The position numbers and the translations under genes are program-made. The notes under the pieces were generated by a model, which saw only the letters and a list, made by a program, of their open reading frames with translations, was not told the origin of the DNA and made no database searches. Source: Macrostomum lignano (lineage: Eukaryota). From it: a stretch of DNA of 64,000 nucleotides. Positions 1-64,000 of the stretch are shown here, one piece after another (the first letter of the stretch is position 1; each line of letters opens with the position of its first letter). Location of the stretch: assembly GCA_002269645.1 (NCBI GenBank), contig NIVC01000029.1, forward strand, positions 1,329,834-1,393,833, in the 5' to 3' direction.

Positions 1-7
1 ACCGCAG

Positions 8-456
8 CGTTTCTTAGAAAATGTTAAGGAGGCTGGTTTTCGCGGAAAAATACACTACGGAGAGAGAAAGTTTTCATTTTTCAGCACAAAAATTGTTATT
101 GCTTTTGATACGAGCGTAGGAGGCAGACCCAATGGTCATCTTTTGATATGCTGTGCCTTCCTTATGGCTTCCTTATGGAACCAAAGATTCGAGCTGTGCC
201 ATGCATTTTTATGATTTTAACGCACAGGAAATGTACTGAGAATAAAAAAATTTAGTCAGAATCCTAACTTTCCAAAAGAAAGGCTTCATGAATATCAATA
301 GAGCCATAAGAAAGGCACAACATATCAAAATATGAACAATGGGTCTGCCTCCTATCGAAAGCAATAACAGTTTTAATATGAAAAACATGAAAGCTTCCTA
401 TCTCCGTAGTGTATTTTTCCGCGAAAACCAGCCTCCTTAACATTTTCGAAGAAACG
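8..456. mobile_element. Foldback/MITE-like non-autonomous DNA element with ~160-bp inverted arms
   Basis: 8-63 (CGTTTCTTAGAAAATGTTAAGGAGGCTGGTTTTCGCGGAAAAATACACTACGGAGA) is the reverse complement of 401-456 with one mismatch. The inverted similarity continues inward (about 117-169 vs 302-353). No coding capacity; lies upstream of the LRRC73-like exon, probably in an intron. Confidence 0.8.
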
Positions 457-549
457 AGGTTTCGCGTCCTTCTGCTTGACGTTTACCCGACGTTATAATG
501 TCGTTGTCCGCTACCCTGATGACCAGGTACTTGCCTACTGTCATTGCAG

Positions 550-963
550 ATTGACCTGGGAAACACCGGCATGACAGACCAAGGCCTTCAACAGGTGGCC
601 GGTCTACTGGCCGAGAATCCACCACTGGCCGGACTTGAACTCACCGGCAGTCGGGGCCTGTCCGAATCTGCGTGGGCCAATTTGGGCAAATCGCTGCGAG
701 GCAACACAAAACTCGAATCCATGATGCTGGACTATTGCGACCTGACCGACTCGAGCTTGGCTGCTCTGCTAGACGGTCTGGGCTCGAATCTGAGCCTAAT
801 TAGCATCGACCTAGAGGGCAACCGGCTGTCGGACCGAGCCTGCGACCTCATCGCTGACAGTGCCGTCCGAAATGGCCTGAGAAGCGTCAGCTTAGAGATG
901 AACGGCGGCATCAGCGACCGGCGCAAGGAGGCGCTTGAGGTGCAACTGTCTGAGAAGAATTGA
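550..963 (+). CDS. LRRC73: Terminal coding exon of an RNI-like leucine-rich-repeat protein, LRRC73-like (5' exons outside the window)
   Basis: Acceptor TTGCAG|ATT at 549/550, open to TGA at 961-963. The motifs IDLGNTGMTD, MLDYCDLTD, IDLEGNRLSD and LRSVSLEMN line up in order with the C-terminal LRRs of LRRC73 as I recall them (LDLGDCMLGD, LNLDYNPLGD, LDLEGTGLTN, LRSLVLAEN). Orthology not computed. Confidence 0.75.
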   Translation: MDLGNTGMTDQGLQQVAGLLAENPPLAGLELTGSRGLSESAWANLGKSLRGNTKLESMMLDYCDLTDSSLAALLDGLGSNLSLISIDLEGNRLSDRACDLIADSAVRNGLRSVSLEMNGGISDRRKEALEVQLSEKN

Positions 964-2360
964 AACTATGGAACTGGGCAATTATTGATATGTACAAGAC
1001 AATTCGAAGACAAATTAATCCAACTTATTTGTTTCTGTAAGTATGATTATTTAGTCTAGTTTTCTTTTTTATTTGACCCTGTTTTAATTAGAATGTTTTC
1101 TGGGTTTATTTTAACAAATATTGGTCAGATTTAAAATGGGATGGAAGCGGTCGATGCGTGTATAAATTTTAACACGTAAGCGTAATGAGCGTAATTAACT
1201 GAGATTTGGGTGTTTTGAATTAGTAAAAGCCCTTGATTTCACTTGAATATTTGCAAACAAAAAATTATTCTTATTGGCAAATTTATACGAAAAAATACTA
1301 CACAGAGGCCTTAAGTAAGCAGTAGTATCATTATTTATTTATTGGCCTGTTCATTTTGAGGCCAATGGAAGTGGCTTTAAGTTCGCTGAAGTTCCTGCGT
1401 TTAAATTGCTCTTCCTCAAACTGAGAGCACTGCAGTTCTCGAATATTTTTTCTCCTATCATTTCCAATTTTTTCTAAAGGGTTTTCTGGATTTTCCCGTT
1501 AACCAACTCGCTAGTTAAGAAGCTATACTTTTGCAGACGATCAATACTTATTGACTTTTTTAGTGAAGAATGGTATCGACTAAAACCACTGAACTTGTTT
1601 CGTCTGAAAATCTTTAACATTTTCTATATTTATAAAATACTCGTTCATGTTTATTTCTGCTTTGATGTGTATGGCCCTCCGTGTAGACATCCTTCTTGTG
1701 GCGTGTCTTAATCAATTAATTATTCTATATTTATTTGCCATTTTATTGGTCTGAAGAACCACCTATAAGTAAAAACTTTTTTATCTTATTACCAGACCGA
1801 CCGAAATATGGCAAAACAGAACTTACTCCCGGCTCTGGTCCTGACTTTATTTTGTTCACTTCTGGCGATTATTTTTCACAAAAAAAGATATTCAATATAC
1901 CGTGATAATCGCACAAATTTAATACTGTGCCATGCATGCATATTAACAAACAGTTACAGAATAACAAAAATATACTGACACAAAAATCTACGCCCAAGCA
2001 GGCTGATGTCTTTTATAATCTTCTTGGCTGGTTAAAAAGGAAACAATTTTCTTTTCATATTTTTAAGAGGCACAGTGTGCGTCTGCAAAATCGTTGTTTT
2101 TTATCTACGAGCGTATTGAGCTTAAGACTTGTTAATTTCTGCTTTTTGAACCTATAGGTTGTGACACATCAACTTTAATTTTGGCATCCTGAATTCGGAC
2201 CAAGCTCATTTTTTTCATTCAAATTATCAATAATTTAATCAATTTTGAGATTCTTGGGTTTTTTAGAGCTATAACACAATTATCAACTTTGAGTAGTCTG
2301 TCAACAACAATTTCTGCAGTTCAGAGAGACTCAGCAGTGTAAAGGGTAAAGGGTACACAT

Positions 2361-3942
2361 CAGGGGGGTCGCCATGGATTTTATGGTGGGGGACAAAGCC
2401 AAGAATTTTACATGTACATATGTACAGGAAGAAATTCTTACATATCCTTTATTTTCAGAATCCCGCAGGCAGTCATTTTAGCACCGGAGGCACTCATTTT
2501 AGCGCCGCAGGTACTCATTTTAGCGCCGCAGGTACTCATTTTAGCGCCGGAGGCACTCATCTTAGCGCCGGAGGTACTCATTTTAGCGCCGCAGGTACTC
2601 ATTTTAGCGCCGCAGGCACTCATTTTAGCGCCGGAGGTACTCATTTTAGCGCCGCAGGTACTCATTTTAGTGCCGCAGGCACTCATTTTAGCGCCACAGG
2701 GCACTCATTTTAGCGCCGCAGGCACTCATTTTAGCACCGCAGGTACTCATTTTAGCGCCACAGGGCACTCATTTTAGCACCGCAGGCACTCATTTTAGCG
2801 CCACAGGGCACTCATTTTAGCGCCGCAGGCACTCATTTTAGCACCGCAGGCACTCATTTTAGCGCCGCAGGCACTCATTTTAGCACCGCAGGTACTCATT
2901 TTAGCGCCACAGGGCACTCATTTTAGCGCCGCAGGCACTCATTTTAGCGCTGCAGGCACTCATTTTAGCGCCGCAGGCACTCATTTTAGCGCCGCAGGTA
3001 CTCATTTTAGCGCCGCAGGCAGTCATTTTAGCACCGCAGGCACTCATTTTAGCGCCACAGGAACTCATTTTAGAGCTGCAGGCACTCATTTTAGAGCTGC
3101 AGGCACTCATTTTAGCGCCGCAGGCACTCATTTTAGCGCTGCAGGCACTCATTTTAGCGCCGCAGGCACTCATTTTAGCGCCGCAGGTACTCATTTTAGC
3201 GCCGCAGGCAGTCATTTTAGCACCGCAGGCACTCATTTTAGCGCCACAGGAACTCATTTTAGAGCTGCAGGCACTCATTTTAGAGCTGCAGGCACTCATT
3301 TTAGCGCCGCAGGCAGTCATTTTAGCACCGCAGGCACTCATTTTAGCACCGCAGGCACTCATTTTAGCGCCACAGGAACTCATTTTAGAGCTGCAGGCAC
3401 TCATTTTAGCGCCGCAGGCACTCATTTTAGCGCCGCAGGTACTCATTTTAGCGCCGCAGGCAGTCATTTTAGCACCGCAGGCACTCATTTTAGCGCCACA
3501 GGAACTCATTTTAGAGCTGCAGGCACTCATTTTAGAGCTGCAGGCACTCATTTTAGCGCCACAGGAACTCATTTTAGAGCTGCAGGCACTCATTTTAGAG
3601 CTGCAGGCACTCATTTTAGCGCCGCAGGCACTCATTTTAGCGCCGCAGGCACTCATTTTAGCACCGCAGGCACTCATTTTAGCACCGCAGGCACTCATTT
3701 TAGCACCGCAGGCACTCATTTTAGCGCCACAGGAACTCATTTTAGAGCTGCAGGCACTCATTTTAGCGCCACAGGGCACTCATTTTAGTGCTGTATTTTG
3801 TTGCCCTGAAGCAAAATTATTGAATTCTTGACTTTATTCACGAGGTGAGGCGGGGGGGGGGGGGGGCAAAGCATCGTAAAATCCCCTCCTAGATTTTACT
3901 GGGGGGTGGACATGCCCCCCTCCCCCGGTGGCGACGCCCCTG
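2361..3942. mobile_element. Non-autonomous DNA transposon (hAT-like, 8-bp TSD type) carrying a 21-bp minisatellite
   Basis: 14-bp terminal inverted repeats CAGGGGGGTCGCCA (2361-2374) and TGGCGACGCCCCTG (3929-3942), one mismatch. The 8-bp flanks GTACACAT and GTAGAGAT are 6/8 identical. Subterminal G and C runs. Confidence 0.65.
2463..3790. repeat. 21-bp minisatellite (GCACTCATTTTAGCGCCGCAG)n
   Basis: About 60 tandem units are directly visible; source of the spurious GAKMSAC and GTHFSAA ORFs. Confidence 0.95.
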
Positions 3943-4662
3943 GTAGAGATGTTAGTAGCTTATTTGATTTTAAATCTCTCCATCTGTTAAATATTTGTGT
4001 GTTTGCACCAAGAATGCTAACAAGCCCCAGATGATTGACTCGCCTTAAATAAAGAAAGTGCATATTGCCCTTATTACGAAAATTACTATCCTCTAATATA
4101 CTAGATAGGCATCGCCCCAATGCAGCTGAGTACACTACAACCAGTTAATAATAATACATCACCATGGAGCAGTTGATGAGTAAACACACAATCCTTGACT
4201 ATATGGTCTTCTACAAATAGTGCTCTTCAATCATCCCTTGACTTCCCATTCTCTCCCAGCTTTTTCGTCCGCTTACGCCTGCGGCCTGTCAAGTCCAATA
4301 AGCCAACTATAAATAGCAACCAAAATCACGGACAGACTGTGAGAGGTCGAAAAAATGCTTGGGAATTATTTTACATTTGCCTTATATAAACACAGTTAGG
4401 CGGAACTGCCGAAGTTCCGCTCAGATTCTTGGCACAATTGTTGGAGATCGGCAGGTCTCTATAGCGAGAATTATGCCCAATATCTGTTTCTAAATATAGA
4501 ATATTTTAGTGCTTGAGTATAGACTGAATTGATTCAGCGCCTCTACGGTATATTGATGATTTGAAAAGAGTATAATATAAAGCTTGATTAAGGAAGCTTA
4601 TGACATTATGATTTACATTCAAAAGGAAAAAACATCTTTTGCACATTTTATATATTTTACCC

Positions 4663-6375
4663 TCAGATCTACCTCGCTGTATCTAATCTACCTCTCTCCC
4701 TCTGATCTACCTCTCTCCCACTGATCTACCTCTCTCTGATCTACCTCTCTCCCTCTGATCTACCTCTCTCCCACTGATCTACCTCTCTCCCACTGATCTA
4801 CCTCTCTCCCACTGATCTACCTCTCTCCCTCTGATCTACCTCTGATCTACCTCTCTCCCACTGATCTACCTCTCTCCCTCTGATCTACCTCTCTCCCACT
4901 GATCTACCTCTTTCCTACTGATCTACCTCTTTCCTCTGATCTACTTCTCTCTGATCTACCTCTCTCCCTCTGATCTACCTCTCTCCCTCTGATCTACCTC
5001 TCTCCCACTGATCCACCTCTCTCCCACTGATCTACCTCTCTGCCTCTCTGATCTACCTCTCTCCCTCTGATCTACCTCTCTCCCACTGATCTACCTCTCT
5101 CCCTCTGATCTACCTCTCTGCCTCTCTGATTTACCTCTCTCCCTCTGATCTACCTTTCTTCCTCTGATCTACCTCTCTCCCACTGATCTACCTCTCTGTC
5201 TCCCTGATCTACCTCTCTGCCTCTCTGATTTACCTCTCTCCCACTGATCTACCTCTCTGTCTCCCTGATCTACCTCTCTCCCACTGATCTACCTCTCTGT
5301 CTCTCTGATCTACCTATCTGTCTCTCTGATCTATCTCTCTCCCACTGATCTACCTCCCTCCCTCTGATCTACCTCTCTCCCACTGATCTACCTCTCTGTC
5401 TCCCTGATCTACCTCTCTCCCACTGGCCTACCTCTCTGTCTCTCTGATCTACCTCTCTCCCACTGATCTACCTCTGTCCCACTGATCTACCTCTCTCCCT
5501 CTGATCTACCTCTCTGCCTCTCTGATTTACCTCTCTCCCTCTGATCTACCTCTCTCCCTCTGATCTACCCCTCTCCCACTGATCTACCTCTCTGTCTCCC
5601 TGATCTACCTCTCTCCCACTGATCTACCTCTCTGTCTCTCTGATCTACCTCTCTCCCACTGATCTACCTCTCTCCCACTGATCTACCTCTGTCCCACTGA
5701 TCTACCTCTCTGTCTCCCTTATCTACCTCTCCCACTGATCTACCTCTCTGTCTCCCTGATCTACCTCTCTCCCACTGATCTACCTCTCTCCCTCTGATCT
5801 ACCTCTCTGCCTCTCTGATTTACCTCTCTCCCTCTGATCTACCTCTCTCCCTCTGATCTACCTCTCTCCCACTGATCTACCTCTCTGTCTCCCTGATCTA
5901 CCTCTCTCCCACTGATCTACCTCTGTCCCACTGATCTACCTCTCTCCCTCTGATCTACCTCTCTCCCACTGATCTACCTCTCTCTCTCTGATCTACCTCT
6001 CTGCCTCTCTGATTTACCTCTCTCCCTCTGATCTACCTCTCTCCCACTGATCTACCTCTCTCTCTCTGATCTACCTCTCTGCCTCTCTGATTTACCTCTC
6101 TCCCTCTGATCTACCTCTCTCCCACTGATCTACCTCTCTGTCTCCCTGATCTACCTCTCTCCCACTGATCTACCCTCTAATCTACCTCTCTTCCTCTAGC
6201 CTACATGTACCTCTACTCCCCTTTAGCGTACCTCTACCCCTCGACTCAAACTCTCTCACTATATCCTACCTCTCTCACTCTACACTACGGCTCTCCCTCT
6301 ACCCTACCTCTCTCACTCTACCCTACCTCTCTTTCTCTACACTACCTCTCTCAGTCTCTCTACCTCTATTCCTCT
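4663..6375. repeat. CT-rich 19-21-bp minisatellite (GATCTACCTCTCTCCCACT)n, degenerating after ~6190
   Basis: Tandem units directly visible. Confidence 0.93.
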
Positions 6376-7009
6376 AGCCTGCCTCTTTCTTCTCACACCC
6401 ACAACTCTCTCTTACTAATTAATTTAGTACATCCGCAATGTTTCGTTCATATCCCTCACTTGCTTTCCCTTGCCCTCCACTGCCTTTGCCTCGGGCACTC
6501 TTTCTATTCTCCATGCTTATTGCCCAAAATGATAAAGCTGTAGGCCCAGCCGCTTGTTTTAATTAGTCTAACAGCTGTCCCACACGAGACAGTCGCAGAC
6601 GCCCAACCATAGGCCCCAGGAAGATGCTTGAAGCAGAATGGAGGCGATTTCAGGCAGAAAAGCAGGAGAAAAACAGAGAATTCAGCTGTTCAAAGACGGA
6701 TGGATCTATACAGAAAAGTCAATTGAATCGCGAGAGCAGAAAGCCAAAGGCATGAATTGAAAAAAAAAACACGGAACATTGCTGAGGCCGAAATATCAGG
6801 CAGCCTTGAAGTAAATATTATGGCTAGTCACGTTTCTAAAAGAGAGTTATTCTCAGAAATCGAAAGTCTCCAATAACAATTGAAAAAAACCTGCCTAATA
6901 TATATTTTTCACTCTGATTTCAGCACCCTGGGACAGGATGGCAGAGTCACTAAAAGCAACTAGAGTTGCGGCTAAACTATAGAAAACTAACGGAAACATG
7001 TAGGTTTAG

Positions 7010-9255
7010 ATGTAGGGTAGAGAGAAGAGAGGGAGAGTGAGAGAGGTAGGGTACAGGGAGAGAGGTAGGGTAGAGGGAGAGAGGTAGGCTAGAGGGAGAG
7101 AGGTAGGCTAGAGGGAGAGAGGTAGGCTAGAGGGAGAGAGGTAGGCTAGAGGGAGAGAGGTAGGCTAGAGGGAGAGAGGTAGGCTAGAGGGAGAGAGGTA
7201 GGCTAGAGGGAGAGAGGTAGGCTAGAGGGAGAGAGGTAGGCTAAAGGGAGAGAGGTAGGCTAGAGGGAGAGAGGTAGGCTAGAAGGAGAGAGGTAGGCTA
7301 GAGGGAGAGAGGTAGGCTAAAGGGAAAGAGGCTAGAAGGAGAGAGGTAGGCTAGAAGGAGAGAGGTGGGGTAGAGGGAGAGAGGTAGGGTAGAGGGAGAG
7401 AGGGAGGCTAGAAGGAGAGAGGTAGGCTAGAGGGAGAGAGGTAGGGTAGAGGGAGAGAGGTAGGCTAGAGGGAGAGAGGTAGGCTAGAGGGAGAGAGGTA
7501 GGCTAGAGGGAGAGAGGTAGGCTAGAGGGAGAGAGGGAGGCTAGAAGGAGAGAGGTAGGGTAGAGGGAGAGAGGTAGGCTAGAGGGAGAGAGGTAGGCAA
7601 GAGGGAGAGAGGTAGGGTAGAGGGAAAGAGGCGAGAAGGAGAGAGGTAGGCCAAAGGGAAAGAGGCGAGAGGGAGAGAGGTAGCCTAAGATAGAGAGAGG
7701 TAGGCTAGAAGGAGAGAGGTAGGCTAGAGGGAGAGAGGTAGGCTAGAAGGAGAGAGGTAGGCTAGAGGGAGAGAGGTAGGCTAAAGGGAAAGAGGCTAGA
7801 AGGAGAGAGGTAGGCTAGAAGGAGAGAGGTGGGGTAGAGGGAGAGAGGTAGGGTAGAGGGAGAGAGGGAGGCTAGAAGGAGAGAGGTAGGCTAGAGGGAG
7901 AGAGGTAGGGTAGAGGGAGAGAGGTAGGCTAGAGGGAGAGAGGTAGGCTAGAGGGAGAGAGGTAGGCTAGAGGGAGAGAGGTAGGCTAGAGGGAGAGAGG
8001 GAGGCTAGAAGGAGAGAGGTAGGGTAGAGGGAGAGAGGTAGGCTAGAGGGAGAGAGGTAGGCAAGAGGGAGAGAGGTAGGGTAGAGGGAAAGAGGCGAGA
8101 AGGAGAGAGGTAGGCCAAAGGGAAAGAGGCGAGAGGGAGAGAGGTAGCCTAAGATAGAGAGAGGTAGGCTAGAAGGAGAGAGGTAGGCTAAAGGGAAGAG
8201 GCTAGAAGGAGAGAGGTAGGCTAAAGGGAAAGAGGCGAGAGGGAGAGAGGTAGGCTAAAGGGAAAGAGGCGAGAAGGAGAGAGGTAGGCCAAAGGGAAAG
8301 AGGCGAGAGGGAGAGAGGTAGCCTAAGATAGAGAGAGGTAGGCTAGAAGGAGAGAGGTAGGCTAAAGGGAAAGAGGCTAGAAGGAGAGAGGTAGGCTAAA
8401 GGGAAAGAGGCGAGAGGGAGAGAGGTAGGCTAAAGGGAAAGAGGCGAGAGGGAGAGAGGTAGGCTAAAGGGAAAGAGGCGAGAGGGAGAGAGGTAGGCTA
8501 AAGGGAAAGAGGCGAGAGGGAGAGAGGTAGGCTAAAGGGAAAGAGGCGAGAGGGAGAGAGGTAGGCTAAAGGGAAAGAGGCGAGAGGGAGAGAGGTAGGC
8601 TAAAGGGAAAGAGGCTAGAGGGAGAGAGGTAGGCTCGAGGGAAAGAGGCTAGAGGGAGAGAGGTAGGCTAGAGGGAGAGAGGTAGGCTAAAGGGAAAGAG
8701 GCTAGAGGGAGAGAGGAAGGCTAGAGGGAGAGAGGTAGGCTAAAGGGAAAGAGGCGAGAGGGAGAGAGGTAGGCTAAAGAGAAAGAGGCGAGAGGGAGAG
8801 AGGTAGGCTAGAGGGAAAGAGGCTAGAGGGAGAGAGGTAGGCTAGAGGGAGAGAGGTAGGCTAGAGGGAGAGAGGTAGGCTAGAAGGAGAGAGGTAGGCT
8901 AGAAGGAGAGAGGTAGGCTAGAGGGAGAGAGGTAGGCTAGAAGGAGAGAGGTAGGCTAGAGGGAGAGAGGTAGGCTAGAAGGAGAGAGGTAGGCGAGAGG
9001 GAGAGAGGTAGGCTAAAGGGAAAGAGGCTAGAGGGAGAGAGGAAGGCTAGAGGGAGAGAGGTAGGCTAAAGGGAAAGAGGCGAGAGGGAGAGAGGTAGGC
9101 TAAAGGGAAAGAGGCGAGAGGGAGAGAGGTAGGCTAAAGGGAAAGAGGCGAGAGGGAGAGAGGTAGGCTAAAGGGAAAGAGGCTAGAGGGAGAGAGGAAG
9201 GCTAGAGGGAGAGAGGCGAGAGGGAGAGAGGTAGCCTAAGATAGAGAGAGGTAGA
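7010..9255. repeat. GA-rich 19-bp minisatellite (AGAGGGAGAGAGGTAGGCT)n with 32-bp variant units
   Basis: Tandem units directly visible; the reverse complement shares the core CTACCTCTCTCCCTCT with the 4663-6375 array. Confidence 0.93.
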
Positions 9256-9934
9256 GTTTTTGTCTGGCCCGGTGAATTCCAGCGGACTGTAAGAGGCTGA
9301 GCTCCCTAATTTCACATACAGAATGACGGCAAAGCTAGATGGTCATTTGACAGACTCTCCTAATTTTCTATGCCTGCCGGTTAGCAACAGTGAATATAAA
9401 AAATACAGCAGCGCCCACAGCCAGCTTAACTATAAGAGAGTTAGAGGATAAAGTTCCACGCCAAACAGGATTCCGCGCTAGCATACTTTAGCGCCAGTCT
9501 ATCTCGCTCTTCTCTCATCTACACAGGCTATACACACAGGATGGCATGCGGGAGGCGAGGACCCTCCCTGTCTCTCCCTAAGCTGGGTGGTGGACAAAGG
9601 CTACTTGCTTGCGTGGTGAAGCTAGCCAACCCCGGCAGGAGGGTGATGGGGAGGCGAAGGCTTTGCACTTCAAACTCCCTCAACCTCTTGCCGCAGCTCC
9701 GCTCCCTCTTTCTCCCTGAACTATTTTTACATCAATATAAGCCTTCGCTGATAGCCCCAAGCAAAGGAGATTTGGCTGGAGACAGACTCACAGAAGGGAA
9801 CGGCTGTGTGAGGCTTACTTAGCCAGGAGACTTGAAAAAACTCTGAAACTCTGCTTTTGCAACTGGTCGATTGAAAGGCGAGTAATATATAAATACTTTG
9901 CTGTCTACAAGTGTTTGCTTATTAAAACTTTACT

Positions 9935-10350
9935 CACTGACCCATCATCTAAGCTCCTTGACCCACTGACCCATCACCCGAGCTCCTTGACCAACTGACC
10001 CATCACCCAAGCTCCTTGACCAACTGACCCATCACTTGAGCTCCTTGACCCACTGACTTATCACCTAAGCTCCTTGATCCACTGACCCATCACCCGAGCT
10101 CCTTGACCAACTGACCCATCACTTGAGCTCCTTGACCCACTGACTCATCACCCGAGCTCTTTGACCCACTGACTCATCACCCAAGCTCCTTGACCAACTG
10201 ACCCATCACTTGAGCTCCTTGACCCACTGACTCATCACCCGAGCTCTTTGACCCACTGACTCATCACCCAAGCTCCTTGACCCACTGACCCATCACTTGA
10301 GCTCCTTGACCCACTGACTCATAACCCGAGCTCCTTGACCCACTGACCCA
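9935..10350. repeat. 29-bp minisatellite (GCTCCTTGACCCACTGACCCATCACCCGA)n
   Basis: About 14 tandem units ending immediately before the putative innexin ATG at 10351. Confidence 0.92.
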
Positions 10351-13300
10351 ATGCCGCCAGCTTCTCCCGTCGCGCAGATCGCCATGCCGAGCTGGCCGGG
10401 TCAGGGCACAGCCGAGGACTGGTTCGACCGAGCATGCTGGCTGGGTTCGGCTGCTCTGTTCAGCCTGTTTGCCATGTACTCCTCGGCCGTGATGCACTGG
10501 AGTTCGCTGCCGTCGCCACTACGCTGCCTGGCGCCCAAGGAGTTCAACCACGCCTGGCTTGAGCACGCCGAGACCTTCTGCTGGGAGGCTCCGCTGCTGT
10601 ACGAAGAGGTTAACAAGACCTCACAGGGGCCGTACGGACAGGGAGTGCCGGTGAAAAGTGAGTTTTCTTTAACAGATAGCACTCTTCCCTACTTCTGAGA
10701 TTCAGCATCCCTAGTTGTGAAATTGAAGAGAAGGCCCATTTCTGAGATTCAAGACCACATTTATGAGATTCAGGACCACATTTCTGAGATTCAGGACCAC
10801 ATTTCTGAGATTCAGGACCACATTTCTGAGATTCAGGACCACATTTATGAGATTCAGGACCACATTTCTGAGATTCAGGACCACATTTCTGAGATTCAGG
10901 ACCACATTTCTGAGATTCAGGACCTCATTCCTGTGATTCAGGACCCCAGTTCTGAGATTAAGGACCACATTTCTGAGATTCAGGACCTCATTCCTGTGAT
11001 TCAGGATCCAGTTCTGAGATTTAGAACCCTGTTTCTGCGATTCGTGGCCCAATTTTCTGAGATTCAGGACCCCAGTTCTGAGATTCAGGACCCCATTCCT
11101 GAGATTCAGGATCCAGTTCTGAGATTTAGAACCCTGTTTCTGCGATTCATGGCCCAATTTTCTGAGATTCAGGACCCCAGTTCTGAGATTCAGGACCCTA
11201 TTTAAGAGATTCGGGACCCGATTTATGAGATTCAGGACCCCAGTTCCGAGATTCAGGACCCCAGTTCTGAGATTCAGGACCCTATTTAAGAGATTCGGGA
11301 CCCGATTTATGAGATTCAGGACCCCAGTTCCGAGATTCAGGACCCCATTATTGAGATTCAGGACCTTATTTATGAAATTTAGGACCTACTTTCTGAGATT
11401 CAGGCCACCATTTATAAGATGAAGGATATCATTTTTTTGAGATTGAGAACCCCATTTCTGAGAGTTAGAACCCAATTTTTTAGATTCTGGCTACTATTAT
11501 TGAGATAAAGGATATCTTTTTGAGATTTAGGACTCAAATTTGAGATTCAGGACCCAGTTTTTGAGATTCAGGACCCTATTTATAAGATTCAGGACCCGAT
11601 TTTTGAGATTCAGAACTTTATTTATGAGATTCAGGGCCCCGATGGAAAAATTCATAAAAATTCTATATTGCGATATTCAAAATCACCATCAGACCAGATG
11701 ATAGGGAACAAGCTGCAGTATCCCACAGGACAGCTGTGCAGGCTCATTACAAAACTTTTCAAAACAACTTTTAGCCTCGGGGAGCAAAATTACAGATCAT
11801 GAGTCTGCCCCTTCCACCAGGGGTCCGTCATTAGCCAGACTTTACTAGATCAATTGCTCGACTAGGACCGTAGAACAACTTGACTAATTAACCAAGGAAA
11901 ACGAATTCGAACAATGAAAGACTAGATATATTGGACCGCAAGACTTGGCTAGTAAAAAACAGTAGATGTAGGATCATTTCTGACTTACAGGGTTGCTGGG
12001 GGGGGGGGTTTACAATTAATCCGAGTTACTATGGCTGATTTAAAGACTTTTTACAGTCGCGTAGTCAACTATAGGAAGTGATTAAATTTCTGATCGAAGG
12101 CGGGTTTGGTCTCAGTTCGTAGGGAGTAAGTGCCAGGTTAGTTAAAGAGGCGGAAAGGGTTTTGGTTAGAGGGACAAAAAGGAAAATTTGATTGAAGAGT
12201 CTTAGGGAAGGATATCAAGAGGTGTGATAAGGGCAGAGGTTCAAAAGAGGAAGAGGTAGGATAGCGGGTGAGTTAGAGGAGTTGAAGGTAGGGTATAGGG
12301 AGAGAGGTAGAGTAGAGGGAGAGAGGTAGGGTATAGGAAGAGAGGTACATACAGCGAGAGAGGTAGGTAGAAAAGAGAAATGTAAGGTAGAGGGAGAGAG
12401 GTATGGTAGAGGGAGAGGTATACGGAGAGAGGTATACGGAGAGAGGTAGGGTAGAAGAAGAAAGGTAGGGTTTGAGGTAGAGAGTTGGGGTAGGGCGAGA
12501 GAGGTAGGGTAGAGTAAGAGAGGTAGGGTAGAAGTTATAGAAGACTGAAGGGTAGTGCAGAGGGTACAAGGGCAAAGAGACAGGATAGAGGATTAACTAA
12601 AGCTTGACAGAAGAGATTTCAGTATCCTATTTCTAGTAATCTGCTGTCAGAATGTTTTAAGCACAGATTTAGAAGCCCGTGTGCAACGACAGGACTAGAG
12701 TCAACTTAGCCGCAAATCGCATATGCTCAACGCATAAAAGTACAAAACCTTGTCCCATGCGTCTTTTTTCATCGCGGTTTCAGGATCCCAAAAAGTGTTA
12801 AATTTAGAAATTTCGGCTCAACCATCCCGCCCACGACTCTTCCCTGCCTGTGTGCCACCCCCTTCCCATTCTCCCTAGTGTAACTCCCTAAGCCAACAAT
12901 TTTTCATCAATTTTCTAGCCAGCCAAGGAACATCCGGACAAGCGCTCGGAAAGCTCTGATGGAGAAGAGAAGCTGAATATTCTATGAGCGTGTTGCCCCT
13001 TGCTTGCAGGCCAAGCTTTGAGAGAAAATTGCATTTTGGCTACAAGAGCCGAATGGCACTAAGTAGACGAAGTGTACCGTCAACCCCAGCAGATGATTGC
13101 CTTGAAGCCTTCTATCTCAGTATTGGGGACTTGTAGGATTCTATAAATAGATTTTTGTTTTATATCAATATGGATAGGTAGGCGCGATGCTAATGGTCTG
13201 GTGAAGTGGAACTAAGTTTTCGGTGTATAGTGGCGAAGACTGGATGATGACATCGTAACACAACCAGCAGCGCTGAGGCAATTCTGTCCTTTCCGCTGAC

Positions 13301-14478
13301 TCCTGACATCAGCGGCCCTGACTTCTAATGCACTCCCTGTGCCTTGGGGGTGGCTCTCAAGCCTTATGGACAGACCACTGGACGCTTTCACAGATCACAG
13401 GGTACCTCTAGAGCCAGTAGGAGCCAACATCATCTACCTGAAACTGTCTCCCACAGACTACCTACGCTGGCTGCCAGCCGTATTCGTCGGAATAGCCGTT
13501 GCCATGGCGACGCCCCGATTGCTATGGCAACTAATTGGCCGCCGAGCCCACGAGCTGGTGGAACTTGGCGTTGCCTGCCAGTGGCAGCCGTGGCTGGAGA
13601 GAAGCCACGCCACCGCTTATCTAGCCGACGAACTTCGCCGTCCAAGCCTGCTACCCTGTTGCCTGGCAACCGTCTATCTCGTTGCCAAGACGACCACATG
13701 TGGCCTCGCTCTGGCCTGTCTGCGCCTATTAGGCCAGCCGTTCACAGCTGTTGCCGGGCATCCTCTGGGACCTGCCAGGCGCCTTCTGCTGGACCCGGAC
13801 TGGCAGTCTGGTCTCATGCCAGGCGCTTTTCACTGCGAGTACGGCGGCGAGCTGCACGTGCATCATCAGCACTCGCACCAGCTGGTGTGCGAATTCGCCC
13901 ACGAGTCTCTGGTTAACTGCCTGTGCATTGCCGGCTCACTCTGGCTGCTGCTGTGCGCCCTGGCTAGCGGAGTGAGCGGCCTGGTCTGGCTGGCCTGCCT
14001 GCTGCCGCCAGTCAGGCGCCGACTGCTTGCCAGACTGCAGCGCGGAGGTCTTCAGCAGCCTCAGCAACAACCGGAGCAGCAACTGGCCTGCGACGCCAGC
14101 CTTCTATTGATGCACATCGACTCCGGCGTGTCTGGACTTCTAGCCAGCGACGTACTTCAGCAGCTGGCTAGACTAGTTGCCGCGGAAGAATCCGCCGCTG
14201 CCGCCGCTGCCGCCGCTGCTGCCGCCGCCGCCGCCGCCGCTTCCACTTGTGACGACGAAGACCAACAAGAGCGCCAGGACCTGCAGCTGGACAGTCCGAC
14301 CGCTGCCACGGCTCTGCTTCTGTCGAAAACTCCCGTCGCTTTTCTGACCGAGCATTCCGAGGAAAAAATCGGCGGAGGCCACCAGAAGAACAATAACCAT
14401 CAGCAGAATAACCACCACCAGAATAACCACCACCAGAAGAACCACCACCAGAAGAACCCACATCAAAATGGAATTTAA
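10351..14478 (+). CDS. Divergent innexin/pannexin-family gap-junction protein, join(10351..10657,13394..14478)
   Basis: Exon 1: EDWFDR + TM1 + LRCLAPKEF...AETFCW, which matches the innexin DDxxDR...CxxPxEF...YCW pattern. Donor AA|GTGAGT (phase 1) is compatible with acceptor TTTCACAG|AT at 13393/13394. Exon 2: YLRWLP...TPRLLW (YYQW...PRxxW equivalent), TM3, FHCEY and LVCEF extracellular Cys, TM4, then poly-Ala and a His/Asn/Gln-rich tail. Confidence 0.8.
10738..11636. repeat. 21-bp minisatellite (GAGATTCAGGACCACATTTCT)n inside the innexin intron
   Basis: Tandem units visible and diverging toward the 3' end; source of the EIQDHIS ORFs. Confidence 0.92.
12270..12580. repeat. Degenerate GA-rich repeat related to the 7.0-9.3 kb array
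   Basis: Units of the GGGAGAGAGGTAGGGTA type. Confidence 0.65.
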
Positions 14479-16747
14479 AAAAGACGATAGCAACGAAGTG
14501 AAATACCTTGCAACCTTTTGAGTTGGTTTTAACAACGATTTTTTAAAACTTATATCGTCCGTTTCATTTTAACGGTTTAACGATTCGTCGATATAACTTT
14601 GCTAATCAAATATTCTTACAGTTTATGAGTTTAGTAGGCTAACTGATGAATTGACTGAAGCTATATCACCTGGAGTTTAATTGAATTATATTTCCTAATT
14701 GCTAAATCGTTTATTTGTTGTTAAATTAATGACTGATCGGTTTGTTGGTAAAAATGATTGACTGTTATTTTCTTAGATAACTGCTTCTAGTGGGCCATTC
14801 GTACGGGTAGTCTGAAGAAAGGGGTTAAAAAAATTTTAGACATTCATTCTTTATTTAGTAATTTTATTTTTTATTTTAAAAAGGGAGATTTTTTCCGTTT
14901 TGGAAATAAACCAGTTTTTGTTTTAACGAGACACTTTTTTACGTTTGAGCAATCGAGATACTAACGTACGAATAGCCACTATGCAGATGATTATAACTGT
15001 CAGAGCGAAAATATCTGCGTCAATGTTTCTGCTATAACGCTAATTTGTCATATATCGATGCTAAAAATTATTTATAAATCGCGCTTGTTGTCTGGTGATC
15101 CCTCCCGCTTTGCGTCCGTTATGTTTTATCAATGCGAACGTAAATTATAACAAAGAATTCATTTTTTTAATTTATACACATTGAGAATATTATTTAATGA
15201 ACTCGTAAAAATATTGGTTTCAACCTGTCAGTCATAATTTACTTTGCAATCTGTGTTTGAGAAGATTTTTTCTGCTTTTTTGTTAATTAAGTTTTATGGT
15301 GTGTACCACTCGTACATTCATAAAGTTTTGCGAAATTTAATGTTCATAATTTATTTTCATTACATCCAGCTGCGTCTCCAGTCTACCTCTTAATCAGTTC
15401 ATGCTGCTTCTTAATATCTTTATGATTTTCTCGCTAATCGCTATTTATACCTAACATTTTCAAACATAGGCATATCATTTACTATATTCTTTGTCATTAC
15501 ATTTCCGCAATTTTTCTGTCATGGGCATTTTAATGTTTAATCATTTATTTCATACAGCAAATGGCAATTGGTTTTGAATACAATGAAAGTGCGGGACATT
15601 GTTGACTTAACTGTTGAGACCATGTTCCGCATGGCCGTTAGTAGTTAGCATCATTTTTGTTGAAACATTTAATCATCGACTTTCGACTTTACAGTACGAT
15701 GTACTTAGAGTTACTTAAACTTGGTTCTACCATATGAAACGTTCGAGAGCGACGCATCGATAGGATGATTATTTTGCATCAAAAACCAGCAAGTCAACCA
15801 ACCAGTCATGAGCATCATGGATGAGCTGTATGGATTTCTTCTTTTTGCAGCTCGTTATTCGGTCAATGTCGAATTAGACAGAACACGGAGAGCAAAGAAG
15901 CTGCTGAGTCGCTTATAAGAACCTGCAGTCCATTTCCTTGCATGATGGACCACGACTTGAACAGGAAACTTACTTTTCTCTCTTCCATTAGTGACTGGCA
16001 GCTAGTATTATTAGTGGACACGGGGACAGAGATCGGAGGAGCTATTAATTGATTTGGCATCTAAAAAAGGAAAGAATAATCTAGAAAATGGACGCGAAGC
16101 CCCAACTAGCCAGGCAAGACGCGCGGCTGGACCGCGGTTGTCATGCCGAGGGCCAACGATCAGGCCCAGTGGGTCCAATTTCATACTGTTGCTATGCCTG
16201 CCTTCAGGAGCTCATATGCCGGATCGCGTGGCACAAAAAAACAAGCTGGCGTGCATGCACCCCGTGGCGATCGCGACTCCACAGTTCTCGGCTTGAAATT
16301 TGATCCTGTTTTGGTGCTAAAAATAGGCACTGCAGCCCCGGGACAGATGTGAGACTCAGATTATGTGCTGTTGGCTCGTTCCAGCACAAATCAGATATAA
16401 AGCTAATTTTGAGCATTTGCGGGTCAGTCGACTTTACGGATCTTTCCTGCGTAATGATTCATTTCCTAAATGGAAAGACACCCAGCTGTCTTGCTCCGAC
16501 ATAAGCATACAGCCAGATACAGCACTGGTTGCGTGTAAAACAACTTCCTCAAATTATTTAAACTGATGAAGATTTCATGACTACATGTATCGACCACAGC
16601 TAGCCGGATGCTGGATAGACAGATTACGCGGCGGTCGCGAGAGACTTCGTACTGTGATAATTTAAAGATTAGCGGCTTAAAATAGGACAGTATACTAGCT
16701 AATATTGGATTGTGTGGCTCGACATCTTAGCGCGTATCTAAATCTAG

Positions 16748-16841
16748 ATGGATAGACAGATAGACGCATACATAGATGTATACGTGTAGATAGATAGATG
16801 GATAGATGGATAGATAGATAGATAGATAGATAGATGGATAA

Positions 16842-16896
<55 letters not shown>

Positions 16897-16930
16897 GATA
16901 GATAGATGGATAGATACAGTAGATAGATGT
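16748..16930. repeat. (GATA)n microsatellite
   Basis: Directly visible. Confidence 0.95.
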
Positions 16931-18072
16931 ATATATTGATAGACGTATTGTATAATCCGTATTATGTTTCGACTTTTATCTTTTAAAATTAACAAACTAA
17001 CTTACTACTATAAAAAAGCCGATAGTTAGTAGTACGATGCGCATTTATTTGTGCATCTTTTTCACAAACATATATTCGTCAAAATCTGATATGAAGACAC
17101 TCACAGTTTATTCACAATACACAAGAGCTGGTGAGCACAATAAAAAGCAAACAGTAAAGCCAGAAATTCTGATCTCACTAAAACTCGCGCACAAATATTT
17201 CCGGTTTTTTGGGAGAGATGAGACAGTATATAGTACAAAGCAAATATGTCACTTTTCACTTTTTAAAGTGTTTGCAACTTTGTGCTGTTCAAGAAAAACA
17301 CGCCAGTAGCCTAGTAGAATACAGTGCAAAGCATCTTACAAACAAAGAAAAATACCAGGCATAAAAATAGGATTAGAATGCGCGATTTTCTGAGGTTTGC
17401 TTGTCCTTTTATGCCTCAATATATGATATTAATTATCGTCACACAGAATAGAAAGCAATTAAAGTTCCATTGTCGCCTCCTCTATCTGCTTAAGCGCTAT
17501 TGTAACTGGCCAATTTCCAACGAGGGAAGAACACAGAAAATCGCAGACCGTCTCCTCGCTTCCCAATTTGAGTTTACACAACGCAACAGAAAAAATAGTA
17601 GGTGATGTCTATAGAATAATATTAGAGAGTATGGACGTAAAGCAACAATATATATTAGTTTCGAGAGACAGAGAGAGAGAGAGAGAGACAAGCGTCGCGG
17701 ATTAACCGTCGGGGAACGGCTAAAAACTGAAGCAGTCTGCCCGCGGCCTTCACTTCACTGTTCTCACTGCCATTTTCATGGTCAACTTACATTTCCTGTC
17801 CAACTGAATAAAACCGTGATAAACGTGCGCCAATAAGTTGGTGGAGACATGCAGGCCACACAAAGACAACGGTGGTTACACAGCTTCAGTGATTGAATGT
17901 CAAATACGATAGGAAAAAGCTTCACAAATGTAATAACCTAAATTGTAACCATCTTCATCAGCGATCGTGTCGCAACAGTTGAGTATAAGTACACTGATAG
18001 TGGGATAATCTTCCCATAGAGAGTACTTCATGGGTTGTGGAGGGGCCTGGGACTCAAAATTATTGGTTTCGT

Positions 18073-27411
<9,339 letters not shown>

Positions 27412-28194
27412 TCAGTGGCGCCGCCGCGCTCCGAAATACGCGCTCAGCAATGATTGCCGGTAAGAAGACTGAGCCGCTGGCGGGGCATGGTCTCTCTTCT
27501 GCTGCGGCGCTAAACCTTTTTTACTCTGCAGGCTCGGAATGGGCTACCTTGCTCAAATAGTTAACTGGCTACAGTTGGCTGATGCTATTATTTTATTATG
27601 CTAAGTGGTTGAAGATGAATTCTACGGCCCTTAGAAACTGTAGCGGCCCCATTGTTTGACTGGCGGACGATTGGTTGTCGCCCCCGATGCACCGTTTTCC
27701 ACCGAGCAGAGAGTGGAGTTTGAGACCCGATAATATCGTATAATAGAGATAGCAAACGCTTAAAGACTATTGCTACTGCAGTGACCGAGCGTTGAGTACA
27801 AGACAGATAAAAAATGTTTAGAGCGGACCAAAGCGCAATTAACGCAAAATGAAGGTGCGAGAGAGTTGAGGTATCAACGAGCCCTAACCGCTGAAAAGAA
27901 ACATTAGCGGAGCTAAAAAATGGTCCTAAGATATTGGAGAGAATACAGGCAGGAGAGCAAGATAGGGGAGGAAAAAAATTAGTTTATTGGGCTTCGAGAG
28001 GATGTCCTGATTGAAGAATCCAACGTCAAGCCGAAGATAGGTCTCGATGCTACCGCTGTCACCTCTAGAGCCTCTAACACCGCTACCGTCTCTGCGAGGC
28101 TCTGCAAGCCTCTGCGAGCGAACGAAAGGAATAGAGCCGCGATGGAGTGTGGCCGTCCGTATTCTCACTGGATTTTTTATCGGGTCGCGCGCGT

Positions 28195-28202
28195 TGACGT
28201 CA
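28195..28202. promoter_or_regulatory. Full palindromic CRE (GTTGACGTCAAC) ~790 bp upstream of the PDE4 ATG
   Basis: Exact consensus within a 12-bp palindrome (28193-28204), next to a CG-rich CGCGCGCG run; function not demonstrated. Confidence 0.5.
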
Positions 28203-29723
28203 ACTGAATCTAGGAGCCTAGTAAGGACGCCTTAATTCTCTTTCCTGCGTCGCGCGCCCTGCACCCCTCTCCCTCTCTCTGGCGCTGAGAGAGAAGCCTA
28301 CGGTAAATCGTTCAAAGCGAGGGGGATCGGGCGGCCGTGCGCGGGAGGAGACGGTGGGGAGGGAAGAGGGAGTTGGGTAGACTGAGGGTCCCAGCCAAAC
28401 AGTGAAGCGTGGGCCTGGGTGTGGTGCGAGTGGGTGACGCTCGCTTTGCTGGCTGAACCCAGCAACCAGTGGGATTCTCCGCCGGCACTCCCGACCTAAT
28501 CTCATCCCCACTGCCACTTCCTTTCTCATTCTCGTTTCGTGTCTTCTCTCATTCTATCGCCTATCATAGAGAAGAGAAATTGATTTGAAAGTCAAGCACT
28601 TGGCCCTCATCAAAGCCTCCGAGAGGTTTTACTCTGCAGGACTCAAAATCCCCTTTTTTGACCTCTCCTCTCCTCCCTCTACCAACCTTCCTGTAGCTTT
28701 TGATAAGCGGCAAGTTCAAAGCGGCACCCTATGAAGAAGGGGAAGGGAAGAACTAGGGCAAGCGAAGAGTCAGAGAGAGAGAGAGACAGAGAGGAGAGAA
28801 GAGAAATCATTTTTGTCTAGCGTCAGTCGCTGCCGCTCTTGAGGCTGGCTGCTTTGCCTCCCCTCCCTTTGCCCCGATAAAAGATGAGTGAAGGTGGATT
28901 AAAAAAGATTTAACTATCTAAGCAGGGGCGGCATAAGAAAGGAATGAAATGACAGACTATGAAGCGGCCCGGCAGCTTATCTCAAAGGAAGGCTCTTTCT
29001 GAGCTAAACTGCATGGCTGAATGATAAGCCGCCGCCTTTGCCAGAGGCGAGTATTCATAGGAAAGAAAAAGAATAAATCAAACGAGGACAAAATTTCTAG
29101 CGCCTAAGCTATAGAAAAAAAACCTTTTCAAAAGACACAGAAACTAAGGTCAGTTGAGGCTTAAGATTAGAAGTTATTATACTTTAGCCTTACGATCTAC
29201 GCTATGAAGCAAGAGAGCCAACTTGCTATACTCGAGAAAAACAAGGCTTGGCAAACTTTAGCTGGCCCTCGGGTTCTTGGAGACTTCACAATAGCAATCC
29301 GGCCCACTCGGGGTTGGGGCGCTTTCACTAGGCCGAAACTTCACATAGCCGAAAAATCATTTTAGCAGCGTCCTTACTATGGTCGAAAGGGGATGTGAAC
29401 TTATAAGCCTCCAAAATGGAACCGCAAGCAGTGACGATTTCTCTGCACCAGTTTCTTTATTTTGACCAAAGTGTTTCTCTGCTACCAAAGTGGGAGCACG
29501 ATATGGTCACTCAGTTTTTTGTATTTTCGACATTCCTGACTTCATTTGGGGGTGAACTCTGATTGCTTATTATTTTCATTGCATTTTCTGTCTCAATCGG
29601 ATGGACTTTCAAGTTGTAGAGTGTTTATATGTTTTTATGGCTCCTTTGAAAGCATGCAGATTTGCCTGGATTCGATTCGTAGAATATGCATGGCTCTAAG
29701 ATTCACTTTAATGTTACCATGTT

Positions 29724-29975
29724 AGTTCGGCCTAGTGAAGTTTCGGCCTAGTGAAGTTTCGGCCTAGTGAAGTTTCGGCCTAGTGAAGTTTCGGCCTAGA
29801 AGTTTCGGCCTAGTGAAGTTTCGGCCTTGTGAAGTTTCGCCTAGTGAAGTTTCGGCCTTGTGAAGTTTCGGCCTAGTGAAGTTTCGGCCTAGTGAAGTTT
29901 CGGCCTAGTGAAGTTTCGGCCTTGTGAAGTTTCGCGCCTTGTGAAGTTCGGCCTAGTGAAGTTCGGCCTTGTGAA
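29724..29975. repeat. 16-bp minisatellite (GTGAAGTTTCGGCCTA)n
   Basis: About 16 tandem units visible. Confidence 0.9.
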
Positions 29976-30082
29976 AACCCCCCCCCCTCGGGGTTTGTGT
30001 CTCTTCTCAGCTGTCTTCTCTCTTAGCAATCTTTCTAAATATTCTAAATAAAGCCATTGCATCAGTTTCATTAGTACCGGAT

Positions 30083-30740
30083 NNNNNNNNNNNNNNNNNN
30101 NNNNNNNNNNNNNNNNNNNNNNNNNNNNNNNNNNNNNNNNNNNNNNNNNNNNNNNNNNNNNNNNNNNNNNNNNNNNNNNNNNNNNNNNNNNNNNNNNNNN
30201 NNNNNNNNNNNNNNNNNNNNNNNNNNNNNNNNNNNNNNNNNNNNNNNNNNNNNNNNNNNNNNNNNNNNNNNNNNNNNNNNNNNNNNNNNNNNNNNNNNNN
30301 NNNNNNNNNNNNNNNNNNNNNNNNNNNNNNNNNNNNNNNNNNNNNNNNNNNNNNNNNNNNNNNNNNNNNNNNNNNNNNNNNNNNNNNNNNNNNNNNNNNN
30401 NNNNNNNNNNNNNNNNNNNNNNNNNNNNNNNNNNNNNNNNNNNNNNNNNNNNNNNNNNNNNNNNNNNNNNNNNNNNNNNNNNNNNNNNNNNNNNNNNNNN
30501 NNNNNNNNNNNNNNNNNNNNNNNNNNNNNNNNNNNNNNNNNNNNNNNNNNNNNNNNNNNNNNNNNNNNNNNNNNNNNNNNNNNNNNNNNNNNNNNNNNNN
30601 NNNNNNNNNNNNNNNNNNNNNNNNNNNNNNNNNNNNNNNNNNNNNNNNNNNNNNNNNNNNNNNNNNNNNNNNNNNNNNNNNNNNNNNNNNNNNNNNNNNN
30701 NNNNNNNNNNNNNNNNNNNNNNNNNNNNNNNNNNNNNNNN
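30083..30740. other. Assembly gap (658 N)
   Basis: Run of N; adjacency across it is not guaranteed. Confidence 1.
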
Positions 30741-32098
30741 CGAAGGACCTCGGCAGAAGATTCAGCTACAGCCCTGATCTGCTGGCAATACCGGCTGAAA
30801 AAAATGTTCCATGAGCTGAAGGTACCTGAATTTACTGCTAACAAAGGTAGGACTATCTCTTCTTTTGATACTGTGATTGTAAGCAACCAAACCACCAGCT
30901 CTATGGGGGTTCCCGTTTCAAACCTCTTGTCTGGGGTGGTGGGTTCGAATCAACCCACCAAGCCGCCAGCCCTGTGACAACTGAGCAGGGGAGGGAGCAA
31001 CCAGCAGGGAATCGTCCCTCCAGCCCTTCAACGGCATGGAAGAATCTCCCGACTGGCGAGGCTTTAACGAGGAACCGAGCATGCTAAGCCATACGGACGA
31101 GGACAACCAAGCTTGCCCGCCGATTTTTTCCGACAGAAGAGCCGCTGAAGGGCTCAATTCGCAAATGCAGGGTCCAGTTGCCTGTGACGGAGGCTGGACA
31201 CGGGGGTGGTCTGTGACCAGACACCTCCACCTGCAAACTCCATTGCTGGCTGATCAAAAACGAATCAGCTATTTCAATACCTGCCATCTTGACTTCGAGT
31301 CGTCAACAGCAGAGTCAAGTCGCCTGTGACCAGGGGCTTGACACGGGGTGGTCTGTGACCAGACATCCCCAGCTGCTGCTAATAGCAACAACATCGATGC
31401 CAGCCAAGCTGACTCTTTCGTGTCTTTTTGCGACACCCACCGACAACGTTGCATTTTTACAGAGTAGATTTGCTTGCGCTGAGCCACCCAGGCTTGCCAG
31501 TGACAGCAATAGGGACAGTCTTGAGCTGACCCCTCCTCGATCGGCACTTGCTCAACCAAGCCAGATTAACGTCCATAGGGGACTTAAGAAAGACTGGAAA
31601 CTGACCCCTATCGAAAAGTCAACGATCGCGATCGGCGATGAGAGTCTCTCTGAGCCCGGGCAAGCGCACCCAGATGTACAATTTGAAATTTTTCCGAATC
31701 TACGCGCTGAGAACCTAATCAGGGTGCTGCGTGAGCAGTTGAAAAGCCCTAGCTCAGCTGTCAAAGCGGTCATTCTCTTCCCTTGTGGTCATGACCTGTC
31801 GAGACAATTTGAAGGTGTCCTCGACAAACAGCTCACGACAATCGTGAATCATTGTCGCAAGGCCTTTCCAGAGGCAAACATCTACACACTTGACTCAGTG
31901 GTGGATGCCGAGGCAACGGACAGCGTCCGAAGCAATGTGGAAAAATTGAACCGCCATGCCCAGAATCTCAACCAGAAGGGGCACATGTCACTACCCAGAC
32001 AGGGTTTGACCTTCCTGTCAGACAAGGTCACACTATCTGACCAATCGGCCTTGGAGGTCTTCAGGATTGTCTATGGCAAAGTACAAAAAAACTTGTAG
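30741..32098 (+). pseudogene. Partial PLE ORF1 of copy A, with several 1-nt indels relative to copies B-D
   Basis: Same sequence as 35241-36600 but with small indels near the contig edge; probably low-quality consensus. Confidence 0.7.
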
Positions 32099-32127
32099 GT
32101 TTTAGGAATGCGGCTAGCAACCAAGTC

Positions 32128-34368
32128 TTGAACTTATCGAATTATCGTCTTTCTGACTGCGAAACCGAAATTTTAGGAATGGGGAAGAACTTTGTGCCAG
32201 CCCCAATTGTTATGGGGTCCAGCGTCCTTTCTGACTCCATCAAGGTTTTCAAGCAGAGAATAGTTCTTAACTCCCTGCTTCAGCGTCGCACGTGTGCTTT
32301 CACCCCGCGCATCCCTTATACTGGCCGAGCTTCGATCCCCAACATCAACTTGGACAAGTGGCGCTCTCACAGAGACCTTTTTGAAAGCCTTGACAGGATT
32401 AGAATTCCAAGAATCATACACAACAAGCCAAACCTTCAGGAGCAGCAGAGAATGGCACTGAAGACTCTTCGAGACAATAGCAGTATCGTCATTAAACCTG
32501 CCGACAAGGGCAGCAATATGGTCGTTTTGAATCGAACAGATTACATACTGGAAGCTAACAGGCAGCTCTCCAACAGGACCTTCTACCAACCCCTTGACAC
32601 TGCAATGAGCGCCCAGACCAGTGCCATTATCAAAGCCATTTTTCAAGATCTTAAAGAAGAAAAGATAATTACTAATCATCAATACTCGCAACTGATTCCG
32701 CCAACTATTCCAAGAGATCGAATTTTTTACCTTTTGCCAAAAATCCATAAGGATCCCGAAGAATGGCCTACTCCTGGAGTGCCTCCTGGGAGACCCATTG
32801 TCTCGGACTGCAGCTCGGAAAGCTACATGAGCGCCAAATTTATCGATCTCTTCCTACAGCCGATCGCTAAGGAACAAGACTCCTTCATCCGAGACACGGA
32901 CCACTTTCAAGCGGCTATTAATGATTTGATTTTTGAAAAAGACGAAAATGTCTTTCTGGTTACAATGGATGTTGAATCCCTGTACACCAATATTCCCACT
33001 GATAAGGGGATGGACGCCATTAGAGATGCCTTTCAAACATTTCCCCAAACCTCAAGGCCAGATAACCATCTTCTTGCGCTCCTGGACATTAACTTGAACA
33101 AAAATGATTTTGTTTTCAACGACACGCGCTACCTTCAAATCAAAGGCACAAGCATGGGAAAGGCCTTTGCGCCATCCTACGCCAACATATTTATGTCTGC
33201 CTGGGAATCCAAAGCTTTAGAAACTGCTCCGTTTACCCCTCGTTTCTTCAAGCGCTACATTGACGACATTTTTATGGTCTTCGTCGGCACTGAAGACGAA
33301 CTAAAGGAGATGCACAAGCATCTGAATGAGTTCGATTGCAACATCCGACTCACGATGCAATACAGCAAAGAGAAGGTTCACTTCCTGGACTGCTGTGTCA
33401 GTCTGACTGACGAAGGCAACAACAAGAGACTTTCGTGCTCAATCTACTTCAAACCCACCGATTCACGCCAGCTTTTAAATCCGGGGTCTTTTCACCCAAA
33501 GCACACTTTCAAAGGTATACTGAAATCTCAGTTCCTCCGTTACGCTCGCCGTTGCACATTTAAAGAAGACTTCGATGAGGCCAGCAGCAGCTTAACAAGC
33601 ATCCTGAAGAAACAAGGATATTCTGTCCGCTTAATCAGGGATTCTAAAAAATCTGCCCTCATCCAGCTGGGCCTCTACATTGATGGTCGGTGGGAGTTCG
33701 GCTTCCAGGATTGTGGCAATCTAAGCTGCCGTCCTTGCAGAGAGCACGGGCATTTTGGCCAAGTTTGTTTAGGGTCCAGCGCTACAAAAATGATTTACAA
33801 AATTTGTCAAAAAGTCCGCTGTGACTCCAGGAATGTGGTGTATGCCATTCTGTGCAAGACTTGCAATGACCGCTGTATCTACGTAGGTGAGACTGGAGGC
33901 GCTCTTAAAGTCAGACTTCAGGCTCACCTGAGCGACATCAGACTGGCTAAGGACACCCCAATCTCCAGGCACTTTCGGTCACCAAACCACAGTATTCAGG
34001 ACCTCCGCTTTATGGGTCTGTGGTACCTCAGTACTGAGTGCCTGACCACTAAAGAGGGTGCTCAACGCAGGCGGAGGAATATGGAGCAGAAGCTCATCGC
34101 TTTACTACAGACCCAGACTCCAGCAGGCTTAAACACCGTCATCACTGAAAAAGACGCCTGCATCCCAATAGTGATCCCTTTCACGGACCACTCTGGGCGA
34201 ATTGTTCATCAAATTCGCACGGCCATTTCGAACCACGCTGCAGAGCTGGATACGGTGGCTGCCTATACTCGCTCACGCTCATTAAAGGACATTCTATGTC
34301 CATCCAATCTGCCCGCCGTAACTAATGGTCAGGCCCGAAACTCAAACCTCTTTTCAGTTGAGCACTAG
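32128..34368 (+). CDS. PLE ORF2: reverse transcriptase + Cys-rich linker + GIY-YIG endonuclease (copy A)
   Basis: KPADKG, LLPKIHK, PGRPIVS, MDVESLYTNIP, GTSMG..APSYANIFM, RYIDDIF and FLD RT motifs. Linker C-x4-C-x2-C, then C.SRNVVYAILCKTC...IYVGETG..LKVRLQAH, typical of the Neptune clade. Confidence 0.95.
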   Translation: MNLSNYRLSDCETEILGMGKNFVPAPIVMGSSVLSDSIKVFKQRIVLNSLLQRRTCAFTPRIPYTGRASIPNINLDKWRSHRDLFESLDRIRIPRIIHNKPNLQEQQRMALKTLRDNSSIVIKPADKGSNMVVLNRTDYILEANRQLSNRTFYQPLDTAMSAQTSAIIKAIFQDLKEEKIITNHQYSQLIPPTIPRDRIFYLLPKIHKDPEEWPTPGVPPGRPIVSDCSSESYMSAKFIDLFLQPIAKEQDSFIRDTDHFQAAINDLIFEKDENVFLVTMDVESLYTNIPTDKGMDAIRDAFQTFPQTSRPDNHLLALLDINLNKNDFVFNDTRYLQIKGTSMGKAFAPSYANIFMSAWESKALETAPFTPRFFKRYIDDIFMVFVGTEDELKEMHKHLNEFDCNIRLTMQYSKEKVHFLDCCVSLTDEGNNKRLSCSIYFKPTDSRQLLNPGSFHPKHTFKGILKSQFLRYARRCTFKEDFDEASSSLTSILKKQGYSVRLIRDSKKSALIQLGLYIDGRWEFGFQDCGNLSCRPCREHGHFGQVCLGSSATKMIYKICQKVRCDSRNVVYAILCKTCNDRCIYVGETGGALKVRLQAHLSDIRLAKDTPISRHFRSPNHSIQDLRFMGLWYLSTECLTTKEGAQRRRRNMEQKLIALLQTQTPAGLNTVITEKDACIPIVIPFTDHSGRIVHQIRTAISNHAAELDTVAAYTRSRSLKDILCPSNLPAVTNGQARNSNLFSVEH

Positions 34369-34505
34369 ATGTACAGATGTACACACGCGTTGCATCGTGC
34401 CCGCCAAACCATATTGATTATTTTATTTTATTCGCGTCTTTCTATACTCACTATAAATATTTAACTCTGTTTTAATTTGCCCTTTTTTCACAGTTTTTTA
34501 TTTAC

Positions 34506-34551
34506 AATATACCCTGACGAAGACCCTGTTTAGGTCGAAAATTCGGTTATT
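34506..34551 (+). ncRNA. Minimal type I hammerhead ribozyme (copy A/B junction)
   Basis: CTGACGA (34514-34520), stem II GACC/GGTC, GAAA (34537-34540), palindromic helix III AATT, cleavage after UUC at 34544, stem I AATA(T)ACC/GGTTATT. Confidence 0.8.
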
Positions 34552-34653
34552 TTCTTAGAATTAAAGAAATTGTGAATTTGCTTCAACTGTGTGCGTGGTT
34601 TCATTTCGCATTATCTTCTCCCGGGACCAGTGAAGCAATCTCACAGTTTCCCT

Positions 34654-36600
34654 ATGCCGACCAAAAGCCGAAGCTGGTACAGCTCGCATCACCGCCAAGC
34701 AAGAGTACCTCAACAACCAAACAGTCGTCCACATGGCCAGCAGTACCAAGGTGTGCGTTCGGCTGTGAGGCGACTATCTCCAGAACATGGCCGGCAGTTT
34801 GATCGCCAGCGTGACGGCGATGTCAGATCTAGAAGCCGCCATCGCCAAAGAGACCGCGCTACGCAGGACAGGACGGGCGGCGACCGGCAACAACGTCGGA
34901 ATGCAGGTGGGTCGCTGACAACCGCCGCGTCCGGAGTCGCCCGCCAAGTCAAACAGCTGTTTCGTGCTGCTCACCACCTGGAAAATTGGCAGGTGACACC
35001 ATCTTCGATCCGACTAAAGTCTCAGCAGCTGAAAACACTAATCAGGCCTGCAGTGCCCACGGAATCGACAAAATCGCGGATTGCTGAGAACGCCGATCAG
35101 TGGGAAGTCAGCACGCTAGACACAATGCAGAGCCATTATGAGATCAGCATCCATCATCTAGCTGCTGAACTTCTGGAAGCCAGGAAGGACGCTGACCCTT
35201 CTGATTGGGAAACCGGCTGGCAAGTCGGTTTTCACTGGGCGGCGAAGGACCTCGGCAGAAGATTCAGCTACAGCCCTGATCTGCTGCAATACCGGCTGAA
35301 AAAAATGTCCATCGAGCTGAAGGTACCTGAATTTACTGCTAACAAAGGTAGGACTATCTCTTCTTTTGATACTGTGATTGTAAGCAACCAAACCACCAGC
35401 TCTATGGGGGTTCCCGTTTCAAACCTCTTGTCTGGGGTGGTGGGTTCGAATCAACCCCACCAAGCCGCCAGCCCTGTGACAACTGAGCAGGGGAGGGAGC
35501 AACCAGCAGGGAATCGTCCCTCCAGCCCTTCAACGGGCATGGAAGAATCTCCCGACTGGCGAGGCTTTAACGAGGAACCGAGCATGCTAAGCCATACGGA
35601 CGAGGACAACCAAGCTTGCCCGCCGATTTTTCCGACAGAAGAGCCGCCTGAAGGGCTCAATTCGCAAATGCAGGGTCCAGTTGCCTGTGACCAGGGGCTG
35701 GACACGGGGGTGGTCTGTGACCAGACACCTCCACCTGCAAACTCCATTGCTGCTGATCAAAACGAATCAGCTATTTCAATACCTGCCATCTTGACTTCGA
35801 GTCGTCAACAGCAGAGTCAAGTCGCCTGTGACCAGGGGCTTGACACGGGGGTGGTCTGTGACCAGACATCCCCAGCTGCTGCTAATAGCAACAACATCGA
35901 TGCCAGCCAAGCTGACTCTTTCGTGTCTTTTGCGACACCCACCGACAACGTTGCATTTTTACAGAGTAGATTTGCTTGCGCTGAGCCACCCAGGCTTGCC
36001 AGTGACAGCAATAGGGACAGTCTTGAGCTGACCCCTCCTCGATCGGCACTTGCTCAACCAAGCCAGATTAACGTCCATAGGGGACTTAAGAAAGACTGGA
36101 AACTGACCCCTATCGAAAAGTCAACGATCGCGATCGGCGATGAGAGTCTCTCTGAGCCCGGGCAAGCGCACCCAGATGTACAATTTGAAATTTTTCCGAA
36201 TCTACGCGCTGAGAACCTAATCAGGGTGCTGCGTGAGCAGTTGAAAAGCCCTAGCTCAGCTGTCAAAGCGGTCATTCTCTTCCCTTGTGGTCATGACCTG
36301 TCGAGACAATTTGAAGGTGTCCTCGACAAACAGCTCACGACAATCGTGAATCATTGTCGCAAGGCCTTTCCAGAGGCAAACATCTACACACTTGACTCAG
36401 TGGTGGATGCCGAGGCAACGGACAGCGTCCGAAGCAATGTGGAAAAATTGAACCGCCATGCCCAGAATCTCAACCAGAAGGGGCACATGTCACTACCCAG
36501 ACAGGGTTTGACCTTCCTGTCAGACAAGGTCACACTATCTGACCAATCGGCCTTGGAGGTCTTCAGGATTGTCTATGGCAAAGTACAAAAAAACTTGTAG
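34654..36600 (+). CDS. PLE ORF1 (copy B): Arg/Gln-rich N-terminus, helical domain, low-complexity linker, degenerate SGNH/GDSL-like C-terminal domain
   Basis: Open frame from the first ATG at 34654 (MPTKSRSW) to TAG at 36600, the same in copies C and D. The C-terminus has IAIGDESL / IFPNLRA / VILFPCGHDL / SDKVTL blocks resembling SGNH blocks I, II, III and V. Confidence 0.8.
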   Translation: MPTKSRSWYSSHHRQARVPQQPNSRPHGQQYQGVRSAVRRLSPEHGRQFDRQRDGDVRSRSRHRQRDRATQDRTGGDRQQRRNAGGSLTTAASGVARQVKQLFRAAHHLENWQVTPSSIRLKSQQLKTLIRPAVPTESTKSRIAENADQWEVSTLDTMQSHYEISIHHLAAELLEARKDADPSDWETGWQVGFHWAAKDLGRRFSYSPDLLQYRLKKMSIELKVPEFTANKGRTISSFDTVIVSNQTTSSMGVPVSNLLSGVVGSNQPHQAASPVTTEQGREQPAGNRPSSPSTGMEESPDWRGFNEEPSMLSHTDEDNQACPPIFPTEEPPEGLNSQMQGPVACDQGLDTGVVCDQTPPPANSIAADQNESAISIPAILTSSRQQQSQVACDQGLDTGVVCDQTSPAAANSNNIDASQADSFVSFATPTDNVAFLQSRFACAEPPRLASDSNRDSLELTPPRSALAQPSQINVHRGLKKDWKLTPIEKSTIAIGDESLSEPGQAHPDVQFEIFPNLRAENLIRVLREQLKSPSSAVKAVILFPCGHDLSRQFEGVLDKQLTTIVNHCRKAFPEANIYTLDSVVDAEATDSVRSNVEKLNRHAQNLNQKGHMSLPRQGLTFLSDKVTLSDQSALEVFRIVYGKVQKNL

Positions 36601-36629
36601 GTTTTAGGAATGCGGCTAGCAACCAAGTC

Positions 36630-38870
36630 TTGAACTTATCGAATTATCGTCTTTCTGACTGCGAAACCGAAATTTTAGGAATGGGGAAGAACTTTGTGCC
36701 AGCCCCAATTGTTATGGGGTCCAGCGTCCTTTCTGACTCCATCAAGGTTTTCAAGCAGAGAATAGTTCTTAACTCCCTGCTTCAGCGTCGCACGTGTGCT
36801 TTCACCCCGCGCATCCCTTATACTGGCCGAGCTTCGATCCCCAACATCAACTTGGACAAGTGGCGCTCTCACAGAGACCTTTTTGAAAGCCTTGACAGGA
36901 TTAGAATTCCAAGAATCATACACAACAAGCCAAACCTTCAGGAGCAGCAGAGAATGGCACTGAAGACTCTTCGAGACAATAGCAGTATCGTCATTAAACC
37001 TGCCGACAAGGGCAGCAATATGGTCGTTTTGAATCGAACAGATTACATACTGGAAGCTAACAGGCAGCTCTCCAACAGGACCTTCTACCAACCCCTTGAC
37101 ACTGCAATGAGCGCCCAGACCAGTGCCATTATCAAAGCCATTTTTCAAGATCTTAAAGAAGAAAAGATAATTACTAATCATCAATACTCGCAACTGATTC
37201 CGCCAACTATTCCAAGAGATCGAATTTTTTACCTTTTGCCAAAAATCCATAAGGATCCCGAAGAATGGCCTACTCCTGGAGTGCCTCCTGGGAGACCCAT
37301 TGTCTCGGACTGCAGCTCGGAAAGCTACATGAGCGCCAAATTTATCGATCTCTTCCTACAGCCGATCGCTAAGGAACAAGACTCCTTCATCCGAGACACG
37401 GACCACTTTCAAGCGGCTATTAATGATTTGATTTTTGAAAAAGACGAAAATGTCTTTCTGGTTACAATGGATGTTGAATCCCTGTACACCAATATTCCCA
37501 CTGATAAGGGGATGGACGCCATTAGAGATGCCTTTCAAACATTTCCCCAAACCTCAAGGCCAGATAACCATCTTCTTGCGCTCCTGGACATTAACTTGAA
37601 CAAAAATGATTTTGTTTTCAACGACACGCGCTACCTTCAAATCAAAGGCACAAGCATGGGAAAGGCCTTTGCGCCATCCTACGCCAACATATTTATGTCT
37701 GCCTGGGAATCCAAAGCTTTAGAAACTGCTCCGTTTACCCCTCGTTTCTTCAAGCGCTACATTGACGACATTTTTATGGTCTTCGTCGGCACTGAAGACG
37801 AACTAAAGGAGATGCACAAGCATCTGAATGAGTTCGATTGCAACATCCGACTCACGATGCAATACAGCAAAGAGAAGGTTCACTTCCTGGACTGCTGTGT
37901 CAGTCTGACTGACGAAGGCAACAACAAGAGACTTTCGTGCTCAATCTACTTCAAACCCACCGATTCACGCCAGCTTTTAAATCCGGGGTCTTTTCACCCA
38001 AAGCACACTTTCAAAGGTATACTGAAATCTCAGTTCCTCCGTTACGCTCGCCGTTGCACATTTAAAGAAGACTTCGATGAGGCCAGCAGCAGCTTAACAA
38101 GCATCCTGAAGAAACAAGGATATTCTGTCCGCTTAATCAGGGATTCTAAAAAATCTGCCCTCATCCAGCTGGGCCTCTACATTGATGGTCGGTGGGAGTT
38201 CGGCTTCCAGGATTGTGGCAATCTAAGCTGCCGTCCTTGCAGAGAGCACGGGCATTTTGGCCAAGTTTGTTTAGGGTCCAGCGCTACAAAAATGATTTAC
38301 AAAATTTGTCAAAAAGTCCGCTGTGACTCCAGGAATGTGGTGTATGCCATTCTGTGCAAGACTTGCAATGACCGCTGTATCTACGTAGGTGAGACTGGAG
38401 GCGCTCTTAAAGTCAGACTTCAGGCTCACCTGAGCGACATCAGACTGGCTAAGGACACCCCAATCTCCAGGCACTTTCGGTCACCAAACCACAGTATTCA
38501 GGACCTCCGCTTTATGGGTCTGTGGTACCTCAGTACTGAGTGCCTGACCACTAAAGAGGGTGCTCAACGCAGGCGGAGGAATATGGAGCAGAAGCTCATC
38601 GCTTTACTACAGACCCAGACTCCAGCAGGCTTAAACACCGTCATCACTGAAAAAGACGCCTGCATCCCAATAGTGATCCCTTTCACGGACCACTCTGGGC
38701 GAATTGTTCATCAAATTCGCACGGCCATTTCGAACCACGCTGCAGAGCTGGATACGGTGGCTGCCTATACTCGCTCACGCTCATTAAAGGACATTCTATG
38801 TCCATCCAATCTGCCCGCCGTAACTAATGGTCAGGCCCGAAACTCAAACCTCTTTTCAGTTGAGCACTAG
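36630..38870 (+). CDS. PLE ORF2 RT + GIY-YIG (copy B)
   Basis: Same protein as copy A; frame open from 36543 with no ATG before the conserved NLS..LS..E..IL.MG.NF.P start. Confidence 0.95.
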   Translation: MNLSNYRLSDCETEILGMGKNFVPAPIVMGSSVLSDSIKVFKQRIVLNSLLQRRTCAFTPRIPYTGRASIPNINLDKWRSHRDLFESLDRIRIPRIIHNKPNLQEQQRMALKTLRDNSSIVIKPADKGSNMVVLNRTDYILEANRQLSNRTFYQPLDTAMSAQTSAIIKAIFQDLKEEKIITNHQYSQLIPPTIPRDRIFYLLPKIHKDPEEWPTPGVPPGRPIVSDCSSESYMSAKFIDLFLQPIAKEQDSFIRDTDHFQAAINDLIFEKDENVFLVTMDVESLYTNIPTDKGMDAIRDAFQTFPQTSRPDNHLLALLDINLNKNDFVFNDTRYLQIKGTSMGKAFAPSYANIFMSAWESKALETAPFTPRFFKRYIDDIFMVFVGTEDELKEMHKHLNEFDCNIRLTMQYSKEKVHFLDCCVSLTDEGNNKRLSCSIYFKPTDSRQLLNPGSFHPKHTFKGILKSQFLRYARRCTFKEDFDEASSSLTSILKKQGYSVRLIRDSKKSALIQLGLYIDGRWEFGFQDCGNLSCRPCREHGHFGQVCLGSSATKMIYKICQKVRCDSRNVVYAILCKTCNDRCIYVGETGGALKVRLQAHLSDIRLAKDTPISRHFRSPNHSIQDLRFMGLWYLSTECLTTKEGAQRRRRNMEQKLIALLQTQTPAGLNTVITEKDACIPIVIPFTDHSGRIVHQIRTAISNHAAELDTVAAYTRSRSLKDILCPSNLPAVTNGQARNSNLFSVEH

Positions 38871-39007
38871 ATGTACAGATGTACACACGCGTTGCATCGT
38901 GCCCGCCAAACCATATTGATTATTTTATTTTATTCGCGTCTTTCTATACTCACTATAAATATTTAACTCTGTTTTAATTTGCCCTTTTTTCACAGTTTTT
39001 TATTTAC

Positions 39008-39053
39008 AATATACCCTGACGAAGACCCTGTTTAGGTCGAAAATTCGGTTATT
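39008..39053 (+). ncRNA. Minimal hammerhead ribozyme (copy B/C junction)
   Basis: Same sequence as 34506-34551. Confidence 0.8.
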
Positions 39054-39155
39054 TTCTTAGAATTAAAGAAATTGTGAATTTGCTTCAACTGTGTGCGTGG
39101 TTTCATTTCGCATTATCTTCTCCCGGGACCAGTGAAGCAATCTCACAGTTTCCCT

Positions 39156-41102
39156 ATGCCGACCAAAAGCCGAAGCTGGTACAGCTCGCATCACCGCCAA
39201 GCAAGAGTACCTCAACAACCAAACAGTCGTCCACATGGCCAGCAGTACCAAGGTGTGCGTTCGGCTGTGAGGCGACTATCTCCAGAACATGGCCGGCAGT
39301 TTGATCGCCAGCGTGACGGCGATGTCAGATCTAGAAGCCGCCATCGCCAAAGAGACCGCGCTACGCAGGACAGGACGGGCGGCGACCGGCAACAACGTCG
39401 GAATGCAGGTGGGTCGCTGACAACCGCCGCGTCCGGAGTCGCCCGCCAAGTCAAACAGCTGTTTCGTGCTGCTCACCACCTGGAAAATTGGCAGGTGACA
39501 CCATCTTCGATCCGACTAAAGTCTCAGCAGCTGAAAACACTAATCAGGCCTGCAGTGCCCACGGAATCGACAAAATCGCGGATTGCTGAGAACGCCGATC
39601 AGTGGGAAGTCAGCACGCTAGACACAATGCAGAGCCATTATGAGATCAGCATCCATCATCTAGCTGCTGAACTTCTGGAAGCCAGGAAGGACGCTGACCC
39701 TTCTGATTGGGAAACCGGCTGGCAAGTCGGTTTTCACTGGGCGGCGAAGGACCTCGGCAGAAGATTCAGCTACAGCCCTGATCTGCTGCAATACCGGCTG
39801 AAAAAAATGTCCATCGAGCTGAAGGTACCTGAATTTACTGCTAACAAAGGTAGGACTATCTCTTCTTTTGATACTGTGATTGTAAGCAACCAAACCACCA
39901 GCTCTATGGGGGTTCCCGTTTCAAACCTCTTGTCTGGGGTGGTGGGTTCGAATCAACCCCACCAAGCCGCCAGCCCTGTGACAACTGAGCAGGGGAGGGA
40001 GCAACCAGCAGGGAATCGTCCCTCCAGCCCTTCAACGGGCATGGAAGAATCTCCCGACTGGCGAGGCTTTAACGAGGAACCGAGCATGCTAAGCCATACG
40101 GACGAGGACAACCAAGCTTGCCCGCCGATTTTTCCGACAGAAGAGCCGCCTGAAGGGCTCAATTCGCAAATGCAGGGTCCAGTTGCCTGTGACCAGGGGC
40201 TGGACACGGGGGTGGTCTGTGACCAGACACCTCCACCTGCAAACTCCATTGCTGCTGATCAAAACGAATCAGCTATTTCAATACCTGCCATCTTGACTTC
40301 GAGTCGTCAACAGCAGAGTCAAGTCGCCTGTGACCAGGGGCTTGACACGGGGGTGGTCTGTGACCAGACATCCCCAGCTGCTGCTAATAGCAACAACATC
40401 GATGCCAGCCAAGCTGACTCTTTCGTGTCTTTTGCGACACCCACCGACAACGTTGCATTTTTACAGAGTAGATTTGCTTGCGCTGAGCCACCCAGGCTTG
40501 CCAGTGACAGCAATAGGGACAGTCTTGAGCTGACCCCTCCTCGATCGGCACTTGCTCAACCAAGCCAGATTAACGTCCATAGGGGACTTAAGAAAGACTG
40601 GAAACTGACCCCTATCGAAAAGTCAACGATCGCGATCGGCGATGAGAGTCTCTCTGAGCCCGGGCAAGCGCACCCAGATGTACAATTTGAAATTTTTCCG
40701 AATCTACGCGCTGAGAACCTAATCAGGGTGCTGCGTGAGCAGTTGAAAAGCCCTAGCTCAGCTGTCAAAGCGGTCATTCTCTTCCCTTGTGGTCATGACC
40801 TGTCGAGACAATTTGAAGGTGTCCTCGACAAACAGCTCACGACAATCGTGAATCATTGTCGCAAGGCCTTTCCAGAGGCAAACATCTACACACTTGACTC
40901 AGTGGTGGATGCCGAGGCAACGGACAGCGTCCGAAGCAATGTGGAAAAATTGAACCGCCATGCCCAGAATCTCAACCAGAAGGGGCACATGTCACTACCC
41001 AGACAGGGTTTGACCTTCCTGTCAGACAAGGTCACACTATCTGACCAATCGGCCTTGGAGGTCTTCAGGATTGTCTATGGCAAAGTACAAAAAAACTTGT
41101 AG
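39156..41102 (+). CDS. PLE ORF1 (copy C)
   Basis: Same translation as copy B. Confidence 0.8.
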   Translation: MPTKSRSWYSSHHRQARVPQQPNSRPHGQQYQGVRSAVRRLSPEHGRQFDRQRDGDVRSRSRHRQRDRATQDRTGGDRQQRRNAGGSLTTAASGVARQVKQLFRAAHHLENWQVTPSSIRLKSQQLKTLIRPAVPTESTKSRIAENADQWEVSTLDTMQSHYEISIHHLAAELLEARKDADPSDWETGWQVGFHWAAKDLGRRFSYSPDLLQYRLKKMSIELKVPEFTANKGRTISSFDTVIVSNQTTSSMGVPVSNLLSGVVGSNQPHQAASPVTTEQGREQPAGNRPSSPSTGMEESPDWRGFNEEPSMLSHTDEDNQACPPIFPTEEPPEGLNSQMQGPVACDQGLDTGVVCDQTPPPANSIAADQNESAISIPAILTSSRQQQSQVACDQGLDTGVVCDQTSPAAANSNNIDASQADSFVSFATPTDNVAFLQSRFACAEPPRLASDSNRDSLELTPPRSALAQPSQINVHRGLKKDWKLTPIEKSTIAIGDESLSEPGQAHPDVQFEIFPNLRAENLIRVLREQLKSPSSAVKAVILFPCGHDLSRQFEGVLDKQLTTIVNHCRKAFPEANIYTLDSVVDAEATDSVRSNVEKLNRHAQNLNQKGHMSLPRQGLTFLSDKVTLSDQSALEVFRIVYGKVQKNL

Positions 41103-41131
41103 GTTTTAGGAATGCGGCTAGCAACCAAGTC

Positions 41132-43372
41132 TTGAACTTATCGAATTATCGTCTTTCTGACTGCGAAACCGAAATTTTAGGAATGGGGAAGAACTTTGTG
41201 CCAGCCCCAATTGTTATGGGGTCCAGCGTCCTTTCTGACTCCATCAAGGTTTTCAAGCAGAGAATAGTTCTTAACTCCCTGCTTCAGCGTCGCACGTGTG
41301 CTTTCACCCCGCGCATCCCTTATACTGGCCGAGCTTCGATCCCCAACATCAACTTGGACAAGTGGCGCTCTCACAGAGACCTTTTTGAAAGCCTTGACAG
41401 GATTAGAATTCCAAGAATCATACACAACAAGCCAAACCTTCAGGAGCAGCAGAGAATGGCACTGAAGACTCTTCGAGACAATAGCAGTATCGTCATTAAA
41501 CCTGCCGACAAGGGCAGCAATATGGTCGTTTTGAATCGAACAGATTACATACTGGAAGCTAACAGGCAGCTCTCCAACAGGACCTTCTACCAACCCCTTG
41601 ACACTGCAATGAGCGCCCAGACCAGTGCCATTATCAAAGCCATTTTTCAAGATCTTAAAGAAGAAAAGATAATTACTAATCATCAATACTCGCAACTGAT
41701 TCCGCCAACTATTCCAAGAGATCGAATTTTTTACCTTTTGCCAAAAATCCATAAGGATCCCGAAGAATGGCCTACTCCTGGAGTGCCTCCTGGGAGACCC
41801 ATTGTCTCGGACTGCAGCTCGGAAAGCTACATGAGCGCCAAATTTATCGATCTCTTCCTACAGCCGATCGCTAAGGAACAAGACTCCTTCATCCGAGACA
41901 CGGACCACTTTCAAGCGGCTATTAATGATTTGATTTTTGAAAAAGACGAAAATGTCTTTCTGGTTACAATGGATGTTGAATCCCTGTACACCAATATTCC
42001 CACTGATAAGGGGATGGACGCCATTAGAGATGCCTTTCAAACATTTCCCCAAACCTCAAGGCCAGATAACCATCTTCTTGCGCTCCTGGACATTAACTTG
42101 AACAAAAATGATTTTGTTTTCAACGACACGCGCTACCTTCAAATCAAAGGCACAAGCATGGGAAAGGCCTTTGCGCCATCCTACGCCAACATATTTATGT
42201 CTGCCTGGGAATCCAAAGCTTTAGAAACTGCTCCGTTTACCCCTCGTTTCTTCAAGCGCTACATTGACGACATTTTTATGGTCTTCGTCGGCACTGAAGA
42301 CGAACTAAAGGAGATGCACAAGCATCTGAATGAGTTCGATTGCAACATCCGACTCACGATGCAATACAGCAAAGAGAAGGTTCACTTCCTGGACTGCTGT
42401 GTCAGTCTGACTGACGAAGGCAACAACAAGAGACTTTCGTGCTCAATCTACTTCAAACCCACCGATTCACGCCAGCTTTTAAATCCGGGGTCTTTTCACC
42501 CAAAGCACACTTTCAAAGGTATACTGAAATCTCAGTTCCTCCGTTACGCTCGCCGTTGCACATTTAAAGAAGACTTCGATGAGGCCAGCAGCAGCTTAAC
42601 AAGCATCCTGAAGAAACAAGGATATTCTGTCCGCTTAATCAGGGATTCTAAAAAATCTGCCCTCATCCAGCTGGGCCTCTACATTGATGGTCGGTGGGAG
42701 TTCGGCTTCCAGGATTGTGGCAATCTAAGCTGCCGTCCTTGCAGAGAGCACGGGCATTTTGGCCAAGTTTGTTTAGGGTCCAGCGCTACAAAAATGATTT
42801 ACAAAATTTGTCAAAAAGTCCGCTGTGACTCCAGGAATGTGGTGTATGCCATTCTGTGCAAGACTTGCAATGACCGCTGTATCTACGTAGGTGAGACTGG
42901 AGGCGCTCTTAAAGTCAGACTTCAGGCTCACCTGAGCGACATCAGACTGGCTAAGGACACCCCAATCTCCAGGCACTTTCGGTCACCAAACCACAGTATT
43001 CAGGACCTCCGCTTTATGGGTCTGTGGTACCTCAGTACTGAGTGCCTGACCACTAAAGAGGGTGCTCAACGCAGGCGGAGGAATATGGAGCAGAAGCTCA
43101 TCGCTTTACTACAGACCCAGACTCCAGCAGGCTTAAACACCGTCATCACTGAAAAAGACGCCTGCATCCCAATAGTGATCCCTTTCACGGACCACTCTGG
43201 GCGAATTGTTCATCAAATTCGCACGGCCATTTCGAACCACGCTGCAGAGCTGGATACGGTGGCTGCCTATACTCGCTCACGCTCATTAAAGGACATTCTA
43301 TGTCCATCCAATCTGCCCGCCGTAACTAATGGTCAGGCCCGAAACTCAAACCTCTTTTCAGTTGAGCACTAG
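41132..43372 (+). CDS. PLE ORF2 RT + GIY-YIG (copy C)
   Basis: Same translation as copies A and B. Confidence 0.95.
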   Translation: MNLSNYRLSDCETEILGMGKNFVPAPIVMGSSVLSDSIKVFKQRIVLNSLLQRRTCAFTPRIPYTGRASIPNINLDKWRSHRDLFESLDRIRIPRIIHNKPNLQEQQRMALKTLRDNSSIVIKPADKGSNMVVLNRTDYILEANRQLSNRTFYQPLDTAMSAQTSAIIKAIFQDLKEEKIITNHQYSQLIPPTIPRDRIFYLLPKIHKDPEEWPTPGVPPGRPIVSDCSSESYMSAKFIDLFLQPIAKEQDSFIRDTDHFQAAINDLIFEKDENVFLVTMDVESLYTNIPTDKGMDAIRDAFQTFPQTSRPDNHLLALLDINLNKNDFVFNDTRYLQIKGTSMGKAFAPSYANIFMSAWESKALETAPFTPRFFKRYIDDIFMVFVGTEDELKEMHKHLNEFDCNIRLTMQYSKEKVHFLDCCVSLTDEGNNKRLSCSIYFKPTDSRQLLNPGSFHPKHTFKGILKSQFLRYARRCTFKEDFDEASSSLTSILKKQGYSVRLIRDSKKSALIQLGLYIDGRWEFGFQDCGNLSCRPCREHGHFGQVCLGSSATKMIYKICQKVRCDSRNVVYAILCKTCNDRCIYVGETGGALKVRLQAHLSDIRLAKDTPISRHFRSPNHSIQDLRFMGLWYLSTECLTTKEGAQRRRRNMEQKLIALLQTQTPAGLNTVITEKDACIPIVIPFTDHSGRIVHQIRTAISNHAAELDTVAAYTRSRSLKDILCPSNLPAVTNGQARNSNLFSVEH

Positions 43373-43509
43373 ATGTACAGATGTACACACGCGTTGCATC
43401 GTGCCCGCCAAACCATATTGATTATTTTATTTTATTCGCGTCTTTCTATACTCACTATAAATATTTAACTCTGTTTTAATTTGCCCTTTTTTCACAGTTT
43501 TTTATTTAC

Positions 43510-43555
43510 AATATACCCTGACGAAGACCCTGTTTAGGTCGAAAATTCGGTTATT
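43510..43555 (+). ncRNA. Minimal hammerhead ribozyme (copy C/D junction)
   Basis: Same sequence as 34506-34551. Confidence 0.8.
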
Positions 43556-43657
43556 TTCTTAGAATTAAAGAAATTGTGAATTTGCTTCAACTGTGTGCGT
43601 GGTTTCATTTCGCATTATCTTCTCCCGGGACCAGTGAAGCAATCTCACAGTTTCCCT

Positions 43658-45604
43658 ATGCCGACCAAAAGCCGAAGCTGGTACAGCTCGCATCACCGCC
43701 AAGCAAGAGTACCTCAACAACCAAACAGTCGTCCACATGGCCAGCAGTACCAAGGTGTGCGTTCGGCTGTGAGGCGACTATCTCCAGAACATGGCCGGCA
43801 GTTTGATCGCCAGCGTGACGGCGATGTCAGATCTAGAAGCCGCCATCGCCAAAGAGACCGCGCTACGCAGGACAGGACGGGCGGCGACCGGCAACAACGT
43901 CGGAATGCAGGTGGGTCGCTGACAACCGCCGCGTCCGGAGTCGCCCGCCAAGTCAAACAGCTGTTTCGTGCTGCTCACCACCTGGAAAATTGGCAGGTGA
44001 CACCATCTTCGATCCGACTAAAGTCTCAGCAGCTGAAAACACTAATCAGGCCTGCAGTGCCCACGGAATCGACAAAATCGCGGATTGCTGAGAACGCCGA
44101 TCAGTGGGAAGTCAGCACGCTAGACACAATGCAGAGCCATTATGAGATCAGCATCCATCATCTAGCTGCTGAACTTCTGGAAGCCAGGAAGGACGCTGAC
44201 CCTTCTGATTGGGAAACCGGCTGGCAAGTCGGTTTTCACTGGGCGGCGAAGGACCTCGGCAGAAGATTCAGCTACAGCCCTGATCTGCTGCAATACCGGC
44301 TGAAAAAAATGTCCATCGAGCTGAAGGTACCTGAATTTACTGCTAACAAAGGTAGGACTATCTCTTCTTTTGATACTGTGATTGTAAGCAACCAAACCAC
44401 CAGCTCTATGGGGGTTCCCGTTTCAAACCTCTTGTCTGGGGTGGTGGGTTCGAATCAACCCCACCAAGCCGCCAGCCCTGTGACAACTGAGCAGGGGAGG
44501 GAGCAACCAGCAGGGAATCGTCCCTCCAGCCCTTCAACGGGCATGGAAGAATCTCCCGACTGGCGAGGCTTTAACGAGGAACCGAGCATGCTAAGCCATA
44601 CGGACGAGGACAACCAAGCTTGCCCGCCGATTTTTCCGACAGAAGAGCCGCCTGAAGGGCTCAATTCGCAAATGCAGGGTCCAGTTGCCTGTGACCAGGG
44701 GCTGGACACGGGGGTGGTCTGTGACCAGACACCTCCACCTGCAAACTCCATTGCTGCTGATCAAAACGAATCAGCTATTTCAATACCTGCCATCTTGACT
44801 TCGAGTCGTCAACAGCAGAGTCAAGTCGCCTGTGACCAGGGGCTTGACACGGGGGTGGTCTGTGACCAGACATCCCCAGCTGCTGCTAATAGCAACAACA
44901 TCGATGCCAGCCAAGCTGACTCTTTCGTGTCTTTTGCGACACCCACCGACAACGTTGCATTTTTACAGAGTAGATTTGCTTGCGCTGAGCCACCCAGGCT
45001 TGCCAGTGACAGCAATAGGGACAGTCTTGAGCTGACCCCTCCTCGATCGGCACTTGCTCAACCAAGCCAGATTAACGTCCATAGGGGACTTAAGAAAGAC
45101 TGGAAACTGACCCCTATCGAAAAGTCAACGATCGCGATCGGCGATGAGAGTCTCTCTGAGCCCGGGCAAGCGCACCCAGATGTACAATTTGAAATTTTTC
45201 CGAATCTACGCGCTGAGAACCTAATCAGGGTGCTGCGTGAGCAGTTGAAAAGCCCTAGCTCAGCTGTCAAAGCGGTCATTCTCTTCCCTTGTGGTCATGA
45301 CCTGTCGAGACAATTTGAAGGTGTCCTCGACAAACAGCTCACGACAATCGTGAATCATTGTCGCAAGGCCTTTCCAGAGGCAAACATCTACACACTTGAC
45401 TCAGTGGTGGATGCCGAGGCAACGGACAGCGTCCGAAGCAATGTGGAAAAATTGAACCGCCATGCCCAGAATCTCAACCAGAAGGGGCACATGTCACTAC
45501 CCAGACAGGGTTTGACCTTCCTGTCAGACAAGGTCACACTATCTGACCAATCGGCCTTGGAGGTCTTCAGGATTGTCTATGGCAAAGTACAAAAAAACTT
45601 GTAG
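43658..45604 (+). CDS. PLE ORF1 (copy D)
   Basis: Same translation as copy B. Confidence 0.8.
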   Translation: MPTKSRSWYSSHHRQARVPQQPNSRPHGQQYQGVRSAVRRLSPEHGRQFDRQRDGDVRSRSRHRQRDRATQDRTGGDRQQRRNAGGSLTTAASGVARQVKQLFRAAHHLENWQVTPSSIRLKSQQLKTLIRPAVPTESTKSRIAENADQWEVSTLDTMQSHYEISIHHLAAELLEARKDADPSDWETGWQVGFHWAAKDLGRRFSYSPDLLQYRLKKMSIELKVPEFTANKGRTISSFDTVIVSNQTTSSMGVPVSNLLSGVVGSNQPHQAASPVTTEQGREQPAGNRPSSPSTGMEESPDWRGFNEEPSMLSHTDEDNQACPPIFPTEEPPEGLNSQMQGPVACDQGLDTGVVCDQTPPPANSIAADQNESAISIPAILTSSRQQQSQVACDQGLDTGVVCDQTSPAAANSNNIDASQADSFVSFATPTDNVAFLQSRFACAEPPRLASDSNRDSLELTPPRSALAQPSQINVHRGLKKDWKLTPIEKSTIAIGDESLSEPGQAHPDVQFEIFPNLRAENLIRVLREQLKSPSSAVKAVILFPCGHDLSRQFEGVLDKQLTTIVNHCRKAFPEANIYTLDSVVDAEATDSVRSNVEKLNRHAQNLNQKGHMSLPRQGLTFLSDKVTLSDQSALEVFRIVYGKVQKNL

Positions 45605-45633
45605 GTTTTAGGAATGCGGCTAGCAACCAAGTC

Positions 45634-47320
45634 TTGAACTTATCGAATTATCGTCTTTCTGACTGCGAAACCGAAATTTTAGGAATGGGGAAGAACTTTG
45701 TGCCAGCCCCAATTGTTATGGGGTCCAGCGTCCTTTCTGACTCCATCAAGGTTTTCAAGCAGAGAATAGTTCTTAACTCCCTGCTTCAGCGTCGCACGTG
45801 TGCTTTCACCCCGCGCATCCCTTATACTGGCCGAGCTTCGATCCCCAACATCAACTTGGACAAGTGGCGCTCTCACAGAGACCTTTTTGAAAGCCTTGAC
45901 AGGATTAGAATTCCAAGAATCATACACAACAAGCCAAACCTTCAGGAGCAGCAGAGAATGGCACTGAAGACTCTTCGAGACAATAGCAGTATCGTCATTA
46001 AACCTGCCGACAAGGGCAGCAATATGGTCGTTTTGAATCGAACAGATTACATACTGGAAGCTAACAGGCAGCTCTCCAACAGGACCTTCTACCAACCCCT
46101 TGACACTGCAATGAGCGCCCAGACCAGTGCCATTATCAAAGCCATTTTTCAAGATCTTAAAGAAGAAAAGATAATTACTAATCATCAATACTCGCAACTG
46201 ATTCCGCCAACTATTCCAAGAGATCGAATTTTTTACCTTTTGCCAAAAATCCATAAGGATCCCGAAGAATGGCCTACTCCTGGAGTGCCTCCTGGGAGAC
46301 CCATTGTCTCGGACTGCAGCTCGGAAAGCTACATGAGCGCCAAATTTATCGATCTCTTCCTACAGCCGATCGCTAAGGAACAAGACTCCTTCATCCGAGA
46401 CACGGACCACTTTCAAGCGGCTATTAATGATTTGATTTTTGAAAAAGACGAAAATGTCTTTCTGGTTACAATGGATGTTGAATCCCTGTACACCAATATT
46501 CCCACTGATAAGGGGATGGACGCCATTAGAGATGCCTTTCAAACATTTCCCCAAACCTCAAGGCCAGATAACCATCTTCTTGCGCTCCTGGACATTAACT
46601 TGAACAAAAATGATTTTGTTTTCAACGACACGCGCTACCTTCAAATCAAAGGCACAAGCATGGGAAAGGCCTTTGCGCCATCCTACGCCAACATATTTAT
46701 GTCTGCCTGGGAATCCAAAGCTTTAGAAACTGCTCCGTTTACCCCTCGTTTCTTCAAGCGCTACATTGACGACATTTTTATGGTCTTCGTCGGCACTGAA
46801 GACGAACTAAAGGAGATGCACAAGCATCTGAATGAGTTCGATTGCAACATCCGACTCACGATGCAATACAGCAAAGAGAAGGTTCACTTCCTGGACTGCT
46901 GTGTCAGTCTGACTGACGAAGGCAACAACAAGAGACTTTCGTGCTCAATCTACTTCAAACCCACCGATTCACGCCAGCTTTTAAATCCGGGGTCTTTTCA
47001 CCCAAAGCACACTTTCAAAGGTATACTGAAATCTCAGTTCCTCCGTTACGCTCGCCGTTGCACATTTAAAGAAGACTTCGATGAGGCCAGCAGCAGCTTA
47101 ACAAGCATCCTGAAGAAACAAGGATATTCTGTCCGCTTAATCAGGGATTCTAAAAAATCTGCCCTCATCCAGCTGGGCCTCTACATTGATGGTCGGTGGG
47201 AGTTCGGCTTCCAGGATTGTGGCAATCTAAGCTGCCGTCCTTGCAGAGAGCACGGGCATTTTGGCCAAGTTTGTTTAGGGTCCAGCGCTACAAAAATGAT
47301 TTACAAAATTTGTCAAAAAG
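45634..47320 (+). pseudogene. PLE ORF2 copy D, truncated before the GIY-YIG domain by the LTR element
   Basis: Matches the other copies up to ...TGTCAAAAAG (47320), then switches to the LTR start TGTAGAG. Confidence 0.9.
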
Positions 47321-48395
47321 TGTAGAGTGTTCTACCTCCCGTAAGAAGACATAAAAGTGTTAATGTACTACTCACACATTTTATTTAGTAGTAAATTGAA
47401 GAGCATGAATAAAGGTATGCTTTGAACTATAAGTATATTCGGACTAACCAATAGGAAGAGAGAGACCTCGAGCATGCTAATTTTAGAAATCACCCAATCA
47501 CGTGCGACCAACAACTGTCAATTCAAACCCCACCTTCAAGTCATCATTTTGTTTGCACTCGGGTTGCACCCGGATGAACCAATCAAAGTCTACCAGCTAC
47601 GGTAACCAATCATGCGCTTTTACAGTAGACTAGTTGCGCAACTTTCTACCCTGTCATGCTTGACAGCCACCGAATCGTGACCCTTTGACATTTGCGAAGA
47701 CAGTGATGTACGACCTCGAGAGAGGTCTGAACGCCTATAAATACAAGTGGTCCGGAACGGACCCGGAGCCAGAAAATCTCCAAGGAGAGAAGCTCCGAAG
47801 AGGAAGCTCTAGTGAAGCCTTCCTGAAGAAACTCGCGTCGTGGACGAGTTCTTGCGGTAAGCCTTACTCATTTGCGCCCGTTGGTTGAGACGTCTCGCTC
47901 AAGTCTATTGAGACTTGAGTTTATTTGAGTCTGTTGAGACTCTTGAGTCTGTTTAGACTCCACTGGTTGCAGTCTCCAGAAGGACTGCCCCTGATAGATC
48001 TTAGAAGACTATCAGTGGTTTCCGGAGCCATACCTAGAGTGCATAGAGGCACTACTAGAAGGAGTAGGCTTATATTAAACCGCAGTTTGGCGCAGGGATC
48101 CCCATTGTTAATTTGGAAGCTTCCGATTGGTCCGAACTACAGATACCGGCCGGCAAGAAGTCAAGAGGACAAAGGAGATAACGGACCAGATCAACTGTTA
48201 CCAGGCGCCTAAACTTCCTGAAGGAAAGGAAAGTTACTGATCGCGATACTACGGACGAGGATTATTACGAGAGCTCTCATTTAAGGACTCAAAGGTAATT
48301 GAATACCTTCATTTGATTACTGGGTTGCCTAGCTACAGAGCTAGAAGTGATTGTTCCTTGATTACAGTTGAGGACTGGTAATAAGGAACACATCA
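47321..48395 (+). repeat. 5' LTR
   Basis: TGTAGAGTG...GGAACACATCA; about 99% identical to 56953-58026 by eye. Contains several CCAAT boxes (~47448-47612) and TATAAATA (47736-47743). Confidence 0.95.
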
Positions 48396-48396
48396 A

Positions 48397-48408
48397 TTGG
48401 TGATCTCG
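48397..48408 (+). promoter_or_regulatory. Putative primer-binding site (TTGGTGATCTCG)
   Basis: TGG directly after the 5' LTR is complementary to tRNA 3' CCA. It resembles the tRNA-Trp PBS TGGTGACCCCG with two mismatches; tRNA identity uncertain. Confidence 0.55.
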
Positions 48409-49091
48409 CCCTCTCGGCACTACTCAAACTTTTGAGCAATAGCCTGGCCAAGCTATTGTAAAGTGACGAAAGAGCGACTTCATTAATTTTGCGCGCACGT
48501 GTTAGAGGTAACACTTTTCGACACTTTTCGATTTTTGTACGATTTGAAACTCGAGTAAAAGCTTAGGTATACAGGCTTGAGTACCTGTCAATTTTGAGTA
48601 ACGTTTGAGCACGCGTGTTAAATTTTTGTTTTTAACGAGCTCGAGCAAGAGTAAACCTTAAACAAAACCGAAAACAACGTCCGGTACACTGAAAACAAAC
48701 CGAAAAATAATCAATACACACTAAAACAAAACCGAAATTAAAAACACTTGACGAAAGCTAAAACAAACCGAAATTTGATAAAACGTGACAAGGCACGTCA
48801 CGAAGACAAGAAAGGCCTTTGAAAAAAGCAATAAGCAGCTGCACTTCAAGCACTTTAAAGATACACTTTGCGGGACGCCGCATAAGTGCGAAAATCAGCC
48901 AGCGAATAAGAGGTCAGAAAAAGCAGCCAAAAGCCGAATTCCGCTCAAGGTCAGACATAACAAATTGAGGTGTCAAAAGCGCCGCGAGACAATCAGTTAC
49001 AACCGAAGTTTATTTCGAAAGAAACACCACACTGGAAGATCCATTACAAATCGACCCAGACCTAGAGCTACCGTTCTATCCCATCAACAAC

Positions 49092-51392
49092 ATGGCGCGG
49101 CGCAATCCAACGGTGCACAGAGATATCAAAGAGACAGTTGGCACCTTTTCTATGGAAAAAGACTTTAACACCTTTGTTGATCATTTTGACCTGGTATGTA
49201 GGGAATACAACCTACAAAATCCAGAAAAAGCGCAACTGTTGCCACCACTCCTCCAAGGCACTGCACGAGAGATTTATGGTAAACTAGATGCGGCAACACA
49301 GCAAAACTACCCAGCATTAATCATTCAACTGCGCGCGCATTTCAACCGCTGTGGCACAAACAGATCAGTGCTACTGCACAAGTTGCATAACAGAAGGATG
49401 CAGCCAACCGAATCCTTCCTGACCTTTGTGGACGACATCCGTCAGATAATTAAGGCACTGCATCAGCCAACACTGCCAGCTGCAGACCAACCACCTCTGG
49501 GTGCGGCAGAATTAGCCGCTAGAGAGCGACAGCGATTGATGGATCGCGAACAAAATCTGATTCTGCACGTAATAAACAATGCACAGCCGTCACTCCGAGA
49601 TAGACTTCTACGCGAAAACATTGAAACCGAGGAAGACCTTTTACGGTGCGGAATGCAGTGGGAAGCAAGCGCTCCACTAATGACAACCGGCAACACAGAA
49701 GTGCAGAAACTGACACAGCAACTAAACAAACTGATGCAACATCAAACAGCCGTTATCGCCGAACAAAAAAGACGAAATGAACGAGCCCAAGCCAGATGCT
49801 ATTACTGTGGACGAGAAGGACACTACCAAATTAATTGTCCTCATCGGTCAACAAGAAATGACATGCAGCGACAGCCATTCAACAGAAGGAAGCCGCAAAA
49901 ACCATGGCAACAACATCAAAATTGGCAGCAGCAAAACACGAAACGCTTCGGAAACAATGGCTACAGACCGCGAAACACCAGATACATGCCCAAGCAACCA
50001 ACGCAAGCGATGCAACGATATGCAAACGCCATCACGTACACACCGGAAAGCGAACAGCAAGAGCAGCAAGTCTTCACGATAGACGACTTAGAAATGGACT
50101 TCACTATCAATGAAATCGACTGGCTCGATGTGGAGAGCAGCGAAAAGACAAAAAACATCAGCATGGTCGAAATGAAAGAAACTAACATTGACAGCGAAGA
50201 AGAAAAGACAGAAGTGAGCACAGAAAAAACATTGCCAAGCGACATCAGTGAAAGAAAAGAAGAAACAAACAAAGGCAACGACAAAGAACTGGCAACGAAG
50301 GATGACAAAGAAAGAAGCAACGACGGAAATACAGAGATGGAAGAAGAACAGCAAGAAGAAAGCAGCGATCACGATTATGAGATGCAGAATGACGCTGATG
50401 ACAACCAAGCCGCCGACAAAGAACATGAAGACGGAAGGCACAAAGGAATGGAAGAAAGAAATCTAAGCTCCGACAGCGATCAATGCTACGAGATCCGATA
50501 TAAACGAAATGGTGAAGCCTACATTCAAACGGTCGACTACAAGGCCGAAGTGAGGTACCGCAGACAATGGAGTGACACAACTACAACATCGGAAGAAAGC
50601 AAGGAAGAAAATGATGAAGACGACAAGCAGCGGAACGAATCGGATGCCTTGCGCTCGGAAACGCCAATGGAACAAGAGGAAGAATACGATGCGGACGTAG
50701 AAGATAACGAATGGCAGCCGCAGCCAATGCCAGCAAAGACAACGGCAACGTTCAGAAAATGGCGACTCTGGATATTCTGGATCATCATAATACTACTGAC
50801 GGCAGTAGTCACCAAAGCAACAGCAATGGAAAAACCAATGATATGTCCAACGGATGCGCATATCCAACCGATGATCTACAAGATACCAACCGACATCAAA
50901 TGCAGCTACTTCAAGACAAACCAGACGAAGCCAAAAAAGATCACAATCGATCTCTACAAAGCCAACATCAAGAAGCATCGACAACTTGGAATCGTGTGCT
51001 TCAGAGACAAGCACCTAGTCGAAAAAATATGGCGAGGACAATGGAACAGAATCCGATTCCGACAGCATGAGCTACATGTGTCGCACGCTGACTGCCTACG
51101 ATGGAACCAGACATTGTTCTCCAAAGATGGTGTACTAGAACCTGATGAAAAGGTCGGCAACGCACAACTCTTCCGAACAAAGAATGTGGCAAACGGTCGA
51201 TATGTCCACTATAATGAAAGATGGCCTGACTACACGGCACGCAACAGCTACCTAATCAGGAATGTTCCGTTCTACTACAATCCGTACGAGAAAATGGAAT
51301 CACTGCAACTGCAACTAAGTGAATGCCGATACAGCGAAGGATGGTGCCAACGCCGATATTGCGAAATGCAGAACTCTACAGCCTACCGCTGA
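49092..51392 (+). CDS. Gag (capsid-like region, CCHC knuckle) + acidic linker + internal signal/TM + N-terminal part of the envelope ectodomain
   Basis: CYYCGREGHYQINC knuckle; Asp/Glu-rich spacer; WRLWIFWIIIILLTAVVTKATA hydrophobic segment (50760-50825); then a Cys/Trp-rich region with N-glycosylation sequons. Continues into the next ORF via a -1 shift near 51345. Confidence 0.88.
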   Translation: MARRNPTVHRDIKETVGTFSMEKDFNTFVDHFDLVCREYNLQNPEKAQLLPPLLQGTAREIYGKLDAATQQNYPALIIQLRAHFNRCGTNRSVLLHKLHNRRMQPTESFLTFVDDIRQIIKALHQPTLPAADQPPLGAAELAARERQRLMDREQNLILHVINNAQPSLRDRLLRENIETEEDLLRCGMQWEASAPLMTTGNTEVQKLTQQLNKLMQHQTAVIAEQKRRNERAQARCYYCGREGHYQINCPHRSTRNDMQRQPFNRRKPQKPWQQHQNWQQQNTKRFGNNGYRPRNTRYMPKQPTQAMQRYANAITYTPESEQQEQQVFTIDDLEMDFTINEIDWLDVESSEKTKNISMVEMKETNIDSEEEKTEVSTEKTLPSDISERKEETNKGNDKELATKDDKERSNDGNTEMEEEQQEESSDHDYEMQNDADDNQAADKEHEDGRHKGMEERNLSSDSDQCYEIRYKRNGEAYIQTVDYKAEVRYRRQWSDTTTTSEESKEENDEDDKQRNESDALRSETPMEQEEEYDADVEDNEWQPQPMPAKTTATFRKWRLWIFWIIIILLTAVVTKATAMEKPMICPTDAHIQPMIYKIPTDIKCSYFKTNQTKPKKITIDLYKANIKKHRQLGIVCFRDKHLVEKIWRGQWNRIRFRQHELHVSHADCLRWNQTLFSKDGVLEPDEKVGNAQLFRTKNVANGRYVHYNERWPDYTARNSYLIRNVPFYYNPYEKMESLQLQLSECRYSEGWCQRRYCEMQNSTAYR

Positions 51393-54300
51393 GTCCAACG
51401 TATCATCCAGACTATCGATGGCAGATAGTGCACAGAGCCGATCCACACTACGAAGAGCCATCAAAGTCACGACAATATTTCTTCGCTTGGAAGGTTGAGA
51501 CGGAAATCGACTGTCAACTACAAAAGTATCACACAGTGGAAGGAGGCCTACTGTCAAACACGTTTTTGGCAAAGTCAGGAGACTTGGCACTGACGTTTCA
51601 AAAGAAACCAGTCGAGCAAAAACTGAAATGCAAGGATACAGACAAGACACTATTCATCTCGGAACAAGAGATACCAGTCTACGTAAAAGAAGACGACAAA
51701 CAAACCTTTCTGGCGATCATCAACGGAACGTATCAACAGCAGGAACAACAGAACAGACGACGACGAGACATCGAACGTCCCAAACTGGTGTCAAACCGAC
51801 TACTGTCAGCAAAGATAACGGCTTTGGATCACAATCTACACAACCAGTTAAACCACTTGCATCGAACACTGGTCCAGCTAACTTGCAAAATGCACGCAAT
51901 CAACTTAAATTATGCCAGACAAAACTACTATGTCAACCCTACGATGACTTTTCGTAAAATCACCGGAATGACGAACGTTTTGGCAGTTCCAATATACGAG
52001 CATCTGTTGATATACAAGTGCACGCCGATACAGCACTTTAACATCTTGCCGTCGAACACGTCAACAACCTGCTACGACAAGCCAAGGATTGAAGCGTTCT
52101 ACGAAGGAAAACGAATTCAGGGATTCTTGGACACGGTACACAACATCATAGTTGGCACCGCAATACCGAGACCCTGCACCACGGCAGCAAACTACTATCA
52201 ACTGGACAATGCACTACACGTCATCAAAACAACTGGAACGACAGCAAACATCACAGAACCGGAAGTAATCGTCGACGAAAACTACGACATGGAGGATTTG
52301 AAAATCCGATTCAACAGAACGAAGTATACGCCATTCGCCGATATCCAACTTGACGAGATAACACCAGGATGGACGATCAACGACTTCTTGCAAGCGTTCA
52401 TCACCCAACGCAAGATGATTCACCAGCTGTTCACAAGAAAGGACAAAGGAACCGGGACAGGAAGATTTCCCGTCCTTGTTTCAATGGACAGCGCCATCAA
52501 ATCATTTTGGACAAACAGCTTCTGGGAGCTGCTCAATGGAAGAGGCAGTCTCTATCAAGGATTCATCTTCTACGGTGCTTGCATTGTGTGGATTGTCACG
52601 GCAATCTTCATCATTTCGTCAATCGTACGGTGCTTCAGTCAAACTTGTCCAAAAGCTAAGAAGACAGTTAATGCCATAATGCAAAGAACGATAACGGAAG
52701 GCGACAACAGTTTAGAACTAACAGAAACTGCACATCGTGAAGTTCAAGGGCAACCGACACTAGCAACGCGGCTATATCCATCGATTCCGACAACACCAAC
52801 GGCACCAAGAATACAACCACCCAACTATCAAGCAGAACAGCAAGACCCAAAATGGCCAGAGAACTACGTATGTACTCTACACGCCGAAATTGGCAAAGCC
52901 ATGGCTCAAGTGGTAATCAACAATCTACCATGTCGAGCGCTACTCGACTCCGGCAGCTCCATCACAGTTATATCAAAACAACTGTGCAACAAGCTACGAC
53001 TTGCTCTACGGCCAGCAACAATCGCAGTTGCAGGAGCAGGAGGACATTCGCTAAACATTCTGGGAAAAGCCGACATTGATTTAAGAATCGCTAATAAACA
53101 CTTGACAGTTCCAACGTACGTCATCGACAGACTCCCAAACCAGGACGTTATTGTTGGCATCGACACGTTCAAGCAGCTTCGACTACCATTGACCTTCGAC
53201 TTCAATAAGCAAACGTTCAAGATCGACTCGGTAGAACAACCATTGATCAACCAGATCCGAGTACTACCAAAAGTAACATTGCAACAAGATGTCATCATCC
53301 AACCGGAGAGCGCCTGCTGGATAAAGGCAAAGGCAACTAACGCAACGGAGGAAGCAATGATATTCGACCCAAACAGAAGAGTCACGGCTAAACACCAAAT
53401 TATGATGCCTACGGCACTAGTACTGGTTGCAAAAGATAAACAGCTGCCAGTACAAATATTCAACCCGAACACAGAAACGGTTCATCTACGACAAGGAATG
53501 TGCATCGGTCATCTCAACACCCAAGCATCGGTTATGCTGATTGAGCAAGCGACTCCACGACTAACAGAGGAAGAATTTCAAAAGAAGATCAATTTGGATG
53601 ACAGCCCGATTACGGAACAGCAAAAGAGGAAAGTTCGACAGCTGTTGTGGAAGTACAACGACGCTTTCTGCCACCATGACTACGACATCGGACGAGCCAA
53701 GGACATCAAACAGGAAATCAAACTTCTGCCGCACACGGAACCAATTCAGTGCAAACCGTACCCGATCGCCAAGCATCTGCAACAGCACTTCGATGAGATT
53801 ATCGACAAAATGCTGAAACACGGCATCATCAGCAAAGCCATTTCAGCATACTCATCACCATGTCTCTTGGTACAAAAGAAGGAGACTAACGAAAGACGAC
53901 TCGTATGTGACTTCAGACTACTGAACAAGTACATACCGACGGATCAGCAAAGCCTACCGAAGATCTCCGAACTACTAGCAAAGCTCAACACGGCAAAATT
54001 GTTCACAGTGTTCGACCTACGTCATGGATTTTGGCAAATTGAAATCGAGAAAGAGTCACGACAGTACACGGCTTTCAAAACCTACAATGGACAAGTATAC
54101 GAGTACAATCGATCGCCGATGGGACTCAGCAACAGCCCAGCAACGATGAGCCGACTAACAGCATACATGCTTGCAGGATGCACGAACCTGTTGCACTATG
54201 TTGACGACATCTTGGCCTACGGAGAAGACTTCGAACGACTCTATGAAGCGACGGAGAAGGCCCTCGCGCTTATACAACGTCAAGGTCTGAAGCTACAACC

Positions 54301-55501
54301 AACTAAATGCAAATTCTTCCGAGACAACGTGCGTTACCTGGGACATCAGGTGACAGCCAAAGGAATTTCACCGGACCCAGACAACGTGGATAAAGTGAAA
54401 AAGTTTCCTACGCCAACTAGCAAAACGAAGGTCCAATCATTTCTTGGACTTGCGCAATACTTCCGAAAGTTCTTACCCAACTTCGCGAAGACAGCAAAGC
54501 CGCTGTACGACCTGCTCAAGTTCGACAAATGGAAGCAGGAGAATTGGACACAAAAGCAACAAGAAAGTTTTGACGAAATCAAACGACAGCTGACATCAGA
54601 CGCACTGCTACAGCATCCGGACTTCGACAAACCCTTCATCATCGAGACAGACGCCTCAGGAACGGGACTCGGAGCAGTCCTACTACAGGAAACTGAAGAC
54701 AAAAAGGAACGACCTATAGCCTACGTCAGTCGAGCACTTAAACCGAATGAGACAAAATGGTCAGCTACGGAACGAGAACTACTAGGAGTTCTGTTCGCCC
54801 TACGACAGTTTCACTACTACATCTATGGATCTCCATTACAGACGATAGTACGCACAGATCACGCACCGCTGACCTACGTCGTAACTACAAAAGGACAAAC
54901 AAACAACCGACTCATCAGGATGACACTCAAGATCCAGGACTACAACTACAAGCTCGTCTACAAACCAGGAATTACTAACAAGGCCGCGGACGCCCTGTCA
55001 AGAGCCTACGAAGTCAACGCCATTCATCCAATCCCTAACATCAAGGAATTGGTGGATGAGACTGAACACGACAACTTCTACATAGCAGTTAAAAACAACG
55101 ACAAGGACATCAAGCTCAGCCCCGTGGAACGAAAATTCCTGCGCAAGCAGCGACAACATTTAACAATCAACAAGTCACGACTCTACTGGATGAGTGACAA
55201 CAAACCTAAAATCTACATGCCATATTCGTTTAGGCAGGCAATTCTCAACGAGCTGCACGACAACCCACTCGCTGGACACCTGTCGGCAGCCAAAACCATT
55301 GCAAGAGTGGAGCAATACTACTTTTGGCCAAGCATGCATGGCGACATCAAGCAGTATTGCAACAACTGCCACTCATGCGCAGCATCAAAGACAGGACGAC
55401 GACAAAAACCACAGCTACAATCGATACCAAGTCAACAACTATGGACTGTCTCAGCATCGACATCACCGGACCGCTGCCACCGAGCTGTCTCCATGGCATA
55501 G
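51323..55501 (+). CDS. Envelope C-terminal part (gB-like) + TM + late-domain tail + protease + RT + RNase H + integrase zinc finger
   Basis: RRRR furin-like site (51755-51766); gB-like core; TM at 52559-52627; LLDSGS protease (~52940); YVDD (54197-54208); ETDASG / ELLGVLFAL / TDHAPL RNase H; H-x6-H...C-x2-C-x2-C integrase zinc domain. Confidence 0.92.
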   Translation: MPIQRRMVPTPILRNAELYSLPLSPTYHPDYRWQIVHRADPHYEEPSKSRQYFFAWKVETEIDCQLQKYHTVEGGLLSNTFLAKSGDLALTFQKKPVEQKLKCKDTDKTLFISEQEIPVYVKEDDKQTFLAIINGTYQQQEQQNRRRRDIERPKLVSNRLLSAKITALDHNLHNQLNHLHRTLVQLTCKMHAINLNYARQNYYVNPTMTFRKITGMTNVLAVPIYEHLLIYKCTPIQHFNILPSNTSTTCYDKPRIEAFYEGKRIQGFLDTVHNIIVGTAIPRPCTTAANYYQLDNALHVIKTTGTTANITEPEVIVDENYDMEDLKIRFNRTKYTPFADIQLDEITPGWTINDFLQAFITQRKMIHQLFTRKDKGTGTGRFPVLVSMDSAIKSFWTNSFWELLNGRGSLYQGFIFYGACIVWIVTAIFIISSIVRCFSQTCPKAKKTVNAIMQRTITEGDNSLELTETAHREVQGQPTLATRLYPSIPTTPTAPRIQPPNYQAEQQDPKWPENYVCTLHAEIGKAMAQVVINNLPCRALLDSGSSITVISKQLCNKLRLALRPATIAVAGAGGHSLNILGKADIDLRIANKHLTVPTYVIDRLPNQDVIVGIDTFKQLRLPLTFDFNKQTFKIDSVEQPLINQIRVLPKVTLQQDVIIQPESACWIKAKATNATEEAMIFDPNRRVTAKHQIMMPTALVLVAKDKQLPVQIFNPNTETVHLRQGMCIGHLNTQASVMLIEQATPRLTEEEFQKKINLDDSPITEQQKRKVRQLLWKYNDAFCHHDYDIGRAKDIKQEIKLLPHTEPIQCKPYPIAKHLQQHFDEIIDKMLKHGIISKAISAYSSPCLLVQKKETNERRLVCDFRLLNKYIPTDQQSLPKISELLAKLNTAKLFTVFDLRHGFWQIEIEKESRQYTAFKTYNGQVYEYNRSPMGLSNSPATMSRLTAYMLAGCTNLLHYVDDILAYGEDFERLYEATEKALALIQRQGLKLQPTKCKFFRDNVRYLGHQVTAKGISPDPDNVDKVKKFPTPTSKTKVQSFLGLAQYFRKFLPNFAKTAKPLYDLLKFDKWKQENWTQKQQESFDEIKRQLTSDALLQHPDFDKPFIIETDASGTGLGAVLLQETEDKKERPIAYVSRALKPNETKWSATERELLGVLFALRQFHYYIYGSPLQTIVRTDHAPLTYVVTTKGQTNNRLIRMTLKIQDYNYKLVYKPGITNKAADALSRAYEVNAIHPIPNIKELVDETEHDNFYIAVKNNDKDIKLSPVERKFLRKQRQHLTINKSRLYWMSDNKPKIYMPYSFRQAILNELHDNPLAGHLSAAKTIARVEQYYFWPSMHGDIKQYCNNCHSCAASKTGRRQKPQLQSIPSQQLWTVSASTSPDRCHRAVSMA

Positions 55502-56409
55502 CCTACACCTACATCCTAACAGCCTTGGACATTTTCTCAAAGTTTGCTATTGCCATACCAATACCGGACATCACAGCTCAGACAGTGGCAATGGGTTTCT
55601 TCAACGACATCATCTGCAAGTACGGTACGCCAAAGAACCTCACATCGGACAATGGATCGCAGTTTACGTCTCAACTCTTTCAGCAAGTGGTGAAGATCCT
55701 CAACATCACGCAGATCTACACATCGACCTACAATCCGAAGGCGAACATGGTTGAAAGGTTTCACCGCAACCTACACGAGATGATTACACACTTCGCGCAT
55801 CAACAACCGGACGACTGGATCATCTATCTGCAAGCAGTAACAATGGCCTACAACAGCGCTATTCATCGATCAACGGACAATACGCCATTCTTTCTAATGT
55901 TTGGGCGAGACTTCCAGCCGCCAAACCTATTGGCACAGCAACTACTACCATCGCAATATGTGGAAGTCCCGACGTCCATTCAAAAGTTCGTCACGCAACT
56001 ACACCTCGCATGGAAAGTAGCCAAGCACAACATCGACAATCAGGTGGCTCTAACCACCGGCACCGACACGAGATCGACAACTCTGACAGCCGGCGACATC
56101 GTCTACCTGCACTATCCGCCGCAACAGACGCACAAACACGCACAGAAGTACAAAGGACCATATCGAGTGGTCCAACTAACGTCACCGACAACGGCACGCC
56201 TGGCCAATGTGCAAGATCCTCATCAGCACCAATTCTACGTGCACATTCATCGACTAAAGAAGATCAACACTGACACGACAACATTTTTACCGTCACTAGG
56301 CAACGCTGATCGCACGCGTTCGGCGAACCGCCACATCGCAACAAAACACGAGGAGACACAAACATCAACCGAGAACCAGCACCATGGCTACAATCTGCGA
56401 CCTCGTTAA
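55440..56409 (+). CDS. Integrase catalytic core + GPY/F module (reached by a -1 shift near 55443)
   Basis: LSIDITGPLP, SDNGSQF, MVERFHRNL (DDE) and YKGPYRV. Confidence 0.9.
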
Positions 56410-56520
56410 GTTGCGAAAACAACCCGTGTAGAGACCGGGTCAGAATAGCTCTACAGCTTCGCAAGCTTGTCGTAAGAGGCGACTAATCTGAGCGACTTCA
56501 AACTTCAAGCGACAACGACA

Positions 56521-56733
56521 ATGGGCAACGCACTGTCCAAACAGGCGCCCCAACTACAGCAACTCTACGAATGCCCAATATGTTTAACTGATGACTTGGC
56601 TGTCAAGCCACCAATTATTTGTGAAAACAGACATCGCATATGCGGACAATGTTTAAGCGACTCACATTATATTCAGCTCTGGCAGAATTACCCGATAGGT
56701 AGAAGTAGTTTGCGGCAGTGCGCCTATTGTTAG
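56521..56733 (+). CDS. Small RING-finger-like protein with an N-myristoylation motif, inside the LTR element
   Basis: MGNALSK; CPIC...PPIICENRH.ICGQC...CAYC. In-frame readthrough of TAG 56731 adds CQYC, with a stop at 56802. Confidence 0.7.
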   Translation: MGNALSKQAPQLQQLYECPICLTDDLAVKPPIICENRHRICGQCLSDSHYIQLWQNYPIGRSSLRQCAYC

Positions 56734-56952
56734 TCTTGGCGCACATGTCAATACTGTAACCAAAAACATTTTATTTGCATGCGTATACTTACCTTTAAAT
56801 AACTTTTATAACCAACGCTCTTAACTACCCATTACTAAATACCTGTAACACTTATGACAAATGATTATTATAAAGACATGCTTGAACTTTTTATGCGTTT
56901 CAATCCTCTCTTTAAAACTCGGGACGAGTTTTTTTGTAAACATGGGAGATTT

Positions 56953-58026
56953 TGTAGAGTGTTCTACCTCCCGTAAGAAGACATAAAAGTGTTAATGTAC
57001 TACTCACACATTTTATTTAGTAGTAAATTGAAGAGCATGAATAAAGGTATGCTTTGAACTATAAGTATATTCGGACTAACCAATAGGAAGAGAGAGACCT
57101 CGAGCATGCTAATTTTAGAAATCACCCAATCACGTGCGACCAACAACTGTCAATTCAAACCCCACCTTCAAGTCATCATTTTGTTTGCACTCGGGTTGCA
57201 CCCGGATGAACCAATCAAAGTCTACCAGCTACGGTAACCAATCATGCGCTTTTACAGTAGACTAGTTGCGCAACTTTCTACCCTGTCATGCTTGACAGCC
57301 ACCGAATCGTGACCCTTTGACATTTGCGAAGACAGTGATGTACGACCTCGAGAGAGGTCTGAACGCCTATAAATACAAGTGGTCCGGAACGGACCCGGAG
57401 CCAACAATCTCCAAGGGAGAGAAGCTCCGAAGAGGAAGCTCTAGTGAAGCCTTCCTGAAGAAACTCGCGTCGTGGACGAGTTCTTGCGGTAAGCCTTACT
57501 CATTTGCGCCCGTTGGTTGAGACGTCTCGCTCAAGTCTATTGAGACTTGAGTTTATTTGAGTCTGCTGAGACTCTTGAGTCTGTTTAGACTCCACTGGTT
57601 GCAGTCTCCAGAAGGACTGCCCCTGATAGATCTTAGAAGACTATCAGTGGTTTCCGGAGCCATACCTAGAGTGCATAGAGGCACTACTAGAAGGAGTAGG
57701 CTTATATTAAACCGCAGTTTGGCGCAGGGTACCCATTGTTAATTTGGAAGCTTCTTATTGGTCCGAACTACAGATACCGGCCGGCAAGAAGTCAAGAGGA
57801 CAAAGGAGATAACGGACCAGATCAACTGTTACCAGGCGCCTAAACTTCCTGAAGGACAGGAAAGTTACTGATCGCGATACTACGGACGAGGATTATTACG
57901 AGAGCTCTCATTTAAGGACTCAAAGGTAATTGAATACCTTCATTTGATTACTGGGTTGCCTAGCTACAGAGCTAGAAGTGATTGTTCCTTGATTACAGTT
58001 GAGGACTGGTAATAAGGAACACATCA
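56953..58026 (+). repeat. 3' LTR
   Basis: Near-identical to the 5' LTR; preceded by a weak polypurine tract ATGGGAGA. Confidence 0.95.
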
Positions 58027-58473
58027 TGAGGATCTGGGAGGCTGGCCCAGCAACTGAGGATCTGAAAGGCTGGCCCAGCAACTGAGGATCTGGGAGGCTG
58101 GCCCAGCAACTGAGGATCTGCGAGGCTGGCCCAGCAACTGAGGATCTGGGAGGCTGGCCAAGCAACTGAGGATCTGAAAGGCTGGCCCAGCAACTGAGGA
58201 TCTGGGAGGCTGGCCAGCAACTGAGGATCTGCGAGGCTGGCCCAGCAACTGAGGATCTGGGAGGCTGGCCAAGCAACTGAGGATCTGGGAGGCTGGCCCA
58301 GCAACTGAGGATCTGGGAGGCTGGTGACCCAGCAACTGAGGATCAGGGAGGCTGGCCAAGAAACTGAGGATCTGGGAGGCTGGCCCAGCAAATGAGGATC
58401 TGGGAGGCTGGCTCAGCAACTGGGGTTATGGGAGGCTGGTCCAGCAATTGAAGATCTAGGAGGCTGGTCCAGC
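58027..58473. repeat. 28-bp minisatellite (TGAGGATCTGGGAGGCTGGCCCAGCAAC)n abutting the 3' LTR
   Basis: About 16 tandem units visible. Confidence 0.92.
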
Positions 58474-58774
58474 AAACCTTCTGCTCCACTAAAATAAACA
58501 ATAAATTTGTTCATGAAAGAAAGGGCAACTAGTTATTGAATATTAGCATTCTCTGCTAAGTGAATATATAATAAAACAAACATTTTTTCAATCAGTAAGT
58601 TTTTATTCTTCATCAAGTTGTTTCACCCTGTATCTGGATAGGTTCGCGGTCATCCACTCTGTCAGATGAGACAGTTAATGCGAGCTGTGATGGCTAATAG
58701 AAGCGTCAGACGAGGTAATCAGGAATAAATAAATCTGTTTGAAGTTAACACGTGACAGACATTTGTTAACAGAG

Positions 58775-61700
58775 TCACAGCAACCGAATCATAGCCAGAA
58801 TGACGGCGGTGGCGAAGGCGGTAAAATTCCAGCCTCGAAGACTGGCGGCAGAGTTGCAGTAGTCCCCGCTGTTGCAGGCTCTACAGTTGCTATAGGAGTC
58901 GAGCTTTGAGCACTCTCCACAGCCGGCGAAGAAGATCTATGATGATGGGGACAATACTAGTGTTGTTGAAGACTGTCTAACAGGTTGACATCACTGTCTA
59001 ACAGGTTGATGTCACTATCTAACAGGTTGACGTCACTGTTTAACAGGTTGACGTCACTGTCTAACAGGTTGGCGTCACTGTCTAACAGGTTGACGTCACT
59101 ATCTAACAGGTTGATGTCACTATCTAACAGGTTGACGTCACTGTCTAACAGGTTGACGTCACTGTCTAACGGGTTGACATCACTGTCTAACAGGTTGACG
59201 TCACTGTCTAACAGTTTGACATCACTGTCTAACAGGTTGACGTCACTATCTAACAGGTTGATGTCACTATCTAACAGGTTGACGTCACTATCTAACAGGT
59301 TGATGTCACTATCTAACAGGTTGACGTCACTGTCTAACAGGTTGACGTCACTGTATAACAGGTTGATGTCACTATCTAACAGGTTGACGTCACTGTCTAA
59401 CAGGTTGACGTCACTATCTAACAGGTTGATGTCACTATCTAACAGGTTGACGTCACTGTCTAACAGGTTGACGTCACTATCTAACAGGTTGATGTCACTA
59501 TCTAACAGGTTGACGTCACTGTCTAACAGGTTGATGTCACTGTCTAACAGGTTGATGTCACTGTCTAACAGGTTGACGTCACTGTCTAACAGGTCAAAGA
59601 TGCTGTCTAACCGTTAAAGAGATTTTTATACTTTAATTCTATAAAATTATAAAATTAGACATTACTTCAGCACTCCGACTTGAGTCTGAAACTCACATCG
59701 ATAGTAGCATAGGTAAAGCTGTACTCATAGCAATAGCTACTTTCACATCTCCTCCTCCTTCGGCTGCTGTGAAGATAGTCTCCATTGCTGTAGTAACAGT
59801 TCAGAACAGGCGGTCGAGTATTGCAGTAGCTGGCAGTGCACGCTTTGCAGGTGGTGTAAGAATACCCGGAGCAGGTGCCACAACCAGCAAAGTTGTCCTG
59901 TATAGGGGCAAAATTCGGTTTTGCTGCGGTAGACTTAACAAAATGAGTGCACAGTCATTTTATACTTATTTAAAATTGCTTGGGTTAGATCAAGGAGTAA
60001 TTAGAAACGTCGGATGTGAGTCAGTGGTGTCGATAAGGAGTCAGTGGTGTCCGGGAAGGAGTTAGTAGGTGTTTGGGAAGGAGTCAGTGGGTGTCGGGAA
60101 AGAGTCAGTAGGTGTTTGGGAAGGAGTCAGTGGTGTCTGGAAGGAGTCAGTGAGTGCCGATAAAGAATCAGTGGGTGTCGGGAAAGAGTCAGTGGTGTCT
60201 GGAAGGAGTCAGTGGGTGCCGGGAAAGAATCAGTGGGTGTCGGGAAAGAGTCAGTGGTGTTGGGAAAGAGTCCGTGGTGTTGGGAAAGAGTCAGTGGTGT
60301 CTGGAGGGAGTCAGTGGGTGTCGGGAAAGAGTCAGTGGTGTCTGGAGGGAGTCAGTGGGTGTCGGGAAAGAGTCAGTGGTGTCTGGAAGGAGTCAGTGGG
60401 TGCCGGAAAGAATCAGTGGGTGTCGGGAAAGAGTCAGTGGTGTTGGGAAAGAGTCCGTGGTGTCTGGAGGGAGTCAGTGGGTGTCGGGAAAGAGTCAGTG
60501 GTGTCTGGAGGGAGTCAGTGGGTGTCGGGAAAGAGTCAGTGGTGTCTGGAGGGAGTCAGTGGGTGTTGGAAAGAGTCAGTGGTGTCTGGAGGGAGTCAGT
60601 GGGTGTCGGGAAAGAGTCAGTGGTGTCTGGAGGGAGTCAGTGGGTGTCGGGAAAGAGTCAGTGGTGTCTGGAGGGAGTCAGTGGTGTTGGGAAAGAGTCA
60701 GTGGTGTCTGGAGGGAGTCAGTGGGTGTCGGGAAAGAGTCAGTGGTGTCTGGAGGGAGTCAGTGGGTGTCGGGAAAGAGTCAGTGGTGTCTGGAGGGAGT
60801 CAGTGGGTGTTGGGAAAGAGTCAGTGGTGTCTGGAGGGAGTCAGTGGGTGTCGGGAAAGAGTCAGTGGTGTCTGGAGGGAGTCAGTGGGTGTCGGGAAAG
60901 AGTCAGTGGTGTCTGGAGGGAGTCAGTGGGTGTCGGGAAAGAGTCAGTGGTGTTGGGAAAGAGTCAGTGGTGTCTGGAGGGAGTCAGTGGGTGTCGGGAA
61001 AGAGTCAGTGGGTGTTGGGAAAGAGTCAGTGGTGTCTGGAAGGAGTCAGTGGGTGTCGGGAAAGAATCAGTGGGTGTCGGTAAAGAGTCAGTGGTGTTGG
61101 GAAAGAGTCAGTGGTGTCTGGAGGGAGTCAGTGGGTGTCGGGAAAGAGTCAGTGGGTGTTGGGAAAGAGTCAGTGGTGTTGGGAAAGAGTCAGTGGGTGT
61201 CGGGAAAGAGTCAGTGGGTGTCGGGAAGGAGTCAGTGGGTGTCGGGAAGGAATCAGTGGGTGTCAAGAAGAAGTCAGTGGGTGTCGGGAAGGAGTCACTG
61301 GTTTCAGGAAGGAGTCAGTGGGTGTCGGGAAGGAATCAGTGGGTGTCAAGAAGGAGTCAGTGGGTGTCGGGAAGGAGTCACTGGTTTCAGGAAGGAATCA
61401 GTGGGTGTCGGGAAGGAATCAGTGGGTGTCAGGAAAGAGTCAGGCTAAAACGAGCGTGTGACGCACTTCTCCGTAGTCATATGTGTAGCAGCTGCTGTCA
61501 AAGGCACAGAGGGTCGTAGTTCCGTTGCTGGTATAGCTAGTCGATGAGGACCTCGAGTAGCAGGTGATCGACGCAGCAGCGTTCGCTGTGAAAATTAAAT
61601 GATGGGCTGCGTGATCAATCTGTCTCTATGGAAACTGTCCCTAACTCTTCCGTCTAACAGGTGTCTCCTCTGTGTCTAACAGGTGTCTCCTCTGTGTCTA

Positions 61701-63858
61701 ACAGGTGTCTCCTCTGTGTCTAACAGGTGACTCCTCTGTGTCTAACAGGTGACTCCTCTGTGTCTAACAGGTGTCTCCTCTATGTCTAACAGGTGTCTCC
61801 TCTGTGTCTAACAGGTGACTCACTGTGTCTAACAGGTGTCTCCTCTGTGTCTAACAGGTGTCTCCTCTGTGTCTAACAGGTGACTCCTCTGTGTCTAACA
61901 GGTGACTCCTCTGTGTCTAACAGGTGTCTCCTCTGTGTCTAACAGGTGACTCCTCTGTGTCTAACAGGTGACTCCTCTGTGTCTAACAGGTAACTCCTCT
62001 GTGTCTAACAGGTGTCTCCTCTGTGTCTAACAGGTGTCTCCTCTATGTCTAACAGGTGTCTCCTCTGTGTCTAACAGGTGACTCACTGTGTCTAACAGGT
62101 GTCTCCTCTGTGTCTAACAGGTGTCTCCTCTGTGTCTAACAGGTGACTCCTCTGTGTCTAACAGGTGACTCCTCTGTGTCTAACAGGTGACTCCTCTGTG
62201 TCTAACAGGTGACTCCTCTGTGTCTAACAGGTAACTCCTCTGTGTCTAACAGGTGACTCCTCTGTGTCTAACAGGTGTCTCCTCTATATCTAACAGGTGT
62301 TTCCTCTGTGTCTAACAGGTGACTCACTGTGTCTAACAGGTGTCTCCTCTGTGTCTAACAGGTGTCTCCTCTGTGTCTAACAGGTGACTCCTCTGTGTCT
62401 AACAGGTGTCTCCTCTGTGTCTAACAGGTGTCTCCTCTGTGTCTAACAGGTGACTCCTCTGTGTCTAACAGGTGACTCCTCTGTGTCTAACAGGTGTCTC
62501 CTCTGTGTCTAACAGGTGACTCCTCTGTGTCTAACAGGTGACTCCTCTGTGTCTAACAGGTGACTCCTCTGTGTCTAACAGGTGTCTCCTCTATGTCTAA
62601 CAGGTGTCTCCTCTGTGTCTAACAGGTGACTCACTGTGTCTAACAGGTGTCTCCTCTGTGTCTAACAGGTGTCTCCTCTGTGTCTAACAGGTGACTCCTC
62701 TGTGTCTAACAGGTGACTCCTCTGTGTCTAACAGGTAACTCCTCTGTGTCTAACAGGTGTCTCCTCTGTGTCTAACAGGTGTCTCCTCTGTGTCTAACAG
62801 GTGACTCCTCTGTGTCTAACAGGTAACTCCTCTGTGTCTAACAGGTGACTCACTGTGTCTAACAGGTGTCTCCTCTGTGTCTAACAGGTGACTCCTCTGT
62901 GTCTAACAGGTGTCTCCTCTGTGTCTAACAGGTGACTCCTCTGTGTCTAACAGGTAACTCCTCTGTGTCTAACAGGTGACTCACTGTGTCTAACAGGTGT
63001 CTCCTCTGTGTCTAACAGGTGTCTCCTCTGTGTCTAACAGGTGACTCCTCTGTGTCTAACAGGTGACTCCTCTGTGTCTAACAGGTAACTCCTCTGTGTC
63101 TAACAGGTGTCTCCTCTGTGTCTAACAGGTGTCTCCTCTGTGTCTAACAGGTGACTCCTCTGTGTCTAACAGGTAACTCCTCTGTGTCTAACAGGTGACT
63201 CACTGTGTCTAACAGGTGTCTCCTCTGTGTCTAACAGGTGACTCCTCTGTGTCTAACAGGTAACTCCTCTGTGTCTAACAGGTGACTCACTGTGTCTAAC
63301 AGGTGTCTCCTCTGTGTCTAACAGGTGACTCCTCTGTGTCTAACAGGTGACTCCTCTGTGTCTAACAGGTGACTCCTCTGTGTCTAACAGGTGTCTCCTC
63401 TATGTCTAACAGGTGTCTCCTCTGTGTCTAACAGGTGACTCACTGTGTCTAACAGGTGTCTCCTCTGTGTCTAACAGGTGTCTCCTCTGTGTCTAACAGG
63501 TGACTCCTCTGTGTCTAACAGGTGACTCCTCTGTGTCTAACAGTAACTCCTCTGTGTCTAACAGGTGTCTCCTCTGTGTCTAACAGGTGTCTCCTCTGTG
63601 TCTAACAGGTGACTCACTGTGTCTAACAGGTGTCTCCTCTGTGTCTAACAGGTGACTCACTGTGTCTAACAGGTGTCTCCTCTGTGTCTAACAGGTGACT
63701 CCTCTGTGTCTAACATTTGACTCCTCTGTGTCTAAACAGGTGACTCCTCTGTGTCTAACAGGTGACTCCTCTGTATCTAACAGGTTACAGAGAATTAATA
63801 TTGGAAACTTACAGATAAAAGCAGCCAAAATGGCAACAGAGACAATCAAGGATTTCAT
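58775..63858 (-). CDS. Secreted, probably GPI-anchored Cys-rich protein with two Ly6/uPAR (three-finger)-like modules, 175 aa; complement(join(58775..58936,59697..59897,61467..61585,63813..63858))
   Basis: Four GT-AG exons with phases 1,0,0 that all match. Signal peptide MKSLIVSVAILAAFISNAAA; two 8-Cys modules each ending in C..C.....CN; C-terminal NSAA + hydrophobic tail FTAFATAVILAMIRLL. Confidence 0.85.
58975..59595. repeat. 21-bp minisatellite (GTTGACGTCACTGTCTAACAG)n containing CRE palindromes
   Basis: About 29 units in intron 3 of the Ly6-like gene. Confidence 0.95.
60010..61442. repeat. Composite 20/21-bp satellite (GAGTCAGTGGGTGTCGGGAAA / GAGTCAGTGGTGTCTGGAGG) with a 41-bp dimer
   Basis: Tandem units visible in intron 2 of the Ly6-like gene. 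Confidence 0.93.
61652..63785. repeat. 22-bp minisatellite (TCTGTGTCTAACAGGTGACTCC)n
   Basis: About 95 units in intron 1 of the Ly6-like gene. Confidence 0.96.
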
Positions 63859-64000
63859 TTTTTGCAATCCGTATTTCTTAGAAGTTTGTTGCTTGTCGTT
63901 GCTTTTTGAAAAAAAAAATTACTGAGAAATCCTGCCATTTATAACACTCGGTTGCCATGGTGAATACGAGGGGGGGGAGAGAGAGATAGAAAAGCTTCTG

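Follow-up and report, generated by a model that had tools for sequence, protein, structure and literature searches.

A Ty3/gypsy element of Macrostomum lignano with a predicted class III envelope between gag and pol and with RING accessory genes

Gypsy elements in which an envelope of the HSV/gB type is located between gag and pol (GAG-ENV-POL) have been described from Nematoda, Bryozoa and Platyhelminthes (Chary & Hayashi, eLife 2026, PMC13524379). That paper points to an earlier nematode report, describes ectodomains situated between two transmembrane (TM) domains and, in the methods, refers to non-canonical nematode ERVs (Sacco et al. 2022, J Gen Virol, PMID 35550022) with Env before pol. 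The initial annotation of the present locus had started from known env-bearing LTR elements that carry env after the integrase; this premise is outdated, and since the architecture is already published in PMC13524379, the gag-env-pol order as such is a rediscovery. Another related group is formed by the Anakin-type BEL/Pao elements that contain a chuvirus glycoprotein (Dezordi et al. 2020, cited in PMC13524379). The element described here was found in a window of 64,000 nucleotides of the flatworm Macrostomum lignano (contig NIVC01000029.1, positions 1,329,834 to 1,393,833). It shares with the Anakin-type elements the presence of a class III envelope in an LTR element, but its PR/RT/RH/IN are of the Ty3/gypsy type, there is no Pao peptidase match and env precedes pol, whereas in the Pao-type relative P0049 env follows the integrase. 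Nematode ERVs reportedly contain a continuous gag-env-pro-pol ORF, an env like that of nyamiviruses and additional small ORFs. Relatives labelled as nematode (P0055, P0012, P0028) were also found in this work; they belong to another phylum, and their RT-RH is only 31-33% identical to that of the element.

The supplement of PMC13524379 lists, under Platyhelminthes_Rhabditophora, an element named Mlig_errantivirus_2, which is like ours in gene order, gB-type env, Ty3/gypsy-type pol and flatworm label, and whose ectodomain also lies between two membrane segments. Its PBS 12-mer, GCGAGATCACCA, is identical to that of our element, and the LTR-to-LTR spacing is similar, 9727 as compared to 9632 here. 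The two very probably belong to the same family, matched by PBS, length and the species label of the nearest protein. The tRNA is classed as 'others' in PMC13524379 and as Val(AAC) here, and Mlig_errantivirus_2 is missing from the flatworm rows of the cysteine-bridge sheet. In the searched text of PMC13524379 neither the topology nor the idea of one polyprotein is treated (the word 'polyprotein' has 0 matches).

Features of the element in the window (positions are those of the window)
Feature	Position	Strand	Evidence or remark
LTR element	47321-58026	+	window copy, gag-env-pol frame with two breaks
5' LTR (TGTA...ATCA)	47321..48395	+	99.16% identity to 3' LTR; TATAAA at 47736
Leader intron (GT..AG) inside LTR, likely	47857..48142	+	joint in contigs of 2/4 runs (X3, X10); site context
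PBS, 14 nt, complementary to 3' end of host tRNA-Val(AAC) + CCA	48398..48411	+	
Gag: putative capsid region and one CCHC knuckle (49797-49838)	49092..49862	+	
Acidic spacer, fast-evolving	50109..50759	+	
TM1, internal signal or signal-anchor	50760..50825	+	hydropathy peak in 12/12 siblings; basic residues N-terminal of TM1
Predicted class III (gB / nyamivirus-G-like) envelope ectodomain	50826..52558	+	broken once within frame overlap 51323-51392
Furin-type site RRRR	51755..51766	+	just before central helix; R-x-K/R-R equivalent in 12/12 siblings
TM2, stop-transfer anchor, then basic residues	52559..52627	+	hydropathy, siblings
Aspartic protease, LDSG at 52943	52901..53191	+	Pfam PF13650 E 1.7e-10
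Reverse transcriptase and RNase H	53873..54943	+	PF00078 E 3.6e-28, PF17919 E 3.5e-37
Integrase (HHCC, core, GPY)	55220..56409	+	PF17921 E 2.8e-20, PF00665 E 6.4e-15; break within overlap 55234-55501
70-aa stop-truncated remnant of first tandem-RING gene	56521..56733	+	107 genome matches; aligned to two-gene cassettes
Polypurine tract (PPT)	56939..56952	+	identical in 10/10 sibling pairs
3' LTR	56953..58026	+	LTR comparison, ends shared with sibling pairs

Gag-CCHC, the hydrophobic segments, the sequons, RRRR and PR-RT-RH-IN, i.e. all features listed in the initial annotation, were found at their positions. It had further proposed one gag-env-pol polyprotein. In the window copy the region from the Met at 49092 to the stop at 56409 is divided into three overlapping frames (48969-51392, 51323-55501 and 55234-56409), with one frame break in env and one in the integrase. 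A frame of 2370-2538 aa is present in 12 of the 100 sibling matches listed; these 12 were selected for long frames, the other 88 (partial matches counted) being without a near-full frame. All 12 encode Gag-TM-env-TM-PR-RT-RH-IN in a single frame, down to a 62%-identical subfamily, with no stop or frame change between the domains. The order and the single frame thus hold for the long-frame siblings, while the window copy itself is not one polyprotein. Programmed frameshifting at the breaks was considered and rejected, as there is no slippery heptamer near either break and the siblings read through. Among the database relatives, 11 out of 54 have, in one chain, an env that is preceded by CCHC and followed by a protease motif; the relatives include a 2852-aa chain labelled Macrostomum and one labelled Globodera.

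The earlier description had overlooked both LTRs, the PBS for tRNA-Val and the remnant of a RING gene. In the window copy the LTRs, the PBS and the PPT are present, but a TSD is not. In sibling LTR pairs (10/10 examined) we find TG..CA LTRs, an identical PBS, a PPT and 4-bp TSDs, which are Ty3/gypsy (Metaviridae-type) traits (TSDs of 4-6 bp in that group), and 0-3 substitutions between the LTRs; the family is young. The order PR-RT-RH-IN is confirmed by Pfam and by the siblings, and the Pfam families are gypsy-like. The RT-RH tree, which comprises only 10 env-bearing sequences and no reference clades, was not used for classification. Troyka was rejected since it needs CG..CG termini and a 3-bp TSD, according to PMC12440569. 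Multiple intact or near-identical LTR-flanked copies exist, as in GAG-ENV-POL gB-type errantiviruses. Taken together with the mechanism and the RING function proposed below, we consider it likely that the element is of the Ty3/gypsy type, was amplified recently and belongs with the published 'errantiviruses' that have GAG-ENV-POL order and a gB-type env. No heat-shock elements were found in the LTR.

The N-terminal part of the polyprotein is less clearly matched. The knuckle is recognized as zf-CCHC (E 0.0005) and the best PDB sequence match of Gag, around the knuckle, is a Gag polyprotein (E 5e-5); the capsid part is weakly matched by DUF1759 (E 0.002). The spacer contains 68 D/E vs 30 K/R among the 218 aa of a sibling, and its pN between subfamilies is 0.51. 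In pol, the RT motif YVDD is found at 54197.

The ectodomain carries six sequons (NQT 50919, NQT 51105, NGT 51722, NTS 52055, NIT 52247, NRT 52313), and 12 cysteines are invariant between two subfamilies. Its fold was modelled on the ectodomain of a natural sibling and not on the window copy (pLDDT 80.6, central helix at model residues 326-372). Foldseek aligned this model to HSV-1 gB with E 8.9e-22 and TM 0.40, the structural match to Nyavirus G had E 4.8e-24, and VIA gave Z 12.8 for HSV-2 gB at an rmsd of 10.0 over 436 residues. The resemblance to gB exceeds chance, although the global TM-scores to gB are only about 0.4 and the rmsd values large. The model comparisons support a class III fusogen fold, i.e. 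a gB/G-like multi-domain structure with a long central helix, and by structure the envelope is of the HSV/gB type, in agreement with the class III envelope proposed earlier. The gB-like motif spacing noted at the same time is in line with the Foldseek result for HSV-1 gB and with a Pfam match to PF24664 (E 1.8e-5, below the curated cut-off). The feature atlas also gave PF24664, at 0.85; as the atlas matches for env were under 0.9, we treat this as a lead only. No solved structure matching the envelope by sequence was found. A trimer prediction run without an alignment scored 0.18 (mark 0.32), which speaks neither for nor against a homotrimer. Compared with class III fusogens (herpesvirus gB, nyamivirus/chuvirus G, PF24664), the element's envelope shares the predicted fold, the domain order and the long central helix behind a furin-type site, but the identity is 10-16%, the envelope sits inside a retroelement polyprotein and no gH/gL/gD-like partner gene was seen.

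Since glycoproteins of nyamiviruses and of other negative-strand viruses are among the closest predicted structures, one could think of a one-off or neutral passenger taken from an RNA virus. However, the siblings keep env in frame across subfamilies whose synonymous sites are saturated, and between subfamilies its pN is 0.21 vs a pS of 0.82, the pN being similar to that of Gag (0.20) and PR (0.18). Judged by these values, the sibling envelope is under purifying selection. Moreover, a second family, with 29% identity, and relatives labelled as nematode carry env at the equivalent place. The passenger explanation is already refuted by these comparisons, and the siblings bear out the gag-env-pol order and an insert that is not a one-off capture.

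Basic residues are present before TM1 and after TM2 in 5/5 copies compared, so the signal-envelope-TM topology suggested in the initial annotation agrees with the positive-inside rule. TM1 ends with ATA|ME, but the subfamily with 62% identity (2 of the 5 copies compared) lacks the A-T-A signal-peptidase site, therefore TM1 may be an uncleaved anchor. We propose that TM1 would target the growing polypeptide to the ER; Gag would thereby stay cytosolic while the ectodomain would enter the lumen and be glycosylated; TM2 would then bring the chain back to the cytosol. Threaded in this way, Gag and Pol would be bound to one membrane at 1:1:1 with Env, and the Env tether might substitute for a matrix or myristoyl signal and for a gag-pol frameshift. 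Furin could cleave Env, the element's protease would release capsid, nucleocapsid and Pol enzymes during or after budding, and the Env trimer may let the particle fuse with an adjacent cell, possibly one of the germline.

The same polyprotein could also work without free virions, with Env anchoring assembly on internal membranes or fusing the producer cell to an adjacent one, which would give capsids a direct passage. This would suit the covalent linkage of Gag and Pol to membrane segments, and PMC13524379 calls the entry mechanism of gB-carrying elements unknown. We nevertheless find it unlikely, as the whole ectodomain, the 12 cysteines, the furin-type site and the sequons are kept, as predicted for a surface fusogen, a pattern that is also compatible with cell-cell fusion. 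A 1:1 Gag:Pol ratio is unusual among retroviruses. One may argue that the single frame is real, but that the bulk of Gag and Pol is translated from RNAs in which splicing or internal initiation bypasses the membrane part, the 1:1:1 polyprotein being minor. A canonical LTR donor is in fact used in contigs of 2/4 runs, whose RNA nature is a guess. On the other hand, no env-removing joint was seen among the best 15 of 21 splice joints in the run contigs, a weak argument because contigs lose rare forms, and all 12 long-frame siblings lack a stop or frame change between domains; we regard production through such RNAs as quite improbable. With the membrane-threaded polyprotein as the preferred reading, we turn to the genes downstream of pol.

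Two or three paralogous tandem-RING genes of about 200-220 aa are located between pol and the 3' LTR and are conserved across subfamilies. They follow pol in most subfamilies examined, and their number and type vary between subfamilies. The remnant in the window is degenerate (RING E 0.02), relatives carrying 216-222-aa forms of it, and the second RING gene is absent from the window's sublineage. As this very young sublineage lost most of the cassette, the RING genes would be dispensable. All 7 intact proteins scanned have a RING-family match (E <= 0.004) and the RING zinc-ligand pattern, 2 of the 7 reaching the cut-off of PF13920 and PF00097, and in 4/4 pairs pN is 0.16-0.43 vs a pS of 0.66-0.91. 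The protein consists of two tandem RING-like motifs and a helical tail without a clear structural match. The model is of low confidence at the first RING (pLDDT below 50), and its best Foldseek match has an E of 0.009; a wide structural search returned generic helical matches only (the best with Z 5.8 and an rmsd of 3.1 over 62 residues), which are no evidence of a new fold. The RING-type Cys/His motifs are like those of viral RING E3 ligases (herpesvirus ICP0, RING proteins of large DNA viruses), and the weak structural neighbours are viral RING proteins; the two tandem motifs and the unmatched tail are different. No homologue outside the source genome was found in the protein database, where near-length candidates were compared. 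The conserved sequence upstream of the RING gene shows no remarkable folding (z -1.26), and none of the best 15 of 21 splice joints in the run contigs leads into a RING gene. For the small ORF, a myristoylated matrix like that of arenavirus Z was rejected because the MG start is missing in distant subfamilies and the complete gene measures about 220 aa.

RING or accessory genes are not mentioned in the available main text and supplements of PMC13524379, RING accessory genes are not mentioned in PMC5408684, and no description of them in LTR elements was found in the literature covered, which leaves out most subscription journals. These blanks are weak, since the paper search also missed the Macrostomum env element that the supplement of PMC13524379 lists. 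The layout of the element is known, and the novelty of the observation is mostly not upheld; the RING cassette, for which our searches found no prior description, is the part that is new here. We infer that the RING proteins function as E3 ligases and work against the defences of the host, probably produced from spliced subgenomic RNAs and directed at host restriction or silencing factors. By analogy, and tentatively, the family would be a complex retrovirus-like element in a tractable flatworm model: one polyprotein threaded through the membrane would tether Gag and Pol to a class III fusogen, while a fast-turnover RING E3 cassette expressed from spliced RNAs would counter host defence in the manner of accessory genes of complex vertebrate retroviruses, an accessory class that would be undescribed for Ty3/gypsy.

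According to PMC13524379, it is not known how errantiviruses carrying gB enter cells. With a young multi-copy family in a flatworm for which transgenesis exists (it was used in PMC12801592), topology, processing and spread can be followed in the natural host. RING paralogues that vary between subfamilies would suggest that an invertebrate retroelement and its host are in conflict through the ubiquitin system, and, if this is true, the substrates of the RING proteins would name host restriction factors.

The initial annotation had described 49092..56409 as a gypsy element whose class III envelope sits, within one polyprotein, between gag and pol, and every feature it listed there (Met 49092, CCHC, both hydrophobic segments, six sequons, RRRR and the PR/RT/RH/IN motifs) was found in its place; the pol domains were confirmed by Pfam. 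The structure check on the envelope was run with a natural, unaltered sibling, i.e. another copy of the family in the genome, whose predicted fold has a mean pLDDT of 80.6, a pTM of 0.57 and a central helix of 47 residues. In the PDB, Foldseek places HSV-1 gB at the top (E 8.9e-22, TM 0.40) and all rows displayed are herpesvirus gB; among viral models the top match is Nyavirus G (E 4.8e-24), and VIA-align superposes 436 residues on HSV-2 gB with Z 12.8 and an rmsd of 10.0. The predicted fold is clearly of class III, although the global fit is loose, and the proposed position of such an envelope between gag and pol stands. In Pfam, env matches PF24664 (Monjiviricetes fusion) at E 1.8e-5, below the curated cut-off.

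Features of the element in the window
Feature	Position or length	Remark
LTRs	47321-48395 and 56953-58026	99.16% identical to each other
PBS	14 nt	match to genomic tRNA-Val(AAC)
TM1	50760-50825	first hydrophobic segment
TM2	52559-52627	second hydrophobic segment
70-aa ORF	56521-56733	RING-like pattern; 107 matches in genome
PPT		directly ahead of 3' LTR

The env half, used as query, gave at least 100 matches in the genome. Long open frames (2370-2538 aa) are found in 12 of the 100 matches listed, the other 88 being partial or broken. The 12 siblings fetched were picked for these longest frames, and all of them keep the gag-env-pol order with CCHC, TM1, a furin-type site, TM2, PR, RT, RH and IN motifs in a single frame; in two, env is only 62% identical. 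The single polyprotein thus holds for the long-frame siblings, but the window copy is split over three overlapping frames, env and integrase each being broken once. Since the nearest fetched sibling (98.8% identity) differs by only 2 gap bases in 7552 aligned bases, these breaks are, by sequence comparison, private to the window copy or assembly errors. Between two subfamilies env shows a pN of 0.21 against a pS of 0.82, close to Gag (pN 0.20) and PR (pN 0.18), and 12 ectodomain cysteines are invariant, which rules out a mere passenger and indicates that env is a maintained part of the element. The acidic spacer between Gag and TM1 has a pN of 0.51 in the same comparison. The closest database protein (97% identity) is labelled Macrostomum lignano.

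Among 42 LTR matches in the genome, 10 LTR pairs were examined; all have a 4-bp TSD and 0-3 LTR substitutions (two pairs with identical flanks), so the family is young and integrates normally. The window pair is more divergent, with 6 substitutions and 3 gap columns, and no TSD was found at its ends (47321, 58026). Its 3' flank is a 28-bp minisatellite site that also flanks the element loci L033-L036, while its 5' flank is a tandem unit; the differing flanks reflect either a rearrangement or an assembly join. This 4502-bp unit, which we take to be Penelope-like by resemblance, is repeated about 3.7 times head-to-tail at 30741-47321 (99.5-99.9% identity), adjoining an N gap (30083-30740). An ORF with an RT closes every unit and is cut off at the identical base each time (the last at 45547-47325, PF00078 E 1e-9); the array could be genuine or a product of the assembly. 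Long minisatellite arrays lie at 57959-63785, 2463-3793 and 21915-25443, with units of about 18-41 bp (21, 22, 28 and 41 bp in the 3' part). Elsewhere in the genome, contigs C87, C272, C1130, C1405 and C2121 hold many clustered, often fragmented element copies and RING genes, possibly as insertion hot spots or piRNA-cluster-like loci.

Searching 1.84 billion representatives brought up 54 env relatives, of which 44 were aligned with two natural siblings, the omitted ones being mostly long chains. In 11 of the 54, one being the element's own family, a single chain has a CCHC ahead of env and a protease motif behind it; Pfam scans covered 22 and source labels were looked up for 20. The labels are Macrostomum (a second family, 2852 aa), Globodera, Panagrolaimus and Ditylenchus. 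Sacco and colleagues are said to have described nematode elements with one continuous ORF plus extra ORFs. In two relatives, P0027 and the Pao-type P0049, env is located after the pol domains. An RT phylogeny had been proposed at the outset; a tree of 10 RT-RH sequences, built free of reference clades, sets a Macrostomum-labelled group with P0050 (2001 aa, env ahead of PR-RT-IN, clustering with the window family at 99/97) apart from a group with the nematode-labelled sequences. The second Macrostomum-labelled GAG-ENV-POL family (P0006 and loci L050-L052, 2852-2866 aa) is 29% identical to the window family in env and 41% in RT, and no RING-like ORF was seen within about 1 kb after its pol.

The novelty implied by the initial annotation does not hold, as the gag-env-pol layout with a class III env is already published (eLife 2026, PMC13524379). 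That source catalogues an ENV_HSV element from Macrostomum with 16 copies, and its PBS 12-mer is identical to that of the window element, so the family is very probably the one listed there, and it credits the flipped order in nematodes to Sacco et al. 2022. Its table has a single Macrostomum entry, and the second family is missing from its 9 flatworm rows. In the accessible text of PMC12801592 no envelope discussion was seen, 'env' occurring once as a word start. What remains beyond the published layout is the tRNA-Val primer, the second family under the same genus label and the explicit single-chain topology, even though the figures of PMC13524379, or the bioRxiv supplements, may show a single-ORF layout.

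By established ER topogenesis, such a chain would leave Gag cytosolic, Env lumenal and Pol cytosolic; being threaded through the membrane, it could be targeted there without a matrix signal, and would yield a 1:1:1 ratio without frameshifting. Basic residues stand ahead of TM1 and behind TM2 in all five copies displayed, and a furin-type site lies upstream of the env central helix in the siblings and the sibling model. The cleavage site proposed between ATA and ME at the end of TM1 is not kept in the subfamily with 62% env identity (two of the five copies displayed), and TM1 may therefore act as an anchor that stays uncleaved. A GT..AG joint within the LTR, present in contigs of two of four sequencing runs (their RNA origin is presumed), hints weakly at a leader that is spliced.

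The chief remaining novelty, absent from the initial annotation, is a variable tandem-RING cassette between pol and the 3' LTR. No literature on RING cassettes was found, including the accessible parts of PMC13524379 and its supplements, which is weak evidence of absence. The 70-aa ORF corresponds in relatives to a protein of 216-222 aa, which combines a tandem pair of RING-like motifs with a helical tail. RING-family Pfam matches were obtained for all seven proteins scanned (two reaching curated cut-offs), and pN is 0.16-0.43 against a pS of 0.66-0.91 in 4/4 pairs. Nine loci (L066-L074) were read further downstream of the first gene: eight carry a second paralogue of 169-248 aa, L072 having a 63-aa piece only, a third gene is found in L068 and L071 (a short piece in L072), and the PPT follows two RING genes in L066, L067, L070 and L073. 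Gene number (two or three) and type vary by subfamily. The second gene as sole query gave 149 genome matches, paralogues counted in. L069 and L074 are closely related yet seem to carry different second paralogues, which suggests cassette exchange. In the window sublineage the RING ORF has a premature stop and some 1.2-1.3 kb of the cassette are missing, so over a short term at least the cassette is dispensable. At several loci the second RING gene begins directly 3' of a pyrimidine-rich AG. The motif ACAG...GCTTGTCGTAAGAGGCGAC at 56445-56480, located after pol and ahead of the first RING gene, is common to subfamilies with saturated synonymous sites and is likely a splice acceptor or cis-element. 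The RING protein model reaches confident values only from around residue 70 onwards, and its structural neighbours are viral RING proteins, matched weakly (best E 0.009). From the known actions of viral RING proteins, we infer that the RING genes of these elements may have E3 activity and an anti-host role.

Follow-up and report, generated by a model that had tools for sequence, protein, structure and literature searches.

Can the cytoplasmic tail of an envelope fusogen be the place where a retroelement recruits the host ESCRT machinery? This question is raised by an LTR element at positions 47321 to 58026 of a 64,000-nt stretch of Macrostomum lignano DNA (the whole stretch is hereafter called the window). 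The Env tail of this element contains the words LYPSI, PTAP and PPNY. PTAP binds TSG101, PPxY binds Nedd4-family WW domains, and LYPx(n)L binds ALIX. A first-pass annotation had interpreted the three words as a budding module that was relocated from Gag to the Env-Pol junction and that independently supports extracellular particle release. The features of the element are compiled in Table 1.

Table 1. Positions of the features of the LTR element within the window.
Feature	Position	Strand	Remarks
5' LTR	47321..48395	+	99.2% identity to 3' LTR over 1076 columns; TG...CA ends
Primer binding site (PBS)	48398..48409	+	same 12-mer as listed for Mlig_errantivirus_2 (PMC13524379, supplement file 2)
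Gag	49092..50771	+	capsid, CCHC knuckle 49797-49844, acidic linker; lacks Gly-2, PTAP and PPxY
TM1	50772..50828	+	probable internal signal sequence behind a basic cluster
Class III (gB-like) fusogen ectodomain	50835..52558	+	furin-type RRRR 51755-51766; frame change near 51.3-51.4 kb in window copy
TM2, Env membrane anchor	52559..52615	+	Kyte-Doolittle 2.43
Cytosolic spacer (Env tail)	52616..52867	+	TM2 to predicted protease N-terminus; two Cys beside the membrane; topology deduced from single TM2 and necessarily cytosolic protease
VNAI, putative element-protease site	52667..52678	+	17 aa past TM2; same word as RT/IN junction; no pattern match here in subfamily B
LYPSI, ALIX-type phi-YPx[L/I]	52772..52786	+	aa 484-488; YPSI in 40/40 subfamily A loci; aligns with IYP[K/R]I of subfamilies B and C
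PTAP, TSG101-type	52796..52807	+	aa 492-495; 39/40 subfamily A loci, one PPAP; upstream of YPxI in 4/5 B copies and the sole C copy
PPNY, NEDD4 WW-type PPxY	52817..52828	+	aa 499-502; P, P and Y constant across 18 distinct tails, x being N, I, G or T; no PPxY in the tails of B and C
VCTL, putative protease N-terminal cleavage site	52868..52879	+	suggested by pattern enrichment near protease start
Pol: protease, RT, RNase H, integrase	52901..56409	+	second frame change near 55.2-55.5 kb in window copy
Accessory RING ORF	56521..56733	+	MGxxxS start; early end in window copy
3' LTR	56953..58026	+	LTR comparison, TG...CA ends

The element belongs to the Ty3/gypsy group (Metaviridae), as is evident from the TG...CA LTRs, the PBS, the CCHC Gag and the order PR-RT-RNaseH-IN. 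The complete order of domains is Gag CCHC knuckle, acidic linker, TM1, ectodomain with furin site, TM2, tail, PR, RT, RNase H and IN. With an Env of class III ectodomain located between gag and pol and a hydrophobic segment on each of its sides, it is a GAG-ENV-POL element of the gB type. At the window copy no target-site duplication was found and the flanks differ, which is a property of this one insertion. This copy is interrupted by two frame changes. The element is multicopy, with at least 40 genomic DNA matches at 92-100% (40 of 79 candidates were scored). Several natural copies form one open frame of about 2460-2540 aa, and a single gag-env-pol polyprotein was therefore deduced. The single frame implies a 1:1:1 supply of Gag, Env and Pol. 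Among named proteins, the nearest one belongs to Macrostomum lignano (96%); the first homologue search and the ectodomain-profile search among longer proteins returned P0002 alone. With respect to expression, no holder is recorded as RNA, and 14 holders are RNA by guess alone.

According to the model of a natural copy (pLDDT 75, 25 sequences), the Env ectodomain is gB-like and has a class III fold. The modelled structure matched herpesvirus gB with a Foldseek E-value of 2e-20, at low global TM-scores of 0.22-0.37, and the match to Pfam PF24664 is weak and below the cut-off (E 7e-05). The ectodomain contains 12 Cys and 5-6 sequons, and basic residues are located before TM1 and behind TM2. In ORF 51323-55501 of the window copy, aa 413-431 is the only segment exceeding a Kyte-Doolittle value of 1.6, and Pfam protease models span aa 527-623 with the catalytic LLDSG at aa 540 (52940-52954). 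The one TM2, the basic residues behind it and the protease downstream suggest that the tail is cytosolic and exposed.

All three motifs were found where the first-pass annotation had placed them, in the common frame of ORF 51323-55501. The block from RLYPSI to PPNY lies 48-67 aa past TM2, counted from V435, as had been claimed, and LLDSG follows 38 aa downstream of it. They match the consensus PT/SAP, PPxY and YPx(n)L/I, LYPSI with a final I and not L; YPXL/I is accepted as an ALIX/PalA motif in the accessible text of PMC3244986 (citing Vincent 2003). In composition-preserving shuffles of the window's 92-aa tail, all three classes occurred together in six of 200,000 cases, whereas any single class was present in 14%. 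A database protein that is 99% identical (P0003) lacks exactly the 33 aa of the motif block (window 52737-52835), and the corresponding DNA is bounded by GT..AG. A spliced-out motif block was considered for this protein. No joint skipping the block was among those listed in contigs of four runs, which as contigs cannot prove absence, and a deletion at DNA level was found in 0 of the 17 loci with matches on either side of the block. The P0003 form is thus a probable gene-model artefact.

In the Macrostomum genome, the copies fall into subfamilies A, B and C. Within subfamily A, the copies of which are 88-100% identical, the arrangement YPSI..PxAP...PPxY is present in one frame in all 40 loci read, one of them having PPAP. 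The whole tail is in one frame in 31 of these 40 loci, which yielded 18 distinct DNA tails. Here, one of the ten motif-critical columns varies, compared to 31 of the 62 other tail columns (one-sided Fisher p 0.018), and silent changes were found at five of the ten. The residues between the motifs are nearly as fixed as the motifs themselves. Because of this, and because the copies are related, conservation within subfamily A is modest evidence.

The comparison with the sister subfamilies appears to be the stronger argument. Between A and B, the tail is 28% identical, compared to 65% for the ectodomain, 70% for the protease and 81% for RT-RNase H; the capsid lies within 65-81%. Despite this divergence of the tail, MYPSI of A aligns with IYPKI of B, and PTAP is located upstream of this word in B and downstream of it in A. 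IYP[KR]I is present in all five B copies and PTAP in four of them, the fifth having PNAP. The tails of B and C are 52% identical, and PTAP and IYPKI are unchanged in the one C copy. Both motifs occurred together in 345 (B) and 384 (C) of 200,000 tail shuffles. Single copies deviate from the consensus, namely L046 with PPAP and L032 with PNAP. A PPxY is lacking in the tails of B and C, which contain two motif classes. The combination of all three motifs is consequently particular to subfamily A. On the Gag side of TM1, B and C copies contain a PPPY or PPAY (L031 and L032, ORF aa 590; L035, ORF aa 121).

More distant relatives were collected by means of an Env-tail-protease query (best 150 of 173 matches) and a tail-blind RT-RNase H query (best 120 of 212). 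Of the resulting 270 proteins, 44 have an Env-profile match followed by a protease; removal of the own-family proteins P0002 and P0003 left 42. Ten of the 42 were possibly favoured by a search query that included the tail. The remaining tail-blind subset (n = 32) comprises proteins with a best match that lay clear of the motif block, together with those retrieved by the RT query. Eleven proteins with TM and without Env-profile match were excluded from all counts, although the tails of four of them (P0008, P0045, P0059 and P0064) contain motifs. Five rows were retained despite their weak TM scores. Env-less controls were 84 RT-selected rows, of which the 100 aa before the protease were scanned. 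Twelve rows without protease match were excluded, as was the rest, which had Env, TM or too little upstream sequence.

At least one motif is present in 16 of the 42 tails compared to 2.6 expected, a number that was reached by 0 of 2000 shuffles. Each class contributes: PT/SAP occurs five times (0.37 expected), PPxY eight times (0.91) and YPx[LI] nine times (1.47). It is specifically the fuller consensus forms that show the excess, with seven cases of phi-YPx[LI] (0.35 expected) and four of P[TS]APP (0.04). In the tail-blind subset, 10 of 32 tails have a motif (1.9 expected; 0 of 2000 shuffles). Among the env-less controls, which are only 32-40% identical in RT, two of 84 have a motif (3.4 expected); after clustering, this corresponds to 2 of 44 (Fisher p 0.003 versus the tail-blind subset). 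In the ectodomain and Pol of the relatives, the motifs are at background, and YPx[LI] is somewhat over-represented in the Gag parts (6 versus 2.1). Fifteen of 16 decoy patterns gave values near background; the exception, [TS]APP, overlaps PTAPP. Taken together, the decoys occur in 21 tails compared to 10.7 expected, and the tails are therefore richer in Pro-centred words than their shuffles.

Sixteen stretches found by RING matches contained no intact protease-bearing frame and yielded no tails for the comparison. Towards their ends, distant tails repeatedly contain a WP dipeptide (17 versus 5.3 expected; KWP, window 52853-52858). Furthermore, P0139, P0091, P0131, P0034, P0041 and P0015 contain two tandem protease-like domains behind the Env tail.

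A quick tree of the ectodomain, which has long branches, places most motif-bearing rows in one Env clade that includes our own subfamilies. In this clade, 11 of 14 tails have a motif (1.1 expected), and 5 of 28 in the other (1.4 expected; reached by 21 of 2000 shuffles). Because the enrichment stems mostly from one clade, the motif counts are not independent events. Named hosts are few, namely Macrostomum (P0004, P0008) and nematodes (P0203, P0142). Inside the motif-rich clade the set of motifs varies from tip to tip, in line with the description of late domains in the accessible text of PMC7995964 as position-independent and exchangeable. The first-pass annotation had proposed to compare the conservation of the motifs with the divergence of the surrounding tail, and this comparison turned out in its favour: motifs were kept or re-made in a fast-diverging tail, with single-copy losses and a strong clade structure.

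The putative host partners were searched for in the Macrostomum genome. Matches were found for the TSG101 UEV domain (E 6.6e-44 to human) and for the ALIX V-domain, and WW domains precede HECT domains in the same orientation on several contigs (e.g. C158, C366, C59, C13 and C632). The host UEV domain (L064:1474-1863) keeps T58, Y68, N69, T92 and M95, but contains a His at the position of human Y63 and a Val at that of F142. All of these residues have a role in PTAP binding, and Y63 and F142 are part of the pocket. Due to the two exchanges, binding of PTAP in Macrostomum is not a given. A complex prediction with the host UEV exon and a 40-aa tail piece reached 0.02 (mark 0.34), which is no evidence for or against; for a PSAP in the host Hrs, an off-frame match only was found.

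Since the motifs are kept or re-made in a diverging tail, and are enriched in the spacer of relatives and not in env-less relatives, they behave like ESCRT/NEDD4-type docking sites that were presumably under selection. Chance words in a proline-rich linker, which would merely space the protease from the membrane, are a very improbable explanation. It is true that the tails contain 9.4% Pro, that a single class arises readily in shuffles of the window's tail, that pooled decoys exceed the shuffles as well, and that the copies of subfamily A are close relatives. However, this explanation has to account for the coincidence of all three classes, for their retention across a 28%-identical tail with a PPxY that varies at x only, and for a clade-wide excess of exact consensus forms which env-less controls do not show. 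More weight has to be given to a role of the same host proteins in the sorting or removal of Env-Pol by ubiquitination, MVB and lysosome, or in internal transfer, which would limit the surface fusogen or aid an intracellular step; we regard this role as a rather unlikely, albeit serious, alternative. In the tails of membrane proteins, PPxY drives endocytosis of ENaC and YPX3L lysosomal sorting of P2Y1, and the tail of herpes gB undergoes ubiquitination and sorting to MVBs (accessible text of PMC7995964). According to the part of PMC5478143 at hand, L1 ORF1p uses YPXnL and ALIX without leaving the cell. In addition, 26 of the 42 distant tails manage without any motif. What speaks against sorting is the enrichment of each of the three viral classes of late domain, which replace one another between lineages, while ordinary sorting signals show no enrichment; endocytic YxxPhi and dileucine readings were accordingly rejected. 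For an endocytic signal of the AP-2 type YxxPhi, the generic Y[^P]x[LI] was counted 14 times in the 42 tails (13.3 expected) and Y[^P]x[LIMFV] 21 times (22.3 expected), whereas YPx[LI] was counted nine times versus about 1.4; the acidic dileucine signal was found once (4.0 expected). Moreover, degradation via the tail would presumably degrade Pol too, which belongs to the same chain until cleavage.

A further alternative concerns the origin of the block, which might be a Gag p6-like peptide from the old gag/protease junction that was displaced when env inserted upstream. HIV p6 sits just before the protease, and so does the block, bounded by words that resemble protease sites; the PPxY of B and C copies, which lies towards Gag from TM1, would fit as well. 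Nevertheless, we consider displacement improbable, as such motifs precede the protease in just two of the 84 env-less gag-pol relatives, which at 32-40% RT identity include no true sister lineage. A late-domain excess was also sought in the NC-TM1 linkers of Env-bearing relatives and rejected, because these are not enriched (1 of 20). P0006, one of four Envs without a following protease in the record, still has a PSAP near the tail end. No Gag donor site was thus found for the relocation from Gag that had initially been proposed, which is not supported, and an origin in place or an arrival with the glycoprotein is likelier.

We therefore return to docking sites for budding. The motifs are probably ESCRT/NEDD4 late domains that drive the scission of particles which assemble on a polyprotein anchored in the membrane. 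TM1 would be an internal signal, and TM2 would stop the transfer and anchor the chain, with the gB-like domain in the lumen, so that Gag and Pol would both face the cytosol. Cleavage at TM1 would yield two membrane-bound chains, Gag-TM1 and Env-Pol, that face the cytosol. As Gag lacks Gly-2, the element presumably relies on its own TM segments to stay at the membrane. The flexible tail would recruit TSG101 via PTAP, ALIX via YPxI and a NEDD4-family ligase via PPxY. Judged from motif biology and selection, these proteins would bring in ESCRT-III, which would sever a particle at its neck as it buds off on the side away from the cytosol, be this the cell surface or the lumen of an internal compartment. 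Release outside the cell can be inferred, but independent support for it, as claimed initially, is an overstatement: a late domain indicates that ESCRT is recruited and not which membrane is cut, and L1 ORF1p is a precedent.

After budding, the protease of the element would free Pol just downstream of the motifs. In subfamily A, a cleavage-like word is found in three places, namely where the protease begins, between RT and IN, and 17 aa past TM2. In the 42 relatives, the pattern [VIA][NCSA][ATS][VIL] occurs 12 times near the protease start (3.2 expected); in the first 40 tail residues its excess is weak (5 versus 1.45 in 34 tails; 17 of 1000 shuffles). These words hint that in subfamily A the protease might also trim the tail, so that the motif block would perhaps be cut out as a small p6-like peptide. 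HIV p6 and the MLV R peptide are precedents for a peptide that is cut out after budding. Extended to the whole clade of invertebrate gag-env-pol elements, a tentative proposal emerges, which we put at somewhat below even chances: these elements might follow an undescribed budding scheme in which no matrix or Gag late domain is used, the polyprotein is threaded through the membrane, and the fusogen tail is the ESCRT platform. PTAP, YPxL/I and PPxY would have been gained, lost and reordered, and the tail would later be cut as a p6-like peptide, maybe switching the fusogen on.

Several observations concern other parts of the locus. In each of the three subfamilies, pol is followed by one or two ORFs for a RING finger (107 genomic matches). 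The window copy is 70 aa long, compared to about 220 aa elsewhere (L040:9060-9728; L031:9100-9750), and its MGxxxS start, which is of the myristoylation type, is found in subfamily A and not in B and C. The Atlas neighbours are viral RING proteins, albeit weak ones, and the ORF could be an element-borne E3 ligase. A likeness to arenavirus Z is not supported, since the MG start occurs in subfamily A alone and no late motif can be seen in the 222-aa form; the Atlas score to Z of 0.86 is a lead only. Diverged copies of the ORF are clustered on contigs C87, C1130, C2121, C3033 and C272, and L062 has three, which suggests that elements lie in tandem or were amplified locally. Window 48969-49091, ahead of the first Met, is open and conserved between A and B (DPLQIDPDL-like), with LPFY in A only; this hints at a non-AUG start. 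Finally, a repeat with a period of 4.5 kb extends over about 33.5-47.3 kb (33494, 37996, 42498, 47000; 100% over 322 bases) and reaches the 5' LTR. It carries an RT ORF (45547-47325), and the LTR element interrupts its last unit.

Our word searches of the literature retrieved no paper on late domains in a Ty3/gypsy Env tail; Sacco et al. 2022, reportedly the first description of nematode env-pol elements, could mention such. Elements of the gB-type GAG-ENV-POL organization are known from Platyhelminthes, Nematoda and Bryozoa, and a Macrostomum element is listed among them by Chary and Hayashi (PMC13524379), who in the accessible text call the mechanism of transmission elusive. Our element resembles this Platyhelminthes_Rhabditophora_Mlig_errantivirus_2 in the pol order, the gB-type Env between gag and pol, the multicopy state and the PBS 12-mer; as the PBS word, the Env type and the host of the nearest named protein (96%) agree, it may be the same element. 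The main text of PMC13524379 has no match for late domain, ESCRT, PTAP, budding, cytoplasmic, polyprotein or RING, the accessible part of PMC5408684 none for RING, and those of PMC5408684 and PMC4604429 contain nothing on these motifs. For errantiviruses, the use of ESCRT was not known as of 2012, and a YXXL-like motif was noted in gypsy Gag (accessible text of PMC3383448). The motif classes and the type of element are thus known, but their place is an undescribed one, where selection appears to have acted across a clade. Late domains selected clade-wide would be a concrete and cheap experimental handle in a laboratory flatworm. They would be evidence at the level of sequence that envelopes of the gB type have a function in actual particles, would add a fusogen tail to the capsid and matrix proteins as a site of late domains, and suggest how such envelope-carrying elements may bud from cells.

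Late domains are defined in the Gag of retroviruses and in structural proteins of other viruses, where they are position-independent and often combined (accessible text of PMC7995964). Retroviral Gag proteins (HIV-1 p6 with PTAP and YPXnL, EIAV p9, oncoretroviruses with PPXY) have the same three classes in a flexible proline-rich stretch before the protease. In contrast, the motifs of our element follow the Env anchor and, with TM1 cut, would travel with Env-Pol and not with Gag, which itself contains no PTAP, PPxY or Gly-2. LINE-1 ORF1p is a precedent for a retrotransposon with an ALIX-binding YPXnL, but has no envelope and one motif, and in the opinion of the authors is unlikely to be released from cells (accessible text of PMC5478143). 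A foamy virus resembles the element in that its Gag lacks a membrane-targeting signal and budding needs Env; its late motif, however, is in Gag (PMC7828637, in the part at hand), and Env, Gag and Pol are separate products. In bluetongue virus NS3, PSAP and PPXY are located outside the capsid protein, as they are here (accessible text of PMC7995964). NS3 is a glycoprotein that acts in non-lytic exit but, unlike the Env of our element, it is non-structural, no fusogen and not part of a Gag-Env-Pol chain.

Follow-up and report, generated by a model that had tools for sequence, protein, structure and literature searches.

A cassette of tandem accessory genes encoding double-RING proteins was identified between the integrase gene and the 3' long terminal repeat (LTR) of Gag-Env-Pol Ty3/gypsy elements in the flatworm Macrostomum lignano. 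An open reading frame (ORF) with a RING motif in the window analyzed here (the whole stretch of 64,000 nucleotides, positions 1,329,834 to 1,393,833 of the forward strand of contig NIVC01000029.1, assembly GCA_002269645.1) is a relic, a truncated form of the cassette's first gene. In sister lineages the cassette is under purifying selection and has been exchanged between lineages, and its repeated loss shows that it is dispensable in cis. The intact proteins may be E3 ligases that act in trans.

The element spans 47321-58026 of the window on the forward strand and contains the genes for Gag, Env, protease (PR), reverse transcriptase (RT), RNase H (RH) and integrase (IN) in this order, with frames that are broken in the window copy. 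The 5' LTR (47321..48395, TG...CA) and the 3' LTR (56953..58026) are 99.2% identical (1067 of 1076 positions). The primer-binding site (PBS) at 48398..48409 is the 12-nt sequence given for Mlig_errantivirus_2 in the supplement of PMC13524379. The frame at 49092..51392 encodes Gag with a zinc knuckle (zf-CCHC, E 0.0016), an acidic linker, a signal-like hydrophobic stretch and the first part of Env, and is disrupted in this copy. The frame at 51323..55501, assigned by Pfam, encodes the remaining Env (RRRR site, membrane anchor), PR, RT, RH and the integrase zinc domain, and is disrupted at both ends. The integrase core and tail are encoded at 55234..56409 (rve, E 6.4e-15), and a purine-rich stretch lies at the position of the polypurine tract (approximately 56941..56952). 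A Ty3/gypsy PR-RT-RH-IN block, an env between gag and pol, LTRs and a PBS together characterize the GAG-ENV-POL errantiviruses, and the element has all of these. The gene order, the 12-nt PBS and the flatworm host label are shared with Mlig_errantivirus_2 and the HSV/gB-type errantiviruses of this group, as given in the accessible parts of PMC13524379; judged by gene order and PBS, the element very probably belongs to the Mlig_errantivirus_2 family or its sister, and it has probably already been catalogued in the literature. The gB-type (class III) assignment of Env is that of the Mlig_errantivirus_2 row in the same supplement. The Env of the window element matched Monjiviricetes_fusion at E 7e-5 and 21.4 bits, under the cut-off of 27, and was absent from a second Pfam listing.

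A target-site duplication is absent around the element (47316-47320 versus 58027-58031) despite the 99% identity of the LTRs; copies may have recombined, or the assembly may have been joined there. On its 3' side the element is flanked by a 28-bp tandem repeat, and numerous unrelated minisatellite arrays with units of 8-41 nt are present at positions 1-47000 and 58000-64000 of the window. In some sister copies (L065, L066 and L072), Env, Pol and at least part of Gag form a single frame of more than 2,100 codons, so that either polyprotein cleavage or splicing must yield Env with its signal peptide and anchor. In a pol-less derivative (L064), Gag and Env are fused (1008 aa) and the two-ORF RING cassette is intact; approximately ten similar first ORFs were found in the genome. 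Dense nests of elements and cassette fragments (L101-L118) were observed on G000:C2121:1-70000, C1130:1-50000 and C87:226000-286000, with a single orientation per contig, as in uni-strand piRNA clusters.

The window ORF (56521-56733) contains 70 codons and lies 111 nt past the integrase stop (56409) and 219 nt ahead of the 3' LTR (56953). A preliminary description made from the DNA letters had correctly placed it there and had noted its ATG at 56521 in ACAATGG, the start MGNALSK, the pattern C-x2-C-x12-C-x3-H-x2-C-x2-C followed by CAYC, the TAG at 56731-56733 and CQYC beyond it, as well as a Gag that starts MARR; all of these are present. The six-ligand pattern is not due to chance, since none of the 3186 ORFs (60 aa or longer) that arose in 300 shuffles of the internal region contained it; taken by itself, the MG motif is weak, as 35 of these shuffled ORFs carry it. 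In the HMM search that had been proposed, the 70-aa ORF scored under both Pfam cut-offs (Sina_RING, 15.3 bits versus 29.3; zf-C3HC4, 14.3 versus 21). CAYC had been taken for the closing pair of the RING, but in intact relatives a C-x2-C at 57/60 closes the first RING (RING1), and CAYC (67/70) supplies the opening pair of a second one (RING2). That description had missed this second RING as well as the helical domain, the array of paralogs and the RNA leader described below.

The relic (56521..56733, forward strand) thus retains a myristoylation-type start, six RING1 ligands and the first RING2 pair before its stop. It is followed on the same strand by an untranslated RING2 remnant that can still be aligned to intact relatives (56734..56782), and by a 129-nt AT-rich filler (56783..56911) replacing approximately 1.3 kb of the sister copies, namely the rest of the first ORF and the whole second ORF. 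Homology to sister copies breaks off at 56782 and restarts at 56912, and the filler matched the window subfamily alone among all fetched loci. A DNA search of the genome identified 22 copies at 95-100% identity, including the window copy, and sister copies at 81-85%. The TAG (codon 71) had been suspected to be a private mutation; it is shared by all 22 copies, of which 20 terminate there in frame and two are frameshifted earlier. Read-through and sequencing error were rejected, with the TAG in every copy, homology ending at 56782 and the remaining gene missing. The eighth zinc ligand is missing in 22 of 22 copies, the seventh also in the window copy and one other, and the sixth in 16 of 22; the window copy lacks both Cys of the closing pair and so does not hold the eight ligands of a RING-HC (C3HC4) domain. 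Variants among the 22 copies comprise 10 replacement and 4 silent changes in the relic versus 25 and 56 in the integrase (p 0.006), where recombinant copies inflate the silent count of this control. Comparison of the relic with intact first ORFs gave dN/dS of 0.17-0.22, which is a record of past selection. An open Gag-Env-Pol frame of approximately 2,500 codons stands next to the truncated cassette in two of the 20 copies examined over the internal region; the frame breaks in the others differ from copy to copy and may reflect decay or assembly error. Cassette truncation also took place independently in another subfamily, which has about two dozen copies. The window copy is dead, and its value is as evidence of repeated cassette loss.

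The intact cassette of sister lineages consists of two or three tandem ORFs of 200-222 aa between integrase and 3' LTR. Each of the 21 aligned ORFs encodes RING1, RING2 six residues on, a W-P motif and a helical domain, and paralogs are 20-40% identical between groups. A protein search of the genome gave at least 151 matches, some of which may be haplotype duplicates, and 17 of them are stop-free over residues 1-220. Among 20 stretches sampled across the match range, 10 have integrase directly upstream, two are Gag/Env derivatives and the remainder are solitary, truncated or nested pieces. In several lineages that share just ~70% identity in pol DNA, the cassette lies directly 3' of integrase. 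It is also mosaic: the RH-IN region of the window is 98.7% identical to that of one sister, and the first ORF of the same sister is just 76% identical. The preliminary description had proposed a captured E3-like accessory gene, to be doubted if the frame were disrupted in other copies or if dN/dS were near 1. A probably E3-like RING gene under purifying selection does exist in the family, with dN/dS of 0.07-0.31 (22 of 26 ORF pairs, RING and helical halves alike; four pairs are saturated), but the window copy is not its working form and the stop is found in its whole subfamily.

RING E3 ligases use a linchpin Arg, and many of them have a large hydrophobic residue at the central-helix position of the RING. 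Over the 21 aligned cassette ORFs, 14 of the 16 ligand positions are invariant and the other two are conserved in 20 ORFs; both ligand sets are complete, with RING-HC spacing, in 19 ORFs, and the remaining two each lack one ligand. RING1 contains a conserved C-P-x-C loop (loop Pro) and, in 21 of 21 ORFs, an Arg right after its last Cys, which is never found after RING2. The central-helix position of RING1 is small or acidic (Ala, Ser, Gly, Glu, Asp or Gln). RING2 is homologous to RING1 (hhalign, 94.5%), scoring 10.6-23.7 bits in all 21 ORFs versus a maximum of 9.7 in 420 shuffles. Profile matches to TRIM5, RING1B, TRIM21 and SIAH1 were obtained at E 7e-6 to 7e-5, and the majority of cassette ORFs are under Pfam cut-offs. 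Structure models were confident (pLDDT 87.8 and 92.0), and the modelled RING1 has the RING fold, superposing on E3 RINGs at 2.0-2.9 A over ~50 residues with a low Z of 3.4-4.5. The RING2 fold match is weaker, the top Foldseek rows being nearly all RINGs at E > 0.4; no Foldseek match at E <= 0.001 and no Z >= 5 was found. The C-terminal domain is predicted to be all-helical at pLDDT over 90. It gave no usable Atlas match, and its best Z of 4.3-4.9 (ATP-synthase delta/OSCP, ABC transporters) is within background; such a lack of fold matches for a predicted domain does not show that the fold is new. The cassette proteins share C3HC4 ligands, the RING fold and an Arg at the linchpin position with RING-HC E3s (SIAH1, TRIM5/21, RING1B) and with RING proteins of large DNA viruses, but differ from these cellular and viral proteins in having two RINGs six residues apart and an all-helical domain, the similarity being limited to ~50 residues.

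Word-based protein searches found no relatives, and a viral-contig scan with one first ORF as query gave no match. An exhaustive protein search identified five relatives outside the search of the genome itself. One, labelled Macrostomum lignano in UniRef, is a gene model in which second ORFs are fused, and the other four are Logan proteins of 30-38% identity, of which P0004 aligned over 195 columns (probability 99.95). In a tree with moderate support and long branches, the first ORFs are joined by P0004 and P0008, the later ORFs by P0005 and P0006. The spacing of the RING had been likened to that of Siah, a protein with a C-terminal beta-sandwich substrate-binding domain. Capture of Siah is not supported: the host Siah (24 bits) and a host cluster of RING + B-box genes (21-30 bits) score alike and over one RING only, and the C-terminal domain of the cassette proteins is predicted to be all-helical where Siah has its beta-sandwich. 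With Sina_RING (cut-off 29.3), several later-position paralogs and likewise the host RING + B-box genes score 30-33 bits, compared with 62-63 for true Siah. The host cluster, which has B-box-like domains and the same C-x3-H spacing (G000:C210, C1491, C2920; L175-L178), may be a TRIM-like family that has expanded. The closest Atlas clusters consist of RING proteins from large DNA viruses, at recognition scores of 0.91 and below, which is weak. A donor was not found among the host RING genes, to which similarity is limited to one RING.

A structured leader of 65 nt (56423..56487, forward strand) separates pol from the first ORF. It consists of an H-type pseudoknot, in which a hairpin loop pairs with a stretch past an A-rich linker, followed by two hairpins. 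The leader is 78-88% identical to that of distant lineages, compared with ~70% for pol DNA, and its hairpin loop stays complementary to the downstream stretch in three sequence variants. A 20-nt core has 99 exact matches in the genome (control, 0), 97 of them within 200 nt upstream of a RING ORF. Tandem arrays of ~75 nt that contain the leader were also observed (L129 and L164, among the leader loci L121-L173). The core was detected at 53 metagenome loci, and six of 12 downstream frames scanned are non-LTR endonuclease and/or RT frames with the core directly 5'. The A-rich linker is kept in 26 of 43 distinct metagenome upstream sequences. Nine of the 43 pass a strict pseudoknot rule (mean 1.0 and maximum 3 in 30 shuffles); most fail it, and several exact-core matches look like chance in coding DNA. 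An Rfam search gave chance-level matches only, and folding without pseudoknots was no better than shuffles (z -0.77). Comparison of the stems with the nested double pseudoknot of HDV-like ribozymes showed a simple H-type pseudoknot and hairpins. RTE-type elements contain conserved 5' regions whose role is left unexplained in the accessible text of PMC5786205, and HDV-like ribozymes with possible IRES activity have been described at the 5' ends of RTE-type LINEs (PMC6765202, in part). The leader resembles these regions in its place directly 5' of long endonuclease/RT frames at the six metagenome loci, but differs from them in its location within an LTR element, where it separates pol from the accessory ORFs, and in belonging to no Rfam family. 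It could be a ribozyme, an IRES or a nuclease block.

The later ORFs of the cassette begin differently. After two mis-sorted first ORFs had been reassigned, an AG within 2 nt of the ATG was counted in 13 of 18 distinct later ORFs versus none of 14 first ORFs (p 3e-5); two of the 13 were scored at a second Met, and their upstream Met is also behind CAG. Spacers in two-ORF cassettes are ~70 nt. In M. lignano, approximately 30% of genes are trans-spliced and operons with spacers near 100 bp are present, according to the available text of PMC8629364. Given this AG placement and the host's trans-splicing and operons, both cis-splicing and spliced-leader splicing would fit the later ORFs. The whole stretch is covered by contigs of four sequencing runs whose RNA origin is only a guess; beyond 56782, the contigs of three runs go on in sequence of the sister type. 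In three of the four runs, contigs also show a GT..AG joint within the LTR (window 47855-48142), with short sides of 18-29 nt, which may mark a leader intron. Of 15 of the 21 joints from these contigs, none leads into the RING ORF. These contigs are not counted as evidence of expression.

DNA viruses deploy RING proteins against host defences. The reading we prefer, at a probability of roughly 55%, is that the cassette encodes viral-style RING E3 ligases that would act in trans against host factors, and that it has been lost repeatedly by subfamilies relying on intact relatives. RING1 would engage E2~ubiquitin, RING2 and the helical domain would form a built-in partner and substrate adaptor, and host restriction or silencing factors would be marked for removal. 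The first ORF would be expressed via a pseudoknot leader taken from the 5' end of a non-LTR element, by internal initiation or RNA processing, and the later ORFs via cis- or spliced-leader splicing onto the acceptor before their ATG. In the lineage of the window, the first paralog would have acquired a myristoylation signal that would keep the protein at membranes. Because products acting in trans would complement them, cassette-less subfamilies such as that of the window could still spread. Ligase activity, target and complementation are what we infer here from the anatomy, selection and loss observed in the copies. The atypical central-helix position of RING1, the weak fold matches and the fact that nothing points to a specific host target speak against the preferred reading.

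The same RING1 features (Arg, ligands, loop Pro) would also suit E3 ligases serving the element's own cycle, either through ubiquitination of Gag or Env for ESCRT-dependent budding or by removal of Env or its receptor from membranes. The cassette accompanies env-carrying elements and persists in the pol-less Gag-Env derivative, and a lipid-anchor motif suits a membrane site. This explanation is nevertheless unlikely: two subfamilies amplified after cassette truncation, some copies retain an open Gag-Env-Pol frame, and an array of two to three paralogs at 20-40% identity would fit several changing host targets better than a single target of the element's own. Also unlikely is a role as non-catalytic RING decoys or adaptors that bind and block E2s, host TRIM-like RING partners or translation factors. 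The invariant Arg and conserved C-P-x-C loop of RING1 in 21 ORFs are traits retained by an active ligase, although the central-helix position of RING1, the lack of a linchpin in RING2 and a host RING + B-box cluster with the same C-x3-H spacing, which could be mimicked, would be compatible with a decoy.

Arenavirus Z is a single-RING protein of ~100 aa with C-terminal late domains, and the preliminary description had considered that the window protein might, like Z, substitute as a matrix protein for an unmyristoylated Gag. A myristoylated, matrix-like budding adaptor, convergent on Z and compensating for the anchor-less Gag that starts MARR, would share with Z a Gly2 myristoylation motif ahead of a RING, as a sequence motif of one cassette lineage. 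Five subfamilies with silent sites near saturation retain residues G2, N3, A4, S6 and K/R7 while neighbouring residues drift, so that the myristoylation-type start looks selected in the lineage of the window. Z itself (PDB 7ela) is among the weak profile matches (E 0.31), but ranks 21 of 40 amid many unrelated RINGs. Four of nine aligned first ORFs, forming a single clade (100/100), have Gly2, and all 12 later ORFs lack it; it is thus missing from most paralogs. A lineage whose first ORF lacks the motif also has a Gag starting MARR, and late domains (PPxY, PT/SAP, YPxL) are absent from all nine first ORFs. Unlike Z, the cassette first ORF is 222 aa, twice the size, and contains two RINGs. With the motif confined to one lineage and no late domain in first ORFs, a general matrix substitute is highly improbable, and the MGxxxS start therefore appears, from its distribution, to be a lineage-specific localisation tag. 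Least probable of all is that the 70-aa product of the window subfamily still functions, for example as a dominant-negative stub anchored in the membrane. In 20 of 22 copies the start codon, leader and stop are shared in frame, and codons 1-30 contain three silent and no replacement changes compared with one silent and 10 replacement changes in codons 31-70 (post hoc p 0.011), but this split was picked after seeing the data and covers 14 variants in total. Moreover, two copies are frameshifted inside the ORF, 16 of 22 lack a further ligand and all lack the eighth.

A bolder extension of the preferred reading is possible but tentative. Here a lineage of invertebrate endogenous retroviruses would have evolved an expandable arsenal of RING-RING ubiquitin ligases, expressed as a mini-operon with a LINE-captured leader and host-style, possibly spliced-leader, acceptors, on which cassette-less elements would free-ride. 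Such an arsenal would parallel lentiviral Vif/Vpu in function, but with the ligase encoded by the element itself.

Extra sense ORFs 3' of pol are a known kind of gene in LTR retrotransposons, exemplified by the ORF3s of rotifer elements and the aORFs of plant elements (PMC5408684 and PMC7264820, respectively, here and below in their accessible text). These are thought to be expressed from spliced messages. The RING cassette resembles them in its position between integrase and 3' LTR and in its lineage-wise gain and loss. It differs in being a tandem array of paralogs on an element that already carries env; the rotifer and plant products are env-like, GDSL esterase, DEDDy exonuclease, coiled-coil or unknown, and the terms "RING" and "ubiquitin" had no matches there. 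Unlike the present account, the available main text of PMC13524379 has no words starting with "RING", "accessory" or "myristoyl", nor does its supplementary file 2 contain "RING", and the cassette is not mentioned in the accessible text of PMC12801592. In the open-text literature searched, no description of such a RING cassette in an LTR element was found, and the cassette is apparently undescribed.

Accessory genes have received little study in env-carrying Ty3/gypsy elements and, to our knowledge, few retrotransposon-encoded counter-defence proteins are known in animals. A selected and duplicated E3-like cassette in a flatworm in which transgenesis is possible makes the question of counter-defence testable. 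The helical domain may be a candidate new adaptor module, and the LINE-derived leader offers a handle on the role of conserved RTE-type 5' RNA. Substrates of the cassette proteins would reveal which host factors restrict these elements.
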